The position numbers were made by a program, and so were the translations under genes. Below the pieces are notes generated by a model. The model worked only from the letters and a program-made list of their open reading frames with translations, searched no databases and was not told where the DNA came from. Shown here in pieces: positions 1-64,000 of a DNA stretch of 64,000 bases (positions within the stretch are counted from its first letter, which is position 1; every line of letters begins with the position of its first letter). The DNA lies in the NCBI GenBank assembly GCA_041946925.1, contig JBHGBI010000001.1:32884-96883 (forward strand). Direction: 5' to 3'. The DNA is from Syntrophales bacterium. GTDB lineage: Bacteria > Desulfobacterota > Syntrophia > Syntrophales > UBA4778.

Positions 1-148
1 CGATCTCGCCGGTCCTGTCCCTGAGGCGCAGGCTCAGATACGGCGAGCCCTTTTGAGAAAAGGTCATGTTTTTTTCCGTGACCAGAAAAGAATCGTGAAC
101 CTGGTCCCCCGCCTTGATTTGTCTGATGAAAATATTTTTATGGCTCAT
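1..148 (-). CDS. OB-fold/HD-domain nuclease (YhaM-like) N-terminal fragment; gene runs off the left edge
   Basis: Absent from the ORF track because it is open at the window edge. Manual minus-strand translation from the ATG (complement of 146-148) gives MSHKNIFIRQIKAGDQVHDSFLVTEKNMTFSQKGSPYLSLRLRDRTGEI. The G-x-QV...FLV...G-x-P[FY]L-x-L-x-L-x-D-x-[ST]GEI pattern resembles the OB-fold N-terminus of YhaM-type nucleases. Confidence 0.4.
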   Translation of the reverse strand, partial: MSHKNIFIRQIKAGDQVHDSFLVTEKNMTFSQKGSPYLSLRLRDRTGEI

Positions 149-289
149 AATTTTACTCTCGTGATCTTTGCATGAGACGTTTTGTATTTAAATTCTAACT
201 CCCGATTCTAAGCACTAAACAAATTCCAAAATTCCAAAACCTACGGGACCTGCAAATCTGGAGCATTGAAATTTTGCAAAGATTTATCT

Positions 290-1096
290 TCAACCAGGCG
301 TTCCTTCCCATTCATCGATTATGCGTTCCCGATGCGTGTAAATTCTGAATTTTCCCCCTCGCACATATCCTATCAGGGTGATACCCTCGGAAGCGGCCAA
401 TTCGACCGCCATGGAGGTCGGTGCGGAATGGGATATTACGACCGATATCCCCATACGGGAAATCTTCGTTATTATTTCAGACGAAATCCTTCCGGTAGTG
501 AGGATTATTTTATCCGAACAATCCATCTTGTTAAGCAAAGAGAATCCTCCCAGCATATCGATCGTATTATGCCTTCCGATATCCTCTCTCGCTGCGATTA
601 TTTTTCGGGAATCCGCCAGGGCAGAGCAGTGGGTTCCGCGCGTCACGTCGTGCAGCTTCGACGAAAGCAGAAGCCCTTTCATCAGGCGGTAGACAGTGTC
701 GGGAGAAAAGACCGGCCCCGGTGTCATTTTCCTCAGCAGCGGTTTTTTTTTCGCTTTTCGGAACCTGGCCCCGCTGGAGCCGATCACCTTCCGGGTGGGG
801 AGTCCGTAAAGGGCATCGCGCCCAGTGCTGATCCGGACGCTTCCCTTCGACTTGGAGACGGTTATGGCCCTGATATCCTCGGATGTCGTTATCAGACCTT
901 CCGATCTCACGTATCCGATTGCGAGTTCCTTCAGGTGATTGCCCGTGCAGGCGAGGCTGATCAGGCGCTCGCCATTGAACACGATATCGAGAGAAGTTTC
1001 CCGGATAAGCGTTGTCCGCACGTCCGAGGGGATGACACCTTCATAAGAGCGGATATTGAGCCGGACGACGCCGTCCGGCAAATCGCCGTTTTTCAT
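290..1096 (-). CDS. fdhD: formate dehydrogenase accessory sulfurtransferase FdhD
   Basis: 268-aa ORF with the EDIGRHNTID motif and a C-terminal SAPTSMAVELA region typical of FdhD. Its start overlaps the selB stop (ATGA at 1093-1096). Confidence 0.85.
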   Translation of the reverse strand: MKNGDLPDGVVRLNIRSYEGVIPSDVRTTLIRETSLDIVFNGERLISLACTGNHLKELAIGYVRSEGLITTSEDIRAITVSKSKGSVRISTGRDALYGLPTRKVIGSSGARFRKAKKKPLLRKMTPGPVFSPDTVYRLMKGLLLSSKLHDVTRGTHCSALADSRKIIAAREDIGRHNTIDMLGGFSLLNKMDCSDKIILTTGRISSEIITKISRMGISVVISHSAPTSMAVELAASEGITLIGYVRGGKFRIYTHRERIIDEWEGTPG

Positions 1097-3006
1097 TTCC
1101 CTTCCCGGTCTCTCAAGAGCCGGTGATCTCCGACCCTCATAGTAAACTTGATCAGATCGAAATATTCCAGAAGGGGAATAATATATTTGCGGCTCAGTCC
1201 GGTCAACTCTTTAAAATCGGCGGGGGTTGATTTTCCTTTTCTCAACAGAAGCCCTCGATAATCCTGCTGGAGACGCTCCAGTTCATCCCTGTGGAAATAC
1301 AGCTCCTCATTGATTTTGACCAGAACGCCTTCTTTCTGCATGACCCCCATGACGCTGCCCACGGGGGCGTTTTTACCAAAGCGCTCGACAACTTCCCGGA
1401 TTGTGGGCGGAGTCAACTTCGAAGACAAATAGATTTCCGATATCTTTTTTCGGAGTTCCCCCAGGTCGCCTTTCAAATCCATCCGGTGGTCCGGAGTTCT
1501 CAGGATATCTTTCTCCACAAGAATTCTGCCGTCTTTTTCCAGTTCCCGGATGACAAGATTGAAGAGCCTGGAATCGAGATAGCCCTGTGCCGATTTCAGC
1601 TCTTCTTTGGCAATGCCGGGCTTCAGCGGGGCTCTGTCCTGATAGGATTTTATTTCCGAAAAAATCCGCTCGCGGATTTTTTTGTAGATGGAAGGAGAAA
1701 CCACTCTCATTTCATCGGTATCGAGCAGAATTGCTTCTCTTTTCAAGATCAGCTCTTTTATGAGAATATCAAGTGTGTCCGGAGATATCCCTGTTCTGAC
1801 CGAAAGCCCGCGCATGGGTATTCCCGATGTCCCCGACCTTTCCAGGATAACCGCAGCCTTTTCTGCATCGGTACCTTTGCGCAGAGGCTCGAATTCCGCG
1901 TCTGTCACACCTGAGTGTCTCTTATGCTTTTTGGGCAAAGGATCCAGGATCTGACCGCCGCCGATGGTCCTGATCGGCGAATAGCTCCGGACAACGAACC
2001 TGTCGCCCGCCATGTTGACGCCGGGAGTCTCAAATACAATCTGGGCATAGGCGCTTTCACCAGGTTCGATCTCATCCCTGTCAAGCAGTATCAGCCGGGA
2101 GATCGTCTCCACGGTTCCGGTATGAAAGCGTACAAGCGTCCTGTTCTTCAGCTTTCCGGAAGCACAGGGAAGATATCTCAACAGGGTATCGATCCGGCTT
2201 GTCGGTTCGAAGATGCCGGGATGGGCAATTAGAGCACCCCTCGCAATGGATTGCCTGTCGACCCCCTGCAGATTGACCGCGGTTCTCTGGCCCTTTTCTG
2301 CAAACTCCACTGCCTGATTATGGACCTGAATCCCCCTTACCCGCGCCGTAATCTTCCCGGGCAGTATCTCGATCATTTCTCCTGTGCGCAGTTTTCCGGA
2401 AATCAGAGTACCTGTCACGACCGTTCCGAAACCCCGCATGGTAAATACCCTGTCTACCGGAAGCCGGAATATGCCGCTCGTAGAGGTCTCCTCCATCCCC
2501 GAGGCGAGCTCTTCCAGAGCCGAGAGAAACTCCGGAATGCCCTCCCCTGTCTCCGATGACAGAGGTATGATCGGCGAGGATTCCAGGAAACTTCCCTTGA
2601 GAAACTCTTTTATATCCTCCGTGACCAGCGACAGCCATTGCGCCTCGACGAGGTCGGTTTTTGTCAGGGCGACAAGGCCGTGTCTTATTCCCAGGAGCGT
2701 ACATATATCGAGATGCTCTTTCGTCTGCGGCATGATCCCCTCATCCGCTGCGATGACGAGCGCGACAATGTCAATCCCGCCTGCGCCGGCGACCATGTTC
2801 TTTACGAATTTTTCGTGTCCGGGGACATCCACAATCCCAATCCGCCGGCCGTTCTTGAGGTCGAGGTGGGCAAACCCGAGTTCAATAGTGATTCCGCGTT
2901 CCTTTTCCTCTTTAAGCCTGTCTGTATCGATACCGGTTATGGCCTTGACCAGGGATGTTTTCCCGTGGTCAACGTGTCCCGCGGTGCCGAGGATGATATG
3001 CCTCAT
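1093..3006 (-). CDS. selB: selenocysteine-specific translation elongation factor SelB
   Basis: 637 aa. N-terminal GTPase motifs [13 protein letters not shown] and TKTD, an EF-Tu-like beta-barrel region, and the long C-terminal winged-helix extension characteristic of SelB. Confidence 0.9.
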
Positions 3007-3151
3007 TATCTCTATTTCCTTAATGAAACAAATAAACTAATGGTAAAACATATCAAAATCCTTAAGCTTACACAATTAAAAAGCCTTCAGGACGCGGACG
3101 GTCAAAAAAAGATTGCCAAAAAAAGAGAAATCGTGATAGTTTTATGCATCT

Positions 3152-3595
3152 ATGAGAATACTTGGCCTCGATTACGGGAGCAAGAAAATCGGTTTAGCTG
3201 TTTCAGATGAGCTGGGTGTAACCGCACAGGCCGTTTGCGTGATTGCAAGAAAAAACATGGAACGCGATCTGGAACAGATCGCCGATTATGTCAGCAGATA
3301 TCGGGTCGAAAAGATTGTTGTCGGATATCCGCTCCGGCTGGATGGTTCAGAAGGGGTTCAATGCGGGAAAGTCAACCGGTTCATCGAGCGCCTGTCAGCC
3401 AGGTTTTTGATCCCGGTCGTCCGGTGGGATGAAACCCTTTCCACCCGCGAAGCGGAGGATATCCTGACAGAAGCGAATATCAGTCGGAAGAAGAGGAAGA
3501 GTGTAGTGGATAAAATTGCTGCCGGAATTATTCTTCAATCGTATCTTGATCATCTGAGGGCAAAAAATAATTTCAGAGCCCCTTCATTTTTCTAA
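3152..3595 (+). CDS. ruvX: Holliday junction resolvase-like / pre-16S rRNA nuclease RuvX (YqgF)
   Basis: 147 aa beginning MRILGLDYGSKKIGLAVSD, the YqgF/RNase H-like signature. Size is typical. Confidence 0.85.
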   Translation: MRILGLDYGSKKIGLAVSDELGVTAQAVCVIARKNMERDLEQIADYVSRYRVEKIVVGYPLRLDGSEGVQCGKVNRFIERLSARFLIPVVRWDETLSTREAEDILTEANISRKKRKSVVDKIAAGIILQSYLDHLRAKNNFRAPSFF

Positions 3596-3664
3596 TCAAG
3601 ATTAACCAATAAAATCATAAGCTTGTGAATCTCTTGACCCTATCCTATCCAGGACAGGGTATTT

Positions 3665-4723
3665 ATGCTTTTAGAGGATGTGGATCGCAATCCGGGGAGG
3701 TTGAAGGTGGAGATTCTGAAAATCGTAAGTGAAAAGAAATTTCCGATTGCCTTGCATTTAGTCGCTTTCTTGCTGATTTGTTGCGCTGTTTATCTGAATT
3801 ATTTGAAAACGCCGCTGGATAACAGAAATACGGTTTTGACCATAGAGGTGCCAAGAGGCTCCAATTTCTCCAGGATCATGGACATTCTCGGCGAAGCGGG
3901 ATTGGTCAAGAACAGGCTCGCTTTTTACATTTTTGCGAAACTGAAGGATGCTCCTACGCATATACGGGCGGGGGAATATGAATTAAGCAGCTCCATGTCT
4001 CCGTCGCTGATCATTGATAAACTGATCAGGGGGGAAATCAAAGGGTATCACGTGCCGATACCGGAGGGCTTTACTGTGAGTCAGATCGCATCTACGCTGG
4101 CCGAAAGGGGGCTTGTCAACAAGAAGGAGTTTCTCAGGTTGAGCGTCGATCCGGTCTTCCTTTCATCCCTGAATATACAGGGGAGAAGTCTGGAAGGGTT
4201 TCTTTTTCCTGACACCTATATTTTTACAAAATCTATGAATGAGCGGGAGATTATCACGCTTATGGTCAATCAGTTCTGGAAAAAGATAAAACCCGAGATC
4301 ATCCAGAAAGTGGAGGAACGGGGGTGGACCCTGAATCAGCTTCTGACTATGGCGTCCATGATAGAGAAGGAAGCGAAAATAAAGGAAGAAAAAGCCCTGA
4401 TCTCCGCTGTCTTTCATAACAGACTGAAAAATTCCATGAGATTGCAATGCGACCCGACAGCCGTATACGGGCTGGAAGGTTTCAACGGCATTATTACGAG
4501 AGAGCATCTGAAAAATAACTCCTCTTACAATACGTATAAAATCAACGGCTTGCCTCCGGGACCGATTGCCAACCCCGGTCTGGATTCCATCCTGGCCGCG
4601 CTCTATCCGGCCCAGGTGGATTATCTTTACTTTGTGGCCAGAAATGACGGCTCCCACCAGTTTTCCACCAGCCTGGCGCTTCACAATGAAGCCGTGGCGA
4701 AATTTCAGTTGAAAAGAAATTAA
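3665..4723 (+). CDS. mltG: endolytic murein transglycosylase MltG (YceG family)
   Basis: N-terminal TM helix plus a YceG-like domain with motifs EGFLFPDTY, ASMIEKEA and YNTYKINGLPPGPIANPG. Confidence 0.85.
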   Translation: MLLEDVDRNPGRLKVEILKIVSEKKFPIALHLVAFLLICCAVYLNYLKTPLDNRNTVLTIEVPRGSNFSRIMDILGEAGLVKNRLAFYIFAKLKDAPTHIRAGEYELSSSMSPSLIIDKLIRGEIKGYHVPIPEGFTVSQIASTLAERGLVNKKEFLRLSVDPVFLSSLNIQGRSLEGFLFPDTYIFTKSMNEREIITLMVNQFWKKIKPEIIQKVEERGWTLNQLLTMASMIEKEAKIKEEKALISAVFHNRLKNSMRLQCDPTAVYGLEGFNGIITREHLKNNSSYNTYKINGLPPGPIANPGLDSILAALYPAQVDYLYFVARNDGSHQFSTSLALHNEAVAKFQLKRN

Positions 4724-4754
4724 ATTAAAAAGAGAAGAAAATTAAGTTTTTTGC

Positions 4755-4812
4755 TTGACAAACGGAATCTCCCTCTATATACCAAAGGTGGAGTAAAGTG
4801 GATGATTGTGGA
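4755..4812 (+). promoter_or_regulatory. dcw promoter (TTGACA / TATATA-TATACC) followed by three GTGGA direct repeats with 10-bp periodicity (MraZ-box-like operator)
   Basis: TTGACA at 4755-4760 and a TATA-rich -10 at 4776-4783. GTGGA occurs at 4788-4792, 4798-4802 and 4808-4812, each separated by 5 nt, just upstream of the mraZ SD (GGAGGGAG) and the ATG at 4821. Confidence 0.5.
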
Positions 4813-4820
4813 GGGAGTAA

Positions 4821-5267
4821 ATGTCCGTTTTCCGGGGCAGATATTATCACACCATAGATGGTAAGGGCAGAATCATCTTTCCAGCCAAGCTCCGGGAAGT
4901 CTTTGCCGAAAAATACGACAACCAGATGGTCATCACAAACTGGGACGGCTATCTGATGGTGTTTCCTTACGATGAATGGCGGATACTGGAGGAAAAGATC
5001 AGCCATCAATCTCTGCTTCGCAAGGAAGTAAGGGCATTCCAGCGTTTCTTCATGTCGGGGGCCGTGGATTGCTCTTTTGACAGCCAGGGTCGGGTGCTTA
5101 TTCCGCCCTCTCTGCGGGAATACGCAAAGCTGGAGAAAGAAATCGTCCTTGCCGGGATGGTAAGGGTGATCGAGATCTGGGGTAAAGAGCGCTGGGAGGA
5201 GGAAATCAATAAATCCGGGTCCAATGTCGATTCCTTCAGTGAATACATGGCGGACCTGGGAATATGA
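4821..5267 (+). CDS. mraZ: division/cell wall cluster transcriptional regulator MraZ
   Basis: 148 aa with two MraZ/SpoVT-AbrB repeats ([17 protein letters not shown] and [15 protein letters not shown]). First gene of the dcw cluster. Confidence 0.9.
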
Positions 5268-5279
5268 CAGGTATCTACT

Positions 5280-6215
5280 ATGGAGCCATTCCACCGGCCG
5301 GTTATGGTGAAAGAGGTGCTCGAGAGTCTTCATTGCAGGCCCGGAGGAATTTATGTGGACGGGACCGTGGGCGGGGCAGGACATGCTGGAGAGATCCTGA
5401 GGGCGACCGCCCCTGACGGGATACTGATCGGGATCGACGCGGATGAGGAGGCGATTGCGGAATCCGAGCGGCGCCTGGCAGGCTTCGGCAAAAGAAAAAT
5501 TCTCATACAGGGCAATTATTCCTCTCTTGCAAAGATTCTATTCGAACTGAATATCAGAGAGGTGGACGGCATATTGCTGGATCTCGGGGTATCGTCACAC
5601 CAGCTCGAGACAGCTGCCCGGGGATTCAGTTTTTCTATCGACGGCCCTTTGGATATGCGCTTTGACCGAAATCAGAAATGGAGTGCATACGATCTGGTCA
5701 ACAGATATTCTGAAGGGGAACTGGCGCGGATCATTGGGGAATACGGCGAGGAGACGATGGCAAGGAGAATCGCCAGGGCCATTACGGGTGCAAGAGAAAA
5801 ATCCCCGGTCAAATCGACCGGAGAACTCGCCGGTATTATCTCGAGAGCCGTGCCCGCGCGCGCGGGAAGAAAAAAAATTCACCCTGCCACCAGAACCTTC
5901 CAGGCCATCAGAATAGCCGTGAACAATGAACTGGCCGATCTACTGAAGGTGATCGATGAGGGGATCGACTTTCTCCGGCCCTCCGGCAGGTTTTCCATAA
6001 TCACTTTCCATTCACTGGAAGACAGGATCGTTAAGAATGCATTCCGCTCCTGGGAGCGGGGCTGCATCTGTCCGGCGGATGTCCCTGTCTGCACCTGCTG
6101 CAGGCAGGCTAAGTTGAAGGTGCTTACCAGAAGACCGCTGACTCCGGGTTCCGATGAGATCCGGTCCAACCCAAGGGCGCGCAGCGCCAAATTGAGGACA
6201 GCCGAGAGGATCTGA
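5280..6215 (+). CDS. rsmH: 16S rRNA (cytosine1402-N4)-methyltransferase RsmH
   Basis: HRPVMVKEVLE, VDGTVGGAGHA and DLGVSSHQL motifs. Conserved position after mraZ. Confidence 0.9.
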   Translation: MEPFHRPVMVKEVLESLHCRPGGIYVDGTVGGAGHAGEILRATAPDGILIGIDADEEAIAESERRLAGFGKRKILIQGNYSSLAKILFELNIREVDGILLDLGVSSHQLETAARGFSFSIDGPLDMRFDRNQKWSAYDLVNRYSEGELARIIGEYGEETMARRIARAITGAREKSPVKSTGELAGIISRAVPARAGRKKIHPATRTFQAIRIAVNNELADLLKVIDEGIDFLRPSGRFSIITFHSLEDRIVKNAFRSWERGCICPADVPVCTCCRQAKLKVLTRRPLTPGSDEIRSNPRARSAKLRTAERI

Positions 6216-6216
6216 T

Positions 6217-6537
6217 ATGCCGGTTTCGAAAACACTCAGGACGCGAGTCTATTTTGAAGAGCAGGAACGTACAGGGATCAAGCTCTCAACCCTTATCCTC
6301 GTCTCCCTGATCCTGATGGCGGCCATTCTTGTCTATGTCTGGTCTCACATTCATTCCACCGAACTCAAGTACCGGATAGCTAAAGAGGTCAGCATTAAAG
6401 AGAATCTCCTTGAGGAAAACAAGAAACTGAAAGTGGAAATCGCGACCTTGAAATCTCCGAAGAGGATCGAAGCCATTGCCAGGCATCAAATGAATATGCA
6501 GCATCCCGAACGAGAACAGGTTATTTTTCTGAAATGA
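6217..6537 (+). CDS. ftsL: cell division protein FtsL
   Basis: 106 aa with a single TM helix followed by a coiled-coil. It sits between rsmH and ftsI, and its stop overlaps the ftsI start (ATGA). Confidence 0.65.
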   Translation: MPVSKTLRTRVYFEEQERTGIKLSTLILVSLILMAAILVYVWSHIHSTELKYRIAKEVSIKENLLEENKKLKVEIATLKSPKRIEAIARHQMNMQHPEREQVIFLK

Positions 6538-8519
6538 CCAGGAAAGCAAAGAAAAAGTGGAAGCTGAGACTCTGGACACTTTTAGCCTTTTTTATCGTTA
6601 TATTTTCGATTCTCATCGGACGGGCATTTCAACTCCAGATCCTTTCGGGCAAGACACTCAAGCCCCTCGCCCACAAACAGCACATAAAAGCGCTTCAGCT
6701 TCAACCTGAAAGAGGGGTCATCCTGGACCGCAACGGCGAGGAACTTGCCGTAAGCATCCTGATGGATTCCGTCTGCGCCGATCCGTCAAGGATTGTTTCC
6801 CAGGAACAGGTGTCTTCCGCTCTTGCCTCCATCATCAATGAGAGCAAGGAATCCATACTGGAGAAAATTTCCGGGTCGAAAAATTTCTGCTGGATCGCGC
6901 GTATGATTTCGCCAGCGCAGGCGGCGGCGGTGCAGGATCTGAAGATAGACGGAATTTACATAGTCAAGGAGCCGAAGAGATTCTATCCGAATCAAGGGCT
7001 GGCCGGTCCTGTTCTGGGTTTTGTGGGTCTGGATTCCGTGGGTCTGGAGGGCATAGAGCTGAAATACGATCATTATCTGAAAAGAGAGCCAGAAAAGATT
7101 ATATGGGGAAGGGACGCAAGGGGAAACAAGCTTTTTCTGAAAGACAACCTTACACGAGAAAAAAATGAGAGAAACTACAATATATTGTTGACAATTGACA
7201 GCAGGATTCAATATCTTGTGGAAACACAATTGAAGAACGCAGTCGAAGAAAAAATGGCCAGGGGCGGAATTGCCATAGTAATGGATCCCCGGACAGGAGA
7301 AATCCTGGCCATGGCCCAGGAACCGGGTTTCAATCCCAATATTTTTTCGAAGAGCAATACAGAACTCCTCAAAAACAGGGCAATTGCCGACTCTTTTGAC
7401 CCCGGCTCAACCTTCAAGCCTTTCGGTGTCGCTGCCGCCCTCGAAGAAGGCGTGGCAAGAGAGGGGGATCGTTTCTACTGTGAAAACGGGGTGTATGTGG
7501 TGGCGAACAGGACTATCCACGAAGCCCAGAAGAAAAAGTACGGTAATTTATCGGTTAGGGAAATTATCAAATATTCCAGTAACATAGGTTGTGCAAAGAT
7601 AAGTCAGAGACTTGGAAAGGATAAATTTTACGACTATATAAGAGACTTCGGTTTCGGGTCCAAGACAGGAATTGATCTCCCCGGCGAAGCTTCGGGAATC
7701 CTCAGGCCTTCGAGCAAATGGACGAAAGTCGATTCCGCCACTATTGCATTCGGCCAGGGGGTCTCTGTGACGGCTATACAGTTGATTACGGCCCTCTGCG
7801 CGATTGCGAACAAGGGCGTTTTAATGAAGCCGTACGTAGTTAAGGCGCTGGTCGATCAAAAAGGACAGATTATCCAGGAATTCAAGCCGGCGCCTGTCAG
7901 ACAGGTTATCTCGGCCCGGACGGCTGAAAGAATGACCTCCATGCTGACCGACGTGGTGTCTGCCGAAGACGGGACGGGAAAAAAGGCCCGCATTCTGAAC
8001 GTTGCGGTTGCGGGCAAGACGGGAACCTCGCAGAAGTTTGATTTTGCCGCCCATAAATACTCGAGCGAGCGTGTCAGGACCTCTTTCATGGGATTCTTCC
8101 CTGCCGATAATCCTCGGATATCCATTTTTGTCATGCTCGACGAGCCCAAGCGGGACAAATGGGGAGGGGTTGCCGCAGCTCCCGTTTTCAGGAATATCGG
8201 GGAACAGATACTGAGGTGTTATGACAGAATGCCCGGAGAAATTGTGGAAGAAAAAGAAGAAGTACCGAAGGATACCGGAATCAGGTTTGTAGCGGCCCAG
8301 GAGATTGCGCCTCCGGATGAACCGGCGGAGGATTCCTCGCTGATGCCGGATTTCAGGGGGATGTCTTTGAAAAATGTGCTGAAGCTGGCCAGGGAGAGGG
8401 GGATCGCCCTCAAAGTAGTCGGGAGCGGGTGGGCTTCGAAACAGGACCCTTCTCCGGGTGTACCGTTGAACGATAATTCTTCCTGCACAGTTGTCTTCAG
8501 TACGGCAGAAAGAGAGTAA
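6534..8519 (+). CDS. ftsI: peptidoglycan D,D-transpeptidase FtsI (class B PBP) with a C-terminal PASTA domain
   Basis: N-terminal TM anchor, PBP dimerisation domain, and transpeptidase motifs STFK (SxxK), SSN and KTGT. The C-terminal ~55 aa (MPDFRGMSLKNVLKLARERGIALKVVGSGWASKQDPSPG) match the PASTA pattern. Confidence 0.85.
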   Translation: MTRKAKKKWKLRLWTLLAFFIVIFSILIGRAFQLQILSGKTLKPLAHKQHIKALQLQPERGVILDRNGEELAVSILMDSVCADPSRIVSQEQVSSALASIINESKESILEKISGSKNFCWIARMISPAQAAAVQDLKIDGIYIVKEPKRFYPNQGLAGPVLGFVGLDSVGLEGIELKYDHYLKREPEKIIWGRDARGNKLFLKDNLTREKNERNYNILLTIDSRIQYLVETQLKNAVEEKMARGGIAIVMDPRTGEILAMAQEPGFNPNIFSKSNTELLKNRAIADSFDPGSTFKPFGVAAALEEGVAREGDRFYCENGVYVVANRTIHEAQKKKYGNLSVREIIKYSSNIGCAKISQRLGKDKFYDYIRDFGFGSKTGIDLPGEASGILRPSSKWTKVDSATIAFGQGVSVTAIQLITALCAIANKGVLMKPYVVKALVDQKGQIIQEFKPAPVRQVISARTAERMTSMLTDVVSAEDGTGKKARILNVAVAGKTGTSQKFDFAAHKYSSERVRTSFMGFFPADNPRISIFVMLDEPKRDKWGGVAAAPVFRNIGEQILRCYDRMPGEIVEEKEEVPKDTGIRFVAAQEIAPPDEPAEDSSLMPDFRGMSLKNVLKLARERGIALKVVGSGWASKQDPSPGVPLNDNSSCTVVFSTAERE

Positions 8520-8528
8520 GGCCGCCTT

Positions 8529-10088
8529 TTGCCGGCGTGTGGAGCGGAGTCTGCAGTGCAATTGAGAGATGTTCTGAAAAACGTTGAAGCCATCGAGGTC
8601 GCGGGGGATCTTTCGGGCGAGGTCTCTTCCATACATTACGATTCCAGGAAGTGCAGAGAAGGCTCGCTCTTCGTTGCTGTGCGGGGCCTGAAGAGGGACG
8701 GCCATGACTATATACGGGAGGCGCTTGCAAGAGGCGCGAAGTATGTCGTGGGCGAGAAAGCTGTTCCCTCGGCGCCGGGCGTCACGGTCATAAGAGTCGG
8801 CAACAGCCGGAGAACCTTGGGATTACTCGGCAGAAATTTTTATCGCGATCCTTCCGCCTGTCTTTCGATAATCGGGGTGACCGGCACAAACGGAAAGACG
8901 ACGGTGACTTTTCTTCTGGAGTCGATTTTGAAGGCGGCGGGATCATGTGTGGGAGTCATCGGGACAATCAATTACCGCTACGGCGGGAAAACGATTCCCG
9001 CCCCGAATACGACTCCCGAGTCGCTGGATCTTCAGCGGGTACTGAGGGAAATGGCCGATGACGGCGTGAATCACGTGATCATGGAAGTGTCCTCGCACGC
9101 CCTTGATCTGGGGCGCGTGGACGATTGCAGGTTCGCGGTGGGCATTTTCACCAACCTGTCCCAGGATCACCTTGATTATCACGGCACGATGGAGAATTAT
9201 TTTTCAGCCAAGAAACGCTTCTTCCGGATGCTTGAGAAGGACGGGAACGGGCGCCTGCGGCCGGGTGTTATTCTCAATGTGGACGATCCCTGGGGGAGAA
9301 GGCTCTACGGCGAAATCGCGGTGGACGCGCTGACGTACGGCTTGGAGCAGGGGGCCGATGTCTCGGCGGATCAGATTCGTCTTTCCGCCGACGGTATTAC
9401 AGCCAGGCTGCTCCTGCCCGGCGGGCAATTCGCAATCCGCTCTTCACTGATCGGAAAATTCAATCTTTACAATGTAATGGCGGCGGCGGCGGCGTGCTCC
9501 TTCCTTCATGTGCCGGACCGGTTCATCCAGGTGGGAATTGAGAACATGAAAACCATTCCCGGCCGCATGGAGAAAGTCAATCTTGAGGGACAACCGGTGG
9601 TCTTTGTCGATTACGCCCATACGGAAGATGCCCTGAAAAGGGTCCTTCAGAATATTTCCGAATTCAAGAAGGGCCGGATCATCACGGTCTTCGGGTGCGG
9701 AGGCGACCGGGACAGGGGGAAAAGGCCGCTGATGGGGAAGACGTCCGCGCAATACAGTGATTTGACCATCGTGACATCCGATAATCCCAGGACCGAAGAC
9801 CCTCTCGCCATCATTGCTGAAATTGAGAGGGGGATCAATTCGGGGGCGTATAAGAAGTATGCAGCGGAGGAACTGGGCGGTTTCGGGCAGAAGGGATATG
9901 CAGTCATCGTCGACCGTAAATCCGCTATTGAGAAGGCCATCTCGATCGCCGCGCCTTCCGATATCGTCCTGATCGCCGGGAAAGGACATGAGAGTTACCA
10001 GATTGTCGGCGGCAGGACGCTGCCGTTCGATGACCGGGCCGTCAGCCGGGAAGTTCTGGAGGGACTGAGAGACAGGAGGTTGTCTTGA
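8529..10088 (+). CDS. murE: UDP-N-acetylmuramoyl-L-alanyl-D-glutamate--2,6-diaminopimelate ligase MurE
   Basis: Mur ligase P-loop [10 protein letters not shown] and a DNPR motif (TSDNPRTEDP) typical of meso-DAP-adding enzymes. The start is uncertain: TTG at 8529, with an alternative GTG at 8556. Confidence 0.9.
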   Translation: MPACGAESAVQLRDVLKNVEAIEVAGDLSGEVSSIHYDSRKCREGSLFVAVRGLKRDGHDYIREALARGAKYVVGEKAVPSAPGVTVIRVGNSRRTLGLLGRNFYRDPSACLSIIGVTGTNGKTTVTFLLESILKAAGSCVGVIGTINYRYGGKTIPAPNTTPESLDLQRVLREMADDGVNHVIMEVSSHALDLGRVDDCRFAVGIFTNLSQDHLDYHGTMENYFSAKKRFFRMLEKDGNGRLRPGVILNVDDPWGRRLYGEIAVDALTYGLEQGADVSADQIRLSADGITARLLLPGGQFAIRSSLIGKFNLYNVMAAAAACSFLHVPDRFIQVGIENMKTIPGRMEKVNLEGQPVVFVDYAHTEDALKRVLQNISEFKKGRIITVFGCGGDRDRGKRPLMGKTSAQYSDLTIVTSDNPRTEDPLAIIAEIERGINSGAYKKYAAEELGGFGQKGYAVIVDRKSAIEKAISIAAPSDIVLIAGKGHESYQIVGGRTLPFDDRAVSREVLEGLRDRRLS

Positions 10089-11524
10089 CTGGAAAATATT
10101 CCCCTGTCCTCAGGGGTGATGAAGTTTTAAAGGCCGTGTCCGGACGGCTTGTCAGAGGGAATATCGGCACGGTCTTTAGAGGTATATCGACGGATTCCCG
10201 GACAGCGGCAAAAGATCATTTATTCATAGCCCTGATCGGAGACAGGTTCAACGGGCATGATTTCATAAGGGACGCCGTTTCGAGCGGAGTAACCGGTGTC
10301 CTGGTTCGTCAAGGGGAGGAAAGGAGGCTGGAATCGCTCCACGAAGATGTCTGCGTCATCAGTGTCGGCGACACCTTGCAGGCGCTCGGGGATATCGCCC
10401 ATTTCTGGCGTTGCAGGCATTCGATCCCCGTGGCCGCGGTGACCGGAAGTTCGGGCAAGACTACGACGAAAGAGATGACGGCCGGGATACTCGCTCAGGT
10501 CATGACGGTCCTCAAGAGCGAGGGGAACTTCAACAACCTGATCGGACTTCCTCTGACTCTACTGGGCATGAGCGACGACCATGATGCGGTCATCCTCGAG
10601 ATGGGTACGAACAGACGAGGGGAAATCGCGAGGCTCACGGATATATCGTCGCCGGATATCGGCTTGATCACGAATATCGGCCGGGCCCATCTAGAGGGTC
10701 TTCATTCGGTGGAGACGATCCGGGAGGAGAAAGGGGATCTCTTTCAACATATGGGCAGGAGCGGGATAGCGGTCATCAATATAGATGACGAGAACCTGAG
10801 GATGCTTGCGGCGCTCGGGAAAAGGAGGCCGGTTACGTTCGGAATCGAGCGCGAAGCACTGGTCCGGGCGGAAAATATAAAAGAGCAGGGGGAAAAAGGC
10901 GTCCGCTTCACGCTGAAGGCCGCGAAGGAAGCCCGGGAGATATCGATACCGGTTCCCGGGAGGCACAATGTGTACAATGCACTCGCCGCAGCAAGCATAG
11001 CTTGGTGCATGGGAATGGAAATAGATTTGATCTCCAGTGGACTGCGGGATTTCAAGCCGGTGCCTGGACGGATGGAGGTCGTCCGGTTGAGAAACGGGGC
11101 GTTCATGATCCGGGATACGTACAATGCCAACCCGGATTCCGTGAGGGCCGCACTGGCCGCGCTTGCGGGCCTGAAGGGGAGCGGCTTCTCCGCGGTGGTT
11201 CTGGGGGACATGCTTGAGCTGGGTGGGCATTCCGAGAGAATGCACGAAGAGGTCGGTTACTATGCCGCGGAAACGGGGGTGGATGCCCTTTTCCTGCGCG
11301 GGAATTTTTCAGAGGCGGTTGCTTCCGGGGCGCGTGCGGGCGGGCTCAACGGAGGGAAGATATTCCGCATAGAGGAGCCCCATGAGATTGCATCTGTGCT
11401 TGAGTCCATAATGAAAGCGGGGGACTGGGTCCTGATCAAAGGTTCAAGGCGCATGAAAATGGAAGAGGTTTCAGCGGCGCTCGAAAATGTGATCGGAATC
11501 ACCGAAAGTGAGTCCGCAAAGTGA
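10085..11524 (+). CDS. murF: UDP-N-acetylmuramoyl-tripeptide--D-alanyl-D-alanine ligase MurF
   Basis: Mur ligase P-loop VTGSSGKTTTKEM and conserved dcw position. The TTG start overlaps the murE stop. Confidence 0.9.
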   Translation: MTGKYSPVLRGDEVLKAVSGRLVRGNIGTVFRGISTDSRTAAKDHLFIALIGDRFNGHDFIRDAVSSGVTGVLVRQGEERRLESLHEDVCVISVGDTLQALGDIAHFWRCRHSIPVAAVTGSSGKTTTKEMTAGILAQVMTVLKSEGNFNNLIGLPLTLLGMSDDHDAVILEMGTNRRGEIARLTDISSPDIGLITNIGRAHLEGLHSVETIREEKGDLFQHMGRSGIAVINIDDENLRMLAALGKRRPVTFGIEREALVRAENIKEQGEKGVRFTLKAAKEAREISIPVPGRHNVYNALAAASIAWCMGMEIDLISSGLRDFKPVPGRMEVVRLRNGAFMIRDTYNANPDSVRAALAALAGLKGSGFSAVVLGDMLELGGHSERMHEEVGYYAAETGVDALFLRGNFSEAVASGARAGGLNGGKIFRIEEPHEIASVLESIMKAGDWVLIKGSRRMKMEEVSAALENVIGITESESAK

Positions 11525-11573
11525 AAAAAAGCTTCGGTGTCGAGATTAGAGTTTTATATCGTGAGGTTTCAAT

Positions 11574-12650
11574 TTGATTTACCATTTATTATATCCGTTA
11601 CATACAGCGTATTCGTTTTTTAACGTGTTCCGGTATATAACGTTCCGGACCATCTATGCCATGATTACGGCCATGATTATCGCTTTTGTCCTCGGTCCAT
11701 GGCTGATCCGCAAACTGCAGTCCCTGCAGATAGGTCAGCCGATCCGGGAAGACGGTCCCGATTCCCATATGTCCAAGAAAGGGACCCCGACGATGGGCGG
11801 CATACTGATTATTTTTTCCGTTGTCATCTCTACGCTCCTGTGGGCGAATCTGACAATCGATTACGTATGGTTTGTCCTGCTGGTGACCATCGGGTTCGGC
11901 CTGATCGGTTTTCTGGACGATTACCGCAAACTGTCGAACGGCAGCAAGGGCATGCCGGGGAAGGTCAGGATGGGAGGAGAAATTCTGATCGCGCTTTTCA
12001 TCAGTATCATCCTGTACCTCAAACCCAGTTTCAGCTCGAATATCACCATTCCCTTTTTCAAGACGATTTTGCCAGATCTCGGAGTGGGATATATTGTCCT
12101 TTCGACGTTCATTATCGTGGGGGCGGCGAACGCCGTCAACCTTACGGACGGCCTCGATGGCCTCGCGATCGGACCGGCTCTGATATGTTTCCTGACGTAT
12201 CTGCTGTTCGCCTATTTTGCCGGGAATTTCCGGATCTCATCCTATCTACAGATTCCTTATGTTCCGGGTACGGGGGAACTGGCTGTCTTCTGCGGGGCGA
12301 TGGCGGGTGCCGGGATCGGCTTCCTCTGGTACAATGCCTATCCGGCCCAGATATTCATGGGGGACGTGGGCTCCCTCTCTCTCGGCGGGGCGCTCGGTAC
12401 CCTGGCCGTCGTAACGAAGCAGGAAATCCTGCTTGCCATCGTAGGCGGTGTTTTTGTTATGGAGACTATATCAGTGATCTTCCAGGTAGGATGGTTCAAG
12501 GTTTCCAACGGGAAAAGGATATTCAGGATGGCGCCCATTCACCACCATTTTGAACTGAAGGGATGGGCCGAGCCCAAGGTTATAGTGAGATTCTGGATAA
12601 TAACGGTAATTTTGGCGCTGGTCGCCATAAGCACCCTGAAACTGAGATGA
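11574..12650 (+). CDS. mraY: phospho-N-acetylmuramoyl-pentapeptide transferase MraY
   Basis: Polytopic membrane protein with [29 protein letters not shown] and MGDVGSL motifs. Confidence 0.9.
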
Positions 12651-14011
12651 GGATGATGGATCTGTCCGGCAGAAAAGTACTGGTGATCGGTCTGGGAAAA
12701 ACGGGGATCGAGACGGTGCGCTTCCTTTCCGCCCGCGGCTCGAAAATCGAGATGACGGATGAGAAGCCCGCGGCGGAACTCGCTCCCGCGCTTCGCGCCC
12801 TTGGAGAGCTCAGGGAACCGCCGCAGATGAGGCCGTACGGAGAGAAGGGGCTGGACGGCATCGATCTCGTCATTCCTTCGCCGGGTGTTCCGCCCTCCAA
12901 TCCGCTCCTTCGGGAGGCTGTGGCGAAAAGGGTGCCGGTTCTGAGCGAGCTGGAGGTCGCCTTCCGTTTTCTGCGCGTGCCTGTCATTGCCATTACCGGA
13001 ACGAACGGAAAGACAACGACAACAACGCTAATCGGAAAAATCCTTTCGGCGTCCGGTTTGAGAGTCTTCGTCGGCGGCAATATCGGGAATCCGCTGATCG
13101 GTTATGCCGCGGGTGCGCAGGAAGACGATTACGCTGTTGTGGAAGTGAGCAGCTTTCAATTGCAGTGGATCGAAACATTCAAACCCCGCATCGCCGTTCT
13201 TTTGAATATAACGCGCGATCATGTCGATTATCACGGGACATTCGAGGAATACCGGAAAGCCAAAGAGAGAATCTTCGAGAATCAGGGTGCCGGCGATCTT
13301 GCCATACTGAACGCGGATGACCCTGCGTCCGTCCTCATTGCGACGAAGATCCGGGCCCGGGTAAAATATTTCAGTTCGACACTGCGGTCTTTCGATGGCA
13401 TTTATATGAATCACGAGTGCCTGATTTCGCGCGAACGGAACGGCGCAGAGGAGCGGTTTCCCCTCAGGATGATCAGGATACCCGGGCGGCACAACATTGA
13501 GAATGTCATGGCGTCCGTTCTGACGGCGAGGCAATGCGGCTGTGCTGCGGCGGATATTGTTTCGGCTGTTTCGGATTTTGCCGGCGTTTCCCACCGGATC
13601 GAATTCGCGGGGGAAAAGCGGGGGATCGCGTTTTACGATGACTCCAAGGGAACTAACGTGGGGGCGGTGGTCCGGGCCGTGGAGAGCTTTTCGAAGCCGG
13701 TCATTCTGCTTCTGGGTGGAAGGGATAAAGGAGGGGATTTTGAAATACTTTCTCCTCTGATCCACAGACACGTCAAGGAACTCGTCCTTTTCGGCGAGGC
13801 CAGAGACCGGATCCGCGCCGTGATCGGCGGGCTCGTCAGAACTCGGACTTCGTCTACACTGAAAGAGGCGGTGGAAACCGCGTACCGCGATGCATCCCCT
13901 GGAGACATTATCCTCCTTTCGCCTGGATGTGCCAGTTTTGATGAATTCGCGAATTACGCGGAACGCGGAAATTTCTTTAAAGAAACAGTGGAGCGGCTCT
14001 CCGATGTTTAG
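12647..14011 (+). CDS. murD: UDP-N-acetylmuramoylalanine--D-glutamate ligase MurD
   Basis: Start chosen at the ATG overlapping the mraY stop (ATGA), giving [20 protein letters not shown] (Rossmann N-terminus). P-loop [11 protein letters not shown]. The ORF-track start at 12563 lies inside mraY. Confidence 0.9.
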
Positions 14012-15119
14012 GGAACGCCCAATAGGAAGAGGAAAAAGGCCGGATTACGTACTGTTGATCACGACGCTCATCCTGGTGAGCTTCGGGACGGTAATGATTT
14101 ACAGTTCGAGTTCAATCATCGCCACTATGGGTAAATCCGGCGACGGGTATTTCTATCTAAAAAAACAGCTCTTCTTCTTCGTCGTCGGATTGGCGGCCAT
14201 GCTCGCGCTCTGCCGGATTCCATACGAATACTTTAAGAGATTCGCGTATCCCGGCGTCGCTGTCTCCCTCGTCCTCCTTCTTGTTCTTTTTATCCCCCGT
14301 CTGGGGGTCAAAGTGGGGGGGGCTACCCGGTGGCTGAATCTGGGCTTCTTCACCTTCCAAGTCACGGAGCTGGTCAAAATAGCTTTGATCCTTTTTTTGG
14401 CGCATTTTCTGACGAAAAATAACGCCCAGATCAGAGAATTGAGGACAGGACTGCTGATGCCGCTCACCGTTACGGCGGTTTTCCTGGGGCTGATCATGTT
14501 GCAACCCGACTTCGGGACTGCCGGGATTGTCGCCGTCGTCCTTGTATGCATGTTGTTCCTTGCGGGAAGCCGGATTATGCATTTGTCGGCTATGGTGGGA
14601 GTACTTGTTCCAGTCGCGGTATGGCTTGTTATGCACAAGCGCTATCGCATGGAGAGGATTTTCGGGTTCTTCGATCCCTGGAAAGACGCGCAGAAATCCG
14701 GATTCCAGATAATCCAGTCCTTTATCTCTTTCGGCTCCGGCGGCACCTTCGGTGTCGGTCTGGGCGACGGTATGCAGAAATTGTTTTACCTGCCCGAGCC
14801 TCATACGGATTTCATCCTTTCGGTCATCGCCGAGGAAAGCGGATTCATCGGCGTGGCGGCGGTAATCATCCTCTTCCTCGTTTTCGTGTTCAGGGGATTC
14901 ATTATCGCCTTCAAAGCGCCGGATCTCTTTGGTACGCTCCTGGCTGCCGGCTTGACGACACTGATCGCGACGGAAGCCCTGATTAATATAGCCGTGGTTA
15001 TGGCCCTGGTTCCGACAAAGGGTCTGGTACTTCCTTTCCTGAGCTATGGCGGTTCGTCCCTCATTATGAGTATGGCGGCAGTGGGAATGCTCCTGAGTAT
15101 TTCCACCGCCCGTAAATAG
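14004..15119 (+). CDS. ftsW: peptidoglycan glycosyltransferase / lipid II flippase FtsW (SEDS family)
   Basis: Start chosen at [18 protein letters not shown], overlapping the murD end by 8 nt. Multi-TM SEDS protein ending in PFLSYGGSS. Confidence 0.85.
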   Translation: MFRERPIGRGKRPDYVLLITTLILVSFGTVMIYSSSSIIATMGKSGDGYFYLKKQLFFFVVGLAAMLALCRIPYEYFKRFAYPGVAVSLVLLLVLFIPRLGVKVGGATRWLNLGFFTFQVTELVKIALILFLAHFLTKNNAQIRELRTGLLMPLTVTAVFLGLIMLQPDFGTAGIVAVVLVCMLFLAGSRIMHLSAMVGVLVPVAVWLVMHKRYRMERIFGFFDPWKDAQKSGFQIIQSFISFGSGGTFGVGLGDGMQKLFYLPEPHTDFILSVIAEESGFIGVAAVIILFLVFVFRGFIIAFKAPDLFGTLLAAGLTTLIATEALINIAVVMALVPTKGLVLPFLSYGGSSLIMSMAAVGMLLSISTARK

Positions 15120-15128
15120 GGGGATTAG

Positions 15129-16214
15129 ATGAAGATCATCATAGCCGGCGGAGGAACCGGCGGGCACTTGTTTCCCGGCATCGCAATTGCCGAGGAATTT
15201 CTTAGGAGGGACAGTGGAACCGCCGTTCTGTTCATCGGGACGGGGAAGGGATTGGAAAAGAGAATTCTTCCGGGTCTGGGTTTTCCGTTGAAGACCATGG
15301 ATATTGAAGGCATAAAGGGGAAAGGCATCCGGAAATCGTTTGCGGCTCTTTTGAAAATCCCCTGGAGCCTGGTACAGGCGAGCCGAATGATCCGGGATTT
15401 CAAACCTGATATCGTGATAGGCGTCGGCGGCTATGCTTCAGGCCCTGCTGTCCTGGCGGCGCATTGGATGGGGATCAGGACGGTGATTGCGGAGCAGAAT
15501 GCTATACCCGGGGTAACCAACAGAATCCTCGGCGTGTTTGCCGACCGGGTGTTTTTGAGTTTTCCCGAAACCCGGGCGTGGTTTCGTGCGGACAAGGCCG
15601 TGGTTTCGGGCAACCCCGTGAGACCCGGGTTTCATGAATGTGGCAGGCGTGAAGGCAAGGACAGGATGTTCACGGTTCTTATCTTCGGCGGGAGCCAGGG
15701 GGCAAGGAGCATCAACAGGGCCGTCGCGCAAGCACTCCCTCATTTGAGGGAAATCAGCGGCACCCTGCAGATCATTCATCAGACCGGGGACAGAGACCTG
15801 CAGTTTATGGAAAATGCATATAGAGCAGCCGGTATTCATTCCGAAGTGCTTCCTTTCATAACGGATATGATGTCGGCGTACAGCCGGGCGGATCTGCTGG
15901 TCTGCCGGGCGGGGGCGACTTCGATAGCGGAGATTACAGCGTGCGGCAAAGCGGCTGTTCTGATCCCGTTTCCTCATGCGGTTAATGACCACCAGACGAA
16001 AAACGCGGAAGTCCTTTACCATGCCGGGGCGGCTGAAATGATACATGAGAAGGATCTGGACGGGAAACGGCTGGCCGATACGATACGGCGCCTCCATGAT
16101 GATCCCGGCCGGATCAGGGCGATGGAAGAGAAGTCGGCCGCGCTCGGCAATATCCGGGCGGCGGAAACCGTTGTGGATGAATGCATGGCGCTCATGCGCA
16201 GGGTGAAAAGGTGA
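15129..16214 (+). CDS. murG: undecaprenyldiphospho-muramoylpentapeptide beta-N-acetylglucosaminyltransferase MurG
   Basis: MKIIIAGGGTGGHLFPGIAIAEE N-terminal motif plus a C-terminal glycosyltransferase 28 region. Confidence 0.9.
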   Translation: MKIIIAGGGTGGHLFPGIAIAEEFLRRDSGTAVLFIGTGKGLEKRILPGLGFPLKTMDIEGIKGKGIRKSFAALLKIPWSLVQASRMIRDFKPDIVIGVGGYASGPAVLAAHWMGIRTVIAEQNAIPGVTNRILGVFADRVFLSFPETRAWFRADKAVVSGNPVRPGFHECGRREGKDRMFTVLIFGGSQGARSINRAVAQALPHLREISGTLQIIHQTGDRDLQFMENAYRAAGIHSEVLPFITDMMSAYSRADLLVCRAGATSIAEITACGKAAVLIPFPHAVNDHQTKNAEVLYHAGAAEMIHEKDLDGKRLADTIRRLHDDPGRIRAMEEKSAALGNIRAAETVVDECMALMRRVKR

Positions 16215-16225
16215 AGGGAGTAAAT

Positions 16226-17614
16226 ATGGATAATCATCAAAGACGGGACTGGATGCAGCGGAAAATAAAATTCATCCATTTTGTCGGGATCGGCGGCATT
16301 GGGATGAGCGGCATCGCGGAGGTGCTTCTCAACCTCGGCTATGCGATCAGCGGCTCTGACCAGAACGAGTCGGATATCACATCCCGTCTGGCTTCAATGG
16401 GCGCCAGGATTCACTACGGGCACCGTGCATCCAACCTGGGCGATGCGGATGTCGTCGTAACGTCGACTGCCATAAAATCCGGCAATCCGGAAGTGGATGC
16501 CGCGCATGAGAGGAATATCCCCGTGATTCCCCGGGCGGAGATGCTGGCGGAGCTGCTGAAAATGAAATTCGCGATCGCCGTTTCCGGAATGCACGGGAAA
16601 ACCACCACGACCTCCATGATCTCCACGCTCCTGGCGAACGGCGGCCTGGACCCGACCATGGTCATCGGCGGAAAACTCGCGAGCATCGGAAGCAACGCGC
16701 GGCTGGGCAACGGAGAGGTCATCGTCGCGGAGGCCGATGAGAGCGACGGCTCTTTTCTGAAATTGAGCCCTTCCATTGCGGTCATTACCAATATCGACCG
16801 CGAGCACCTTGACTACTACAGGGATATTTGCGAAATCAAGGAGGCCTTCGTGCAGTTCGCAAACATTGTCCCCTTCTACGGGTCGACCATTCTGTGTTTT
16901 GATGACGAACACGTCAGGGATATCCTCCCGCGGATCAAAAGAAGGACGATCAGCTACGGGCTGTCCGACTCCGCGGACTACCGCGCCGCGGATATCTCAT
17001 TCTCGGGGTCCGGATCCAGGTACAACCTTTATTATAAAGGCGAGGGGCTGGGGGAAATATCGCTCAGCGTTCCGGGGCTCTTCAATATTTACAACTCCAT
17101 GGCGGCTGTCGCCGTCGCCAGGGAGCTGGAAGTGCCGCTGCCTGTAATCCGGGACGGGATAAGAGCCTTCACCGGCGTGCACCGCAGGCTTGAAGTGAAG
17201 GGGAGAGTCGACGGGATCACGGTTGTCGACGACTACGGCCACCATCCAACAGAAATAAGGGCTACTCTCGCCGCCGCAAGACAGGTCTGGAAAGGACGAC
17301 TCATCGTCGTCTTTCAGCCTCACCGTTTCACCCGTACCAAAGCACTTTTTAAGGAATTTCTGACCGCCTTTCCGGATGCCGATGTACTGGTCCTCACTGA
17401 TATTTATCCGGCGAGTGAGCCGGAGATAAAAGGAGTGCACGCGTCTAAGTTATGTGAGGGTATTCAAGCGGCCGGCCACGGCCATGCGGTTTATCTGCCC
17501 GGATTCGAAGAAATCGTCAGTTATCTGCGCGGGATCGCAAAAGCGGGCGATGTGATCATCACGCAGGGCGCGGGAAGTGTATGGAAGATCGGAGAGGCGT
17601 TTTTGAAAGGATAA
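16226..17614 (+). CDS. murC: UDP-N-acetylmuramate--L-alanine ligase MurC
   Basis: FVGIGGIGMSGIAEVL Rossmann motif and VSGMHGKTTTTSM P-loop. Start set at the internal ATG (MDNHQ...) just after the murG stop. Confidence 0.9.
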   Translation: MDNHQRRDWMQRKIKFIHFVGIGGIGMSGIAEVLLNLGYAISGSDQNESDITSRLASMGARIHYGHRASNLGDADVVVTSTAIKSGNPEVDAAHERNIPVIPRAEMLAELLKMKFAIAVSGMHGKTTTTSMISTLLANGGLDPTMVIGGKLASIGSNARLGNGEVIVAEADESDGSFLKLSPSIAVITNIDREHLDYYRDICEIKEAFVQFANIVPFYGSTILCFDDEHVRDILPRIKRRTISYGLSDSADYRAADISFSGSGSRYNLYYKGEGLGEISLSVPGLFNIYNSMAAVAVARELEVPLPVIRDGIRAFTGVHRRLEVKGRVDGITVVDDYGHHPTEIRATLAAARQVWKGRLIVVFQPHRFTRTKALFKEFLTAFPDADVLVLTDIYPASEPEIKGVHASKLCEGIQAAGHGHAVYLPGFEEIVSYLRGIAKAGDVIITQGAGSVWKIGEAFLKG

Positions 17615-17715
17615 ATTGATTCAAACCAGGAGAAAGGTTGTTCAACAGTCCGCCGGGTGTTAACTTGTTCATAGTTCAGAATTCGGAATTCAATATCTTC
17701 GGCGGGGCATGTAAA

Positions 17716-18642
17716 ATGGCTTTGGATGAGTCGATACAACGGGAACTGAAGATGATCGTGTCCGGCCGCGTTCTCTTTGACGAGCCTATGGACAGGCATA
17801 CGTCCATTGGTGTCGGGGGAAAGGCGGACGCCGTTATCTATCCTTCCGACGCGGATGAACTGGGCCGGATTATCGCCTTCTTGAAATCAAGCGCTATCCC
17901 CTTCATGCCCATCGGCAACTGTACAAATCTGATTGTCAGGGACGCCGGATACCGGGGCGTTCTCGTGTCCCTGCGTTCTCTCAAAGGAATGAGCATTGCC
18001 GGAAGCAGAGGCCATGAGATCGTCGTTTCCGCGGATGCGGGGGTCGCCCTTTTCGATCTCGTGCGGCTGACGGCGGAGAACTCCCTTACCGGGATGGAGT
18101 TTCTGGCGGGCATCCCCGGAAGTGTCGGGGGTGCGGTGAAAATGAATGCGGGCGCTTACGGGCATGAGATGAAGGATACCGTGTGCACGGTTTTTCTGAT
18201 GAACGGCAGCGGCCGGATAAAGAACGCCGGCCGGCATGAGCTCGAATTCGAATACCGCAATCTCGATCTCCCTCAGGATACGGTTATTCTGGGAGCGGAA
18301 TTCCTTCTGAAGAAGGGCTCGGCGGGCGAGATCAGGCAGAGAATCCAGGAGATCCTTGAGGCGAGAAGGAAGAGGCATCCTCTGCGGGACCGCAGCGCCG
18401 GTTCCGTTTTCAAGAACCCGAAAGGCGTTCCGGCCGGCATGATTATAGATGAAGTCGGACTCAAGGGAATGCGGATCGGAGACGCGAAAATCTCGGAGAT
18501 GCATGGGAATTTTATCGTCAATGCGGGGCATGCGAAGGCGGGCGATATTCTTTCGATCATCTCCTTTGTACAGCGGAGAGTGCTGGAGGAGAAGGGGATA
18601 CTGCTGGAACCCGAGGTGCGGATTATCGGTGAGGTGGAATGA
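17716..18642 (+). CDS. murB: UDP-N-acetylenolpyruvoylglucosamine reductase MurB
   Basis: FAD-binding PCMH-type domain (TSIGVGGKAD) and a MurB C-terminal domain. Start set at MALDES; the ORF track extends to 17638. Confidence 0.85.
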   Translation: MALDESIQRELKMIVSGRVLFDEPMDRHTSIGVGGKADAVIYPSDADELGRIIAFLKSSAIPFMPIGNCTNLIVRDAGYRGVLVSLRSLKGMSIAGSRGHEIVVSADAGVALFDLVRLTAENSLTGMEFLAGIPGSVGGAVKMNAGAYGHEMKDTVCTVFLMNGSGRIKNAGRHELEFEYRNLDLPQDTVILGAEFLLKKGSAGEIRQRIQEILEARRKRHPLRDRSAGSVFKNPKGVPAGMIIDEVGLKGMRIGDAKISEMHGNFIVNAGHAKAGDILSIISFVQRRVLEEKGILLEPEVRIIGEVE

Positions 18643-19472
18643 AAAGGTCGCTGAGGGCATCTCTGGAGATAAAACGCAACTGGCTCAGGAGACACTCGAG
18701 GAAAATTTTCCGCGATGTACTAGCCGGCGTGATCATGACAGGGGCGGTGGGTGTCGTCTTTTGTCTTTTGGTGCTCGCCTATAGTCTTGTCCTGAGCGCT
18801 TCTTTCTTCCAGGTTGAAAAGACGGTGGTGACGGGCTGTGAAAAAGTCACCGAAAAAGAAATTCTGGAACTTTCGGGACTGAAACCATCGCAGAATATAC
18901 TGGCTTTGAATACGGGCTTGATGGAACGCCGCATCAAATCCAATCCCTGGATCCAGGAAGTTTCCATTACGAGGAATCTTCCCCGTAACTTACTGATCGA
19001 GATCAAAGAAAGAAAAGCAGTGGCCCTGATCCGCAGGGAAAGCACGCTCTTTTTCATGGACGAAAACGGGACCGTGTTCAAGAAGCTCGACGCCGGTGAG
19101 CGGGCCGATCTTCCGATACTGACGGGGTTCTACGACAGAGGCAAGGAGGATTTGGAACTTATTCGGAAATCGATTGAGCTTCTGGCTTTTCTGTCATCCA
19201 GCAATGATTTTCCGAAGATCGAGAATATATCGGAGATTCAGGGAGATGTGATTTTCGGGTTTTCGCTGTTTGTGGATAACGGGCTCCATATCCAGCTCGG
19301 GTTCGACGATTATGAAAACAAGCTGAGGCGCCTCAAGCCGGTGATGGCGGATCTTGCGAGGAAAAATATGGACGGGTTCCTGAGCATCGATCTGAAGGAT
19401 CCGACAAAAGTCACTGTGCAGAGAAAGAGCGCGCCCGCGTTCCCGAAATTTACGAAGGGATACAGGACGTGA
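18639..19472 (+). CDS. ftsQ: cell division protein FtsQ (POTRA domain)
   Basis: N-terminal TM helix and a POTRA-like region (VEKTVVTGCEKVTEKEILELSGL). It lies between murB and ftsA, and its start overlaps the murB stop (ATGA). Confidence 0.75.
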   Translation: MKRSLRASLEIKRNWLRRHSRKIFRDVLAGVIMTGAVGVVFCLLVLAYSLVLSASFFQVEKTVVTGCEKVTEKEILELSGLKPSQNILALNTGLMERRIKSNPWIQEVSITRNLPRNLLIEIKERKAVALIRRESTLFFMDENGTVFKKLDAGERADLPILTGFYDRGKEDLELIRKSIELLAFLSSSNDFPKIENISEIQGDVIFGFSLFVDNGLHIQLGFDDYENKLRRLKPVMADLARKNMDGFLSIDLKDPTKVTVQRKSAPAFPKFTKGYRT

Positions 19473-19530
19473 TGACCCGGGGCGGGACAGGGGCCGTAAG
19501 GTGTATTGATAAGAAAAGGTGGGTAATTTC

Positions 19531-20757
19531 ATGGCTAAAAGAGGAAATTTGATTGTTGCGCTGGATATAGGGACAACCAAGATATGTGTGATCATAGGCG
19601 AAGTCAGCGATTCCGGCATTGATATAGTCGGAATCGGCTCGCATCCCTCGGAAGGATTGAGGAAGGGTGTGGTCGTCAATATCGACAGCACAATCGAATC
19701 CATCAAGAAGGCGGTGGATGAAGCGGAGCTCATGTCCGGCTGCCGCATCAAATCCGCTTATACCGGAATTGCAGGAGGACATATCAAGAGCTTCAACAGT
19801 TACGGCATCGTCGCGGTGAAGGGGAGTGAAGTCGATGAGCTCGATGTAAAAAGGGCGATCGAGGCAGCTAGGGCGATTGCAATTCCTCTCGATCGGGAGG
19901 TGCTTCACATCCTGCCACAGTACTATATAGTGGATGACCAGGACGGAGTTAAAGACCCGGTGGGCATGTCGGGGGTGCGCCTTGAAGTCAAAGTGCACAT
20001 TGTAACCGGGGCGGTTACTTCCATCCAGAATATCATTAAATCCGTCAACGGCGTGGGACTGGATGTCAATGACGTGATTCTGGAACAACTCGCCGCCAGC
20101 GAGGCGGTCCTGAGTCCGGATGAGAAGGAGTTGGGAGTCGCCCTTGTCGACATCGGGGGCGGCACGACGGATATAGCCGTCTACTCCGAAGGAAGTATCA
20201 AGCATACAGCCGTCCTTCCGCTGGGCGGAAGTTATCTGACCAACGATATCGCCGTTGGGTTGAGGACACCCATGAACGAGGCGGAGAAAGTGAAAATCAA
20301 GTACGGATGCGCATATACTCCCCTGATCCCGCAGGATGAAATGATCGAGGTCCCCAGCGTGGGCGGCCGCGATCCGAGGCGGGTATCGCGCCAGGTGCTC
20401 GGCGGCATTATTGAGCCGCGCATGGATGAAGTCCTTAACCTGGTTTGCAGAGAGATTGTGAAGTCCGGCTATGAGGAAAGGCTTGCCGCGGGCGTCGTCC
20501 TGACGGGCGGGACCGCCCTTCTCGAGGGCATTACGGAATTATCCGAGCAGATATTCAACATGCCTGTAAGGCGGGGCTGCCCCATCGGCATCGGAGGCTT
20601 GACCGAGGTAGTGAACAGCCCTCTTTATGCCACGGGTGTCGGCCTGCTTATTTATGGCAGCAAGTATCAGGCCGGGAATGCATACAGGAAAGGTGAGGGG
20701 AATATTCTGGGAGGAATGGTGAAGAAGCTTCATAGATGGTCTAAAGAACTTTTTTGA
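19531..20757 (+). CDS. ftsA: cell division protein FtsA
   Basis: Actin-like ATPase motifs ALDIGTTKI and DIGGGTTD. The ATG is preceded by AAGGTGGG. Confidence 0.9.
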
Positions 20758-20773
20758 AAAAGGGAGGACTCCT

Positions 20774-21922
20774 ATGTTCGAATTATTTGAAGAAGGGACG
20801 GATACGTCCGCGAGGATCAAGGTAATCGGCGTCGGCGGCGGCGGCGGCAACGCCGTCAACACGATGATTTCGTACAAATTGTGCGGGGTCGATTTTATAA
20901 CGGCGAATACCGATGCCCAGGCTTTGAGGACCTCGCTTTCACCGATGAAAGTCCAGCTCGGAGGAGAGATCACGAAAGGGCTCGGCGCGGGATCAGATCC
21001 AGAAGTGGGCAGGCGCTCGGCTCAGGAATCGCGCGACATGATAGCGTCCGCTCTCGAAAAGTCCGACATGGTTTTTATAACGGCTGGACTGGGGGGCGGG
21101 ACCGGGACAGGAGGCGCTCCCGTTGTCGCGCAGATCGCGAAGGAGATCGGGGCGCTGACAGTCGCCGTCGTGACAAAGCCTTTTCAATTCGAGGGGAAGA
21201 AGAGGGAAAGGCAGGCCGAAAACGGAATAGAGGAATTAAGAGAGATCGTCGATACGCTGATTGTTATTCCCAACCAGAGGCTCCTGAGTCTGGGCGGCAG
21301 AAACATGTCTCTGGTGGAGGCGTTCAAGAAAGCGGATGATATCCTGTATCACGCCGTCAAGGGGATATCAGATCTGATCATCATTCCAGGTCTCATCAAT
21401 CTTGATTTCGCGGACGTCAGGCATATCATGTCGGAAATGGGGCTGGCCCTTATGGGGACAGGCAGTGCCCGCGGAGAAAACCGGGCTGTCGAGGCGGCGC
21501 AGAGAGCCATTTCCTCTCCGCTCCTTGAGGACAATTCCATCCAGGGCGCCCGGGGGGTTCTGCTGAATATTACGGGCGGACCCGATATGACGCTTTACGA
21601 GATCAACGAGGCTTCCAGCCTGATCCAGGCGGAAGCCCATGAAGATGCGAATATCATTTTCGGCACTGTTATTGATGAGAATATGGAAGACGAGATCCGG
21701 ATCACCGTCATTGCAACCGGATTCGAGGAAAACGGGAAGAAGCAGAATCTTTCCAATGTATCGCATTTGAGCAGTTACAAGAAAGAAGACCTGCAAACCC
21801 CGGCCTTTATGAGAAAAGGAAAGCCGGCTGAGGGTCAAAATGTCATCAAGATGGGCTTGATCGATGACAGTGAAGATGTCGATTTCGAAGTCCCGACCTT
21901 TCTGAGGAGACAGGCGGACTAG
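20774..21922 (+). CDS. ftsZ: cell division protein FtsZ
   Basis: Tubulin/FtsZ signatures [11 protein letters not shown] and [11 protein letters not shown], plus the C-terminal conserved peptide [13 protein letters not shown]. Confidence 0.95.
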
Positions 21923-21969
21923 GGGGGACCGTCTACTTTCGGAAAAACTGCTTTATCATTCCTTTCCAT

Positions 21970-22001
21970 CCCCGGGCCATTGCAAGGTCCGGGGATTTTT
22001 T
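21970..22001 (+). terminator. rho-independent terminator after ftsZ
   Basis: CCCCGG (21970-21975) pairs with CCGGGG (21989-21994) and is followed by ATTTTTTAT. Confidence 0.6.
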
Positions 22002-22080
22002 ATCAAATTTACGTTTTCCTTCTCCGGCGGAGGGCAAATTTCTGGAGACTCGATATCGGGAATTCAGGGCCCCTTTGGCT

Positions 22081-22096
22081 TGGCATGATCATTGCT
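22081..22096 (+). promoter_or_regulatory. sigma-54 (-24/-12) promoter
   Basis: TGGCATGATCATTGCT versus consensus TGGCAC-N5-TTGCW. GG and GC are at the correct spacing with one mismatch. It lies ~115 nt upstream of the ATG at 22212. Confidence 0.5.
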
Positions 22097-22211
22097 TGGA
22101 ACCTGTTATAAAGATTAAATTTTTACCCGTTTTTGCCGATTAACTATATAAAGTGGACGAACCGTCGGCAGGCCACGGGGACCTAAATCAGGCAGCACAG
22201 GACTAAAGGAG

Positions 22212-22664
22212 ATGAACATCATTTTTTATTCAAAATGCATGCATGGAACGGGAGAGCGGTTGTATAACATGATCGAATCCCTGTTTTTGAAAAAAAAGAT
22301 GGACGTATGCCGTACCCCGGCAGAACTGTCGTTGAGGCTTTGCCAGCCTCTGGACAATTCTCTTGTCGTGATTCTGGTGATTGCGGATCGTGAAGACCTT
22401 TCCAATATACTATCCATGCGTATTCTGCTGCAGGATACCCGAACGGTCCTGGTCCTACCCGACAGGCAGAGCGAGGCACTCGCCGGGAATCTGAACCCGA
22501 GACACCTGGCCTTCGCGGACAGCGAGTATCTGATAGTAGAGATCGCCTCCGTGCTGAAAGCCATGCTGGAAATCATTTATCTCTACAAAAAGGAAGTCGT
22601 CATATCCGGATGGCATAACCGTATCAGACGCTGGATGGCCGACAAGAAGATACAGTTGCATTGA
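22212..22664 (+). CDS. hypothetical protein (possible flavodoxin/receiver-like alpha-beta fold, no phosphoacceptor signature)
   Basis: 150-aa ORF with SD AAAGGAG 5 nt upstream. It shows an alternating hydrophobic-strand/helix pattern (IIFYS, VVILVIAD, TVLVLPD, HLAFAD) and I recognise no family. It is visibly AT-richer than its neighbours. Confidence 0.4.
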   Translation: MNIIFYSKCMHGTGERLYNMIESLFLKKKMDVCRTPAELSLRLCQPLDNSLVVILVIADREDLSNILSMRILLQDTRTVLVLPDRQSEALAGNLNPRHLAFADSEYLIVEIASVLKAMLEIIYLYKKEVVISGWHNRIRRWMADKKIQLH

Positions 22665-23415
22665 TCTTTCCCGCCCCTCGCCTCACCACCTTCTGTTTTC
22701 TCGCCCTGACCGCCAGAATGCCGGCGGAGCCGGAGCCGAGCAGGAGAAGAGTAGCCGGCTCAGGTACCGGCTGGTTGTCGCCGGGGCCGGGGTCCCCTCC
22801 CGTGCCTGGAAGGATGCCCGCATCAAGGGGTGTGCCTGTTGCGGAATTTGCGCCTGGATCGGGGCTTGTGCCTGTGTTCGGGATGATGTTCGTATCGGGA
22901 GAAGACCCCGTGGAGGTCGGAGGAGGACCTGTGCCGGGGCTCTCGCCTGCGGGATCCGGTGCAGGCAGTGAAGACAGGTAATCGGCCGTTGACAAAGCTG
23001 GGGCGGATAACCGCATGGACGCCGGTCCTCCGATGCCTGATCCATATCCCGTGACCGAAACATCTGGGGTATTCCCGGCATGTAAGGAGGGGGGGTCAAG
23101 GATGTTGTGATTCAAATCGCTTCCCGGTGAATTGAAGCCGATATTTGCCCTTTGCCTCTGAGGATGCAATCGGTTCATTAGCAGGTCCACGAGGGCCGCG
23201 TCGTAAAAAAGGCCCCTATAGGTCGAAGGCATTTCCGGATCGAATCGCTCTGGGTATCCTGCCGGGGATTCAAGCGGGGCTGGAGCAATATGGACGCTTT
23301 TCACACGGCCAACCGGATTCACCTGCCCGCTCGAAGCGACCGGCGGCGGATCCGAAGTGACGGGATAAAGAAGCAGCAAAGCTCCCAGCACGGGTAAGGT
23401 AAAATATTTTTTCAT
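22624..23415 (-). CDS. PEP-CTERM sorting-domain protein, secreted, Pro/Thr/Gly-rich
   Basis: Start chosen at MKKYFTLPVLGALLLLYPV (signal peptide). The C-terminus carries VPEPATLLLLGSGSAGILAVRARKQK, i.e. a PEP motif, a TM helix and a basic cluster. An extra 21-aa tail follows. Confidence 0.65.
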   Translation of the reverse strand: MKKYFTLPVLGALLLLYPVTSDPPPVASSGQVNPVGRVKSVHIAPAPLESPAGYPERFDPEMPSTYRGLFYDAALVDLLMNRLHPQRQRANIGFNSPGSDLNHNILDPPSLHAGNTPDVSVTGYGSGIGGPASMRLSAPALSTADYLSSLPAPDPAGESPGTGPPPTSTGSSPDTNIIPNTGTSPDPGANSATGTPLDAGILPGTGGDPGPGDNQPVPEPATLLLLGSGSAGILAVRARKQKVVRRGAGKINATVSSCRPSSV

Positions 23416-23602
23416 CGGGGCTGTCCGTTCTTCAGTCGATACCGGCAGGCCATCCTGCCGGAATGCAGGCGAGACCATAATACTATCCCGGAACTCCGCC
23501 ACGCTATCGGTAGATTTCATGGTTTTGTTCTTATTTTGAAGAGGCCCGATCTACGGAAAAAGTATCAAAGGATTGAAGCCCGCATCATCCTCTTCGGCGA
23601 GT

Positions 23603-24514
23603 TCAGAATGCAAATGTGAATCCTACGCCGCCGTACAAGAATGAACTGCCATTATCCGCGGGGTCGGCTTTCTTGCCGCGGCCCTTTATTTCATTGCCGG
23701 CGTCGCTTGTAAGCGGGAATGAACAGGCGATCATCGGGGTTACGGTCATGTGCTTCGCTGCCGCGATGGGCAGCGACACGGTTATGAGCCCGTCATGAAG
23801 GCCGTCGAACTTGTCGTTTGTCGCCTGGCCGCTGTCATTGAATTTTGGATAGCCTCCATAGCCTCCGCCCGCATTGAAGAGTGCCGCGTCTGCATAATTG
23901 CTTTTCAGGTAGCCGGCGTACGCCCCCAGTTTCAGCGAAACGGCTTTGCTCAGTTCGAAGACATGAGAGATGCCCAGAAGGGCGTAGTAGTAATGGTAGT
24001 GGTCGATTTCATCGTAAACAGTCAGAGTCGGGTTCAGAAGAGTATTCAGACTCACTGTAACGAATATCTCCTGGGCGTCCGGAGGTTTTGTGCCGCCGGG
24101 ATTGACCGCGCCGAGGCCGTAATATATGTATCCCATACCCGCGTTCAATAAGCCGAAGGTCTTGGTATAGGAGAGAGTCAAATCGGTTTCAGTCCAGGTA
24201 GTAGAATAATTGATATTCGAAGTCGAATAAGGCTTCGTATCCAGGTTGCCCCAGAGATTGACGCCGAAGCCCTTGTATCCAGCGGTCATTGAGGGCTGGA
24301 TAACGATACTGTTGCGCGTGTTCTCATATCCCCGCCAGACGTATTTGCTGAGGGCGCAGGCCGTAAAATCAAAGGTGGGTCTGTCTTCCGCCGCCTGTAC
24401 TGTTACGGGAGCTCCGGAAGGCTCTGCGGACGTCTTCACTTCTCCGGCCATGGCCGGGATTGTTGTCGATGCCAGGAGGATAATAGCTGCAAAAAGACAT
24501 TTGAATCCTTTCAT
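23603..24514 (-). CDS. outer-membrane beta-barrel putative porin (TorF/Gcw_chp-like)
   Basis: Start at MKGFKCLFAAIILLASTTIPAMA (signal peptide). Alternating beta-strand pattern, SKYVWRGY near the N-terminus, and a C-terminal aromatic residue (GVGFTFAF). Confidence 0.55.
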   Translation of the reverse strand: MKGFKCLFAAIILLASTTIPAMAGEVKTSAEPSGAPVTVQAAEDRPTFDFTACALSKYVWRGYENTRNSIVIQPSMTAGYKGFGVNLWGNLDTKPYSTSNINYSTTWTETDLTLSYTKTFGLLNAGMGYIYYGLGAVNPGGTKPPDAQEIFVTVSLNTLLNPTLTVYDEIDHYHYYYALLGISHVFELSKAVSLKLGAYAGYLKSNYADAALFNAGGGYGGYPKFNDSGQATNDKFDGLHDGLITVSLPIAAAKHMTVTPMIACSFPLTSDAGNEIKGRGKKADPADNGSSFLYGGVGFTFAF

Positions 24515-24719
24515 GATTGGTTTCTCCTTTTCTTCCTTTTCCCCTTGCAAAATTCTTTCACGTCGATCTGGTATTTTTGTATCCTGTGATTCAGGATGCG
24601 CTTTGTTGTGCCCAGGATTTCCGCGTGTTTCCACTGTTCTTTTTATTCCTTTTGATTCGGGTTCCATCGAGGGATTTCCTCCTGATCGAATTCCGCAGGC
24701 GCAAAATACAGGCCGGATA

Positions 24720-25061
24720 TCAGCCGATTGCCTTCTCCCCGCGTTCGCTCGTCCGGATCCGTATCACGTCTTTGAGATCCATTACGAAAATCTTCCCGTC
24801 GCCTATCTCCGCCGTGCGCGCTCCCTTGATCAGCGCGTTAATCGTGGGCTCCACGAAATCCTCGTTTACGGCTATCTCGATTTTCACTTTCTTCAGGAGG
24901 CTGCCGACTTCCTTGGCGCCCCTGTATATCTCTGTTACGCCCTTTTGCCTGCCGCGTCCCAGGACGTTGGATACTGTCATCAGGCCCACATCTGCATCCT
25001 CGAGGGCTTTTTTGACGTCTTCCAGTTTGTGCGGTTGTATGATGGCTATTATGTATTTCAT
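24720..25061 (-). CDS. glnK: P-II family nitrogen regulator (GlnK-type, amtB-linked)
   Basis: 113 aa that aligns colinearly with GlnB/GlnK (T-loop [15 protein letters not shown]; C-terminal GDGKIFV). It sits 10 nt downstream of amtB. Confidence 0.9.
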
Positions 25062-25071
25062 GCGATTCCTC

Positions 25072-26301
25072 CTATTCCAGAACAGTATATGCAGCTTCGT
25101 TGTGCTGGGTCAGATCCAGCCCGATTGTCTCGTCTTTCAGCGTCACCCTCATCCCGATCAGCGCGTCGACGAACTTGTACAGTATCCAGGTGATCGCCGC
25201 GGCATAGGCGAAGCAGGAAATGAAATACAAACCCTGGGTCAGCAGGAGATGGGGATTGCCGAAGAGCAAGCCGTCGGCGCCTGCCTCGTTGACGGCCTTT
25301 TCGGCGAAGATGCCGGTGGCCAGAGTGCCCCATGTTCCGCCGACGCAGTGGACGCCGAAGACATCGAGGGCGTCGTCATAGCCCAATTTGGGTTTCAATA
25401 CGGTTACCGCGTAGAAGCAGAGTATGCCGGCTATGACGCCGACAGGGATGGCTGCGAGCGGGCTGACGAATCCGCAGGCGGGCGTGATGGCGACGAGCCC
25501 CGCGACAGCACCGGAGACCACGCCGAGTACAGTGGGCGCTCCGTTCTTCAACCATTCCATGAAGCCCCATGTCAAACCCGCGGCCGCTGTCGCCGTATTC
25601 GTGGTCACAAATGCGTTTGCCGCGATACCGTCCGCCGCGAGCGCGCTTCCGGCATTGAATCCGAACCAGCCGAACCAGAGCAATGCCCCTCCCAGGACCG
25701 TGAAGGGGAGGTTATGAGGGGCAAATGATGCATTGTTGTACCCGATCCTTCTTCCGATAAGCAGGCACATGACCATTGCAGAGATGCCGGAGCTCACGTG
25801 AACAACTATTCCACCTGCGAAATCGAGGGCCCCGAGATTTTTCAGCCAGCCGCCGTCGCCCCAGACCCAATGGGCGATGGGGTCATAGACAAAAGTTGTC
25901 CATAAAAGGGTGAAGATCACGAAAGCGGAAAATTTGATTCTCTCGGCAAAGGCCCCGATAATCAGTGCGGGCGTTATAATCGCGAACATGCACTGGAAGA
26001 TCATGAAAGCAAGGTGGGGTATGGTCTTCGAGTACACGTCGAGCGGCTTCGCTCCGACGCCTACAAGACCTGCCCAATCCAGACCTCCAATCATGCCCCT
26101 GATGTCGGGTCCGAAGGATAGGGAGTACCCATAAAGAACCCATTGCAGTCCTATGAGGCACATGATGAAAAAACATTGCATCAAAAGAGAAAGGACGTTT
26201 TTTCTTCTCGCCATGCCGCCATAGAAAAAAGCCAGACCCGGTGTCATAATCAAGACCAGGGCCGAAGCGGCCAATACCCACGCTGTGTCGCCTGAATTCA
26301 T
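25072..26301 (-). CDS. amtB: ammonium transporter
   Basis: 409-aa polytopic protein with Amt signatures ([24 protein letters not shown]). Confidence 0.9.
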
Positions 26302-26353
26302 GTCAAATCACCTCCCGAAAAATTACGAAAACCAATATCTGGCGGATATACAG

Positions 26354-26369
26354 AGCAATCTCGGTGCCG
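26354..26369 (-). promoter_or_regulatory. sigma-54 (-24/-12) promoter of amtB-glnK
   Basis: The minus strand reads CGGCACCGAGATTGCT (GGCAC-N5-TTGCT), ~50 nt upstream of the amtB ATG. Confidence 0.55.
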
Positions 26370-26712
26370 TGGGAGTAATTCGTTATAAGCCGTTGTTTTT
26401 AAAGGAATTATGAGAAAAGAAGGCGAGATGAAAAAATAACATAAATGTAGATTGAATATTTATAAATACATAAATGTGATTATTTTATTCTTGATCTGTG
26501 CTGGTATTCTTTTAGATGGAAAGAAGTCCTGATATTGAATATATTTCAACATGTTGGGTGCAAAAGTAGGGTTCTATCTCTCCTGATGGGGAATTTCTCC
26601 CATTGTATTCATTGCCGCTTTCGGTTAAAAAAGACGTATCCAGGGTAAAGGGAAAAAGGCGCTTGTGGCAAATCCCGCGGGAACGCCACGAAAACATGCG
26701 AAGGAGGCATAT

Positions 26713-27735
26713 ATGAAAGCAGCCATAATGGGCGCCGGCTCGCTCGGGACGATCGCCGGGGCTCTGATCACGAAAAACGGCGGGGATGTCGTTTTAATCG
26801 ACGCCAACAAGGAGCATGTGGAGGCGTTGAATAAGAACGGCGCGACAGTAACGGGCAAAATGCAGTTGAACGTGCCTGTACGGGCCATAACACCTGACCG
26901 TATGGAAGGCACTTACGACATTGTCCTCTATATGGTGAAGCAGACCCATAATGAGCAGGCACTGAGATCGCTGCTCCCTCATCTGCATGACCGCAGTGTC
27001 GTATGTGTCATGCAGAACGGAGTTCCTGAAGAGGCCGTTGCGGCATGTGTCGGTAAAGAAAGGGTTGTCGGCTGCGCGGTCGGCTGGGGAGCCACCTGGT
27101 TGAAGCCGGGTGTTTCCGAACTTACTTCCGAGGTGGCCAAGATGACCCTGGATGTGGGGGAATTGGAGGGTCACTCGAGCTGGCGCGTGCAGATGGCGGC
27201 CGATATCCTGAGAAAGATCTGTCCTACGGAAATTACGGAGAACCTCCAGGGTATCCGCTGGTCAAAGCTGTTGATTAATGCTACATTTAGTGGGATGTCT
27301 GCGGTCCTCGGCTGTACTTACGGGGACATACTCGAAAATGAAAAAGCGCTTACCTGCGCGGCTGTTATCGCCAATGAAATCATAGCTGTGGCGAGAGGTC
27401 TCGGCGTAATCCTGGAGCCGATCCAGGGAGTCGATCTGCAGATCCTTGCCTTCAGGAACAAGACGGAAATGATGGGGAAGTTTCCCATTTACCAGGCTGT
27501 CTTCGGTCCTCATCGCCTTCTTAAGGCCAGCATGCTTCAGGACCTTGAGAAAGGGCTGAAGACGGAAATCGGGGCGATCAACGGGGTAGTATGCGAAAAG
27601 GGCAGGAAGGTTGCAGTGGCGACCCCGGTGAATGATACGGTTGTGGAAATTGTCACGGGAATCGAGGCGGGTAAGTACAGACCGGTCTTCAGAAATATCG
27701 ATTTATTCAAACTTCCGCAGATACCGGAAAAATGA
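26713..27735 (+). CDS. ketopantoate reductase (PanE/ApbA) family NAD(P)-dependent oxidoreductase
   Basis: Start at the ATG after GAAGGAGG. MKAAIMGAGSLGTIAGALITKNGGDVVLID is a Rossmann N-terminus, and the ApbA_C-like second half is present. Confidence 0.75.
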   Translation: MKAAIMGAGSLGTIAGALITKNGGDVVLIDANKEHVEALNKNGATVTGKMQLNVPVRAITPDRMEGTYDIVLYMVKQTHNEQALRSLLPHLHDRSVVCVMQNGVPEEAVAACVGKERVVGCAVGWGATWLKPGVSELTSEVAKMTLDVGELEGHSSWRVQMAADILRKICPTEITENLQGIRWSKLLINATFSGMSAVLGCTYGDILENEKALTCAAVIANEIIAVARGLGVILEPIQGVDLQILAFRNKTEMMGKFPIYQAVFGPHRLLKASMLQDLEKGLKTEIGAINGVVCEKGRKVAVATPVNDTVVEIVTGIEAGKYRPVFRNIDLFKLPQIPEK

Positions 27736-27763
27736 AACAGGAAGGAAAACAGGAGGTTGTAAA

Positions 27764-28687
27764 ATGAAAGAGAAAGCAGTTGTTACGGCGGCAATTACGG
27801 GAAGCATCCATACGCCGACAATGTCGGAGTATCTGCCCATCACGCCGAAGCAGATCGCGGACGAGGCCGTTCGGGCCCGCGAGGCGGGTGCGGCGGTCTG
27901 CCACATCCACGCGCGCAACCCTGAGACGGGGATGCCAGTGCCCGACGTAAACCTCATGAAGGAGATCGTCTCAGATATCAAGAGACGTTGCGATATCGTG
28001 GTATGCATCACTACTGGAGGCGGCCTGGGTATGACCGTCGAGCAGCGCGTCGCTCCGGTTACACTCTATAAACCGGAGCTTGCCTCTTTCAATGCGGGCT
28101 CGATCAATTTCGCGCTCTTTCCGGTGATCCCCCGCTTCAAGGAATTCAAGCATCCCTGGGAGAAGCAGTACCTGGCGATGAGCGAAGATTTCATCTTCCC
28201 CAACACCTTTAAATCGATGCGGGAGTACTGTGTTATCTTCAATGAGAACGGGACGAAGCCGGAATTCGAGATCTACGATTCGGGGATGGTGAACAATGTC
28301 GCCTTCATGATCGAGGCGGGGTACGTGAAGAAGCCCGTTTACATCCAGTTCGTCATGGGGGTCCTGGGCGGGATCACCCCGAGTTCGGAAAACCTTCTTT
28401 TCATGGTGGACTACGCGAAGAAGCTGATCGGCGATTTTGAGTTTTCGGTCTGCGTGGCGGGCCGGGCGCAGTTTCCGATCTGCACGCAGTCGCTCCTTAT
28501 AGGCGGCAATGTCCGGGTGGGTCTCGAGGACAATCTCTACCTGGAGAAGGGGCAGATGGCGAAGAGCAATGCCGAGCAGGTGGCGAAAATCGTGCGTATC
28601 GCCCGCGAACTCGGGATCGAGCCGGCCACCCCGGATGAGGCCAGGAAGATTCTCGGCTTGAAGGGTATGGACAAAGTGAATTTCTGA
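27764..28687 (+). CDS. beta-keto acid cleavage enzyme (BKACE / 3-keto-5-aminohexanoate cleavage enzyme family, DUF849)
   Basis: Start after AGGAGG. The sequence VVTAAITGSIHTPTMSEYLPITPKQIADEAVRAREAGAAVCHIHARNPETG is the typical BKACE N-terminus. ~307 aa TIM barrel. Confidence 0.8.
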   Translation: MKEKAVVTAAITGSIHTPTMSEYLPITPKQIADEAVRAREAGAAVCHIHARNPETGMPVPDVNLMKEIVSDIKRRCDIVVCITTGGGLGMTVEQRVAPVTLYKPELASFNAGSINFALFPVIPRFKEFKHPWEKQYLAMSEDFIFPNTFKSMREYCVIFNENGTKPEFEIYDSGMVNNVAFMIEAGYVKKPVYIQFVMGVLGGITPSSENLLFMVDYAKKLIGDFEFSVCVAGRAQFPICTQSLLIGGNVRVGLEDNLYLEKGQMAKSNAEQVAKIVRIARELGIEPATPDEARKILGLKGMDKVNF

Positions 28688-28857
28688 CGAATACGTCCAA
28701 AAGCCTGGCCGGATCTTCTTGACAAGAATGCCGAGTTGAAGGAAAGTAGCGGCATGCGTTCTTTGGTAAGTAAAACATACTTACAAATTTAGGGTATCGC
28801 TGCTGAACGAGGCTGAGGCTCAACGAAATAATTTTTTTCTCACAAAGGAGTCGTGTC

Positions 28858-30303
28858 ATGATCGGAATAACATCTTACGGAGCGTACATACCCCGCTACA
28901 GGCTGAATCGCAAAGTGATTTTTGAGATGATGGGCTGGTTTAACCCGGCGACAGCCGCCGTGGCCAGAGGGGAGAAGGCCGTGGCGAATTGTGACGAGGA
29001 CAGCATCACCATGGCCGTCTCTGCGGCCATAGACTGTATGAACGGCGGGAAAAGAGAAAGCGTGGACGGCGTTTACCTGGCCTCCACATCACTGCCTTTC
29101 GCGCAAAGGCAGAATGCGGTCATAGTTTCAGAGGCGCTTGATTTCAAGGCGGGCATACGCAGCGCAGACGTGGCGGGCTCGCTTAAGGCAGGTACGACGG
29201 CGCTTCTTGCCGCTCTGGATGCGGCTGGCAGCGGCCAGGCCCGGCAGTTCCTCGTCGCGGCCAGCGAAGCGAGAGTCGGAAAGCCGGGAAGCAATCAGGA
29301 GCACACATTCGGAGATGGCGCCGCAGCCCTCTTGGTGGGCCGTGAAGGAGTGATAGCCGAATACAAGGGTTCGTATTCCGTCTCTCACGACTTCATTGAT
29401 TACAGGCGCTTGAATGTGGAGAAGTTCGAACACGGTTGGGAAGAGCGGTGGATACGGGAAGAAGGCTACGGGAAGATCATACCCGAAGCGGCGGCGGGAC
29501 TTGCGAAAAAGTATAATCTGAAAGTCGCCGACTTCGCGAAAATCGTTGTCGGCTGTCCAGTGGCGGCGCTTGTCGCAAGCCTTGGGAAGGCCATGGGAGC
29601 GAAACCGGAGCAGATGGAGGACAACATGGCGTCGACAGTCGGGGATACCGGCGCCGCACTGCCGCTGATGATGTTCACGGCGGCGCTGGAGAAGTCCAAG
29701 CCTGGCGACCGGATTCTTGTCCTGAGCTATGGGAGCGGGGCCGATGCCCTCTGGTTTGAAGTCACACCGGAAATAGAGAAAGCGCGCGACAGGAAAGGAA
29801 TAGGCGGACATCTTTCATTGAAGAGAGAGCTTGCGAACTACGGAAAATACCTCGTTTTCCGCGATTTGATACCCCTGGAAGTGGGTATCCGTGGCGAGGA
29901 GATAGCGCCGATGGCGATGTCGGTTCTGTACAGGGAGGGAAAGACTATTTCCGCCCTGGTCGGTTCGAAATGCCGCGCCTGTGGGACGCCTCAGTATCCG
30001 CCGCAGAAGATCTGCGTGAATCCGCAGTGCGGCGCCGTGGGGGATATGGAACCTTATCGTTTTTCCGATAAAGTCGGAACTCTTGCATCCTATACGGGAG
30101 ACAATCTGGCGTTCAGTCTGGATCCGCCGGCGATATACGGGCTTGTGGATTTTAAAGAAGGGGGGAGGCTTTTTCTGGACCTGACGGACTGCTCATTGAA
30201 GGACCTGTGGGTAGGGATGCCGGTTGTCATGACCTTCCGGAGAAAATACGCGGACGTCAGGCGTGCGATATTTGGCTATTACTGGAAAGCTATTCCGGTA
30301 TAG
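28858..30303 (+). CDS. HMG-CoA synthase-like (thiolase-fold) protein lacking the nucleophilic Cys, fused to a C-terminal DUF35 Zn-ribbon/OB-fold domain
   Basis: The N-terminus MIGITSYGAYIPRYRL and its general colinearity resemble archaeal-type HMGCS. The archaeal GSESHPY and FACKAGT positions read ASTSLPF and GSLKAGT here. The C-terminus has CRACG-x10-C-x4-C followed by an OB-fold-like segment (DUF35). Confidence 0.7.
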   Translation: MIGITSYGAYIPRYRLNRKVIFEMMGWFNPATAAVARGEKAVANCDEDSITMAVSAAIDCMNGGKRESVDGVYLASTSLPFAQRQNAVIVSEALDFKAGIRSADVAGSLKAGTTALLAALDAAGSGQARQFLVAASEARVGKPGSNQEHTFGDGAAALLVGREGVIAEYKGSYSVSHDFIDYRRLNVEKFEHGWEERWIREEGYGKIIPEAAAGLAKKYNLKVADFAKIVVGCPVAALVASLGKAMGAKPEQMEDNMASTVGDTGAALPLMMFTAALEKSKPGDRILVLSYGSGADALWFEVTPEIEKARDRKGIGGHLSLKRELANYGKYLVFRDLIPLEVGIRGEEIAPMAMSVLYREGKTISALVGSKCRACGTPQYPPQKICVNPQCGAVGDMEPYRFSDKVGTLASYTGDNLAFSLDPPAIYGLVDFKEGGRLFLDLTDCSLKDLWVGMPVVMTFRRKYADVRRAIFGYYWKAIPV

Positions 30304-30446
30304 TATTGTGGGACTGGCGTCCCAAAAGCGGGCGGCCGGGAAAACGCCGCTTGCGAGGAAAAATATGAACGGCCGGGGGCGGATCGAAAGCGGGAGTAAA
30401 AACCGCGGGCCGATGAGCCCGGCGCCAATGAACTGGAGGATATAAA

Positions 30447-31649
30447 ATGGCTGCAGGAATCAAGAACGAAGTAGCTATCATCGGTATGGGTTGTACAAAG
30501 TTCGGGGAGCTTTGGGACAAGAGCGGGACGGATCTCATTGTGGAGGCGTTCCAGGAGGCTATCGAGGACGCGGGTATTGAGAAGAAGGATATCGGGGCTG
30601 TCTGGTTTACCAACTGTTTCGAGGAGATCAATTTCGGGAAGAGCGCCATTCCCCTGCCGAAGACGTTGAAACTTCCGTTTGTCCCGGTGACAAGGGTCGA
30701 AAACTTCTGCGCGAGCGGCTCCGACGGGTTCCGCAATGCCTGCTATGCCGTGGCGTCAGGGGCATGCGACATCGCCATGGCACTCGGCGCCGAAAAGCTG
30801 AAGGACACGGGCTACGGCGGGCTGCCCGATTTCGGGACTGTTATGGGAACGGAAAACAGGATGCTCTTCCCTAATGTTACCGCGCCGGGCGGATTCGCCA
30901 TGACCGCGACCGCTTATTTTTCGAAATACGGACTCTCGGCGCAAGAGGGCAAGAGGGCGCTTGCCCACATCTCCGTCAAGAGCCATCACAACGGCGCGCT
31001 GAACCCGAAAGCCCACCTCCGGCGGGAGGTTACAATAGAGCAGGTCATGCAGGCTCCCATTGTGGCGTGGCCGCTCGGCCTCTTCGACTGCTGCGGCGTG
31101 AGTGATGGGGCGGCATGCGCCATCATCTGCCGGGCCGATAAGGCCAGGCAGTTCAGAAAAGATCCCGTTTACGTGAAAGCCCTCCAGATCGCGGCCACAT
31201 CGGGAGAAGAGCTCGCTTACCGGGATTGGGACATCGCCCACATCGAGACGACTTACAGGGCGGGAATACAGGCCTACAAGGAAGCAGGGATCACCAAGCC
31301 GAGAGAGGAAATAAGCATGATGGAGGTCCATGACTGCTTTTCGATCACCGAGTTCGTTACTTACGAAGACCTGCAGATATCGCCCCGCGGGAAGGCAAGG
31401 GATGATGTGGAATCCGGATTTTACGACCTGGACGGGAAAATACCCTGCCAGCCGGACGGCGGTCTCAAGTGCTTCGGTCACCCCATCGGGGCCTCGGGGC
31501 TGAGGATGATCTATGAGATGTATAAACAGCTCCAGGGAAAGGCGGACAAAAGGCAAATCAAAAATCCCCGTATCGGTCTCACCCACAACCTGGGCGGGTT
31601 TCCCTCGATGAGTGTTGTGAGCGTGGTCATTGTGGGGAATGAGCTTTAA
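30447..31649 (+). CDS. thiolase (SCP-x / DUF35-partner type acetyl-CoA C-acyltransferase)
   Basis: 400 aa with catalytic Cys in VENFCASGS and a C-terminal GGLKCFGHPIGASG motif. Confidence 0.85.
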   Translation: MAAGIKNEVAIIGMGCTKFGELWDKSGTDLIVEAFQEAIEDAGIEKKDIGAVWFTNCFEEINFGKSAIPLPKTLKLPFVPVTRVENFCASGSDGFRNACYAVASGACDIAMALGAEKLKDTGYGGLPDFGTVMGTENRMLFPNVTAPGGFAMTATAYFSKYGLSAQEGKRALAHISVKSHHNGALNPKAHLRREVTIEQVMQAPIVAWPLGLFDCCGVSDGAACAIICRADKARQFRKDPVYVKALQIAATSGEELAYRDWDIAHIETTYRAGIQAYKEAGITKPREEISMMEVHDCFSITEFVTYEDLQISPRGKARDDVESGFYDLDGKIPCQPDGGLKCFGHPIGASGLRMIYEMYKQLQGKADKRQIKNPRIGLTHNLGGFPSMSVVSVVIVGNEL

Positions 31650-31667
31650 AATGGGACATGGAGTTTT

Positions 31668-32756
31668 ATGGGGAAGGTCAGTATCGTCCGCACGGCCGGG
31701 GAAGTCGGGGAGGCGCTGATCCGCGCTCTCGACCTGATTGGCGGTCCTGAACAATTCATGGACCATAATGACGTGATCATGCTGAAGCCGAATCTGAACG
31801 GGACGGAAGGGTTCACGGACATCCGCCTTGCGGAATCGATGATCCGCCTGATTCTCGATTTCCGGGTGAAGAGATTGCTCATTGCGGAATCCTGCTTCGG
31901 AAATCCCGGCATGACGGACATGTTTTTCAACAAGACCGGATACTCCGGCCTCGCGAAAAGATACGGGATTGATCTGATAAATCTGAATAAGTCGGAAGCG
32001 GTGGAAACCAGGGTGAAAAAGCCTTTGATCCTTGACAGGCTGAAGATAGCCCGCGAGGTCTTTGAGGTGGACCGGATCATCAACATGCCGGTCATGAAAG
32101 TCCACTACGCAACCGGCGTTACGCTGTCCTTGAAGAATCTGAAAGGGCTGCTGGTGGGGGATGAGAAAAGGCGCTTTCATGAGGTCGGTCTCGATAGGGC
32201 CATCGTCGACTTGAACAACACTATAAAACCCGACCTGAACATCATCGATTGCATATCCTGCATGGAGAGAATGGGTCCGAGAGGGGGCGATGTGGTAAAC
32301 TTGAACCTGCTTATCGCCGGAAGAGACTGCGCCGAGGTCGATTACGTCGGAATGGAGATCATGGGTTACCGCCCGGATGAGGTCAGGCATTTTCTTTATT
32401 ATATAAACGAAAACAACGTGGACGTGAACGGCATTGAGGTGGCCGGAGAGAAAATCAGCGATGTGAAATACAAATTCAAGAAGGCGAAGCTGGAGAATAT
32501 CCTGCCCGGATCGTTCAGGATCAGGAACAGGAATGCTTGTAGTTCGTGCATGAATGCACTGCTCCTGTCCTGTCAGATTCTCGAAAAACCCGCCTCTCGC
32601 GATGTCCTTTTTTACCTGGGTTCGGACCTCGATGAAGAAAAAGCCGATGCAATTACCATTGCGTTCGGAAATTGCTGTACAACGAGGGCGGACCGCAGGA
32701 TCAGGGGATGCCCCCCGTATCCTTTCGAATTGAAGAGGATCCTGGAGGGAAGTTAG
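31668..32756 (+). CDS. DUF362 domain-containing protein
   Basis: The N-terminal KVSIVRT...DVIMLKPNLNG pattern is typical of DUF362. The C-terminal part is Cys-rich (CSSCMNALLLSC; GNCC; GCPPYP). Confidence 0.6.
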   Translation: MGKVSIVRTAGEVGEALIRALDLIGGPEQFMDHNDVIMLKPNLNGTEGFTDIRLAESMIRLILDFRVKRLLIAESCFGNPGMTDMFFNKTGYSGLAKRYGIDLINLNKSEAVETRVKKPLILDRLKIAREVFEVDRIINMPVMKVHYATGVTLSLKNLKGLLVGDEKRRFHEVGLDRAIVDLNNTIKPDLNIIDCISCMERMGPRGGDVVNLNLLIAGRDCAEVDYVGMEIMGYRPDEVRHFLYYINENNVDVNGIEVAGEKISDVKYKFKKAKLENILPGSFRIRNRNACSSCMNALLLSCQILEKPASRDVLFYLGSDLDEEKADAITIAFGNCCTTRADRRIRGCPPYPFELKRILEGS

Positions 32757-32781
32757 CTGTTCGGAAGGATTCTCACTGAGG

Positions 32782-33195
32782 TTATCTCAGAAATCCTCTT
32801 CTGCCCGCGCGTATGAGATGATCGAGACTGAAGTTTCCCGGTCCCAGGATGAGCAGAAGGAGCAATCCTCCGAACATGCTCACGTTTTTCATGAATTGGA
32901 TTTTCTGCATCGGGTCGGCGATGTTTCCGTGAAAGATGATTGTTGTGGGAATCATGAAGACAAGCAGGATGAAGGCTCCGTATCTGGCGAAATAGCCGAG
33001 GATCACGGTGATACTTCCCGCAATCTCGCAGAATATGGCGCCGACTAACAGATAGGGCGTCAAGGGAATGCCGTGCTGGGCCATTATTTGTTCAGTCCCT
33101 CCGAAATTTGCTATCTTGCCGATACCTGAGACCAGAAAAATAAAAACCAAGAGAATTCTCCCGATCAGCACTGCCGACGATTTCCAGAATTCCAT
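32782..33195 (-). CDS. DoxX family membrane protein
   Basis: Start at the ATG after AAGGAG (MEFWKSS...). Four predicted TM helices, with the LLVFIFLVSGIGKI motif typical of DoxX. Confidence 0.7.
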   Translation of the reverse strand: MEFWKSSAVLIGRILLVFIFLVSGIGKIANFGGTEQIMAQHGIPLTPYLLVGAIFCEIAGSITVILGYFARYGAFILLVFMIPTTIIFHGNIADPMQKIQFMKNVSMFGGLLLLLILGPGNFSLDHLIRAGRRGFLR

Positions 33196-33450
33196 TTTCC
33201 GGCTCCTTAATTTATTTAGATTCAGAATCAAAGCATATATTCATCCTTCTGCAAGTCCCGGGCGACATTTTCGACTCTCTACAGGATCAAGATACATCCT
33301 TTCATGTTGCCGTAAAAGTCTTTTTTTCAAGACGCCGGATCGCTCATCCCGCAGTTGACATTACGATGTATGTAGGCAATTATTGTCGAGGATGGACACC
33401 TCTTTACGGAGAGGCGCGGGTCACGAACAAGAAGGAATCAAGGAGAATTC

Positions 33451-36099
33451 GTGAGAAAGGGAAAAAAGATAGCGGCGATCGTCGCGGGGGCGATTGCGGC
33501 AGTCATCGTCGTAGTCGCTGTCGTCCTGTTTTTCGCCGCCGACATGCTGATCAACTCCGATTGGGTAAAAAACCGTGTGACAGCCGGGATCTCCCGTGCC
33601 GTCGAAGGCAGCACCTCGTACGAAAAAGTGGACGTGGCTTTTTTCCCGCGGCTGTTCATAACGGTCCACCGGCTGACTGTTTCACGTCCGGAGGAAAGCG
33701 GTACTGTCAAGACAATTTTTATATATCCAGAATTTATTTCCTTTCTGAGAGGCGACCTCCGTATAAAAGAAATCAGGGCTGAAGAACCCTCTTTCAATAT
33801 CGTCCTGCCGAAAAGAAGGGAGCCTTTTTCGCTGACCGCTCTGGAAAAGAAAATAACCCCGGTTTTCGAAAGCATCGTGGAGCATGCTCCCGCGCTCAAT
33901 CTCCATATTGCAAGGGGCACTCTCACGATTGCGGAATCGGGAGGCGAGCCGATTGTTTTCCGCAATATCGAGCTGCAGGCTTCGCTTGCTGACGGCCTTA
34001 ACCTGACCGCGGGGAGCGATTCCTCGGCCTGGGGTAGAGTCGAGCTGAGGGGCCGGATTCTGCATGATCCCGGGGCGATTACTGTTGATGGCATTAGCGG
34101 CGTCTTCGGGAAATCGAAGATCTCCGGACTTTCCGGACGGCTCGACTGGAGCGGAGCGGCTTATCTGAATGCGCAGGCGTCAAGTGCCTTCATCGTCCTT
34201 GAAGAATTGCATACCTGGGGGGCCGCATGGATGAAGAATGTTTTCCGGCAGTTGAAGTCCATTCGCGGCACTGTCACTCTTACCTCCATCCGTTTCGAAG
34301 GGCCTCTTGAGAAGCCGGATAAATGGCTCTGCAGCTTTTCCGGTGCACTGGAAAACGTCGCCGTCGACGCATCACCCGCGCCCGCGCCGGTCCGAATCTC
34401 CGGTGCAAAATTCGCCGTCGCCCGGGACATGTTTTCCTTTCAGAACGCGCATACGGCCTTTCTCGACACGTCGCTTGTACTGTCGGGCAGCGTGCAGATG
34501 AAGGGGATGGAAACGAGCGGCCCCGCGGATGTCACTTTTTCGGGGGCCATCGGGAATGATACCGTCCGGTGGGCCTCCGGGCTCTTTACCGTGCCCGCGA
34601 TTTTCCGGATTCCCCCATCCCTCTGCGTCACGCGGGCGCGGGTGATGTGGAATGCATGGAACCGCTTTTTACTGGAGGGGGATTTCATCCTTCCGGAGGG
34701 GCCGCGCATCGTGCTTGATCTCAGCCGCACTCCTTCAGAGGCCGTAATCCGCCGGATGCACATCAAAGATAAAAAATCCGATGCGATCATTTCACTTGTG
34801 CTTGCCCGGGGGTCGGTCGGATTTTCCTTTTCCGGGAATCTTCAAAAAGAGACCGTGGACGCACTGCTTTACAATGATCAGCCGCGGGACGCGTGGGTGG
34901 CGGGCAACCTGACCGGCTCCGTAATCATTGATAATCCGGTGCTATCGACGGCGCGCGGCGCCGTCAGGGCGGGCAATGTTTCCATCCCGATCAGGAATGA
35001 GCTTCCCCTGATCGTCCATTCTCTCGCGCTCAGGGCTGATGCCGATAAGTACATCGTGGATTCCTCCGGACTCTCCTGGATGGATCAGACATTTTCCGCA
35101 AAAGGCTCGATCAGAAAGATCGACGGGGACTTTGTCCTGGACATGGATATTTCCGCTGACCGGATCGGATTGGACCGGATCATCGCCCGTTACAAGCCTG
35201 CCGGTGCGGAGGGGCAGGAAGGCGGCAAAGAGGGAACCGGGCCGGAGCGGAAGGGCTGGATATGGGATCTTCCCGTCCGGGGGGCAGTCAGGATCGCAGC
35301 CAACAGGCTTTCTTACAGCAGGTACAATGCCGAGCCATTTACCGCTGAGATCGTCCTCAAGCCTGAACAGATCACTGTTATTGTCGATAAGGCGCTCGTG
35401 TGCGGCTTGCCGGTGCCGGGTGTCATGAATGTAACGCCCGGGGAACTTACAATGGATTTCCGGTCCGTTTCGGTGAACAAGGAACTCCCACCGGTGCTTT
35501 CCTGCCTTTTCGGGGGCGCCGAAAGTATCACTGGCAGATTCGATTTCCGGGCGCGGATGAAGGCGAACGGGAATGTGCTCGATTCTCTCAAGGCGGACGG
35601 GGAGCTGTCCATCCGGGACGGGAGAATATACAAACTCGAGTTGCTGAGCAAGATACTGGAGTTCATCAATATCACGCAGGTCCTGACCGGGAGACTGCCG
35701 GGCATCGGCAAGGAAGGGATGCCGTTCGACCGCGTAAAATTAATAGGGCAGATGCAGGACAGAAAATTGGAGCTGAACCGGATTCTGATGGATGGTCCGA
35801 CGCTGGGAATCGTCGGGGAGGGAACAATTGATTTCGCCAAGAACGAAATGAATCTCACGCTGCTCGTTTCTCCTCTCAGGACGGTGGATACCCTCCTGAG
35901 GAAGATACCTGTCCTGAGGAAACTCCGCAAGGTCGCCACGATTCCAGTGGGAGTCTACGGCAGGCCTGACGACCCCCTTATTGTGCCTTTGTCCCCGGCG
36001 GCGGTCGGCTCGCAGATCCTGGAGATCATGAAAAGCATTCTCAAGGCCCCACTTGATATCTTCACCCCCATATTGCCGGATAGAAAGAAGAAAAAATAA
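33451..36099 (+). CDS. AsmA family protein
   Basis: 882 aa with a GTG start after AAGGAG. N-terminal anchor (KKIAAIVAGAIAAVIVVVAVVLFFA), a long beta-rich body, and a C-terminal AsmA_2-like segment. Confidence 0.7.
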   Translation: MRKGKKIAAIVAGAIAAVIVVVAVVLFFAADMLINSDWVKNRVTAGISRAVEGSTSYEKVDVAFFPRLFITVHRLTVSRPEESGTVKTIFIYPEFISFLRGDLRIKEIRAEEPSFNIVLPKRREPFSLTALEKKITPVFESIVEHAPALNLHIARGTLTIAESGGEPIVFRNIELQASLADGLNLTAGSDSSAWGRVELRGRILHDPGAITVDGISGVFGKSKISGLSGRLDWSGAAYLNAQASSAFIVLEELHTWGAAWMKNVFRQLKSIRGTVTLTSIRFEGPLEKPDKWLCSFSGALENVAVDASPAPAPVRISGAKFAVARDMFSFQNAHTAFLDTSLVLSGSVQMKGMETSGPADVTFSGAIGNDTVRWASGLFTVPAIFRIPPSLCVTRARVMWNAWNRFLLEGDFILPEGPRIVLDLSRTPSEAVIRRMHIKDKKSDAIISLVLARGSVGFSFSGNLQKETVDALLYNDQPRDAWVAGNLTGSVIIDNPVLSTARGAVRAGNVSIPIRNELPLIVHSLALRADADKYIVDSSGLSWMDQTFSAKGSIRKIDGDFVLDMDISADRIGLDRIIARYKPAGAEGQEGGKEGTGPERKGWIWDLPVRGAVRIAANRLSYSRYNAEPFTAEIVLKPEQITVIVDKALVCGLPVPGVMNVTPGELTMDFRSVSVNKELPPVLSCLFGGAESITGRFDFRARMKANGNVLDSLKADGELSIRDGRIYKLELLSKILEFINITQVLTGRLPGIGKEGMPFDRVKLIGQMQDRKLELNRILMDGPTLGIVGEGTIDFAKNEMNLTLLVSPLRTVDTLLRKIPVLRKLRKVATIPVGVYGRPDDPLIVPLSPAAVGSQILEIMKSILKAPLDIFTPILPDRKKKK

Positions 36100-36362
36100 T
36101 TTTCTGTTAATTGAGTTAGTCTCTCCCTCGGGGATGGTGACCCCCGTATTCTTGAGCTGTTTTTCTCCGCCGCGGTAAGGATCAAAGAAGCCGCAATCAG
36201 GACCAAAAGGCGATAGATCCCGCGGACCCGCAATAGAGGAAACCCAGTTTCAGTCCGCCTGCTGTCCATCATAGTTCTCTTTTGGATTTTTTATTCTGAA
36301 GCCCGACTTTTCTGAAAGCATAGCATTTCCGTTCCATAATTCACAAACAGGATTTCCCATAC

Positions 36363-36391
36363 TTGACAGGTTTCCGGAAATCCTTTAATCT
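36363..36391 (+). promoter_or_regulatory. sigma-70-type promoter of the EamA gene (TTGACA-N17-TAATCT) with an embedded palindrome
   Basis: TTGACA at 36363-36368 and TAATCT at 36386-36391. The ATG at 36400 follows with no visible SD. Confidence 0.4.
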
Positions 36392-36399
36392 CGCAGCCC

Positions 36400-37314
36400 A
36401 TGTGCCCGCAAAAAACGATTTCCAGCGCAGGATTCAAAAAGGGACCTCTGCTGGCCCTTGTCTTTCTCACTCTTATCTGGGGTTACAACTGGGTGGTCAT
36501 GAAGGAGGGTCTCCGTTTCTGCGGACCCTTTGTCTTCGCCGCCCTCCGAACCGTCCCGTCTTCGCTCTTCCTCTTCGTCCTTCTCCTCTGGAAAAGGAAA
36601 GATCCACGGCCCTGGAATGCAAAGCTCATGATCCTCCTCGGCATCCTTTCCACGACGGCGGGTCTGGGGCTACCCATGTGGGCCCTCGTGAGCGGCAGTG
36701 CCGGTAAGACCGCCATCCTCCTGTACACGATGCCTTTCTGGGCGTTGATCCTTGCCTGGCCGATCCTGGGCGAGAGAATCCATGGGCTTGAATGGCCGGC
36801 GATCTTTACTGCGTTTGCCGGGCTTGTATTGATCCTGAAGATAGGGGCGGTCAGCGACGACCTGTTCAGCAGTTTGCTCGCCGTGCTTGCCGGAATTGCC
36901 TGGGCGGGAAGCGCCGTCGTAACCCGCATTTTACGGAGGCGCCCCGGGTTTGATCTCTTATCGCTGACGGCTTGGCAGATGATATTCGGCACCCCCATCC
37001 TCGTGGCTGTCGCGTTCCTCGTCCCCGCCCCGCAGACCCAATGGACGCCTTTCTTCGTCGGGGCGCTTCTCTATAATATCTTTTTCACGAGTGTTATCGC
37101 CTTTCTCCTGTGGTTCTACATCCTCGATAATCTTTCCGCGGGCGTGGCGACCATGTCGACCCTTGCCACCCCCGTGGTCAGTATTATCTCGGCGGCGGTG
37201 CAGTTGGGCGAGATACCCTCGCCGAAAGAGGCACTCGGCATGCTCCTTATTCTGGCCGGCATCGGGCTTCTGTGTTACATGACGCTGAGGAGGAATAGCA
37301 ACAACCAAGACTAG
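36400..37314 (+). CDS. EamA/DMT family transporter
   Basis: 304 aa, ~10 TM helices, two EamA repeats. Confidence 0.8.
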   Translation: MCPQKTISSAGFKKGPLLALVFLTLIWGYNWVVMKEGLRFCGPFVFAALRTVPSSLFLFVLLLWKRKDPRPWNAKLMILLGILSTTAGLGLPMWALVSGSAGKTAILLYTMPFWALILAWPILGERIHGLEWPAIFTAFAGLVLILKIGAVSDDLFSSLLAVLAGIAWAGSAVVTRILRRRPGFDLLSLTAWQMIFGTPILVAVAFLVPAPQTQWTPFFVGALLYNIFFTSVIAFLLWFYILDNLSAGVATMSTLATPVVSIISAAVQLGEIPSPKEALGMLLILAGIGLLCYMTLRRNSNNQD

Positions 37315-37451
37315 GGCCTCTCCTTTTTCTTATTTCCTTTCCGCTTTTCCGAACCCGCGAAATCAGGAATATCCGGATACCCTTTTCGGCCCGCGCCCTG
37401 AATAATATCATAAGGACTTGCTCCTGAAAAAAAAGGAAGGAGGAATGAATC

Positions 37452-37628
37452 ATGGGGAAAGCATTACGTTGCCGAGACCTGGGCGTTGCCTGCGATTTTT
37501 CGGCAGAGGGCGAGACCGATGAAGAGGTCTTAAACGAAATGAAAAAGCATGCAAAGAACGACCACAATCTCGACTGGTCCACGATCGTGGAAGCGGAGTG
37601 GAAGAAAAACATTCATGTGGTCCCTTGA
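37452..37628 (+). CDS. DUF1059 domain-containing small protein
   Basis: Absent from the ORF track (58 aa). Manual translation gives MGKALRCRDLGVACDFSAEGETDEEVLNEMKKHAKNDHNLDWSTIVEAEWKKNIHVVP. It follows a strong SD (AAGGAGG), and the M-x-K-x-L-x-C-x-D-x-G-x-x-C-D-F pattern matches DUF1059. Confidence 0.6.
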   Translation: MGKALRCRDLGVACDFSAEGETDEEVLNEMKKHAKNDHNLDWSTIVEAEWKKNIHVVP

Positions 37629-37638
37629 TCCGCATTAC

Positions 37639-37677
37639 GGCTGATCATCCGCCCCCGGGTGGGGCGGATGATCAGCC
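37639..37677. terminator. bidirectional terminator hairpin between convergent genes
   Basis: Perfect 17-bp stem: GGCTGATCATCCGCCCC (37639-37655), loop CGGGT, GGGGCGGATGATCAGCC (37661-37677). Confidence 0.7.
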
Positions 37678-37690
37678 GGAACTCATTTTC

Positions 37691-38233
37691 TCAAGCAACT
37701 TTTATTTTGTTTGCTTTCAGAAAACGTTGGACAAAAAGAGGGGATACTTCCGCTTTTGCCAGCTTGCTCAGGATCTTCGACCATTCAGTGGATGGTATAT
37801 TCCTCATTTCCAATTTGTAATGGCATGATTTGTAGACCGCAGCTATTTTCCTTTTTTCGAGAAACAGGCATGTAACATTCCGCAGTTCCTTATATCCCCG
37901 GCAGTCGACATTACCGGAGCCGAAATCGGAATATACGGGGAAAAGCCGGCACGATTCCGGCTTGATTTCCTGTATGAGACATTTGTTGCTTTTCGTATCC
38001 AGGAAACAGCAATCCTTCGGAGCGCCGGAATTATATGCATCGAAATGGTCGGCCAGCAGCGTTTCGATCTCCTCCAGGGATTTGTTCAGAATTCTGGATA
38101 TCTCCGGGAGCTGGTCTTTGAAAATATGCGGGAAATATTTCCTGCAGCAATTGCCGCATTGATAGCAGATGAAGGGTATGATGACGTCGTACTTTGACAG
38201 TACGACAATTTCGCATAAATCCCGGCTTTCCAT
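37691..38233 (-). CDS. YkgJ family cysteine-cluster protein (UPF0153, CxxCxxCC)
   Basis: 180 aa with CYQCGNCCRKYFP and a second Cys group (DCCFLD...KCLIQEIKPESCRLFP). Visibly lower GC than its neighbours. Confidence 0.65.
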   Translation of the reverse strand: MESRDLCEIVVLSKYDVIIPFICYQCGNCCRKYFPHIFKDQLPEISRILNKSLEEIETLLADHFDAYNSGAPKDCCFLDTKSNKCLIQEIKPESCRLFPVYSDFGSGNVDCRGYKELRNVTCLFLEKRKIAAVYKSCHYKLEMRNIPSTEWSKILSKLAKAEVSPLFVQRFLKANKIKVA

Positions 38234-38311
38234 AAAACCTCCTTATCAGGGAGGTCATCCGTGATCTGCACCCGAAATAGATGTGACATTAATTCTCATT
38301 CTCTCAACCCC

Positions 38312-39607
38312 TCAGTTCCTCAATATCTCTCTTGATCCGGCATCTGATTTTTTCCGGGCGGGTGCCTGTGGATATCGATTCACACATTCCTGCAAAGGCC
38401 GGCGGCGGATCGATTTGCCCATTCGAGCGGCCGTGAAGAGATAGAGGGCGAAAACATAAACCCCCGCCGCCCCCGCCAAGACAAACCAGTCCAGGTGATT
38501 GATAACTGCCAGGACAAATACCAGGTATGCAAAATCCCGGTTCACGAAAAGAGCGATCGGCCGGGCCACCCTGGAAGTTCCCGGCTTGTCGGGACGATGG
38601 CCGGTCACTTTATGGACTGCAAACAGGCAAAGTGCAAAACCACCGAGAAGCCACACCAGGAAATGAATATAGATTGAATCGTATGTGGCGCGGTAGAGGC
38701 CCACGGCCATGCCGATAAAGACAGCCGCATGCACTACATTATCACCTATAATATCCAGGTAATGCCCGAAGCTGGTTTCTCTGAGATTCAGCCGCGCCAC
38801 CTCGCCGTCGACTCCGTCGGCAACGACTGAGCACAGAAAGAGGAAGGCACCCGCCAGCTGCCATTTATACTCCCCGATCCCGAGGAAAAGGGCACCAATA
38901 ACGCCGGTGATAATATTGAAAAGAGTGATTCCATTCGGTGAAACCTGAAGTCCGGCAAGCTTCGCGCTTATACAACGGGAAAGCGGCCGCCCGACGAGGC
39001 GGGCCAGGTAGCCGTATTCATGCTCGTTCGTGGCGAGTCGCAAGGCATTCAAAAGCCTTTTTTCGGCGGCGTCGACTCCAACGCCGTTCTTCCCGATTCG
39101 GAAAGGAAGCCCCGGAGTAACCCTTACCCTTTCGCCCGTAACCGGTTCTCCGGAATAGATGCCGGAATGAATCCAGTATTTATCCAGTATCTGGACCAGT
39201 TTGCCCGCCTTTGCGGTGTAGACGCCCATCGAGCACTCCGCGTTTTCCTCGTCATCACTCGCGCAGAAGACGATATCCGCGCTGCTTTCCGCACAAAGCA
39301 TGACGGCAAGCGACGGGCGATCGATTACATGGGCGGAATCCATCACCAGTACCCTGTCTTCTTTCCTGACGTCCAGCCCTTCGATAATCGGAATCAACTC
39401 AGAAATATCGGTGACCACGTGCAGCATGCCGGCGGGAACAAGATCGGAAACCGTTGCGGAAATAAACCCGGCTCGACTTACTATGTGCATGGCTGTATCA
39501 GGACAGGCCTGCCTACCTAAAATCACGAGCCGGCGGAGCGCGGGCACGCCAAAAACGGGAGTGGTACAGCGGTCGTCGACAGCCAATATCAGTATAGCTT
39601 TCACCAT
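38312..39607 (-). CDS. CDP-alcohol phosphatidyltransferase family protein with an N-terminal nucleotidyltransferase-like cytoplasmic domain (IPCT/DIPPS-like architecture)
   Basis: The C-terminal half carries the D-G-x2-A-R-x8-G-x3-D-x3-D signature (DGVDGEVARLNLRETSFGHYLDIIGDNVVH) within multiple TM helices. The N-terminal ~190 aa resemble a GT-A/NTP-transferase fold (AILILAVDDRCTTPVFGVPALRRLV) but lack the G-x-G-T-R loop. Confidence 0.7.
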   Translation of the reverse strand: MVKAILILAVDDRCTTPVFGVPALRRLVILGRQACPDTAMHIVSRAGFISATVSDLVPAGMLHVVTDISELIPIIEGLDVRKEDRVLVMDSAHVIDRPSLAVMLCAESSADIVFCASDDEENAECSMGVYTAKAGKLVQILDKYWIHSGIYSGEPVTGERVRVTPGLPFRIGKNGVGVDAAEKRLLNALRLATNEHEYGYLARLVGRPLSRCISAKLAGLQVSPNGITLFNIITGVIGALFLGIGEYKWQLAGAFLFLCSVVADGVDGEVARLNLRETSFGHYLDIIGDNVVHAAVFIGMAVGLYRATYDSIYIHFLVWLLGGFALCLFAVHKVTGHRPDKPGTSRVARPIALFVNRDFAYLVFVLAVINHLDWFVLAGAAGVYVFALYLFTAARMGKSIRRRPLQECVNRYPQAPARKKSDAGSREILRN

Positions 39608-39874
39608 GGCCTTTTCAACCCAGCTTGAACTTGCGATGATAATAAAAAGGCTTCGGATAATTTCATCTTAGGATAAAAGAGAAAAAAAACAATCAGGGGA
39701 ATGCTTATAACTGTCAGAATCCGCGGACTGCTCAAAAAACCTGTTCCGCACGCTTGATCCGGTCAACAGCTGCTAAGGGAAATAGAATGCGAAAATCAGT
39801 GATGCCCTGATGATCATATCGACCTGCGCCATGGGACAGCCTGCATGCTCGTCGGGGATGAGGACCTGATTGCT

Positions 39875-40957
39875 TCAATGAGTTCCATAGATCACCTCTT
39901 CTATGACGCCGCCGCCCAGAACGATATCTCCGTCATAAAGCACCACCGACTGACCGGGGGTAATGGCTTCCTGCGCCTCTTCAAACATTACCTCGAGTTT
40001 ACCCCCTTTGATTGCAGCTATGCAGCGTGCCTCCTTTTTCCTGTACCTGATCTTGCCGTAAACTTGAGAAGGCCAATTCCCGACAAGGACATTGAGGTCT
40101 CCTGCCACGAGTCCCTTCGCCATGACATCCTTTTTCCCGCCAACAACGATTCGGTTTCCCGCCACGTCTATAGAAACCACGTAGAACGGCGACTTCGCGC
40201 TGATGCCGAGACCTTCCCGCTGGCCGATGGTGTAAAAAACGATTCCTTTGTGCTCTCCGAGCTTCTTTCCTGTCAGGTCGACAATCGGGCCGGGCCTGAT
40301 TCCCCCAATGCGCTGCGAGAGGAAGGTTCCGTAATTCTTCTGTGTCACGAAACAGATATCCTGACTTTCCTCTTTTGCCGCCACGGGCAGTTTCTCCCGT
40401 AGGGCAATCTTTCTCACCTCTTCTTTTGTGAAAGGGGCGAGCGGAAAAAGGATCGATCCGAGGGCATCATGTGGAATGGGATACAGGAAATACGTCTGAT
40501 CTTTCCTCCTGTCCCGCGGTCTCTTGAGGACATAGCCCCCCTCGCTTTTTTCAATCCACGCATAGTGCCCTGTCGCCAGGAAATCGAATCCCAGGAACTT
40601 TGCTTTCTCGAGAAGGCTTCCGAACTTGAGGTGCCGGTTGCAGTCCACACACGGGTTGGGAGTTCTCCCTTTCCGATATTCATCGATGAAACGGCCGATG
40701 ACCTTTTCTTCAATATCTGCGGCATAGTCCAGGACGTAATGAGAAATGCCGAGCTTTTCACAGACCCTGCGCGCATCCCCAAGGGCATCGGCTCCGCAAC
40801 AGCGGGCCTTTTCATCCCCAGCCTCTTTCACGCCGAGACACATGGTCACGCCGGCGATGCCGTAACCCTGCTCTTTCAGCAGAAACGCAGCGACAGATGA
40901 ATCGACTCCGCCGCTCATGGCGACTAAAACTTTTGCTTTTTTCTTTTCCTCCGTCAT
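39875..40957 (-). CDS. mnmA: tRNA 2-thiouridine(34) synthase MnmA
   Basis: PP-loop VAMSGGVDSSVAA and the conserved CVDCN and HYAWI regions. 360 aa. Confidence 0.9.
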   Translation of the reverse strand: MTEEKKKAKVLVAMSGGVDSSVAAFLLKEQGYGIAGVTMCLGVKEAGDEKARCCGADALGDARRVCEKLGISHYVLDYAADIEEKVIGRFIDEYRKGRTPNPCVDCNRHLKFGSLLEKAKFLGFDFLATGHYAWIEKSEGGYVLKRPRDRRKDQTYFLYPIPHDALGSILFPLAPFTKEEVRKIALREKLPVAAKEESQDICFVTQKNYGTFLSQRIGGIRPGPIVDLTGKKLGEHKGIVFYTIGQREGLGISAKSPFYVVSIDVAGNRIVVGGKKDVMAKGLVAGDLNVLVGNWPSQVYGKIRYRKKEARCIAAIKGGKLEVMFEEAQEAITPGQSVVLYDGDIVLGGGVIEEVIYGTH

Positions 40958-41023
40958 AGATTACTTCCTGTAAACCGCTAAAGACCCTTAGACAAGCTCA
41001 GGGTTTCATGTCTTTCACCTTTC

Positions 41024-41461
41024 TCATATCTGGTGCGTCATCGCCTGTTCCGTCTTCTGCCGGTTCATCCGGACCAGTTGTTCCAGGGTGACCGAACTGA
41101 GGGCTTCTGAAATCTTGCCCCCCACCATCGCCCAGACATCCCGACTTGCACAGGTCGGTACCCTGGAACAGATAGAGGGATCCTTGACACAATCCACAAG
41201 ACAATTCCCTTCAAGGACTTCCACAATCTCTTTCAGGGTGATCTGATCGGGCAGCCTGGCCAGGTTATAGCCTCCATGGGCTCCTCTTGTGGAATTAACG
41301 AGCCCGACGGCTCGGAGGGGAATAATGATAAGGCTCAGATATTTCTCGGATATTTCTTCCTCCCGGGCAATGTCCCGCAAATAAACGGGCCCTTTTCCGT
41401 AATTCCGTGCCAATGCCAGCATCATCCTGACCCCGTACCGGGCTCTTGTCGAAAGCTTCAT
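41024..41461 (-). CDS. Rrf2 family transcriptional regulator (IscR/CymR-like, three-Cys cluster ligands)
   Basis: MKLSTRARYGVRMMLALA wHTH N-terminus, with Cys residues in CLVDCVKDPSICSRVPTC. Confidence 0.85.
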   Translation of the reverse strand: MKLSTRARYGVRMMLALARNYGKGPVYLRDIAREEEISEKYLSLIIIPLRAVGLVNSTRGAHGGYNLARLPDQITLKEIVEVLEGNCLVDCVKDPSICSRVPTCASRDVWAMVGGKISEALSSVTLEQLVRMNRQKTEQAMTHQI

Positions 41462-41554
41462 AATCACACCCTATTTTAATCGCTACATATGCTATCGTTT
41501 TAGTAGTATAAAAGACATGCGATGAATGTTGTCAAGAGCAAATTTCGTAACTGA

Positions 41555-41608
41555 TTGTAAACCGTTTCAAAAATATTGGTTGACATAAAGGTTGTTTTCC
41601 CTTAATCA
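41555..41608 (+). promoter_or_regulatory. BirA-type bio operator overlapping the bioB promoter
   Basis: TTGTAAACC (41555-41563), a 14-nt spacer, then GGTTGACAT (41578-41586). This compares with the E. coli bioO half-sites TTGTAAACC / GGTTTACAA. TTGACA (41580-41585)-N17-TAATCA (41603-41608) forms the promoter. Confidence 0.5.
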
Positions 41609-41688
41609 ATGCCTGTCCGAAAAGACGAGTTTGAAGGCTCAGGATAGGGACACCGTTCAGGTGTCTGCAAAAGGAGTGGAGGTTGACC

Positions 41689-42675
41689 ATGGATTCCTTT
41701 ATCGAGACGATGAAAGAAAGAGCCTTACAGAGGCAGGCGATCGGTGCCGAGGATGCTTTCCGGCTCTTTGACAACGGGGAAAAACATCCTTTTTATATTA
41801 TGGCTGCAGCCTCAGAAATCAGGGAGCATTTCAAAGGAAAGACCATCAAACTCTGCAGCATTGTGAACGCAAAATCGGGGCGCTGTTCGGAAAATTGTAC
41901 GTTCTGCGCCCAGTCAGCCCACTACAAGACAGATGCTCCTGTCTATCCGCTCCTATCAGCCGAAAAAATCATTCAAGAGGCTGACAGCGCGGCAGAAAGC
42001 GGCGCCCACTTCTTCGGGATCGTGACGAGCGGCAAACGGGTATCGGGCCGGAAAGAATGGCAGGTAATCCACGAAGCAGTCCGGGGAATTAGCGGCTTGG
42101 GTCTGAAGCCCTGCGCCTCCCTCGGCATTATCGACCGAAAAAAGGCCCTGGAATTGAAGGAGGCCGGACTCTACCGCTACCATCACAACCTGGAGACAGC
42201 GCGGAGCTTCTTCCGGAATATCTGCACGACCCACGATTATGAAGAGGACGTCGAAACGGTGCGCGCGGCGAAGGATGCCGGGCTTTCCACCTGCTGCGGG
42301 GGTCTGATCGGCCTCGGCGAAGATATCGGCCACCGGATCGAGCTTGCTCTGACATTGAAGGAACTTGATGTGGATTCCGTCCCGGTCAATATCCTCAATC
42401 CCATCCCCGGGACACCCCTTGCCGGTGCAGCGTCTTTGTCACCCCTGGAAATTCTCCTGACGATCGCGATTTTCAGGTTTATTTTGCCTGAAAGAGATAT
42501 TAAGCTCTGCGGCGGCAAAGAGAAAAATTTGAGGCAGCTCCTGCCGCTCGGAATCGTCGCCGGGTGCAACTCGCTCATGACGGGAAATTACCTGACGACC
42601 CTGGGGAGGAACACAGCACTCGACATTGAGATGATAAAGGATCTGGGGTTGGAGTGGCGAATAAGTGAGCGATAA
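41689..42675 (+). CDS. bioB: biotin synthase BioB
   Basis: Radical SAM motif CSENCTFC, YHHNLET, and overall BioB colinearity. The ATG follows GGAGTGGAGG. Confidence 0.9.
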   Translation: MDSFIETMKERALQRQAIGAEDAFRLFDNGEKHPFYIMAAASEIREHFKGKTIKLCSIVNAKSGRCSENCTFCAQSAHYKTDAPVYPLLSAEKIIQEADSAAESGAHFFGIVTSGKRVSGRKEWQVIHEAVRGISGLGLKPCASLGIIDRKKALELKEAGLYRYHHNLETARSFFRNICTTHDYEEDVETVRAAKDAGLSTCCGGLIGLGEDIGHRIELALTLKELDVDSVPVNILNPIPGTPLAGAASLSPLEILLTIAIFRFILPERDIKLCGGKEKNLRQLLPLGIVAGCNSLMTGNYLTTLGRNTALDIEMIKDLGLEWRISER

Positions 42676-42741
42676 AAGGATTCAAGCAAAAGTATTCACA
42701 ACCCACTGTCACTGCGGGGAGCCGCCCGAAAGGCGGCCGAT

Positions 42742-43011
42742 GTGGTATCAAGTATCACGTTATTTCATCTCTCGCTGCTAAAAATTATAGAAGACATAGG
42801 AGTATCAGTAAAAGTTCATAACATCGAAAAGGATGGTGACGAACTCTTTTCCCGGTTTCCGTCCGCAGGGGAACTTTTAAAGGAATTCGGACCGGGAATC
42901 ACCCCGATTCTGACCCTGAACGACGAAGTGGTAGCGATGGGGGTGGCGACCCCGGAAGACGTGCGGTCCGTAATCAATGAAAAATTAGGCCAATGGAAAG
43001 GAGATGCATAG
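42742..43011 (+). CDS. thioredoxin-fold (ArsD/MTH895-like) small protein, N-terminally incomplete in this frame (possible frameshift)
   Basis: 89-aa ORF starting at GTG. The segment VKVHNIEKDGDELF...ITPILTLNDEVVAMGVATPEDV resembles the C-terminal two thirds of small thioredoxin-fold proteins. The expected N-terminal Cys motif (THCHCG) lies upstream in another frame. Confidence 0.35.
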   Translation: MVSSITLFHLSLLKIIEDIGVSVKVHNIEKDGDELFSRFPSAGELLKEFGPGITPILTLNDEVVAMGVATPEDVRSVINEKLGQWKGDA

Positions 43012-43173
43012 ATGCCCACCTACGAGTACATTTGTATGGATTGCAAAGAGAAGATGGAAATTTTTGCATCCATTGATCAGAAAGAAAAAGGACTGGACTT
43101 AAAATGCTCCAAATGCGGCGGCCTGATTTTGCAGAATTGTATTAATAAAAGTGCTATAAAAGTCCGCCGGTAA
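43012..43173 (+). CDS. FmdB family zinc-ribbon protein
   Basis: Absent from the ORF track (53 aa). Manual translation gives MPTYEYICMDCKEKMEIFASIDQKEKGLDLKCSKCGGLILQNCINKSAIKVRR. It has the MP-x-YEY-x-C-x-x-C ... C-x-x-CGG signature. Confidence 0.6.
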   Translation: MPTYEYICMDCKEKMEIFASIDQKEKGLDLKCSKCGGLILQNCINKSAIKVRR

Positions 43174-43256
43174 GAGTTCCGGACGAGTTTGGCGCTTATC
43201 TCACCATAGTATGCAAAAGGTAAATAGGCCGAATGTCCGTCCGCGTCCGGGTGTTG

Positions 43257-43402
43257 CCCCGGGTTCAGAGTCCGGGGTTCCGAGTTGCAGAAAAGAACGG
43301 TAGATGCCGGTAAGACGTCAGGCTCACTCTACACGCATTTCATCCTGACGCTTGTTTTTCAAAACTCTGGACTCAGGACTCTGAACCCGAGGGCTGTTTT
43401 TT
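43257..43402. repeat. long imperfect inverted repeat / extended hairpin with T-tract in a convergent intergenic region
   Basis: GGGTTCAGAGTCC (43261-43273) is the exact reverse complement of GGACTCTGAACCC (43376-43388), and the flanking arms are partly complementary. There is an inner hairpin CGTCAGG (43314-43320) / CCTGACG (43344-43350). A T-run lies at 43396-43402. Confidence 0.45.
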
Positions 43403-43475
43403 CATTTCGTCTTTAACTTATTTTCCTGCTTTTTCAATCGTTCGAACAGCCTTTTAAAGCGGATGTTTTTCGGCA

Positions 43476-44966
43476 TCATTTGCCCGTCAGGCTTCGCGCG
43501 GCGATCCGGCCGAAAACAAGAGCCTTGCCGAAGGCCGTTCCAGTCATGTACGCGGCGCCGTGGAATCCTCCGATCACCTCTCCGGCGGCATACAATCTGG
43601 GTATGGCGTTGCCGAAAATGTCCACGACCCTGGTCTTGTCGTCGATCAGTATCCCACCGTAGGTCCCGAGGATCACGGCGGTCGACGGGAAGCCGTAAAA
43701 CGGCGGCTTGTATATCTTTACGGGCTTGCCGAAGCTTGCCACAAGGGTCGTCCTGCCGAACTGCGGGTCGATCCCCTTCTCCACGTTGGCATTGTAATCG
43801 CGGACGGTTTCCTCGAGGTTCTGCGCGGGGATGTTCAGCTTCCGGGCCAGCTCGCCCAGGGTCGGGGCGCTGTAAATCCGGTTCTGCTTCTCCAGGTCGA
43901 TTATCCGGTTGAGAGGATCCTTGAGGGCGGCCTCCCGGATGGCTGAATCGTATATCTGAAAGCCGATCGCATCGGGCTGCACCAGGGCTGCGTCTCCAAC
44001 CAGCTTGTAAGATTTGGATTCATTGACGAACCGTTTGCCTTCTTTGTTCACGATTATCGCGCCGGCATAGAAAACCAGGGCGAAATCGGTCGAGATCGAT
44101 TTGGGATTGGGAGCGAATCCAAAGGTGGCCTTGATGTAAGGCATGTCCTCGATATCCGACCCGTAGGCCCAGGCCATTTTCAATCCGTCCCCGTTGCTCC
44201 CAGGTCCAACCAGGGCCTGGGCGAACGCCATGGGAGGGACGAACTTGGCGAGCAGTTTCTTGTTCAGCGAGAAACCGCCGCTCGTAAGGATTACACCACG
44301 CCGCGCGCCGTAGTTCATCTTTTTGCCTTTTCTCTCCACGATGACCCCCCGGATGTCGCCGTTGTCATCGGCTATGAGCCTCGTGACCGGCGAGTCGACC
44401 ATTATCCTTGTACCCATGGATTTCGCCTTGTCGCTCAGGGTCTTGATCACCTGCGGAGGCGAGACATAGTGCGCCCGCGGCACGCTCATTCCGCTTGCGA
44501 TGCCGATTTTGATGAACTTGATGCCCATTTTCTTCAGCCAGTAATATGTATCGAGCTGGTTGTCCACGTACGCTTTTACGAGCGAGGGCACGTTCACATT
44601 GTCCCCCACTTTCATAATATCCTTGTAAAGCAGTTCGTTCGAGTCCTTGATATTCTGCTCTTTCTGCATGTCGGTTCCCGCAAAGGCCAGGGCTCCGCCG
44701 CAGATCAGGGAGCTTCCCCCGATCACGGGCATTTTTTCCAGGACAAGAAAGCTCCGGCCCGCTGCTGAGGCGTCCACGGCGGCGGCGAGACCGGCGCCGC
44801 CCGCGCCTACGGCTATGATGTCGAATTCCTGGTCCCATTTTTTCGGTACCCTGGCCATGACCGACGCCGGGTTGAGACCCGCCAGCATGGCTGTCGCACC
44901 CAGGCCCAGTCCGGCGACTTTCACGAAATCGCGCCTGCTGAGGTATTTCCTGTTTTCGCTGTCCAT
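43476..44966 (-). CDS. Tat-exported FAD-dependent oxidoreductase (fumarate reductase / flavocytochrome c flavoprotein-like, FAD_binding_2)
   Basis: Twin-arginine signal LSRRDFVKVAGLGLGATAMLA, dinucleotide-binding motif DIIAVGAGGAGLAAA, and C-terminal LYAAGEVIGGFHG. No haem-binding CxxCH motif. Confidence 0.8.
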   Translation of the reverse strand: MDSENRKYLSRRDFVKVAGLGLGATAMLAGLNPASVMARVPKKWDQEFDIIAVGAGGAGLAAAVDASAAGRSFLVLEKMPVIGGSSLICGGALAFAGTDMQKEQNIKDSNELLYKDIMKVGDNVNVPSLVKAYVDNQLDTYYWLKKMGIKFIKIGIASGMSVPRAHYVSPPQVIKTLSDKAKSMGTRIMVDSPVTRLIADDNGDIRGVIVERKGKKMNYGARRGVILTSGGFSLNKKLLAKFVPPMAFAQALVGPGSNGDGLKMAWAYGSDIEDMPYIKATFGFAPNPKSISTDFALVFYAGAIIVNKEGKRFVNESKSYKLVGDAALVQPDAIGFQIYDSAIREAALKDPLNRIIDLEKQNRIYSAPTLGELARKLNIPAQNLEETVRDYNANVEKGIDPQFGRTTLVASFGKPVKIYKPPFYGFPSTAVILGTYGGILIDDKTRVVDIFGNAIPRLYAAGEVIGGFHGAAYMTGTAFGKALVFGRIAARSLTGK

Positions 44967-45310
44967 ACCGTTTCTCCTTTCTTTATGGATTTATTAGGCC
45001 GTATTTTTCAAAATGACATCGGGCATCGGAAAAGGCAGGCTACGGGAAAGTATTTAAACTTTCCTTTAGACATTAGCCTTGCGCCTGAAGTCCGAAGCCT
45101 GTTTTAGATTTTTCATAATACAACAAGGCACATAGAAAGTATCCTGCGCAATTTCATGAAATGCAAGACCTTTTTACAACAGGCCGCCGTCCAGATTCCG
45201 TAAATTCCAAGGCTGTTCAAGGTCCGGGAACCGAATATTTTTATAGAGCTTTTCTAAAAAAATGCTATGCTAAAATAAATTATACCGCAAAACAGAAAGG
45301 AGGAGGGATT

Positions 45311-45469
45311 ATGCAATACCTAACTTTTATTCTGGCTGTCATTGCTGCTTTTTTTGCGTGCATGCTTGGAAAGGGTGCCGTGGGGGGTGATACGGGCGGT
45401 ACTCTCGTGGCTATCTTTTTTATCCTGACGCTCATCTCCGCAATAGTAACCGGAAGCAAGGCCGCGTAA
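45311..45469 (+). CDS. small two-TM membrane protein (hypothetical)
   Basis: Internal ATG preceded by AAAGGAGGAGGG. MQYLTFILAVIAAFFACMLGKGAVGGDTGGTLVAIFFILTLISAIVTGSKAA shows two hydrophobic helices. Confidence 0.35.
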   Translation: MQYLTFILAVIAAFFACMLGKGAVGGDTGGTLVAIFFILTLISAIVTGSKAA

Positions 45470-45685
45470 CTGAATAAAGAAGGTAAGGCGCCCCGGCACG
45501 GTCTCTGAAGAGGGGGTCGGGGCGCCCGGTATGGACGGCGGCGTCCTTGATTATCGATTTTGCGCGGCAAGCATGTGCTGCAACTCCGCAGTGTATAGAC
45601 TGCCATGTTTGATGATTATCGGTGTATCGACCTCCTTCCCATTTTCTCCTATTGATTTTTCCCCGGCAGGGTATATAAGAAAAAT

Positions 45686-47362
45686 ATGGAACTTTTTTTC
45701 ACTCTTATAAAGGCAATGGCCGTTTTCCTGGTCATCGCTTATCTTTTTTCCAAAACACCGTGGTTCAAGCCCCTGACTACGGAAAGCCTGCGGTTTCGCG
45801 ATAAGCTATATATATACTTCTTCTTTTCCACCATCTCCATTCTGGGAACGTACCTGGGATTTCCCATCCATGACGCCATTGCGAACACCAGGGCCATCGG
45901 CCCCGTTCTGGCCGGCCTTGTTTTCGGCCCTGTGCTGGGTACGGCGACCGGTTTAACAGGGGGGCTGCATCGGTACTTTCTGGGAGGGTTCACGGCCTTC
46001 TCCTGCGGATTATCGACGACGGTCGAGGGGACCATCGGCGGCCTCGTTCATGTCTATTTGGTCAGGAAAAACAAGTCCCGGATGATCTTCGATCCCAAGG
46101 TAGCCTTTGTCACAACATTCTTCGCGGAAATCGTCCAGATGATAATAATCCTTCTTGCGTCGCGGCCTTTAACGGATGCAGTTGCCCTTGTGAAAGTCAT
46201 CGCCATCCCTATGATTCTGACGAGCGCAACAGGTGCCGCCCTCTTCCTGAGCATTATCCGCGACCAGAAGAATATCTATGACCGGGTGGCCGCCGTTTCA
46301 TCCGCCCGGGCGTTCAAGATCGCGGAGCGGACGCTGAACATTCTCAGCCGTGGCATCAGCCGGGAAACAGCCGGAGACCTGGCGAAGATCATCCGCGAGG
46401 AAACCGGCGTGGGTGCGGTGGCCATTACGGACAAGGAAAACGTCCTCGCTTTCGAAGGCGAAGGTTCGGATCACCATATACCCGGCGACCCCATCGCTTC
46501 GCCGTTGACGAAAGAGGCGATCAGTGAAAACAAGGTCATTTTTGTAGACGGCGTGCAGGATCCTTATGAATGCCCCATTTCCGACCGATGTCCCTTGAAT
46601 TCTGTGCTCGTGGTGCCTCTGCAGATAGATCAGGATGTAATCGGCACGATCAAACTTTATGAACCGAAGAACAGGTTTTTCCTCAACATTAACAAGAGCC
46701 TCGGAGAGGGGATCGCCAATCTGCTATCGAATCAGCTACTGCTGGCGCGCTACGAGGACCAGAAAAATCTTCTGATGACGGCTGAATTGAAGCTCATCCA
46801 GGCTCAGGTCAATCCCCACTTCCTTTTCAATTCCCTGAACACGATCATTTCGGTCATCCGGAGCGATTCGGCCAAGGCCCGGGATCTGCTGGTCAACCTC
46901 GCCAATTTTTTCCGGAAAAACCTCAAGAGAGGTGGGGAGCTTACGACACTTGAAGATGAGCTCGATCACGTCAACTCATACCTGACAATAGAAAAGGCGC
47001 GTTTCGACGACCGGCTTACGGTGGAAATGGACATCGACCCCTCACTGCTGAAACTGCAAATCCCGACTTTCACTCTGCAGCCCCTGATCGAAAATGCCAT
47101 CAAGCATGGTATTTCGAACATGCTGGGGCCAGGGAAAGCCAAAATAAGCGCCTACCGGAAAGGCGATTCAGCCGTCATCGAAGTCGAGGACAACGCAGGG
47201 ACCTATTCCCAGAAGAAGACCGCCGACGGGCTGGGGATTAATATCGTCGACAAGCGGATCAAAAACATTTTCGGCCGTCGCTACGGCACGGCGGTATCCT
47301 GCATTCCAAACGAAGTAACCCGCGTCACGGTGGAAGTGCCTGCAGGAGGTTCAGGGACATGA
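45686..47362 (+). CDS. LytS/BtsS-type sensor histidine kinase (5TMR-LYT, GAF, His_kinase, HATPase_c)
   Basis: 558 aa. N-terminal 5TM LytS receptor region, a central GAF-like region, the LIQAQVNPHFLFNSLNTI H-box of the LytS/YehU family, and a C-terminal ATPase domain. Confidence 0.85.
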   Translation: MELFFTLIKAMAVFLVIAYLFSKTPWFKPLTTESLRFRDKLYIYFFFSTISILGTYLGFPIHDAIANTRAIGPVLAGLVFGPVLGTATGLTGGLHRYFLGGFTAFSCGLSTTVEGTIGGLVHVYLVRKNKSRMIFDPKVAFVTTFFAEIVQMIIILLASRPLTDAVALVKVIAIPMILTSATGAALFLSIIRDQKNIYDRVAAVSSARAFKIAERTLNILSRGISRETAGDLAKIIREETGVGAVAITDKENVLAFEGEGSDHHIPGDPIASPLTKEAISENKVIFVDGVQDPYECPISDRCPLNSVLVVPLQIDQDVIGTIKLYEPKNRFFLNINKSLGEGIANLLSNQLLLARYEDQKNLLMTAELKLIQAQVNPHFLFNSLNTIISVIRSDSAKARDLLVNLANFFRKNLKRGGELTTLEDELDHVNSYLTIEKARFDDRLTVEMDIDPSLLKLQIPTFTLQPLIENAIKHGISNMLGPGKAKISAYRKGDSAVIEVEDNAGTYSQKKTADGLGINIVDKRIKNIFGRRYGTAVSCIPNEVTRVTVEVPAGGSGT

Positions 47363-48069
47363 TTCGTGCTCTTGTCGTTGATGATGAAATCCATGCCCGT
47401 GAAGAGCTGAATGCTTTGCTGGCCGAAACAGGGGAGTTCGCGGTTATCGGCACATGCGCCAATGCCGTCGAAGCAATCCAGGCCATCAACCGGGAAAAAC
47501 CGGATGTCGTTTTCCTCGATATCCAGATGCCGGTGATTAACGGTTTCGAGCTTCTGAGCATGATAGATGAAAAAATCATGCCGCTCATCGTATTCGTTAC
47601 AGCTTACGATGAGTATGCCTTGAAGGCCTTCGATGAAAATGCCCTCGATTACCTTCTCAAGCCGGTGGATAAGGAAAGGATCGTCAAAACCGTCCGGAAA
47701 CTCAAGACGATGTTGAATGAGGGGGGAAGGCCCGTATATGCCGGGCCGGATATCAGAAAAATTCCCTGCATCACTACAGCTGGAATCAAGTTGATCAACG
47801 TATCCGACGTGGAGTATGTCAGGTCGAACGAGGCGGGTGTTTACATTGTTTGCGCCAAGGGAGAATACTTCACCGATCTGACGCTCAAGGTGCTCGAAAA
47901 CCGGGCGAATCTGATCCGGTCCCATAAACAGTTTCTCGTCAACATCGACCGGGTGGACGAGATACTTTTCCACGACCACATGGCGGCGGACATAAAAATG
48001 AAATCGGGCAAGACCGTGCCGGTGAGCCGTCGGTATCTCAAGCTTCTCAGGGAAAAGCTGAATTTCTGA
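47359..48069 (+). CDS. LytTR/LytR-AlgR family response regulator (BtsR/LytT-like)
   Basis: Receiver domain (VVDDE...DVVFLDIQMP) plus a C-terminal LytTR DNA-binding domain. The start overlaps the kinase stop (ATGA). Confidence 0.85.
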   Translation: MIRALVVDDEIHAREELNALLAETGEFAVIGTCANAVEAIQAINREKPDVVFLDIQMPVINGFELLSMIDEKIMPLIVFVTAYDEYALKAFDENALDYLLKPVDKERIVKTVRKLKTMLNEGGRPVYAGPDIRKIPCITTAGIKLINVSDVEYVRSNEAGVYIVCAKGEYFTDLTLKVLENRANLIRSHKQFLVNIDRVDEILFHDHMAADIKMKSGKTVPVSRRYLKLLREKLNF

Positions 48070-48235
48070 TCCCGCCCTCCGGACGATCCCTCACCCATTC
48101 GCCCATTTCACATGTCAGAAGAAAGATAAAAAAATCCCCATCCTTACAAGCCTTCAAAAACGCCGGGGTACCAGGCGCAATCAAGCCGTAAGATGGTGAA
48201 GAGTGAGAAGCGAGGTTTGGATTCTTCACATCCAT

Positions 48236-48284
48236 GCCGCTTAATCTCCGATAATAACCGCTTACAAAATAATCCGACCGCCTG
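48236..48284 (+). promoter_or_regulatory. three direct repeats resembling the BtsR/YehT (LytTR) box upstream of cstA
   Basis: GCCGCTTA (48236-48243), 13 nt, ACCGCTTA (48257-48264), 12 nt, ACCGCCTG (48277-48284). The motif reported for E. coli YehT is ACC[G/A]CT[C/T]A repeated after a 13-bp spacer. Confidence 0.5.
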
Positions 48285-48419
48285 TCGGGCTTCCTGTTGC
48301 GGAACCGTCCTGCCTTTGCGTTAATGTTATCGTTAATGTTGTACAGGTGATTCTCATTCAGAACAGACGAAAAGGTTGTCCGCCGGATCAATAGGTGGAT
48401 ACAGCAAAAGGAGGCTTAT

Positions 48420-50309
48420 ATGAATGCACTCGTTGGTTTGAATGCGGTGACGCTGGTCTTCGTATCCCTGTGCATCTTCGCCATCGGATACAGACTCTAC
48501 GGTCTGTTCATCGCCAACAAGGTCCTTCAAGTGAGGCAGGACAGACCAGTGCCGGCCGTACTGCAGGCGGACGGCCATGACTATGTCAAGACAAACAAGT
48601 ACGTCCTTTTCGGACACCATTTTGCCGCTATCGCTGCGGCAGGCCCTCTCCTGGGGCCTGTTCTGGCGGCGCAGTTCGGGTATCTGCCGGGCGCCATCTG
48701 GATCATCGTCGGAGCGGTCCTGGCGGGAGCCGTACACGACATGGTGGTCCTTTTCGCTTCGGTAAGGCACAAGGCGCAGAGCCTGGCGAAAATCGCTGAG
48801 AGCGAGGTGGGAAAGACGGCCGGTCTTGTGGCTTCTTTCGCCTACATATTCATTCTCGTTCTGACGCTGGCGGGGTTGTCGATCGCCGTCGTGAACGCCC
48901 TGTTCGACAGCGTCTGGGGGACATTTGTCGTAGCTTCGACGATCCCCATAGCCATCTTCATGGGGTTGTGGATGCAGAAGATCCGCCCTAACGACGTGCC
49001 GGGCGCCAGCATCATCGGTGTTGTCCTTCTCGTAGCGGCCATTGTGGCCGGGCCTTATGTTGCGGCCAATCCGACTCTGGCGGCCCTCCTGACATTGAGC
49101 AAGAAACAACTGGCCGTCGCGATCCCGATTTACGCTCTGGCGGCTTCTGTCCTTCCCGTATGGCTGCTGCTTGCGCCCAGGGACTACCTCTCCACCTACC
49201 TCAAGATCGCCACGATCGTCATGCTGGCCGCGGGGATTTTGATAGTTCAGCCCAAGATGCTTATGCCTCCCCTAACCCGGTTCGCCGGCGGCGGAGGCCC
49301 GGTCATTCCCGGCAATGTGTTCCCCTTTGTATTCATCACGATTGCCTGCGGGGCCATTTCCGGGTTCCACGCGATCATCGCCTCGGGGACGACCCCGAAG
49401 ATGATCGGCAGCGAACGGGACATTCCCTTCGTGGGCTACGGAGCCATGCTGGTCGAAGGCTTCGTCGCCGTCATGGCGCTCATTGCCGCTTCCGTGCTGG
49501 TTCCGGCTGACTACTTCGCGATCAACAGCGCCCCGGCGGCCTTTGCGAAGCTGGGTATCGACCCCGTGAACCTCCCCTGGCTCGCTCAGGAAGTGGGCGA
49601 GAAGATTCAGGGCCGGCCTGGCGGAGCCGTATCGCTTGCCGTTGGAATGGCTTATGTATTTTCCTCCATCCCATTCCTGGAACACCTGATGGCCTACTGG
49701 TATCACTTCGCCATTATGTTTGAGGCGGTGTTTATATTGACGGCGGTCGATGCCGGCACGCGGGTGGGACGATTCCTGCTGCAAGAACTCTTCGGGAAGG
49801 TGATCCCCAGGTTCGCCGAGACCCACTGGATACCCGGCCTGCTCCTCACCGGCACGCTCTTTACCTTCATGTGGGGGTATCTGGTCTACACCGGCGACAT
49901 CGCCTCGATCTGGCCGCTCTTCGGAATGAGCAACCAGCTCTTGGCGGCAAGCGGCCTCATCATCGTCACGACGATGCTTATCCGGCTGGGCAGGGCGAAG
50001 TACATGTGGGTGACCGCGGTGCCTGGAATTTTCATGGCCTTCGTCACCGTGTACGCGGGATACCTGAACATCACGGTGAACTATCTGCCGAAGGGAGACT
50101 ACTTGCTGGCCGTGCTCTCCGTCATGGTCATTATCCTCATGGTGATCGTCTTCGTGGCGACTTTCAGGAGGTGGTACGAGCTCCTTCAGATCAAGGAGAG
50201 GGTTACAGACATATGGGGAGAGAAGGTGCTCGCGCTGGTCAAGGATGAAAATGTGCCTGTGGCGGAGGAGGTCAAGCAGGGTAATGTAGGCTTCAGAGCC
50301 ATAAAATAA
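48420..50309 (+). CDS. cstA: carbon starvation protein A family transporter (CstA/BtsT-like pyruvate/peptide transporter)
   Basis: 629-aa polytopic protein with the CstA N-terminal pattern (YRLYGLFIANKVL...GHHFAAIAAAGPLLGPVLAAQFGYLPG). Confidence 0.9.
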   Translation: MNALVGLNAVTLVFVSLCIFAIGYRLYGLFIANKVLQVRQDRPVPAVLQADGHDYVKTNKYVLFGHHFAAIAAAGPLLGPVLAAQFGYLPGAIWIIVGAVLAGAVHDMVVLFASVRHKAQSLAKIAESEVGKTAGLVASFAYIFILVLTLAGLSIAVVNALFDSVWGTFVVASTIPIAIFMGLWMQKIRPNDVPGASIIGVVLLVAAIVAGPYVAANPTLAALLTLSKKQLAVAIPIYALAASVLPVWLLLAPRDYLSTYLKIATIVMLAAGILIVQPKMLMPPLTRFAGGGGPVIPGNVFPFVFITIACGAISGFHAIIASGTTPKMIGSERDIPFVGYGAMLVEGFVAVMALIAASVLVPADYFAINSAPAAFAKLGIDPVNLPWLAQEVGEKIQGRPGGAVSLAVGMAYVFSSIPFLEHLMAYWYHFAIMFEAVFILTAVDAGTRVGRFLLQELFGKVIPRFAETHWIPGLLLTGTLFTFMWGYLVYTGDIASIWPLFGMSNQLLAASGLIIVTTMLIRLGRAKYMWVTAVPGIFMAFVTVYAGYLNITVNYLPKGDYLLAVLSVMVIILMVIVFVATFRRWYELLQIKERVTDIWGEKVLALVKDENVPVAEEVKQGNVGFRAIK

Positions 50310-50332
50310 ATAAACCGGGCTGTTATAACCGC

Positions 50333-50368
50333 AGGGGCGTGAATGCATTTTCGCGCCCCTTCTTTTTA
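50333..50368. terminator. rho-independent terminator after cstA (shared with the convergent OMP gene)
   Basis: AGGGGCG (50333-50339) pairs with CGCCCCT (50354-50360) and is followed by TCTTTTTATT. Confidence 0.65.
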
Positions 50369-50393
50369 TTATATTTCCCGGCAAACAGGGTCA

Positions 50394-51224
50394 TCAAAAC
50401 GCATACGATACCGCCGCGTTCACTCCGTATTGATGTGTCCGGCTGGCGGGTTCGTAAGCATACCCGATCACGGTCCCTCTGTTGGTGAGACTGACATTGT
50501 CGCTCCGGCCGATGGCGCTGTATTCGTACCACGGGGTAATCACGAGCGACCACTCGCCGGAAATCCGGTACCGGACGGGAATTTCGGCGTAGCAGCCTAC
50601 CTCATTGCCCAATGTGAACTCGGGGTCGTTCCTGCCTGGGATGACTTGGGAATCCCGGGCCGTCATCTTTCCGTTGAACATGAAATTGGCAGAGAACGCG
50701 GCGCCGACGTTCCACTTGTCATTGACCGCGTAATCCAGCCTGAGCCCGACCGGGATATAGCTCCAGCTGTAATCCTCCTGGGATTCAGTGTACGTCGCGG
50801 TAACCCTGTTCTGGCCACGCTCCCAGTAACGGTATCCGTAGCCGGTGAAGGGGATCAGCGACGCCCTTTTGCCCAGTGGAAATGTGTAACCTATATCCCA
50901 TTGAAGTTTCAGGAAGCGCTGGCGGCTGTCCGCAATAATCAGGGGAGTCCCGTCCTGGGTGGAGCCGTCGTATGTAATATCCCCTCCCGCATAGCTGAGA
51001 TACAGTTTGGTATAAAAGGACGATTTTCTTTTATAGTCGTAACTGAAATAGATGCCCGGGAGCCATCCGCTCTCCGTGCTTTTGTGCGGGGGGACGAGAT
51101 CTTCCTTGTAGTCGAAATAGAAATAGTTGAGGCCGAATTCGAGAGAAGAATCGGCTGAATATGAGGTCAGGGGTAAACAGAAAATACAGGCCGAGAAGTA
51201 GATCACGGTCAGATGTTTCTTCAT
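50394..51224 (-). CDS. outer-membrane beta-barrel protein (family not recognised)
   Basis: Signal peptide MKKHLTVIYFSACIFCLPLTSYSA, an alternating aromatic/hydrophilic strand pattern, and C-terminal AAVSYAF. Confidence 0.6.
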   Translation of the reverse strand: MKKHLTVIYFSACIFCLPLTSYSADSSLEFGLNYFYFDYKEDLVPPHKSTESGWLPGIYFSYDYKRKSSFYTKLYLSYAGGDITYDGSTQDGTPLIIADSRQRFLKLQWDIGYTFPLGKRASLIPFTGYGYRYWERGQNRVTATYTESQEDYSWSYIPVGLRLDYAVNDKWNVGAAFSANFMFNGKMTARDSQVIPGRNDPEFTLGNEVGCYAEIPVRYRISGEWSLVITPWYEYSAIGRSDNVSLTNRGTVIGYAYEPASRTHQYGVNAAVSYAF

Positions 51225-51341
51225 GGCGCACTCCTTCCGAGAGAGGTAAAAATTATGAAGACGAAGATTTGGGAAGATTATTTAAAATCCAGGCGAAAAG
51301 TTTAAGATTAAGAAAGTTCGGATAACTGTTCCCCGGATTCT

Positions 51342-52016
51342 CTATTTCAATACTACAAGCGCGTCCACCGCGACCGGGACTCCGGCGGAAATGACGAACG
51401 GGTTTATATCGATTTCCTTGATATCCGGATAGTCTGCTGCGATATTCCCCACGCTGACAAGTATATCCGCGAGGAGTCCCGTATCCAAGGCTCCCATTCC
51501 CCGAATGTCATCTAGTATCTTCCTGGCGTTTATCTGCCCGATCATGTCGAAGGCCTCCCGCCTGTCGAACGGCGCGAGCCTGAATGCTACATTGGACAGG
51601 ACTTCCGTGAAAGCGCCGCCCAGCCCGAACATGACGGTGGGGCCGAACTGGGCGTCTCGCGTGAGGCCGACAATCAGTTCACGGCTTCCTTTTATCATCT
51701 CCTGAATGAGGACGACCGGCTTCCCGCCGGGCATTTTCGCCGCGATCTTCTCAAAAGCTTCTTCCGCTTCGCGTTTGTTCCTGATATCCAGCAGAACAAG
51801 ACCCAGCTCGGTTTTGTGAGAAATACCCGGCGCGCATCCTTTCATTACCACGGGAAAGCCGATCTCGACGGCGGCGGCGCGACAGGCGCGCTTGCTGCCG
51901 GCCAGCCGCTCCTTCACTACGGGTATCCCGCGGCTCCCCAGTATCAGCTTGGCTTCGTACTCGGTCAGTATTTTCCGCCCCTCTTTGTGGGCCTGCTTAA
52001 TCACGTCCATCGGCAC
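51342..52016 (-). CDS. acetate--CoA ligase (ADP-forming) beta-type subunit (ATP-grasp domain)
   Basis: 224 aa. LTEYEAKLILGSRGIPVV...GFPVVMK is the typical ATP-grasp_5 domain of ADP-forming acyl-CoA synthetases. It overlaps the upstream subunit by 20 nt. Confidence 0.75.
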   Translation of the reverse strand: MPMDVIKQAHKEGRKILTEYEAKLILGSRGIPVVKERLAGSKRACRAAAVEIGFPVVMKGCAPGISHKTELGLVLLDIRNKREAEEAFEKIAAKMPGGKPVVLIQEMIKGSRELIVGLTRDAQFGPTVMFGLGGAFTEVLSNVAFRLAPFDRREAFDMIGQINARKILDDIRGMGALDTGLLADILVSVGNIAADYPDIKEIDINPFVISAGVPVAVDALVVLK

Positions 52017-53409
52017 CTCCCATGTACCTGCAGTATTTCGCCAGATAGCTCGCGGCTAATGCCGCATCTTCGGGCGCCTGATATACGGGAATACCCGCCT
52101 CCTGCATGATTCTCACGTCGTCGACGATCTCCTCGCGGGAGGCCACGATCGATACGATGATCGGCTTCGATGTTCTCTGTCTCAGTTCCGCCAGGGCCTT
52201 TGCTGGCGTTTCGAAATTCCGGTGAATGGCGTAGACAGAGATCAGCATGTCTACACCATCGTCCTCGAGTATGGCCTCCGCGCATTTCGAATAATACTCA
52301 GCGAAAAAACCGGAGCCGGTTACATCTATCGGGTTGGAGGCGAGCACAACAGGCACATGTTCGCCTATTATCTTCCTGATCTTTCTTCGCGTCTCTTCCG
52401 AGGTCCCGGCGAGGGGGCATCCGTTTTCAATAAGGGTATCGAGCGCCAGTATGCTCGGTCCCGCGGTGTGCGTCAGGACGGCGACCCGTTCCCCGTCAGG
52501 GCGGGGCGCCAGGGCGAGCGCTTTGCAAACCACGGACAGTTCCATTGAATTCCGCACCTCGAGTATCCTGAATTGCCGGCACGCGTCATGGAATATCTTG
52601 TATGTCCCTCCCATGGTTCCTGTATGGCTCGCAGCTACTGCACCCATTGATTCGGATCTCGCACCTTTCAGGAGTACAAGGGGCTTCTTCCGCGCGAGTT
52701 TTCCAGCCGCCTCTATGAAGGCGCGGCCGTCCTCCACGCCCTCGACAAAGGCGGCGATGACACGCGTGTCATCATCGGCGGCGAGGTAGTGGAACATGTC
52801 GCTGAACTCGAGATTGGTGCGGTTTCCCAGGCAGACCCACTTGTTCACGCCTATGTTTCTGTCTATCATATCATTCAGCATAGTGCATGCCACGCCTCCG
52901 CTCTGGCTTACGATCGAGACGGCCCCTTTCGGGTTTCCTTTTTTGAAGGACCAGAACGTGGCATACAGGCGATGGTCGTTATTGATGACTCCGAGTATAT
53001 TAGGCCCGAAGATGATTATTTTGTTCGCGTCGGCCTTCTCCCGCAGTATCTTTTCATATCGCGCGCCTTCCTCGCCGACTTCTTTGAACCCCCCCGCGAG
53101 GCAGACAATTCCCTTGACGCCGATCCGCGCGCAGCTCTCGATTACCGGCCCTGCAGTCAGCTTCGCGTTCAAGCCGCAGATGACGAGGTCTACAGGCTGC
53201 CCGATCTCCTCGATACTGGCATAGACCTTAAGGCCGAGCAGTTCTTTAAGGCGGGGATGGACGGGGTAGATTGGACCGGGGAATCCCTCGAGCTTGAGGA
53301 CATCGACGACCTGAGTGCCTAAGTTGTTGGCGGCGTCTGATACGCCGAGGACGGCGACACTGCGGGGATAAAGAGCCTCGCGGATTCTCTTCAGTTTCCA
53401 TTCTTCCAT
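51997..53409 (-). CDS. acetate--CoA ligase (ADP-forming) alpha-type subunit (CoA-binding plus succinyl-CoA-synthetase-like flavodoxin domains)
   Basis: Start chosen at MEEWKLKRIREALYPRSVAVLGVSD (CoA_binding_2 N-terminus). It includes GPNILGV and the phosphohistidine-loop region SHTGTMGG. Confidence 0.75.
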   Translation of the reverse strand: MEEWKLKRIREALYPRSVAVLGVSDAANNLGTQVVDVLKLEGFPGPIYPVHPRLKELLGLKVYASIEEIGQPVDLVICGLNAKLTAGPVIESCARIGVKGIVCLAGGFKEVGEEGARYEKILREKADANKIIIFGPNILGVINNDHRLYATFWSFKKGNPKGAVSIVSQSGGVACTMLNDMIDRNIGVNKWVCLGNRTNLEFSDMFHYLAADDDTRVIAAFVEGVEDGRAFIEAAGKLARKKPLVLLKGARSESMGAVAASHTGTMGGTYKIFHDACRQFRILEVRNSMELSVVCKALALAPRPDGERVAVLTHTAGPSILALDTLIENGCPLAGTSEETRRKIRKIIGEHVPVVLASNPIDVTGSGFFAEYYSKCAEAILEDDGVDMLISVYAIHRNFETPAKALAELRQRTSKPIIVSIVASREEIVDDVRIMQEAGIPVYQAPEDAALAASYLAKYCRYMGGADGRD

Positions 53410-53958
53410 GATGACGTTGCTCCTTTGTGAGTGCGATCTCTTTATCGCTTTTGAGGAGAAAAGTAAATGTTTAAAACAGGCATCAGCAGACTGTTGAAAA
53501 ACAATCATTTGCGCAGCTGCAATGCTACGGGCGAAGGATCAAGGACTGAAGGCGACAGGGGGGATGAATTGGTGAGTCTTTTAATTACCGAAGGCTTTAT
53601 CCTGCTCCGAAAACCCGCGAATGTCCGCCTTACCCTTCACTTTTGAGGCAAATGGTATGCATGTCCTCTGCAAAAATCAAGTAACTACGGATACTGACAA
53701 CACCCTGTCTCCCTGGTATGTATATTGCTTTCCTCAGTCTGATTTGCGCGATTGACTTTTAAAATAAAAGTTGTATCCTTGTGCTTGTTTGAAGCAGGTG
53801 ATGAGCAGTATTCTCGATTCACCTTCTCTTTGTCTTCGTTCTTATCTTCCGCAGGAACCGCTTCTCACAGATCACCTTGGATAACGGGCACGGCTAAGGC
53901 GGAAATTCGCCTGAACGTGAATCAGTTCACGATACCGTTGATAAAAGGAGTTCTTCAG

Positions 53959-54591
53959 ATGATTTCGCGAACGGAATTTTCGGATATCAAACCGATGGCA
54001 TTGAGAAGAAGAAGGTGGAAATTCATTACCCGCGCAGGAATTGTCCTTCCGGTCGTCATGGCTTTGTTTGCCGTGTCTTCATGCTATTACCCTAACCACC
54101 AGGCCGTTTACCAGCCGGTTTCTGAAAACGGCGGGAACGCGAAACCTCCTGTCACCCAGATTTATTTCTATCCGAAGGCGGGACAGACTCCCGAACAGCA
54201 GGACAGGGATCGTTATGAATGTTACCTTTGGGCTGTAAACCAGACCGGTTTCGATCCGAGCCGGCCCTCTACACCGCCGGACTATCGTGTCAGTGTGGTG
54301 CCGTCGCCTCCGCCCGGGCATGACACGGCTATAGGAGCTGTTGCCGGCGCGTTGATAGGCGCAGTGGCGGCCGGACCGAGACATGCCGCCGGGGGTGCCG
54401 TGATCGGAGCCGGCGCGGGTGCTGTCGCTGGCGCTGTCTCCGATGCCGCGAGGCAGGAATCGGCGATGCGTATGGAAGAGAGTTACGCCAGGCAGGACCG
54501 GGCGCGGAATGCCCAACTTGAAAAGAAGGCGCTTGAGTACCGGCGCGCGATGTCCGCCTGCCTTGAGGGTCGCGGCTACAGTGTCCGTTAA
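53959..54591 (+). CDS. glycine-zipper lipoprotein with a split conserved 2-Cys module
   Basis: Start after AAAGGAG. Lipobox AVSSC, and a Gly-zipper AIGAVAGALIGAVAAG...GGAVIGAGAGAVAGAV. The motifs QIYFYPKAGQTPEQQDRDRYECYLWAVNQTGFDP and EYRRAMSACLEGRGYSVR are shared with the next gene. Confidence 0.55.
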   Translation: MISRTEFSDIKPMALRRRRWKFITRAGIVLPVVMALFAVSSCYYPNHQAVYQPVSENGGNAKPPVTQIYFYPKAGQTPEQQDRDRYECYLWAVNQTGFDPSRPSTPPDYRVSVVPSPPPGHDTAIGAVAGALIGAVAAGPRHAAGGAVIGAGAGAVAGAVSDAARQESAMRMEESYARQDRARNAQLEKKALEYRRAMSACLEGRGYSVR

Positions 54592-54619
54592 AAAGAATCA
54601 TTTTTCGGAGTATGAAAAA

Positions 54620-55300
54620 ATGGATGATAATATTCGAATCAGAACTGCGTTATCCGCGTCAGTTGTCACAATGATTTTGTCTGTAGTCATTTTATTCTGG
54701 TTGACAGGGATAGTGAACGCGGATGTCGGCGAATACCGTCACCGCGAGTACGCCCGCTACCGCGAATACATGGATTCGCGATATCACCATAATCATTACT
54801 ACCCGTCACGCGGCGAGTATGTCACTGTATTGCCGGCAGGGTACAGAGTTTATCACCATCGCGGTGCCCGCTATTATTTCCACGGTGGAGTCTGGTATCG
54901 GGCTTATGGGCCTCGGTTCGTCGTAGTGGCTCCGCCCATCGGTCTTTTCATCCCGGTTCTGCCGCCCTATTACGCGACGATCTGGGTGGGCGGAGTTCCT
55001 TACTATTATGCCAACGAGGTATACTATGCGCCGGCCCCGGGCGGGTATGTGGTTGTTGAGCCTCCCAAAGGGGAAGTCGTCGAGGCTCCTCCGGCGGACC
55101 AGTTGTACATCTATCCCCGCCGCGCCCAGAGCGCTGAGCAGCAGGCGAAAGACCGCTATGAGTGTCACCGCTGGGCTGTCAACCAGACCGGCTATGATCC
55201 TACCCAGCCGCCTGCAGGCGTTCCGGCGGGACAGAAAAGGGCTGATTACCAGCGTGCGATGGGAGCGTGTTTGGACGCCAGGGGATACACGGTAAAATAG
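54620..55300 (+). CDS. secreted Tyr/Pro-rich protein (DUF6515-like core) with a C-terminal 2-Cys module
   Basis: Signal-anchor ALSASVVTMILSVVILFWLTGIVNA. The core is YYPSRGEYVTVLPAGYRVYHHRGARYYFHGGVWYRAYGPRFVVVAPPIG. The C-terminal module is QLYIYPRRAQSAEQQAKDRYECHRWAVNQTGYDP...DYQRAMGACLDARGYTVK. Confidence 0.5.
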   Translation: MDDNIRIRTALSASVVTMILSVVILFWLTGIVNADVGEYRHREYARYREYMDSRYHHNHYYPSRGEYVTVLPAGYRVYHHRGARYYFHGGVWYRAYGPRFVVVAPPIGLFIPVLPPYYATIWVGGVPYYYANEVYYAPAPGGYVVVEPPKGEVVEAPPADQLYIYPRRAQSAEQQAKDRYECHRWAVNQTGYDPTQPPAGVPAGQKRADYQRAMGACLDARGYTVK

Positions 55301-55457
55301 TTCAGGCTGCTGACCTGGGCGCATCTCCATTTTCGCGCCACCCTTTAGAATACATTCTGTAAAAAGATTTTTTCTGAGGTAGAATTTTTCTTTCCTTTCC
55401 CGCTGATCTGTAGCAAATTAATCTTACCTTTGAATATCTTCAGTACGGAGGAGGAAT

Positions 55458-56030
55458 ATGAAAAAATCATTCGGTGCCAGGACGCTGGTCTACCCGATCC
55501 CTGTTTGGGTGATCGGGACATACGATAGAGATGGAAAGCCGAATGCGGCGACAATCGCCTGGGGAGGGGTCTGCAGTTCCATACCACCCTGTGTGGCTGT
55601 ATCATTAAGGAAAGCGACGAAGACTCACGGCAGCATACTCGAAAGGAAGGCGTTTACTGTAAACGTTCCTTCTGTAAAGTTCTTCAGGGAGGCAGATTAT
55701 TTCGGGCTTGTATCGGGGAAAAACACGGATAAATTCCATGTTTCAGGTCTCACTCCCGTTAAGGGGGATAAGGTGGATGCCCCTTATATACAGGAATTCC
55801 CTCTTATCCTGGAATGCAGGTTCCTGAGTTCGAGTGAAATCGGAATACACACCCATTTCATCGGCGAGATAATGGATGTCAAGGCAGATGAATCCGTTCT
55901 TGGCGATGACGGGCTGCCTGATATCAAGAAAATCAATCCTGTCGTCTATGGCCCTGAGATACAATCCTATCATGCCCTGGGAGAATATCTCGGCCGGGCT
56001 TTCAATGCGGGGAAAGTAATCAGGAAATGA
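55458..56030 (+). CDS. flavin reductase family protein (FMN-binding split barrel)
   Basis: 190 aa after GGAGGAGG. PIPVWVIGTYDRDGKPNAATIAWGGVCSSIPPCVAVSLRK is typical of the Flavin_Reduct domain. Confidence 0.8.
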   Translation: MKKSFGARTLVYPIPVWVIGTYDRDGKPNAATIAWGGVCSSIPPCVAVSLRKATKTHGSILERKAFTVNVPSVKFFREADYFGLVSGKNTDKFHVSGLTPVKGDKVDAPYIQEFPLILECRFLSSSEIGIHTHFIGEIMDVKADESVLGDDGLPDIKKINPVVYGPEIQSYHALGEYLGRAFNAGKVIRK

Positions 56031-56167
56031 TGGCGCTCTTCCCTTCTGTTTGTACCTGATCTTCTCTCCGCATGCCGGGGGAAAAATGTTTCTATATTTT
56101 TAATAATATGCTATGTTCTTCTCGTCTTTTTTCCTGTGGATATCCATTTTATTGGAATCAAGGAGTG

Positions 56168-56509
56168 ATGGCCATGACAATTGTGATCGACAGCTATTCC
56201 GCGAAGAATGTCAGGACCGGTAAAAACAAATCCTCTCCGGACACCCGGGAATCCGCCGGTGAAAAAGGAGGACTGGAAAATAAATCCCTTCCTCCCCCCG
56301 GACAGTTCTGCGACAGCATAGAATTGAAGTCCTCCAGCCCGGGCGCCGCCCCGGAACCAAAGGGCATTCCGGTTATCGATGATTTCAAGACCGCGGGAAA
56401 GGCTGTCGATTCCACATGCGGGATGATCCGGCAGGAACCGGATAAGGCTCAATCAGCTCAGGCAAATATATCCGCGAGCAATGCATTGAATCTCATAAAA
56501 CAAAAATAA
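56168..56509 (+). CDS. hypothetical protein
   Basis: ORF with AAGGAG just upstream of two closely spaced ATGs (56168 and 56174). The sequence is low-complexity and Ser/Pro/Lys-rich, and I recognise no family. Confidence 0.3.
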   Translation: MAMTIVIDSYSAKNVRTGKNKSSPDTRESAGEKGGLENKSLPPPGQFCDSIELKSSSPGAAPEPKGIPVIDDFKTAGKAVDSTCGMIRQEPDKAQSAQANISASNALNLIKQK

Positions 56510-56652
56510 GAGCCGCGCTGGGCATATTGAAAGCTCTGCGGAGTACTGTCCGTTTCATTCGAGTACATCATGGGTACGATGTCCATGCGAGAGGAGATAT
56601 CCTGTTCAAACACGGTTGGTTCATAGTCTTTTTCTGAATCCCGATGCTTTTT

Positions 56653-57414
56653 CTAGTACGTTAAAGTGATTGCGGCGCCTGCGGAGAGCCTTTCGGAATA
56701 TTGCCCTTCGACATTAAGACGAAAACCCCTGGCTATAGGTATTTCGATACCCGTAAATCCTCCGACATTCGTTTTATTCTTCAGAGTAACGGTTTCTGCG
56801 GTTAATTGAAGGCCCGGCGTATTCGTGGAAGGAGAGACTTTGGCTTCCGCATAGTAGAGATAAGGTCCGATATACAGTTTTATGCCGTATGGAACCAGGG
56901 CTTGAAAACCGATGCCGAAGTTGACATCCCACATATTTTTTACCTTGATCTTGGCTGTATAAGGGACGCCGTTGCGGGTTCCTGCCACGCTATCCGTGAA
57001 GTCGCTGAAGCTGTAAGTTCCCTGCAGGAAAGTCCCGACTCCAAACGTGTCGTTGAAAGGATAAAACCCCTTTACCCCCAGGGTGCCGAAAAATTTCCAG
57101 TTGTCCTCAAAGTCGTTCCTGGAAGCCGTGGTCGAGGGATCCACGGGACTGAAGGCGTCGAGCATTTTCAGATCGGATATGCCTATGCGCCCATATATCT
57201 CCCAATAATTGTGAGCCCCATATCCCGCCTGTGTATAGATCTGGTTCTGTAGTATGACGTGTTCAGTGCCGTTGACGTAGCGGTCCTCATGATACCAGTA
57301 ACCTATGCCGGTATGTATGCCTCCGGCCTCTTTCGAGACAGGCTGCGGCGGACCAAACAACCCGCTGGCGACGGCCGCCCCATGAAAGGCAAGTACGATA
57401 AACGCGGCGCTCAT
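56653..57414 (-). CDS. outer-membrane beta-barrel protein (family not recognised); the true start is probably upstream at a non-ATG codon
   Basis: Hydrophobic N-terminus AAFIVLAFHGAAVASG, an alternating strand pattern, and C-terminal AAITLTY. See the finding on the start codon. Confidence 0.55.
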   Translation of the reverse strand: MSAAFIVLAFHGAAVASGLFGPPQPVSKEAGGIHTGIGYWYHEDRYVNGTEHVILQNQIYTQAGYGAHNYWEIYGRIGISDLKMLDAFSPVDPSTTASRNDFEDNWKFFGTLGVKGFYPFNDTFGVGTFLQGTYSFSDFTDSVAGTRNGVPYTAKIKVKNMWDVNFGIGFQALVPYGIKLYIGPYLYYAEAKVSPSTNTPGLQLTAETVTLKNKTNVGGFTGIEIPIARGFRLNVEGQYSERLSAGAAITLTY

Positions 57415-57535
57415 GAATGCTTTGATAATTTTCGTGGCAATCCCCTCCTTTCTTCAGTTTTGCTGCGGGTGCAGGGATAACGGCTAAAGGAAATAGCAGT
57501 CCTTCGCTTTTAGCAACGCATAGTCTTCACATGGA

Positions 57536-58507
57536 TCATCTCTCAAATGTTACTCCTCCTGGCCTAGAAGGCGCCGGTTTCAAACTCTTTTTTGCTTTGA
57601 TTTTTTGCAAGCGGTATTGCGCGTATGCATTGCGGAGCGCCACATAGGGATCAATGGCCGTCTCCTTGAGGGACTCATAGTCGCCGATCCGCAGGGAAGT
57701 ATAGTTTACATCTTCGTATCCCCTGACTCCCAGCCAGGCATACCAGGGGCGGATATAAGAAACGGGATACAGGAAATATTCGCCTGCGATATCGATGGAA
57801 TCCCTCGCACTGGACGGGCCGATAAACGGCCAGACGATATAAAAACCCTGGCCAACGCCGTAAATCCCCAACGTCTGGCCCATGTCCGCTTCCTGTTTCT
57901 GGAGGTTCAGTTCCTTTCCGGATGAAGGATCCAGGAGCCCCCCGATTCCCCAGACGGTGTTTACTGTAAAACGGCCGAGTTCTGTGGCTGCGCCGCTGAA
58001 GTCTGCCTGAAGCAGGCAGCTGAGAAAACGGATGGGGAATCCGAGATTGGAAAAGAAATTCTGCACGCTTATCCGCGCGCCTTCGGGAACAATTTTATTG
58101 TATCCCTGCGCCACGGGTTTAAGAACCCAGAAGTACAGTTTGTCGTTGAAGTGGAACATGGCCCGGTTGAACGGCTCCAGGGGGTCTGCAATGGATACCT
58201 CTTGCTCGCCCTCCAGTTCCGCGTCGGCGCTTTTGTCCTCGACATCTTTTCTTTCCGATGCCGGAGCGCGGAGTGCGAAGTAAGAGTCGCCGGAACCACT
58301 GTCGAGACCGCTTCTCTCGTTTGGAGACGCCGCCGTGATATTCGGGGATTCAAGACAGACCTCCTCCGCGTGGAAAACAGCAGGGACGGCTGTTTGTGCA
58401 TAGTAGCGCGGGGCCAGCGTCGCCGCGGGAGAGGCGGGATATGGATTATGAGCGCAACCCGGCGGCAGAAGGGCGGACAGCATGGCAAGCAACAGAAAGC
58501 GTTTCAT
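57536..58507 (-). CDS. mlaA: MlaA/VacJ family outer-membrane lipoprotein
   Basis: Lipobox LLPPGC. The MlaA core reads DPLEPFNRAMFHFNDKLYFWVLKPVAQGY...NFFSNLGFPIRFLSCLLQ...NTVWGIGGLLDP. Confidence 0.85.
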   Translation of the reverse strand: MKRFLLLAMLSALLPPGCAHNPYPASPAATLAPRYYAQTAVPAVFHAEEVCLESPNITAASPNERSGLDSGSGDSYFALRAPASERKDVEDKSADAELEGEQEVSIADPLEPFNRAMFHFNDKLYFWVLKPVAQGYNKIVPEGARISVQNFFSNLGFPIRFLSCLLQADFSGAATELGRFTVNTVWGIGGLLDPSSGKELNLQKQEADMGQTLGIYGVGQGFYIVWPFIGPSSARDSIDIAGEYFLYPVSYIRPWYAWLGVRGYEDVNYTSLRIGDYESLKETAIDPYVALRNAYAQYRLQKIKAKKSLKPAPSRPGGVTFER

Positions 58508-58550
58508 GGCGTTTTTACCTTTTTATTCTTCGCTGATCAGGCGGCCGATA

Positions 58551-59129
58551 TTATTTCTGCTTTACCCTCTTCCGAAGGATGTCAAGAAGCTGCGCCGGCG
58601 TGTTTTTTGCCATGATTGAGTTGAACTGGCTGCGGTAGTTCTGAACCAGGCTCACATTCTCAATCACGACGTCGTATACTTTCCATGCGCCGCCCTTCAT
58701 AATGACCCTGTAAAAAATGGGGACCTGCCGCGAGGAAGTGATGACTTTTGTCTGGACCTCGGCCTGGTCCGGAGAGATTATGATTTCCTTTGTGAAATCG
58801 ACTTTCTCATTGGTGTAATCAAGTATTTTGTCGATATAGGCCTTTTCGAGCAGCCGTCTGAAGAGATCCACGAACTCCTGCTGCTGGGCGGGGTTCAGTT
58901 TTTTCCAATTCCGGCCCAATGCCCGCCTTGAAAGCTCCTCCTCGTCGAACATGCTTTTGTAGATAGTCTCGAGTCTCTCCGTCTTCGCCTCTTTACCGAG
59001 CTGTTTGTCGCGCAAAACGGCGAGCACTTTATCGACGTTCACCCGGACCATGTCGAGAGGCGCACCGGCGTATGCCGGAGCTGAATTTAAGGCGAGGATG
59101 ATCACGACACACGCGATCTTCTTTTTCAT
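58551..59129 (-). CDS. mlaC: phospholipid-binding periplasmic protein MlaC (Ttg2D/toluene tolerance family)
   Basis: Signal peptide plus the typical MlaC pattern (MFDEEELSRRALGRNWKKLNPAQQQEFVDLFRRLLEKAY). The start overlaps the mlaD stop. Confidence 0.8.
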   Translation of the reverse strand: MKKKIACVVIILALNSAPAYAGAPLDMVRVNVDKVLAVLRDKQLGKEAKTERLETIYKSMFDEEELSRRALGRNWKKLNPAQQQEFVDLFRRLLEKAYIDKILDYTNEKVDFTKEIIISPDQAEVQTKVITSSRQVPIFYRVIMKGGAWKVYDVVIENVSLVQNYRSQFNSIMAKNTPAQLLDILRKRVKQK

Positions 59130-59608
59130 GGATTATCCCCTGAGTTGCCTGCCTTGTCTTTTTTCACTTCTCCGAACGCGTATTTGCCGATGAGATCAAC
59201 GATGTCCACAGGCCCCTGCGTCTCGGTGATGGTTTCTCCCGGTTTAAGGAGAGCTGCGGCGCCGCCGGGATCGATGCTGATATACCTGTCGCCTATCAAC
59301 CCTTCTGTCTTAATGGAGGCGATGGCGTCGCCGTATATATTGATGCCTTTTCGGATGCTCATCTCCACCACCGCCTGGTCATTTTTCTGGTCCATGGTGA
59401 GTCTTTCCACTCGTCCTATCTCAATGCCGAACATGTTCACGGGGCTTCCGATCCTCAGACCGGATACTGAGGTGAACCGCGCGAAGAGAGGATAAGTGCT
59501 TTCACCCAGAAAGCCGATATGGCCGAGTTTCACGGTCATATAGCCGATGGCGAGAAGTCCGATTACTACGAAAATTCCCACCGTGGTTTCCATGGCGTAC
59601 TTTTTCAT
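59126..59608 (-). CDS. mlaD: MCE-domain protein MlaD
   Basis: Start chosen at MKKYAMETTVGIFVVIGLLAIGYMTVKLG, overlapping the mlaF stop (ATGA). The MCE domain includes VSGLRIGSPVNMFGIEIGRV. Confidence 0.8.
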   Translation of the reverse strand: MKKYAMETTVGIFVVIGLLAIGYMTVKLGHIGFLGESTYPLFARFTSVSGLRIGSPVNMFGIEIGRVERLTMDQKNDQAVVEMSIRKGINIYGDAIASIKTEGLIGDRYISIDPGGAAALLKPGETITETQGPVDIVDLIGKYAFGEVKKDKAGNSGDNP

Positions 59609-60855
59609 GAATCCAATCCTTGCGCATCGCAGAGCAGTCGGGCTATTTCTTTCTGTCGGCTTCTGGCGGACTCGATGACGGAATCCATGCTCGTGATGGG
59701 TTGGCCTTGGGCGAAGCCTGCAGAGATAATGAATTCGATACATTCCGGGAGGGAGGCTTCTCTGCGGCAGGCCAGAATGTCCCGGATTCCCTGCTGCCGG
59801 AAATCCATGGTAAAATCCTTCAGGATAGCCTCTGCCTCGGCCAGATCCGAATATGGCAGCACTGTGGCAAATTCGTTGATGTCGAGGCGTGTGGAAAAGC
59901 CACCAATCGCTCCGAAATGTTTATCGATGTATGTTCCCATACATCGTATCGCCTCCTGCATCGTTTCGTAGCCCAGGCTGTCGATCAAGGCGTCCATGTC
60001 CTTCAGAGAAAATACGATGACGATGTAGGATTCCTGGAGCGCTCTGCGCCGCAACTCGGCGTGGTAGCGGACTTTGAACTGTCGCCTTGAATAAAGACCG
60101 GTTAATTCCTCCTGCAGTCCTTCCAGGCTGTGGATGACCTCGTCCTTGAAAGGGTGGTCGAAATCTTCGAGCTCCTGCGGCGTACCCTGGAATACGATTC
60201 TATGGTCGTAAAGGGCAAGTATGCGGTTTGAGATGAAGTACACGTCCGGTATCGCGTGGCTTACCATGATGGCTGTGAAGCCGAGTTTTTTCTGATACTC
60301 GGCGACCATACTCAGGATCGCATTTTTCCGGACAGGATCCTGGCCAGTGGTGGGCTCGTCAAAGAGAACTATACGGGCGTCCATCACCAGCGCCCGGGCC
60401 AGGGCCACTCTTTTTTGCATGCCCCCCGAGAGTTCCGAAGGGTACTTGTGGACAGCATCAACGAGTTCCGTCTGCTCGATCCTGGCCATGACCCTGCGGT
60501 CTATCTCCGCTTTGCTCAGGTTTGTCGTCTCCCGGAGGGGCAGGGCGATATTATCGTAAACGGTCATGGAGTCGAAGAGGGCGTTGTCCTGAAACATGTA
60601 ACTCATCTGGGAAAGACAGGCTGCTTTCTCAGCTCTGCTCATTTCCGCGTAGGCCTTGCCCCTGAAGAATATATCACCCTTGTCGGGCCTGATGAGGCCG
60701 ATAATATGCTTGAGAAGCACGCTCTTGCCTGCGCCGCTGAGGCCGATGATAGTTGTAACCTCTCTCTCGTAGATCTGCAGGTTAACGCGGTCAAGGACGG
60801 TCAGAGGGCCGAAGCGTTTAGTGACGTCCTTGAACTCGATCAACGGGATATCCAT
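59605..60855 (-). CDS. mlaF: MlaF-type ABC transporter ATP-binding protein fused to a C-terminal degenerate GGDEF-like domain
   Basis: Residues 1-~240 carry Walker A GLSGAGKS, signature LSGGMQKRV, Walker B IVLFDEPTTGQD and H-loop MVSHA. Residues ~245-416 read EELTGLYSRRQF...VFSLKDMDALIDSLGYETMQEAI...STRLDINEFATVL...IISAGFAQ, which is colinear with a GGDEF domain but has LDINEF in place of GG(D/E)EF. Confidence 0.8.
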   Translation of the reverse strand: MDIPLIEFKDVTKRFGPLTVLDRVNLQIYEREVTTIIGLSGAGKSVLLKHIIGLIRPDKGDIFFRGKAYAEMSRAEKAACLSQMSYMFQDNALFDSMTVYDNIALPLRETTNLSKAEIDRRVMARIEQTELVDAVHKYPSELSGGMQKRVALARALVMDARIVLFDEPTTGQDPVRKNAILSMVAEYQKKLGFTAIMVSHAIPDVYFISNRILALYDHRIVFQGTPQELEDFDHPFKDEVIHSLEGLQEELTGLYSRRQFKVRYHAELRRRALQESYIVIVFSLKDMDALIDSLGYETMQEAIRCMGTYIDKHFGAIGGFSTRLDINEFATVLPYSDLAEAEAILKDFTMDFRQQGIRDILACRREASLPECIEFIISAGFAQGQPITSMDSVIESARSRQKEIARLLCDAQGLDS

Positions 60856-60864
60856 GAGACCTCT

Positions 60865-61713
60865 TCAAATCAGGAGAGAAGTCACCACATAATCAGCCAC
60901 CAGGATGAGCACACAGGACAGTACGACGGCGGAAGTCGTCGAGAGGCCTACGGCCTTAGCTCCGTGACTGTCCGTGCGCATATGCGCGAAATATCCCTCG
61001 AAACTGCAGACAGTCGCGACAATGACGGCAAACACCAGGGCCTTGATAAGACCGTCGGTGATGTCTTTAATTTCCACGCTGGCTTGGACACGGTAGAAAT
61101 ATGTGCCTGCATTCACGCCCAGCAGCACCACCCCGGAAATGTATCCGCCGAAAATCCCGATCAGGTCGAAAAGAGCAGTGAGCAGTGGGAAGCTGATAAT
61201 GGATGCGGCGATTCTCGGGCTGATCAGATACCGGAGCGGATTAATGCGCATTGTGTCCAGGGCGTCTATCTGCTCGGAGATGCGCTGAATACCGATTTCC
61301 GCCGTAATGGCCGAGCCGGCCCTTGCCGTGATCATGATGGCCGTCAGGACCGGTCCCAGTTCCCGAATAAGAGAGAGCGCGACCAGGGTTCCGAGTGCGC
61401 CCTGAGCCCCGAATTTGACCAGGGCATAGTAAGACTGCAGACCCAGGACCATGCCGGTGAACAGGCTGACCAGCATGATGATTGATGAAGACCGTGCGCC
61501 GATATAATAGAGCTGCTGGACGATCTTGGAAAACTGCCTGGGCCGGAAAATCATCAGGAAAGCCAGAATGAGGAAAATCGTCGACGCACCCGAATTGTTT
61601 ACCCAGCTGATGGCTTTTCTGCCGACAAAGGCAAACAGCCGGGAGGGCAAGAGGACGGGATAATGCCTTTCAAGGTCCTCCGGGCGGCTCCGGCTGTCTG
61701 TAGTTGGGGCCAT
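60865..61713 (-). CDS. mlaE: MlaE-type ABC transporter permease
   Basis: Start chosen at MAPTTDS. Multi-TM protein with an MlaE-family pattern (GAQGALGTLVALSLIRELGPVLTAIMITARAGSAITAEIG..RISEQIDAL). Confidence 0.8.
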   Translation of the reverse strand: MAPTTDSRSRPEDLERHYPVLLPSRLFAFVGRKAISWVNNSGASTIFLILAFLMIFRPRQFSKIVQQLYYIGARSSSIIMLVSLFTGMVLGLQSYYALVKFGAQGALGTLVALSLIRELGPVLTAIMITARAGSAITAEIGIQRISEQIDALDTMRINPLRYLISPRIAASIISFPLLTALFDLIGIFGGYISGVVLLGVNAGTYFYRVQASVEIKDITDGLIKALVFAVIVATVCSFEGYFAHMRTDSHGAKAVGLSTTSAVVLSCVLILVADYVVTSLLI

Positions 61714-61963
61714 GAACAGGATTCCCCCTTCGGGCTCGTCACGGGCCGATGCCGGCCTTTGTAGAAAGAGATAACAGTTTCTTTTACAAATAATCGTCTC
61801 CTCAGGCAATCGGGATTACACTGATTCATATGGCGCCTTTTCCCTACCGGTATCATCCAATTCCTTAGCAGTCAGTGCAGGCCGAGCCAGAAAATTTGCC
61901 GGCAGATTACAAGTATGCTAAAAAATAAATTGCTTGCCGGATTCTTTTTTTCCGAGACATAAA

Positions 61964-63103
61964 ATGGATACATCGTACAGGGAAAAGCAAGCGGGTGCCG
62001 GCGGATTCACAGTGGCCATCCTTGCCCCCGACAGGAAGGGGATGCTGAGAGTATTCGGAATCCCTGCCGTCCGCCGTTTGGTTCTCATCTGCCGCCAGCT
62101 TGGCTTCGAAAAAATTCACATCATCGGCGAGGCGGATGCATTTCGTCCGATTTTGTCCGATATCGTTTCTCCGGAGGGATTTCATTCTGCGGACGGCCCC
62201 GGTTTGATGAAAGAGATATTGGAGGTGATCGGCTTTCCCGATCAGAAGATATTGCTGCTGAAGGCGAATTGTGTCGTTGATCGAAGTATCCTGGCCAGAT
62301 TTGTAAAAATGAGGGGCGGCAACGGCCGTCTTCTTATCGAAGCGCGCAATCACGAAAGTGGACTTCCCTGTGTCCTTGACACGGAAGGGAAAGACGAGAA
62401 GAGGGCGGAAGACATGCTGATGAGGGCGATGGCCGCTCAAACGGAAAAAGACGACGGCTTTCTCGCCCGTCATATAAGCCGGCCGGCCTCCCGCTTTGTC
62501 AGCCGGAAGCTGGCCCTTACTCCGGTGACTCCCAATCAGATAACCCTTGTGGGGGGGGCGATAGGCCTGATCGGAGCTCTTCTCTTTTCCTGCACCGGCT
62601 ATCTGCCCCGGCTCATCGGCTCCCTGCTTTTCCTTTTCTGTGTCATCATGGACGGCGTGGATGGGGAGATTGCCCGCCTCAAGCTTCAAGAAACATCGTA
62701 CGGACGGCATCTTGATATCATAACTGATAATATCGTCCATGTGGCTGTCTTCTTCGGGATTGCCCTGGGTCTGTATCGCGGCTACGGAAATCCTGTATAT
62801 CTTCTTTTATTATGGCTCCTGCTGGGCGGATTCGCGCTGTGCGGTATCGCCGTCCATCAATGTATTTCGAAGCGGGGGCCGGATGAACTCCACCGATCCG
62901 CAAAGGCGATCCGGATCATGGCCCTGCTGAGCAATCGCGATTTTGCCTATGTCTTGGTCGTATTCGCGGTGATCGGCCGGCTCCAATGGTTTTTTGCAGG
63001 AGCTGCGGTGGGGACTTATCTGTTTGCAACGGCTTTGTGGGCCGTGAATTATATGGAAGGGGCGGCTGCCCGGCGGTCATCCGGGGACCATCCGGGTTCC
63101 TGA
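61964..63103 (+). CDS. CDP-alcohol phosphatidyltransferase family protein with an N-terminal nucleotidyltransferase-like domain (paralog of 38312..39607)
   Basis: Start set at the ATG (MDTSYRE...); the ORF track begins at TTG 61934. Signature DGVDGEIARLKLQETSYGRHLDIITDNIVH. The N-terminal VAILAPDRKGMLRVFGIPAVRRLV region again lacks the G-x-G-T-R loop. By eye it is roughly half identical to the other copy over the membrane domain. Confidence 0.7.
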   Translation: MDTSYREKQAGAGGFTVAILAPDRKGMLRVFGIPAVRRLVLICRQLGFEKIHIIGEADAFRPILSDIVSPEGFHSADGPGLMKEILEVIGFPDQKILLLKANCVVDRSILARFVKMRGGNGRLLIEARNHESGLPCVLDTEGKDEKRAEDMLMRAMAAQTEKDDGFLARHISRPASRFVSRKLALTPVTPNQITLVGGAIGLIGALLFSCTGYLPRLIGSLLFLFCVIMDGVDGEIARLKLQETSYGRHLDIITDNIVHVAVFFGIALGLYRGYGNPVYLLLLWLLLGGFALCGIAVHQCISKRGPDELHRSAKAIRIMALLSNRDFAYVLVVFAVIGRLQWFFAGAAVGTYLFATALWAVNYMEGAAARRSSGDHPGS

Positions 63104-63148
63104 GCCCGGAATTCGGAATCCGGAAGCCGAGGGGGCGCGAGATCGTTT

Positions 63149-64000
63149 ATGCCGAAGATTGTCATTATCCAACCGTCTCATTACCGGAGCCGGTCCGATT
63201 TGACTGTGTATAAAAGCAGGAAAAGGCGCCTGGTTTCGCTTACCCTGCCGTATCTGGCTGCCCTTGTCCCTCCGGGGTGGGATATCCGGCTTATCGATGA
63301 GCAGATGACGGAGATCGATTTCCAGACCCCCGTTGATGTTGCGGCCATCACCGTATGGACGATCAATTCATTGCGGGCCTATGAAATCGCCGACGGGTTC
63401 CGCAGGAGAGGTATTCCCGTAATTGCGGGAGGACCCCACACCTGCTTTCATTCTGAGGAAACCGCGGAACATTGCGACGCGGTGGGCATCGGCGAGGGGG
63501 AGCATATTCTGCGGCAAATGCTTGAGGACGCCGCCGGTGGACGTTTGAGGAAATTCTACCGCTGCGCTCCTCTGGCATCCCTTGAGGGACTTCCGCTTCC
63601 CCGCTATGAACTTCTGGATTCTCGGAAATACGTTTTTTTCAAAACCTTCGCTGTTCAAACCTCCCGCGGCTGCCCCTTGAGATGCGCGTTCTGCTCCGAA
63701 CGTTTCTACCTCGGAGAGAATTATCGTTTCCGGCCGGTCGGGGAGGTGATCGAAGAACTAAAAACGACAAAAGCCCGCAATATCCTGTTTGCCGACAGTA
63801 ATTTCGCGGGGGACATCAATCATACTATGGAACTCATGGAAGCTCTTGTCCCTCTCAAAGTACGGTGGTCTTCTCTCTGGCCGGTTCATCTCTGTTCCAA
63901 TAAGGAATTCATGGACCTGGCCCAGAGGAGCGGGTTATTACACGTGAATATCGGAATTGAGAGCATCGATCCCGATGGTATCGGCGAGATGAACAAGAAA
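63149..64000 (+). CDS. B12-binding domain-containing radical SAM protein (5' part; runs off the right edge)
   Basis: Absent from the ORF track because it is open-ended. Manual translation gives MPKIVIIQPSHYRS...VAAITVWTINSLRAYEIADGFRRRGIPVIAGGPH (B12-binding-like N-terminus). This is followed by the radical SAM motif TSRGCPLRCAFCSE. The frame stays open to position 64000. Confidence 0.8.
   Translation, partial: MPKIVIIQPSHYRSRSDLTVYKSRKRRLVSLTLPYLAALVPPGWDIRLIDEQMTEIDFQTPVDVAAITVWTINSLRAYEIADGFRRRGIPVIAGGPHTCFHSEETAEHCDAVGIGEGEHILRQMLEDAAGGRLRKFYRCAPLASLEGLPLPRYELLDSRKYVFFKTFAVQTSRGCPLRCAFCSERFYLGENYRFRPVGEVIEELKTTKARNILFADSNFAGDINHTMELMEALVPLKVRWSSLWPVHLCSNKEFMDLAQRSGLLHVNIGIESIDPDGIGEMNKK

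Follow-up and report, generated by a model that had tools for sequence, protein, structure and literature searches.

The five co-directional genes g1 to g5, which lie in a 64,000-nt stretch of a Syntrophales genome (the window), are ordinary members of known families in an arrangement that is not conserved. The string is probably a juxtaposition specific to this lineage, in which three separately inherited units have come together, namely a KPR-family dehydrogenase with a BKACE (unit A, g1 and g2), an HMGS-like::DUF35 fusion with a thiolase (unit B, g3 and g4), and a DUF362 protein (unit C, g5). What was observed directly is the identity of the genes, the state of their motifs, and the patterns of conservation.

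The gene string and its surroundings

The original prediction had described five co-oriented genes, each with its own Shine-Dalgarno sequence, and all five open reading frames (5/5) were found with the expected strand and coordinates (Table 1). A GGAG-type Shine-Dalgarno motif precedes every start, and the start sites are consistent with the lengths of homologues. The family identities also hold, based on Pfam/NCBIfam-type model matches. The intergenic gaps are, in order, 28, 170, 143, and 18 nt, and no terminator-like site was predicted on the plus strand within the string. Because the genes are co-directional and no terminator is predicted, units A, B, and C are probably co-transcribed. All five genes have GC and GC3 values inside the host range, and the surrounding genes have housekeeping functions (dcw cluster, ftsA/ftsZ, amtB-glnK, an AsmA-like gene, and mnmA). 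The gap between amtB and g1 comprises 410 nt and is AT-rich. It contains a single weak putative sigma-70-like match (26517-26545, plus strand), two exact copies of ACATAAATGT that are 29 nt apart, and a putative sigma-54-like element on the minus strand (26355-26369), which faces amtB.

Table 1. Coordinates of the genes, domains, and intergenic region in the window.
Feature	Position	Strand	Description
Divergent intergenic region amtB (-) / g1	26302..26712	.	presumed promoter/regulatory region of the string
g1	26713-27735	+	KPR-family NAD(P)-dependent dehydrogenase, 340 aa
g2	27764-28687	+	BKACE, 307 aa, long type
g3	28858-30303	+	HMGS-like::DUF35 fusion
g3 N-terminal domain	28858..29871	+	catalytically dead HMGS-like (PhlA-like) thiolase-fold, aa 1-338
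g3 C-terminal domain	29938..30303	+	DUF35 (zinc ribbon + OB fold), aa 361-481
g4	30447-31649	+	SCP2/archaeal-ACAT-type thiolase, 400 aa
g5	31668-32756	+	DUF362 protein, 362 aa

Conservation of the arrangement and the outer genes

Gene neighborhoods were compared for the best 80 of 136 g3 loci, using species representatives only; the flanks were at least 2.2 kb long upstream at 60 of these loci and at least 2.6 kb downstream at 58. No KPR or DUF362 homolog was found in the flanks of any of the best 80 of 136 loci, and a BKACE gene occurred at only one of them (L015), unlinked, 5 kb away and on the other strand. The original prediction had named missing co-conservation in related genomes as grounds for its refutation, and the five genes do not form a conserved pathway unit. 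The five-gene combination is undescribed because it does not recur. From the earlier interpretation the gene identities, the pairing of a dehydrogenase with a BKACE, and the scaffolded thiolase are supported, while the five-gene pathway and the role assigned to the KPR-like enzyme are not.

The g1 protein matches the Pfam families ApbA and ApbA_C (1e-28 each) and the generic apbA_panE subfamily model TIGR00745 (186.7 bits, cut-off 141), and stays below the cut-off of every PanE equivalog model. Alignment with solved KPRs revealed the Lys of the WxKLxxN motif (K185) and the Glu of the (S/T)EI motif (E285), as well as an insertion of about 20 aa in g1. The g2 protein matches the BKACE family PF05853 over its full length (350 bits, 1e-104), has 3LOT as its top PDB match (1e-108), and keeps the HxH (H47, H49) and LED (E255) motifs.

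Apart from g3 and g4, KPR and BKACE form the sole pair of string members that recurs. The two genes also adjoin each other in the close lineage L088/L089, where the identities are 73% and 77%, and, at 33% and 46% identity, in L097/L102/L105, a distant soil lineage, which agrees with the predicted pairing. A 3HCDH-type enzyme is present in each of these cases, and in relatives such an enzyme lies beside the BKACE gene with or without a KPR-like enzyme. Therefore, the KPR-like enzyme is not necessarily the producer of the beta-keto acid, which is the role that had been proposed for it. The recurring pairs are accompanied by a GntP-like permease in addition to the 3HCDH enzyme, whereas both are absent from the present locus. 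BKACE relatives with 87-92% identity to g2 are found in different gene contexts. The commonest Syntrophales context of this clade has a non-orthologous DUF35 gene and two thiolase-fold genes 4-7 kb away, and some recurrent link between BKACE and DUF35 is therefore possible at the superfamily level.

An NAD(P) dehydrogenase gene adjoining the gene for a Zn-dependent BKACE is known from TfD-TAL in the phloroglucinol pathway of Clostridium scatologenes, the Kce step, and carnitine dehydrogenase with the dehydrocarnitine cleavage enzyme, and g1-g2 share this organization. In the Kce step, which belongs to lysine fermentation, the partner is the 3,5-diaminohexanoate dehydrogenase Kdd. The dehydrogenases known as partners belong to the 3HCDH or other types, in contrast to the KPR family of g1. 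The BKACEs of these three modules use acetyl-CoA and release acetoacetate and an acyl-CoA. Unit A may likewise work on a free hydroxy- or keto-acid, and g2 would convert acetyl-CoA and a beta-keto acid to acetoacetate and an acyl-CoA two carbons shorter.

The last gene has no conserved link to g1-g4, and its orthologs (59-74% identity) have unrelated neighborhoods. The g5 protein matches DUF362 (PF04015, 148 bits, 6e-43) and was correctly described as Cys-rich. It contains 10 Cys, of which C291, C294, C336, C337, and C348 in a C-terminal cluster are invariant in 16 homologs (55-74% identity). A sequence-level PDB search gave no match, LarA included. However, the AlphaFold model (pLDDT 88) resembles only LarA-type racemases, and the top 18 Foldseek matches in the PDB are all of the lactate/malate racemase type (E 3e-6 to 6e-4). 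Unit C, a DUF362 protein, thus models with a LarA-like fold, and DUF362 and the N-terminal domain of LarA (DUF2088) share the Pfam clan CL0471. Unlike LarA, g5 has the additional invariant Cys cluster, and no larB, larC, or larE gene was found in the 64-kb window.

The thiolase and its HMGS-like::DUF35 partner

The N-terminal part of g3 is FabH/HMGS-like, and the C-terminal part matches the Pfam families zf-ChsH2 and OB_ChsH2_C (DUF35). The top PDB matches of the N-terminal domain are PhlA (9skh_A, 5e-40) and archaeal HMGS (6esq_I, 2e-35), and the domain is as close to PhlA (140.9 bits) as to true HMGS (125.9 bits for the archaeal enzyme). The label "pseudo-HMGCS" was well chosen: the E-C-H-N tetrad of HMGS is replaced by T77, L109, G232, and D263, none of 74 family members keeps E, C, or H, and a single one keeps N. 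Because all four catalytic residues are replaced, g3 is unable to make HMG-CoA. The zinc-ribbon residues C372, C375, C386, and C391 are invariant in the alignment (A1). Natural fusions in the g3 family extend to HMGS-like::DUF35::SDR::SCP2 (P0363), ::SDR (P0377), and ::SCP2 (P0362).

The g4 protein matches Thiolase_N/Thiolase_C_1 and PRK06157 (643 bits, cut-off 403). Its catalytic Cys (C88 in CAS), HDxF (H295-D-C297-F), and GHx (G-H345) motifs are present in 68 of 68 relatives, and it is an intact thiolase, as predicted. In the best 80 of 136 loci, the fusion gene is followed directly by the thiolase gene in 75 genomes at the species level, and the median distance between the two is 46 nt; of the remaining five, three are at a contig edge, one has the thiolase gene 1.6 kb away, and one lacks it. 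Frequent neighbors at these best 80 of 136 loci encode acyl-CoA dehydrogenase and SDR (38 loci each), AMP-forming ligase (34), two hot-dog hydratases of the MaoC type (26 and 21), and crotonase (12). The next gene after the pair in Syntrophales encodes a 3-hydroxyacyl-CoA dehydrogenase (L002, L003, L012, L040) or a thioesterase (L001). The pair usually resides in beta-oxidation-type operons of anaerobes.

Judged by architecture and motifs, g3 and g4 are a member of the class represented by PfACAT/HMGS-DUF35 of Pseudomonas fluorescens (Nat Commun 2026), to which they are likened by its published description: an HMGS-like domain without E-C-H-N is fused to DUF35, the thiolase keeps catalytic Cys, HDxF, and GHx, and PKS or NRPS neighbors are absent. 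The Pseudomonas complex of a dead HMGS::DUF35 and an intact ACAT cleaves acetoacetyl-CoA thiolytically and makes neither HMG-CoA nor acetoacetyl-CoA, and the H294Y exchange in the HDxF motif abolishes activity (PMC12960953). These results support the predicted "scaffolded thiolase." Secondary-metabolism neighbors are missing at 1,001 of 1,030 bacterial loci, and the authors of that study see in the class an "evolutionary intermediate" that has no pathway (PMC12960953), in contrast to the usual location of the g3-g4 family in beta-oxidation-type operons. By extrapolation from the Pseudomonas homolog, unit B would form an ACAT/HMGS-DUF35 thiolase complex with a comparable substrate range. The g4 protein would perform the chemistry, presumably in the direction of thiolysis, with acetoacetyl-CoA or a different 3-oxoacyl-CoA as the substrate, while the dead HMGS-like domain and DUF35 of g3 may serve as a scaffold and as part of the CoA-binding chamber.

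The archaeal thiolase/HMGS/DUF35 complex (6esq) has the same three building blocks and the same thiolase motifs, and its chains 6esq_A (2.5e-61) and 6esq_E (6e-12) are the nearest relatives with a solved structure for g4 and for the DUF35 part of g3, respectively. However, the archaeal DUF35 forms a chain of its own, and the HMGS of the complex is catalytically active and draws condensation towards HMG-CoA, in contrast to g3 with its replaced catalytic residues. The benzoylsuccinyl-CoA thiolase BbsAB (PDB 7PXP), which acts in anaerobic beta-oxidation-like degradation, also combines an SCP2-type thiolase with HDxF and a DUF35 Zn-finger subunit, but it lacks an HMGS-like subunit, and g4 reaches only 160 bits with the BbsB model (cut-off 750).

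Alternative readings of the string

The genes might be accidental neighbors without any metabolic coupling, with g1 as a PanE-type KPR for CoA biosynthesis, g2 as an orphan BKACE, g3-g4 as a housekeeping short-chain thiolase, and g5 unrelated. This is unlikely, although the match of g1 to the generic apbA_panE model, its KPR Lys and Glu motifs, the housekeeping surroundings, the lacking co-conservation, and the 170- and 143-nt gaps, which are roomy enough for internal promoters, all agree with it. The adjacency of KPR-like and BKACE genes in two further, mutually distant lineages argues that g1 works with g2 and not in pantothenate synthesis, and the failure of g1 at every PanE equivalog cut-off, its insertion, and the lack of a predicted terminator between the genes also speak against an accident. 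A biosynthetic role of the PhlACB (Pseudomonas protegens) or MucABC (Streptococcus) kind is disfavored and appears highly improbable. In this case g3-g4 would be a Friedel-Crafts or Claisen C-acyltransferase, and g1-g2 would supply a polyketide-like acceptor in reverse. These C-acetyltransferases are also composed of a dead HMGS-like protein (PhlA/MucA), a thiolase-fold protein, and DUF35; PhlA is a slightly better match for the N-terminal domain of g3 than archaeal HMGS is, and PhlA and g3 share the E-to-T and N-to-D replacements. However, HDxF has been lost from PhlC and MucB, neither of which cleaves acetoacetyl-CoA, whereas g4 keeps HDCF and scores far higher with archaeal ACAT (211 bits) than with PhlC (90-99 bits). 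Type III PKS or NRPS-PKS genes are absent nearby, the family neighbors are beta-oxidation genes, and the P. fluorescens homolog gave no condensation product (PMC12960953).

A dedicated triacetate/3-hydroxy-5-oxohexanoate catabolic operon, the lower half of the anaerobic phloroglucinol pathway, would assign g1 as a non-orthologous substitute for 3-hydroxy-5-oxohexanoate dehydrogenase, g2 as triacetate acetoacetate-lyase, g3-g4 as the enzyme that splits the acetoacetyl-CoA product and recycles acetyl-CoA, and g5 as an accessory. The g2 protein scores 432.4 with the triacetate lyase equivalog of this pathway (NCBIfam NF053538, cut-off 430), a 90% identical relative carries the same name in JGI, and the characterized C. 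scatologenes cluster pairs a dehydrogenase with a BKACE and contains a thiolase, which is induced along with the BKACE. In addition, an mBio supplement lists a dihydrophloroglucinol-cyclohydrolase homolog from a Syntrophus sp. MAG. Nevertheless, we consider this quite doubtful. The margin is 2.4 bits, relatives with 89-90% identity fall below the cut-off (425.9 and 426.5), and the g2 clade lies on both sides of it (425.9-433.2). CsTAL apparently belongs to the short BKACEs, with about 281 aa (847-nt genes, 100% coverage, cblaster table), in contrast to the 307 aa of g2, and its Trp16 (Glu14 in Kce) corresponds to Ile15 in g2, as placed by motif register. The 64 kb contain no SDR-type phloroglucinol reductase, cyclase-family cyclohydrolase, 3HCDH, or transporter gene, and here, too, the five genes lack co-conservation.

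For the favored juxtaposition of three separately inherited units, a coupling of A and B is conceivable, in that unit B could regenerate the acetyl-CoA used by unit A. The adjacency on one strand and the compatible chemistry could, against the juxtaposition view, also mean a real local pathway.

Five co-oriented genes and their surroundings

The five genes g1 to g5 are not a conserved pathway, and every component belongs to known families. [quoted passage not shown] This description was confirmed: five forward-strand open reading frames are present, a GGAG-type ribosome-binding site precedes the start of each, and the family assignments agree with Pfam and NCBIfam. The intergenic distances from g1 to g5 are 28, 170, 143, and 18 nt.

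Features of the g1 to g5 string and further features of the window
Feature	Position	Strand	Description
g1	26713-27735	+	KPR-family dehydrogenase (Pfam, NCBIfam)
g2	27764-28687	+	BKACE over the full length (Pfam, NCBIfam)
g3	28858-30303	+	HMGS/FabH-like domain, then DUF35 zinc ribbon and OB fold
g4	30447-31649	+	SCP2/archaeal-type thiolase
g5	31668-32756	+	DUF362 protein
Antisense ORF	30756-32390	-	544 aa, antisense to g4 and g5
Repeat pair	26439-26448 and 26468-26477		ACATAAATGT, amtB/g1 intergenic region
Sigma-54-like element	26355-26369	-	CGGCACCGAGATTGC, one mismatch, 5' of amtB-glnK
Sigma-54-like element	22081-22095	+	TGGCATGATCATTGC, one mismatch, 5' of ORF 22212-22664
Two adjoining genes	51342-53508	-	CoA_binding_2 and Succ_CoA_lig, and ATP-grasp_5 domains
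Three-gene unit	45686-50309		LytS-type histidine kinase, LytTR response regulator, CstA transporter
selB	1093-3006	-	SelB selenocysteine elongation factor

Housekeeping genes flank the string. On its 5' side these are the dcw cluster, ftsA/ftsZ, and amtB-glnK, the latter pair in divergent orientation; on its 3' side they are doxX, which is convergent, an AsmA/YhdP-like gene, and eamA. No terminator-like site was found on the forward strand inside the string, and promoter-like matches within it occur at chance level (5 versus 4.3 expected). The sole good intergenic match to a sigma-54 promoter 5' of g1 points towards amtB. Two sigma-54-like elements are included in the table, and across the window the frequency of such matches is not above chance. 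The region between amtB and g1 also contains two exact copies of ACATAAATGT, 29 nt apart, which may represent an operator. GC content and GC3 of all five genes lie within the host range, and the annotated neighbors include neither an integrase nor a tRNA flank, so that the readings as a mobile island or as recently transferred DNA of foreign origin were rejected. The long antisense ORF is most likely spurious, given that strong homologs exist for both of the genes that it overlaps on the other strand.

The HMGS-like fusion protein and its thiolase

The g3 gene is a single ORF of 481 codons, with the HMGS-like part at residues 1-338 and the DUF35 part, a zinc ribbon followed by an OB fold, at residues 361-481. 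In an alignment with 6esq_I, from the archaeal thiolase/HMGS/DUF35 complex, and with PhlA, from the Friedel-Crafts C-acetyltransferase PhlACB, the positions of the HMGS tetrad Glu-Cys-His-Asn are occupied by T77, L109, G232, and D263. None of 74 g3 relatives from other genomes retains the Glu, Cys or His, and one of the 74 retains the Asn, while the four zinc-ribbon cysteines of the DUF35 part are invariant. The NCBIfam HMGS equivalogs stayed under their cut-offs (222 versus 244 and 169 versus 353). A true HMG-CoA synthase or a mevalonate pathway was ruled out, because all four catalytic residues are replaced. The thiolase g4 contains the motifs C88-A-S (CxS), H295-D-C297-F (HDxF), and G-H345-P (GHx), each of which is retained in 68 of 68 relatives. 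Its closest solved structure is 6esq_A, the thiolase of the archaeal complex (2.5e-61), and PhlC reached merely 90-99 bits. Thus, the predictions of a pseudo-HMGS fused to DUF35 and of an intact thiolase were both right, since the tetrad has been lost in g3, which encodes the fusion in one ORF, and the three motifs are all present in g4.

Proteins of this kind have been described in a survey of 1,030 bacterial loci with co-localized genes for HMGS, acetoacetyl-CoA thiolase (ACAT), and DUF35 (PMC12960953, 2026). In the PfACAT/HMGS-DUF35 complex of Pseudomonas fluorescens the HMGS and DUF35 parts are fused, the Glu-Cys-His-Asn tetrad is absent, and the thiolase keeps Cys, HDxF and GHx. [quoted passage not shown] All sequence features of this class are found in g3-g4, although the physical complex and the thiolysis of acetoacetyl-CoA without condensation are known for the P. 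fluorescens representative only. In contrast, HDxF is absent from PhlC and MucB, subunits of Friedel-Crafts acylases (PMC12960953). A PhlACB-type acylase was therefore ruled out for g3-g4, because g4 contains HDCF and no polyketide synthase is encoded nearby; neither type III PKS nor NRPS-PKS genes were found in the window or among the frequent neighbors of the family. The class has been called an "evolutionary intermediate" without a pathway (PMC12960953). Apart from that study, no published account was found of the five-gene combination, or of the pair in either Syntrophus or Dehalococcoidia.

Species-representative genomes were searched with a profile built from g3 relatives, and the best 80 of 136 loci were inspected. 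They belong to Syntrophales, Desulfobacterales, many Dehalococcoidia/Chloroflexota, Nitrospirota, and Bacillota, and the isolate Dethiosulfatibacter aminovorans is among the hosts. The thiolase gene lies directly 3' of the fusion gene in 75 of these best 80 loci (median gap, 46 nt); of the other five, three are cut off by a contig edge, one has the thiolase gene 1.6 kb away, and in one it is missing. The flanks reached at least 2.2 kb upstream in 60 of the 80 loci and at least 2.6 kb downstream in 58, and no homolog of g1 or g5 was found in any of them, so that the expected co-conservation of the five genes fails. A BKACE near a g3 homolog was present in a single one of the best 80 loci (L015). 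It is 65% identical to g2 and is encoded on the opposite strand, 5 kb away; between it and the pair lie two genes for acyl-CoA dehydrogenases, a short ORF with no annotation, and a fragment of an ABC-ATPase. In the nearest relative (L001; 82% identity for g3, 88% for g4) the pair has a PRAI-like gene on one side and a thioesterase gene on the other.

The frequent neighbors of the pair in the best 80 of the 136 loci are acyl-CoA dehydrogenases (38 loci), SDR proteins (38), AMP-forming ligases (34), two small MaoC hydratases (26 and 21), and crotonases (12), and in Syntrophales a 3-hydroxyacyl-CoA dehydrogenase gene often comes after the pair. An exhaustive g3 search yielded 613 clusters at E <=1e-30 (50%-identity representatives), and most of the best 150 of these 613 are full-length fusions. 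In the homologous proteins P0363 (911 aa), P0377 (800 aa), and P0362 (722 aa) the dead HMGS::DUF35 is fused further to SDR and/or SCP2 domains, a layout that resembles peroxisomal multifunctional beta-oxidation enzymes. The pair is widespread in Dehalococcoidia, Syntrophales, and Desulfobacterales within beta-oxidation-type operons, and this location, together with the fusions to SDR/SCP2, points to a working degradative thiolase. From gene context we conclude that g3-g4 would act as the thiolase step of beta-oxidation-type pathways, which goes further than the reading as an intermediate in evolution.

One contig binned as Marinilabiliaceae (Bacteroidota; locus L006, JAOZOF010000093.1) carries a 69%-identical fusion and thiolase pair with acyl-CoA dehydrogenase and ligase neighbors, which is due either to horizontal transfer or to a binning error.

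The KPR-BKACE pair and the DUF362 gene

The dehydrogenase g1 contains the domains PF02558 (100 bits) and PF08546 (101 bits) and scores 186.7 on the subfamily model TIGR00745 (cut-off 141.35). All PanE equivalog models, which would indicate a true 2-dehydropantoate 2-reductase, remained far under their cut-offs (126.6 versus 252; 125.9 versus 500). The BKACE g2 matches PF05853 (DUF849) over the complete profile (1-274/274) with 349.8 bits versus a gathering score of 24.8. Its motifs CH47IH49AR and VGLE255D align with their counterparts in the structures 3LOT, 3E02, and 3E49 in a motif-level comparison. The HxH and Glu motifs of BKACEs, as known from Kce, an enzyme of lysine fermentation, are the zinc ligands. 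BKACEs are promiscuous, and their grouping, G1-G7 in the scheme of Bastard et al., follows the charge and polarity of the substrate; a related BKACE of the long type cleaves malonate semialdehyde.

A metagenome search with g1 revealed that KPR+BKACE recurs at two loci (L088 and L089; 73% identity for the KPR and 77% for the BKACE), where the genes 5' of the pair encode a 3HCDH-type dehydrogenase and a permease, the latter orthologous between the loci, and also in a distant soil lineage (33% and 46% identity, respectively), with an adjoining 3HCDH gene. Therefore, g1-g2 is a recurrent pair. It appears to belong to modules of transporter, dehydrogenase(s), and BKACE for free hydroxy acids, judged from its relatives; a GntP-like permease and a 3HCDH gene are absent from the window.

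Hundreds of g2 relatives with 87-92% identity exist in Syntrophales MAGs, in contexts unlike that of g2. The commonest one in this clade (L081, L084-L087, and L110-L112) is an operon for an acyl-CoA dehydrogenase, a protein of the HpaB/4-hydroxybutyryl-CoA dehydratase family, and the BKACE, followed, where the loci are long enough, by an OYE-type FMN/FAD reductase and a class V aminotransferase; L084-L086 include a sigma-54 activator. A divergent gene set beside this operon encodes an acyl-CoA dehydrogenase, MaoC, two thiolase-fold proteins, and DUF35. The thiolase-fold proteins of L081 and L110-L112 are 28-32% identical to g4, and the His residues of HDxF and GHx are replaced, a trait of Ltp2-type aldolases. 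For these reasons they and the accompanying DUF35 were ruled out as orthologs of g3-g4. In a second context of g2 relatives, the BKACE gene stands together with genes for a sigma-54 activator, a GntP-like permease, and a dehydrogenase of the 3HCDH type.

A structural model of g5 (pLDDT 88) had LarA-type lactate/malate racemases as its best 18 Foldseek matches (E 2.7e-6 to 5.8e-4, TM 0.37-0.49), and no LarA was matched by sequence, even in a profile search with E up to 10. The protein thus models as a LarA-like two-domain fold, in agreement with the common Pfam clan of DUF362 and DUF2088. Five C-terminal cysteines are invariant, as are H146, K156, and H171, which are spaced by 10 and 15 residues. 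The spacing is similar to that of the catalytic His174, the cofactor-tethering Lys184, and the nickel-binding His200 of LarA, and the three residues are no more than candidates for binding of a nickel pincer or for catalysis. The genes larB, larC, and larE were not found among the scanned genes of the window. Orthologs of g5 with 55-74% identity are spread over many phyla, and the neighborhoods of three that were inspected (59-74% identity) are unrelated. Nothing but the 18-nt gap connects g5 with the other four genes.

Triacetate and the reading of the whole string

The score of g2 on NF053538, the NCBIfam equivalog for triacetate acetoacetate-lyase, is 432.4 and exceeds the cut-off of 430, so that g2 could be named triacetate lyase (3,5-dioxohexanoate:acetyl-CoA acetone transferase) of the phloroglucinol pathway. 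In addition, a homolog of the dihydrophloroglucinol cyclohydrolase from a Syntrophus sp. MAG (A0A351ZBY1, 264 aa) is found in supplement file 4 of PMC10470551 (mBio 2023), and therefore some Syntrophales may carry parts of this pathway. However, the clade of g2 straddles the cut-off: relatives with 89-92% identity reach 425.9, 426.5, and 432.5, and the L088 homolog (77%) reaches 433.2; the Archaeoglobus structure 3LOT scores 448.3. The characterized enzyme of Clostridium scatologenes, CsTAL, has been described as close to Kce, with Trp16 replacing Glu14 (PMC10470551), whereas g2 has Ile15 at the position of Trp16, as placed by the register of the TxAxTG motif only. The cblaster table implies about 281 residues for CsTAL (PMC10470551), compared to 307 for g2, and phloroglucinol reductase, dihydrophloroglucinol cyclohydrolase, and the 3HCDH-type dehydrogenase are all absent from the 64-kb window. 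Taken together, it is unlikely that g2 is a triacetate lyase. Because this highly conserved Syntrophales clade lies around the cut-off (425.9-433.2 for g2 and the homologous proteins P0002, P0026, and P0094), automatic names will clash, and near-identical proteins will be annotated as either "triacetate lyase" or "3-keto-5-aminohexanoate cleavage protein".

Of the original interpretation as a pathway, the gene identities, the dead HMGS, and the intact thiolase have stood, but the conserved five-gene pathway has not. We regard it as probable that the string is a lineage-specific row of independent units, namely the KPR+BKACE pair, which would cleave a hydroxy/keto acid, a thiolase complex of the known ACAT/HMGS-DUF35 class, and a DUF362 gene with no relation to them. 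In the Syntrophales genome the units are possibly co-transcribed, and the first two are chemically compatible, because the thiolase can return acetyl-CoA. A functional operon fusion in this lineage, in which the BKACE module is wired to the thiolase in an ATP-free loop that recycles acetyl-CoA, seems rather improbable. In such a loop a free beta-hydroxy or beta-keto acid would be converted to acetoacetate and an acyl-CoA, the scaffolded thiolase would give acetyl-CoA back, and the LarA-fold DUF362 protein would provide the correct stereoisomer for the KPR-type dehydrogenase. The substrate might be triacetate from a phloroglucinol-type ring cleavage or a 5-hydroxy analog of the lysine fermentation substrate. 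If true, this would give a syntroph that lives under energy limitation a new route for the activation of free acids. The reading as a row of independent units stops a plausible "new five-gene pathway" from spreading, since this gene order is confined to a single lineage.

Three further observations concern other parts of the window. The two adjoining genes with CoA-binding and ATP-grasp domains look like an ADP-forming acyl/acetyl-CoA synthetase, which bears on ATP gain from acetyl-CoA in syntrophs. The genes for the LytS-type kinase, the LytTR regulator, and CstA form a typical three-gene unit. The presence of SelB indicates that the organism probably makes selenoproteins.

Follow-up and report, generated by a model that had tools for sequence, protein, structure and literature searches.

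A single open frame in the window, the 64,000-nucleotide stretch of contig JBHGBI010000001.1 from a Syntrophales bacterium that was analysed here, encodes (stop codon included) a protein of 481 aa that, as judged from its sequence, is a catalytically dead HMG-CoA synthase (HMGS)-like domain fused to a DUF35 module. The frame starts with an ATG preceded by an AAGGAG ribosome-binding site and is followed on the same strand by the gene of a thiolase, its presumed catalytic partner (Table 1). We propose, with a probability of about 75%, that the 481-aa protein, without taking part in catalysis itself, is a subunit of a heteromeric 3-ketoacyl-CoA thiolase of the degradative kind. Its gene is most likely an ordinary further example of the published bacterial ACAT/HMGS-DUF35 complex, in which it would have a scaffold role.

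Table 1. Positions in the window of the fusion gene, its domains and key codons, and the neighbouring genes.
Feature	Position	Strand	Evidence
Ketopantoate-reductase (KPR)-family NAD(P) dehydrogenase	26713..27735	+	PF02558 and PF08546; TIGR00745, 186 bits
Beta-keto-acid cleavage enzyme (BKACE), immediately upstream of the fusion gene	27764..28687	+	PF05853, 350 bits; best PDB match 3lot_A
Fusion gene, putative dead HMGS-like domain plus DUF35	28858..30303	+	ORF; Pfam/NCBIfam; 6esq alignment; homologues; AlphaFold2/Foldseek
HMGS-like (thiolase-superfamily) domain, residues 1-345	28858..29892	+	Alignment with 6esq_I and PhlA-type chains; Foldseek
Former catalytic positions T77, L109, G232, D263	29086-29088, 29182-29184, 29551-29553, 29644-29646	+	Alignment with 6esq_I
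DUF35 rubredoxin-like zinc ribbon, residues 365-393	29950..30036	+	PF12172, 34.5 bits; Cys372/375/386/391
Zinc-ribbon codons Cys372, Cys375, Cys386, Cys391	29971, 29980, 30013, 30028	+	
DUF35 OB-fold domain, residues ~405-481	30070..30300	+	PF01796, 37.8 bits; 6esq_E match
ACAT/SCP2-type thiolase, presumed catalytic partner	30447..31649	+	NF004810; 6esq_A match; motifs; pairing
Thiolase motifs Cys88 (NFCASG), His295 (HDCF), His345 (GHP)	30708-30710, 31329-31331, 31479-31481	+	
DUF362 protein, 18 nt downstream of the thiolase	31668..32756	+	PF04015, 148 bits

The N-terminal 338 aa of the fusion protein align end to end with two models of archaeal HMG-CoA synthase, NF003274 and TIGR00748, and their scores (222.4 and 168.7 bits) miss the respective equivalog cutoffs for HMG-CoA synthase (244 and 353.35). 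The protein is modelled confidently by AlphaFold2 (pLDDT 90.3, pTM 0.92), and Foldseek superposes the modelled N-terminal domain on the archaeal HMG-CoA synthase (HMGCS) 6et9_I with a TM score of 0.93 and an rmsd of 1.9 A. The archaeal-type HMGS character of the first ~345 aa, initially read by eye, is borne out by the model alignment and this superposition. The same domain finds PhlA-type subunits among its best matches by sequence (9skh_A, E 5e-40) and superposes on them as a model (9skh_C, 4e-32). In the C-terminal part, zf-ChsH2 (PF12172, residues 365-393) and OB_ChsH2_C (PF01796, residues 405-461), which together make up DUF35, score 34.5 and 37.8 bits against Pfam gathering scores of 23.2 and 27.1, respectively, residues 361-481 match the stand-alone DUF35 subunit 6esq_E (E 5.9e-12), and the model has beta-strands over residues 368-480. 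The two Pfam families and the match to 6esq_E confirm the predicted four-Cys ribbon followed by an OB domain. All of the 120 close homologues have the four Cys, and in an alignment with distant representatives they are retained in 122-129 of the 133 sequences. A database protein that is 100% identical to the fusion protein is annotated as 'MAG: hydroxymethylglutaryl-CoA synthase family protein [Syntrophales bacterium]'.

In a HMMER alignment with the solved archaeal HMGCS 6esq_I, the E-C-H-N tetrad of the latter (E82, C114, H238 and N270) corresponds to T77, L109, G232 and D263 of the fusion protein. With none of the four catalytic residues left, the HMGS-like domain is considered a pseudo-enzyme. 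The original prediction had paired 'GSESHPY' with 'ASTSLPF' (Glu82 to Thr77) and 'FACKAGT' with 'GSLKAGT' (Cys114 to Leu109) by hand; both pairings are exact, the HMMER alignment rules out the offset that had been feared for them, and the loss is wider than the Glu and Cys noticed at that time, since His238 and Asn270 are gone as well. Glu at the Glu column and Cys at the Cys column are found in none of the 120 close homologues, and neither residue is among the eight commonest listed for its column in the alignment of the query with 132 distant full-length representatives, where Thr takes the former Glu position in 113 of the 133 sequences. The change from Asn to Asp (GDTG) is common to the fusion protein and PhlA. 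Conservation differs little between the HMGS-like core and the DUF35 part, whether in close relatives (0.64 and 0.66-0.68, respectively) or in distant ones (0.38 and 0.38-0.43), which argues that the HMGS-like domain is maintained and not decaying.

The fused architecture belongs to a large family. Database proteins that match the fusion protein at E <= 1e-5 number 2,627, the best 120 of which are mostly full-length fusions of ~480 aa. At E <= 1e-30 the protein matches 613 clusters formed at 50% identity. The best 150 of these include 132 full-length fusions, distant representatives that are less than 50% identical to each other. The ~480-aa form is present in hundreds of independent assemblies and on complete plasmids of cultured Sphingomonas, Variovorax, Azoarcus, Novosphingobium and Rhodococcus, and the fused proteobacterial homologues that could be reached are full length and 32-44% identical to the fusion protein of the window. 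Some relatives (P0122, P0123 and P0137) have an SDR dehydrogenase, an SCP2 lipid-carrier domain or both attached to the fusion. The concern that an error of sequencing (as considered in the original prediction) or of assembly had merged an HMGS-like gene with a DUF35 gene draws on the fact that DUF35 is a separate polypeptide in archaea, as had been stated there and as agrees with the stand-alone 6esq_E, and also in PhlACB and MucABC. This reading is refuted: the frame is continuous, the ~480-aa form recurs in most of the 120 close homologues, the 132 distant ones, 49 genome loci and finished plasmids, the junction segment (residues 321-347) is conserved as much as the domains, and another fused HMGS-DUF35 protein has already been expressed and assayed (PMC12960953). 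The fusion is therefore genuine.

The neighbouring thiolase retains Cys88, His295 and His345 and is, as predicted, catalytically intact. It scores 643 bits with NF004810, the model of acetyl-CoA acetyltransferase (cutoff 403), and its best PDB match is 6esq_A (2.5e-61) of the archaeal thiolase/HMGCS/DUF35 complex, which places it with the thiolases that form complexes. The match to BbsB is lower (7pxp_C, 6e-40; 159.6 bits with the BbsB model NF053628, the cutoff of which is 750), and PhlC and Ltp2 are matched only at ~1e-24 to 3e-27 and 1e-22 (6ok1_A), respectively. Of 53 testable related copies of the fusion gene, 52 have the thiolase gene downstream in the same orientation, 50 of them with a gap of 16-339 nt, and the partner thiolases of the relatives keep Cys88 (53/53), the residues of HDxF (51/51) and GH (50/50). 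The pairing spans MAGs of Syntrophales, Desulfobacterales, Bacillota, Chloroflexi, Armatimonadota and Spirochaetota as well as cultured Proteobacteria. The suggestion that the fusion protein is a pseudo-enzyme scaffold for this thiolase is supported by the loss of the tetrad, the intact thiolase, the 52/53 pairing and a homologous type of complex for which thiolysis alone has been shown in vitro (PMC12960953).

That complex, PfACAT/HMGS-DUF35 of Pseudomonas fluorescens, consists of a thiolase and a fused HMGS-DUF35 protein that lacks the tetrad (PMC12960953, Nat Commun 2026;17:2196). In vitro, it cleaves acetoacetyl-CoA and yields neither HMG-CoA nor acetoacetyl-CoA, and its activity is nearly abolished by the H294Y replacement in HDxF; 1,001 'minimal' bacterial loci of its kind were counted, and it was read by the authors as an evolutionary intermediate with no defined role or pathway (PMC12960953). 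The window pair resembles it, as far as the published description goes, in carrying the HMGS-like and DUF35 parts on one polypeptide without the tetrad, in a thiolase with the catalytic Cys (CxS), HDxF and GHx, and in the absence of PKS/NRPS genes nearby. It differs in belonging to another phylum, in a MAG of Syntrophales, and in following the genes of a BKACE and a dehydrogenase. The same three modules also make up the archaeal complex 6ESQ. The archaeal DUF35, however, is a separate chain, and the archaeal HMGCS is active and pulls the condensation catalyzed by the thiolase towards mevalonate, whereas its catalytic residues Glu82, Cys114, His238 and Asn270 are replaced in the window.

In the Friedel-Crafts C-acyltransferases PhlACB (PDB 5M3K and 5MG5), the PhlACB-type acyltransferase 9SKH/9SKM and MucABC (9VBO and 9VBT), the likeness is to the HMGS-like subunit, which lacks the catalytic Glu and Cys and has Asp for Asn. 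In these complexes, it is the obligatory non-catalytic partner of the thiolase-fold subunit, and DUF35 bridges both. Catalysis by PhlACB involves residues of PhlC only, while PhlA is without the Cys and the Glu (PMC6392133). A cavity of PhlA beside the PhlC active site is large enough for acetyl-CoA (PMC6392133), and the former active-site loops of the window family are still strongly conserved, with new residues (S76-T77-(S/T)78-x-P80, as STT-x-P; S108-x-(K/R)110-x-G112-T113, as S-L-(K/R)-x-G-T; E195 and R197 in the WEERW region; and P234). Together with the equal conservation of the two parts, these observations are what a repurposed HMGS-like domain would explain, one that performs chemistry without a thioester (as an aldolase, decarboxylase or hydrolase) or offers a ligand-binding or regulatory site and so makes the complex bifunctional. 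The conserved loops could also mean a retained ligand-binding or other function instead of pure scaffolding, and they were counted against the scaffold reading for that reason. Repurposing is unlikely, in our estimate: the four catalytic residues are gone family-wide, the P. fluorescens complex has thiolase activity only and depends for it on the thiolase His (PMC12960953), and mutagenesis and a soaked structure of PhlACB implicate only PhlC (PMC6392133). The sole candidate for a new nucleophile, Cys233, which adjoins the position of the former His and is present in 115 of the 120 close homologues, was rejected as it is kept in only 10 of the 133 sequences of the wider alignment. The precedent once cited for such chemistry, Ltp2, is an aldolase without the nucleophilic Cys; it belongs to the thiolase subunit lineage, and its counterpart in the window keeps Cys88. 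The Ltp2-like aldolase or decarboxylase offered as an alternative in the original prediction is therefore not supported, on two counts, the intact thiolase and a dead domain without a conserved replacement nucleophile.

The likeness to PhlA might also be taken to indicate that the window pair is itself a CoA-independent C-acyltransferase of the PhlACB/MucABC kind, acting on phloroglucinol-like or polyketone compounds. PhlA-type chains are among the best matches of the N-terminal domain, GDTG is shared, and the BKACE encoded upstream fits NF053538, the model of '3,5-dioxohexanoate:acetyl-CoA acetone transferase', the substrate of which is an intermediate of phloroglucinol breakdown. The substrate of this BKACE is uncertain because its score (432.4 bits) exceeds the equivalog cutoff (430) by only 2 bits. 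The BKACE-family lyase CsTAL converts 3,5-dioxohexanoate to acetoacetate and acetoacetyl-CoA, and its gene cluster contains a thiolase too (PMC10470551); NF053538 and CsTAL are alike in the name of their substrate. A Friedel-Crafts function is very unlikely, as the loss of the HDxF His marks PhlC and MucB, which serve phenolic or tetramic-acid acceptors, whereas the window thiolase has HDCF, is far more ACAT-like and matches the archaeal thiolase far above PhlC (211 versus 90-99 bits). PhlACB and MucABC have a separate DUF35 (such as PhlB) and are encoded in secondary-metabolite clusters (phl with a type III PKS, muc with an NRPS-PKS), neither of which applies to the window pair: its DUF35 is fused, and neither type III PKS nor NRPS-PKS genes are found near it in the window. 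Phloroglucinol reductase, cyclohydrolase and PKS genes are likewise absent from the window, none of 80 loci with BKACEs that are 78-92% identical contains the fusion-thiolase pair, and relatives of the pair sit in beta-oxidation clusters. The phloroglucinol reading was rejected on these grounds.

The DUF35 module of BbsAB and of ChsH1-ChsH2(DUF35)-Ltp2 also partners an SCP2-type thiolase-fold subunit, and BbsB retains HDxF (PMC12960953). BbsA, however, is a stand-alone DUF35 without an HMGS-like subunit, and the DUF35 partner of Ltp2 is fused to a MaoC hydratase, whereas that of the window is fused to an HMGS-like domain. The scaffold role suggested in the original prediction stands. BbsA and Ltp2, the systems used for comparison there, are not the nearest ones; the closest known are 6ESQ, PhlACB, MucABC and, above all, PfACAT/HMGS-DUF35. 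The novelty implied there does not hold either, as the same architecture was published early in 2026 (PMC12960953). A further parallel is the edc (estradiol) cluster of Novosphingobium tardaugens, where an 'HMG-CoA synthase' gene, EGO55_13555, lies beside the thiolase gene EGO55_13550 and was assigned no step by the authors (PMC7793797). There, too, an HMGS-like gene adjoins a thiolase gene in a catabolic, beta-oxidation-type cluster, though in an aerobic steroid degrader and with a protein likened here by its description. Plasmid p3 of Novosphingobium sp. ES2-1 encodes a full-length fused homologue (34% identity) in a cluster composed similarly to edc.

In the window, the pair is accompanied by genes for a KPR-like dehydrogenase, for which ATG 26713 behind AAGGAGG is the likely start (the mechanical ORF start is GTG 26665), for the BKACE and for DUF362, DoxX, PII and Amt proteins. 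This arrangement is not conserved. A BKACE gene is found in only one of 55 fusion loci, on the other strand and ~5 kb off, and the KPR-like and DUF362 genes never recur beside the pair in related loci. Since the genes of the nearest fusion homologues (82% and 77% identity) also have different neighbours, the idea of a conserved five-gene operon was dropped. The non-conserved adjacency to the BKACE and the absence of a defined role for the published complex in its authors' view were counted against our main reading. The pairs of relatives are flanked by genes for enoyl-CoA hydratase, 3-hydroxyacyl-CoA dehydrogenase, acyl-CoA dehydrogenase, ETF and acyl-CoA ligase. For instance, the pair of Sphingomonas comes after SDR and MaoC hydratase genes, and that of Novosphingobium is embedded in a steroid-type cluster. 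In contrast to the view of the complex as an intermediate without a pathway, the relatives surveyed here thus sit in beta-oxidation clusters. Several related loci carry sigma-54 activators. A sigma-54 promoter upstream of 28858 was considered and rejected, as inspection by eye of 28688-28857 revealed no convincing -24/-12 element; a scan for sigma-70 promoters and terminators performed no better than on shuffled sequences. A literature search returned nothing on the fusion in Syntrophus or in anaerobic beta-oxidation.

Syntrophales run beta-oxidation-type pathways in both directions, thiolase reactions are reversible, and the window thiolase most resembles the acetoacetyl-CoA thiolase of archaea, a biosynthetic enzyme. 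These points suit a complex that mainly condenses, making acetoacetyl-CoA or longer 3-oxoacyl-CoA for reverse beta-oxidation, storage polymer or lipid synthesis, with its dead HMGS domain as the remnant of an ancestral channelling complex. We regard a condensing function as quite unlikely: with the HMGS inactive, the unfavourable condensation would lack an exergonic step to drive it, acetyl-CoA was not condensed to acetoacetyl-CoA by the P. fluorescens complex (PMC12960953), and the genes near the pair in relatives have catabolic functions (acyl-CoA ligase, ABC transporter and acyl-CoA dehydrogenase/ETF, besides clusters of the steroid type).

Based on the archaeal, PhlACB and MucABC complexes, we propose for the degradative thiolase of the window that the HMGS-like domain forms a dimer that packs against the thiolase dimer, and that the covalently tethered DUF35 zinc ribbon and OB domain may bridge both subunits and close a shared substrate/CoA cavity. 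Catalysis would be performed by the thiolase alone, with Cys88 as the acyl-accepting nucleophile assisted by His295 (HDxF) and His345 (GHP), so that 3-oxoacyl-CoA and CoA would be converted to acetyl-CoA and a shortened acyl-CoA. By analogy with the homologous type of complex, the activity would be thiolysis only, without condensation (PMC12960953). The upstream BKACE may use acetyl-CoA to yield acetoacetate and an acyl-CoA; with 3,5-dioxohexanoate as the substrate, the latter would be acetoacetyl-CoA, as in the reaction of CsTAL, whose gene cluster with its thiolase speaks for such a link (PMC10470551). The acyl-CoA could then be split by the thiolase complex, which would restore the acetyl-CoA that the BKACE needs. 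We infer the physical complex formation of the pair, the direction of its reaction in vivo and its functional link to the BKACE.

A more tentative extension of this proposal, which we consider doubtful, is that the dead HMGS/DUF35 protein acts as the hub around which a catabolic assembly with substrate channelling is organised; the shared CoA/pantetheine cavity would be kept in it, and the 3-oxoacyl-CoA of an upstream enzyme would be passed directly to the thiolase. If both this and a four-gene module were true, the dehydrogenase, BKACE, scaffold and thiolase would form a closed acetyl-CoA-recycling module for degrading 3-hydroxy/3-oxo acids, such as phloroglucinol-derived triacetate, in anoxic peat or sediment, and the fusions with SDR dehydrogenase and SCP2 in relatives would serve the same purpose.

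The architecture, the loss of the tetrad and the restriction to thiolysis were already known from the complex published in January 2026 (PMC12960953), and by itself the finding in the window adds little to it. It had also been remarked on as a puzzle in 2020 that an 'HMG-CoA synthase' should lie within catabolic clusters. What is added is context: the fused pseudo-enzyme family is large, its gene is almost invariably followed by that of its thiolase, and the pair occurs in beta-oxidation-type settings both in anaerobes (Syntrophales and Desulfobacterales) and in aerobic degraders of steroids and aromatic compounds. The size of the family, the near-invariable pairing with the thiolase and these neighbourhoods argue that ACAT/HMGS-DUF35 complexes are working catabolic thiolases and not evolutionary leftovers. 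Such fusions should not be annotated as HMG-CoA synthases, nor should a mevalonate pathway be deduced from them in these genomes.

The fusion is encoded by an open reading frame of 481 codons that starts with ATG downstream of an AAGGAG ribosome-binding site, and a 100% identical protein, labeled as a "hydroxymethylglutaryl-CoA synthase family protein," is found in the public collection on a 212-kb contig of a Syntrophales MAG. In NCBIfam, the equivalogs for archaeal HMG-CoA synthase align over their whole length to residues 1-338, but the scores fall below both cutoffs (222 vs. 244 and 169 vs. 353); the Pfam matches to the N-terminal part are weak and only of the KAS-III type. As originally predicted, the C-terminus is a DUF35 region with a four-cysteine ribbon (Cys372, 375, 386, and 391), both Pfam halves of which exceed their gathering scores. 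The AlphaFold2 model, built with 113 homologues as input, is confident (pLDDT 90.3, pTM 0.92), and by Foldseek its N-domain superposes on archaeal HMGCS (TM 0.93, rmsd 1.9 A) and also matches PhlA-type subunits (9skh, 5mg5) and MucA.

In the HMMER alignment with the archaeal HMGCS chain 6esq_I, GSESHPY corresponds to ASTSLPF (Glu82 to Thr77) and FACKAGT to GSLKAGT (Cys114 to Leu109), the same residue pairs as in the earlier alignment by hand. Counted along this alignment, His238 is replaced by Gly232 and Asn270 by Asp263, so nothing remains of the E-C-H-N tetrad as given in PMC12960953. Among the 120 best homologues, neither Glu nor Cys occurs in its column (Thr replaces Glu in 90) and the His column holds A, S, P, or G, while the ribbon cysteines are invariant. 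Glu, Cys, and His are also absent from their columns in 132 distant full-length fusions, judged for Glu and Cys by the eight commonest residues at each column.

These 132, with 33-52% identity, come from the best 150 matches when 1.84 billion cluster representatives were searched exhaustively with HMMER, which yielded 3,286 clusters at E <= 1e-3, 613 of them with E <= 1e-30. In the public protein collection, 2,627 proteins match at E <= 1e-5, and the best 120 of them, 57-100% identical, are mostly full-length fusions of about 480 aa. The same fusion occurs at 32-44% identity on finished plasmids of Sphingomonas, Variovorax, Azoarcus, Novosphingobium, Rhodococcus, and others, and conservation is about the same in the HMGS-like core as in the DUF35 part, with a junction no less conserved than either. 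Two genes joined by a sequencing error, or an assembly artefact, are excluded by this recurrence and by the conserved junction; the fused gene is real and is maintained by selection. One fused homologue, on a Sphingomonas paeninsulae plasmid (44% identity), has only the first of the four ribbon cysteines, so metal binding by the ribbon may be dispensable in some family members.

The next gene encodes a 400-aa thiolase that scores 643 against NF004810, the NCBIfam equivalog for acetyl-CoA acetyltransferase (cutoff 403). Its closest solved relative is 6esq_A, the thiolase of the archaeal thiolase/HMGCS/DUF35 complex (2.5e-61), followed by BbsB (6e-40), whereas PhlC matches only at 1e-24 to 3e-27. 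The motifs NFC88AS, H295DCF, and G344H345P are present, in agreement with the prediction of a catalytically intact neighbor. In a survey of 55 related loci (6 exact look-ups and 49 from a one-genome-per-species scan), 52 of the 53 fusion copies with downstream room are followed on the same strand by a thiolase that shares over 55% identity with that of the window, with a gap of 16-339 nt in 50 copies, and all aligned partner thiolases keep the Cys and the HDxF and GH residues. On a 795-kb metagenome contig (L002), gene calling splits the partner thiolase into ORFs of 281 and 111 aa with overlapping tblastn pieces; the cause is a frameshift or else a misassembly. Two Chloroflexi MAGs (L042 and L048) each carry two tandem fusion-thiolase pairs in a stretch of roughly 9 kb, with an enoyl-CoA-hydratase-like gene between the pairs; this arrangement suggests paralogous complexes with different substrates.

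Coordinates of the features discussed
Feature	Location or length	Strand	Remark
Ketopantoate-reductase (KPR)-family dehydrogenase	26713-27735	+	first cluster gene
BKACE (beta-keto-acid cleavage enzyme)	27764-28687	+	second cluster gene
Fusion	28858-30303	+	third cluster gene
Thiolase	30447-31649	+	fourth cluster gene
DUF362 protein	31668-32756	+	fifth cluster gene
zf-ChsH2	fusion residues 365-393		DUF35 half (Pfam)
OB_ChsH2_C	fusion residues 405-461		DUF35 half (Pfam)
Rest of the neighborhood	12563-21922; 22624-24667; 24720-26301		housekeeping
L136, S. paeninsulae plasmid	7001-8443		fused homologue
L042, Chloroflexi MAG	838-3509; 6490-9169		tandem pairs
L048, Chloroflexi MAG	402-3073; 6053-8730		tandem pairs
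L002, metagenome contig	9475-10682		split thiolase
L137, Novosphingobium sp. ES2-1 plasmid p3	135596-150960		catabolic cluster
P0122	722 aa		extended relative, outside the window
P0123	911 aa		extended relative, outside the window
P0137	800 aa		extended relative, outside the window

Systems of this kind have been characterized. In the solved PhlACB structure, the HMGS-like PhlA has Gly115 for Cys and Cys83 for Glu, and the functional dodecamer requires PhlA and the DUF35 protein PhlB, although the catalytic residues come from PhlC only (PMC6392133). The MucABC structure was published in January 2026, and mining in the same study returned 1,030 bacterial HMGS + ACAT + DUF35 loci, 1,001 of them without secondary-metabolism genes (PMC12960953). 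The characterized representative, from P. fluorescens, has a tetrad-less HMGS fused to DUF35 and an ACAT that retains Cys, HDxF, and GHx; the complex cleaves acetoacetyl-CoA, makes neither HMG-CoA nor acetoacetyl-CoA, and loses nearly all activity upon H294Y substitution in HDxF (PMC12960953). The window locus has all sequence-level features of the P. fluorescens type and lacks the features that define active HMGCS, PhlACB/MucABC, Ltp2, and BbsAB. The intact HDxF motif and the gene context both contradict a PhlACB-like acyltransferase role. Operation in the biosynthetic direction would have no driving step and contradicts the published in vitro result.

We propose that the fusion would contribute a thiolase-fold dimer that does not itself catalyze, along with the tethered DUF35 as a bridge, both of which would assemble with the thiolase dimer, and that Cys88, with His295 and His345, would carry out thiolysis of 3-oxoacyl-CoA, a profile carried over by analogy from the published complex type. 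The original reading of the fusion as a pseudo-enzyme scaffold is supported by the tetrad loss, the intact thiolase, their near-constant pairing, and the published thiolysis-only complex. The dead domain may retain some function, since its former active-site loops are still conserved; however, the family has no conserved nucleophile in place of the lost one, and in the published work activity is attributed to the thiolase alone. The aldolase or decarboxylase once offered as an alternative to the scaffold is not supported.

Beta-oxidation genes surround the pair in relatives (enoyl-CoA hydratase, 3-hydroxyacyl-CoA dehydrogenase, acyl-CoA dehydrogenase, ETF, acyl-CoA ligase, and ABC transporters), often close to a sigma-54 activator; in Sphingomonas, SDR and MaoC hydratase genes lie upstream. 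In Syntrophales-type loci (L001, L002, L004, and L006), sigma-54-dependent activators with PAS or response-regulator domains are found upstream near the pair; none adjoins the window cluster. Some relatives (P0122, P0123, and P0137) carry SCP2, SDR + SCP2, or SDR at the C-terminus of the fusion; the SDR + SCP2 arrangement is like that of peroxisomal multifunctional enzyme 2, which suggests that lipophilic substrates are beta-oxidized. In L137, the pair lies inside a steroid/estrogen-type catabolic cluster with genes for an indolepyruvate:ferredoxin-oxidoreductase-family protein, VOC proteins, acyl-CoA dehydrogenase, SDR, enoyl-CoA hydratases, an Ltp2-like lipid-transfer protein with its own DUF35, P450, and FadD3. 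The fusion there is apparently the counterpart of the unexplained "HMG-CoA synthase" beside a thiolase in the estradiol (edc) cluster of N. tardaugens, for which condensation was doubted in 2020 (PMC7793797). The neighborhoods and SDR/SCP2 extensions therefore favor a working catabolic role over a function-less intermediate and argue for complexes that work in beta-oxidation-type catabolism.

The five plus-strand genes of the window cluster lie between opposite-strand PII/Amt (upstream) and DoxX (downstream). For the KPR-like dehydrogenase, whose mechanical ORF start is GTG 26665, ATG 26713 is the more likely start, judging from AAGGAGG upstream and a GxGxxG motif directly after it. The DUF362 protein has a Cys-rich C-terminal part; its gene begins 18 nt past the thiolase stop and does not recur beside the pair in other loci. 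Elsewhere, the window carries a dcw cluster for cell wall and cell division (murD-like, ftsW, murG, murC-like, murB, ftsQ, ftsA, ftsZ) and, on the minus strand, genes for a PEP-CTERM protein, a 354-aa ORF without Pfam match, and the PII and ammonium-transporter pair.

The BKACE scores just above the cutoff of the NCBIfam 3,5-dioxohexanoate:acetyl-CoA transferase equivalog (432.4 vs. 430), and its closest PDB entry, 3lot_A, is an uncharacterized structural-genomics protein. The characterized 3,5-dioxohexanoate enzyme CsTAL forms acetoacetate and acetoacetyl-CoA and is likewise encoded in a cluster with a thiolase gene (PMC10470551). A subsequent thiolase step would restore the acetyl-CoA used by the BKACE, so the juxtaposition with the pair is biochemically sensible and a functional link in the window is plausible. 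However, the pair is absent from all 80 loci (L056-L135, mostly contigs bearing JGI metagenome identifiers) with 78-92% identical BKACEs, and a BKACE lies near the fusion in just 1 of the 55 fusion loci; given this non-conserved adjacency, we take the link as local rather than defining. Most BKACE loci have an HCDH-like dehydrogenase directly upstream, like the TfD + TAL pair in the C. scatologenes phloroglucinol cluster, whereas the window has the KPR-family dehydrogenase there.

The kind of system is thus already described, and the window locus adds a member from an anaerobic lineage. Its interest lies in why the thiolase has a full-length pseudo-enzyme partner and in the possibility that this partner channels substrate.
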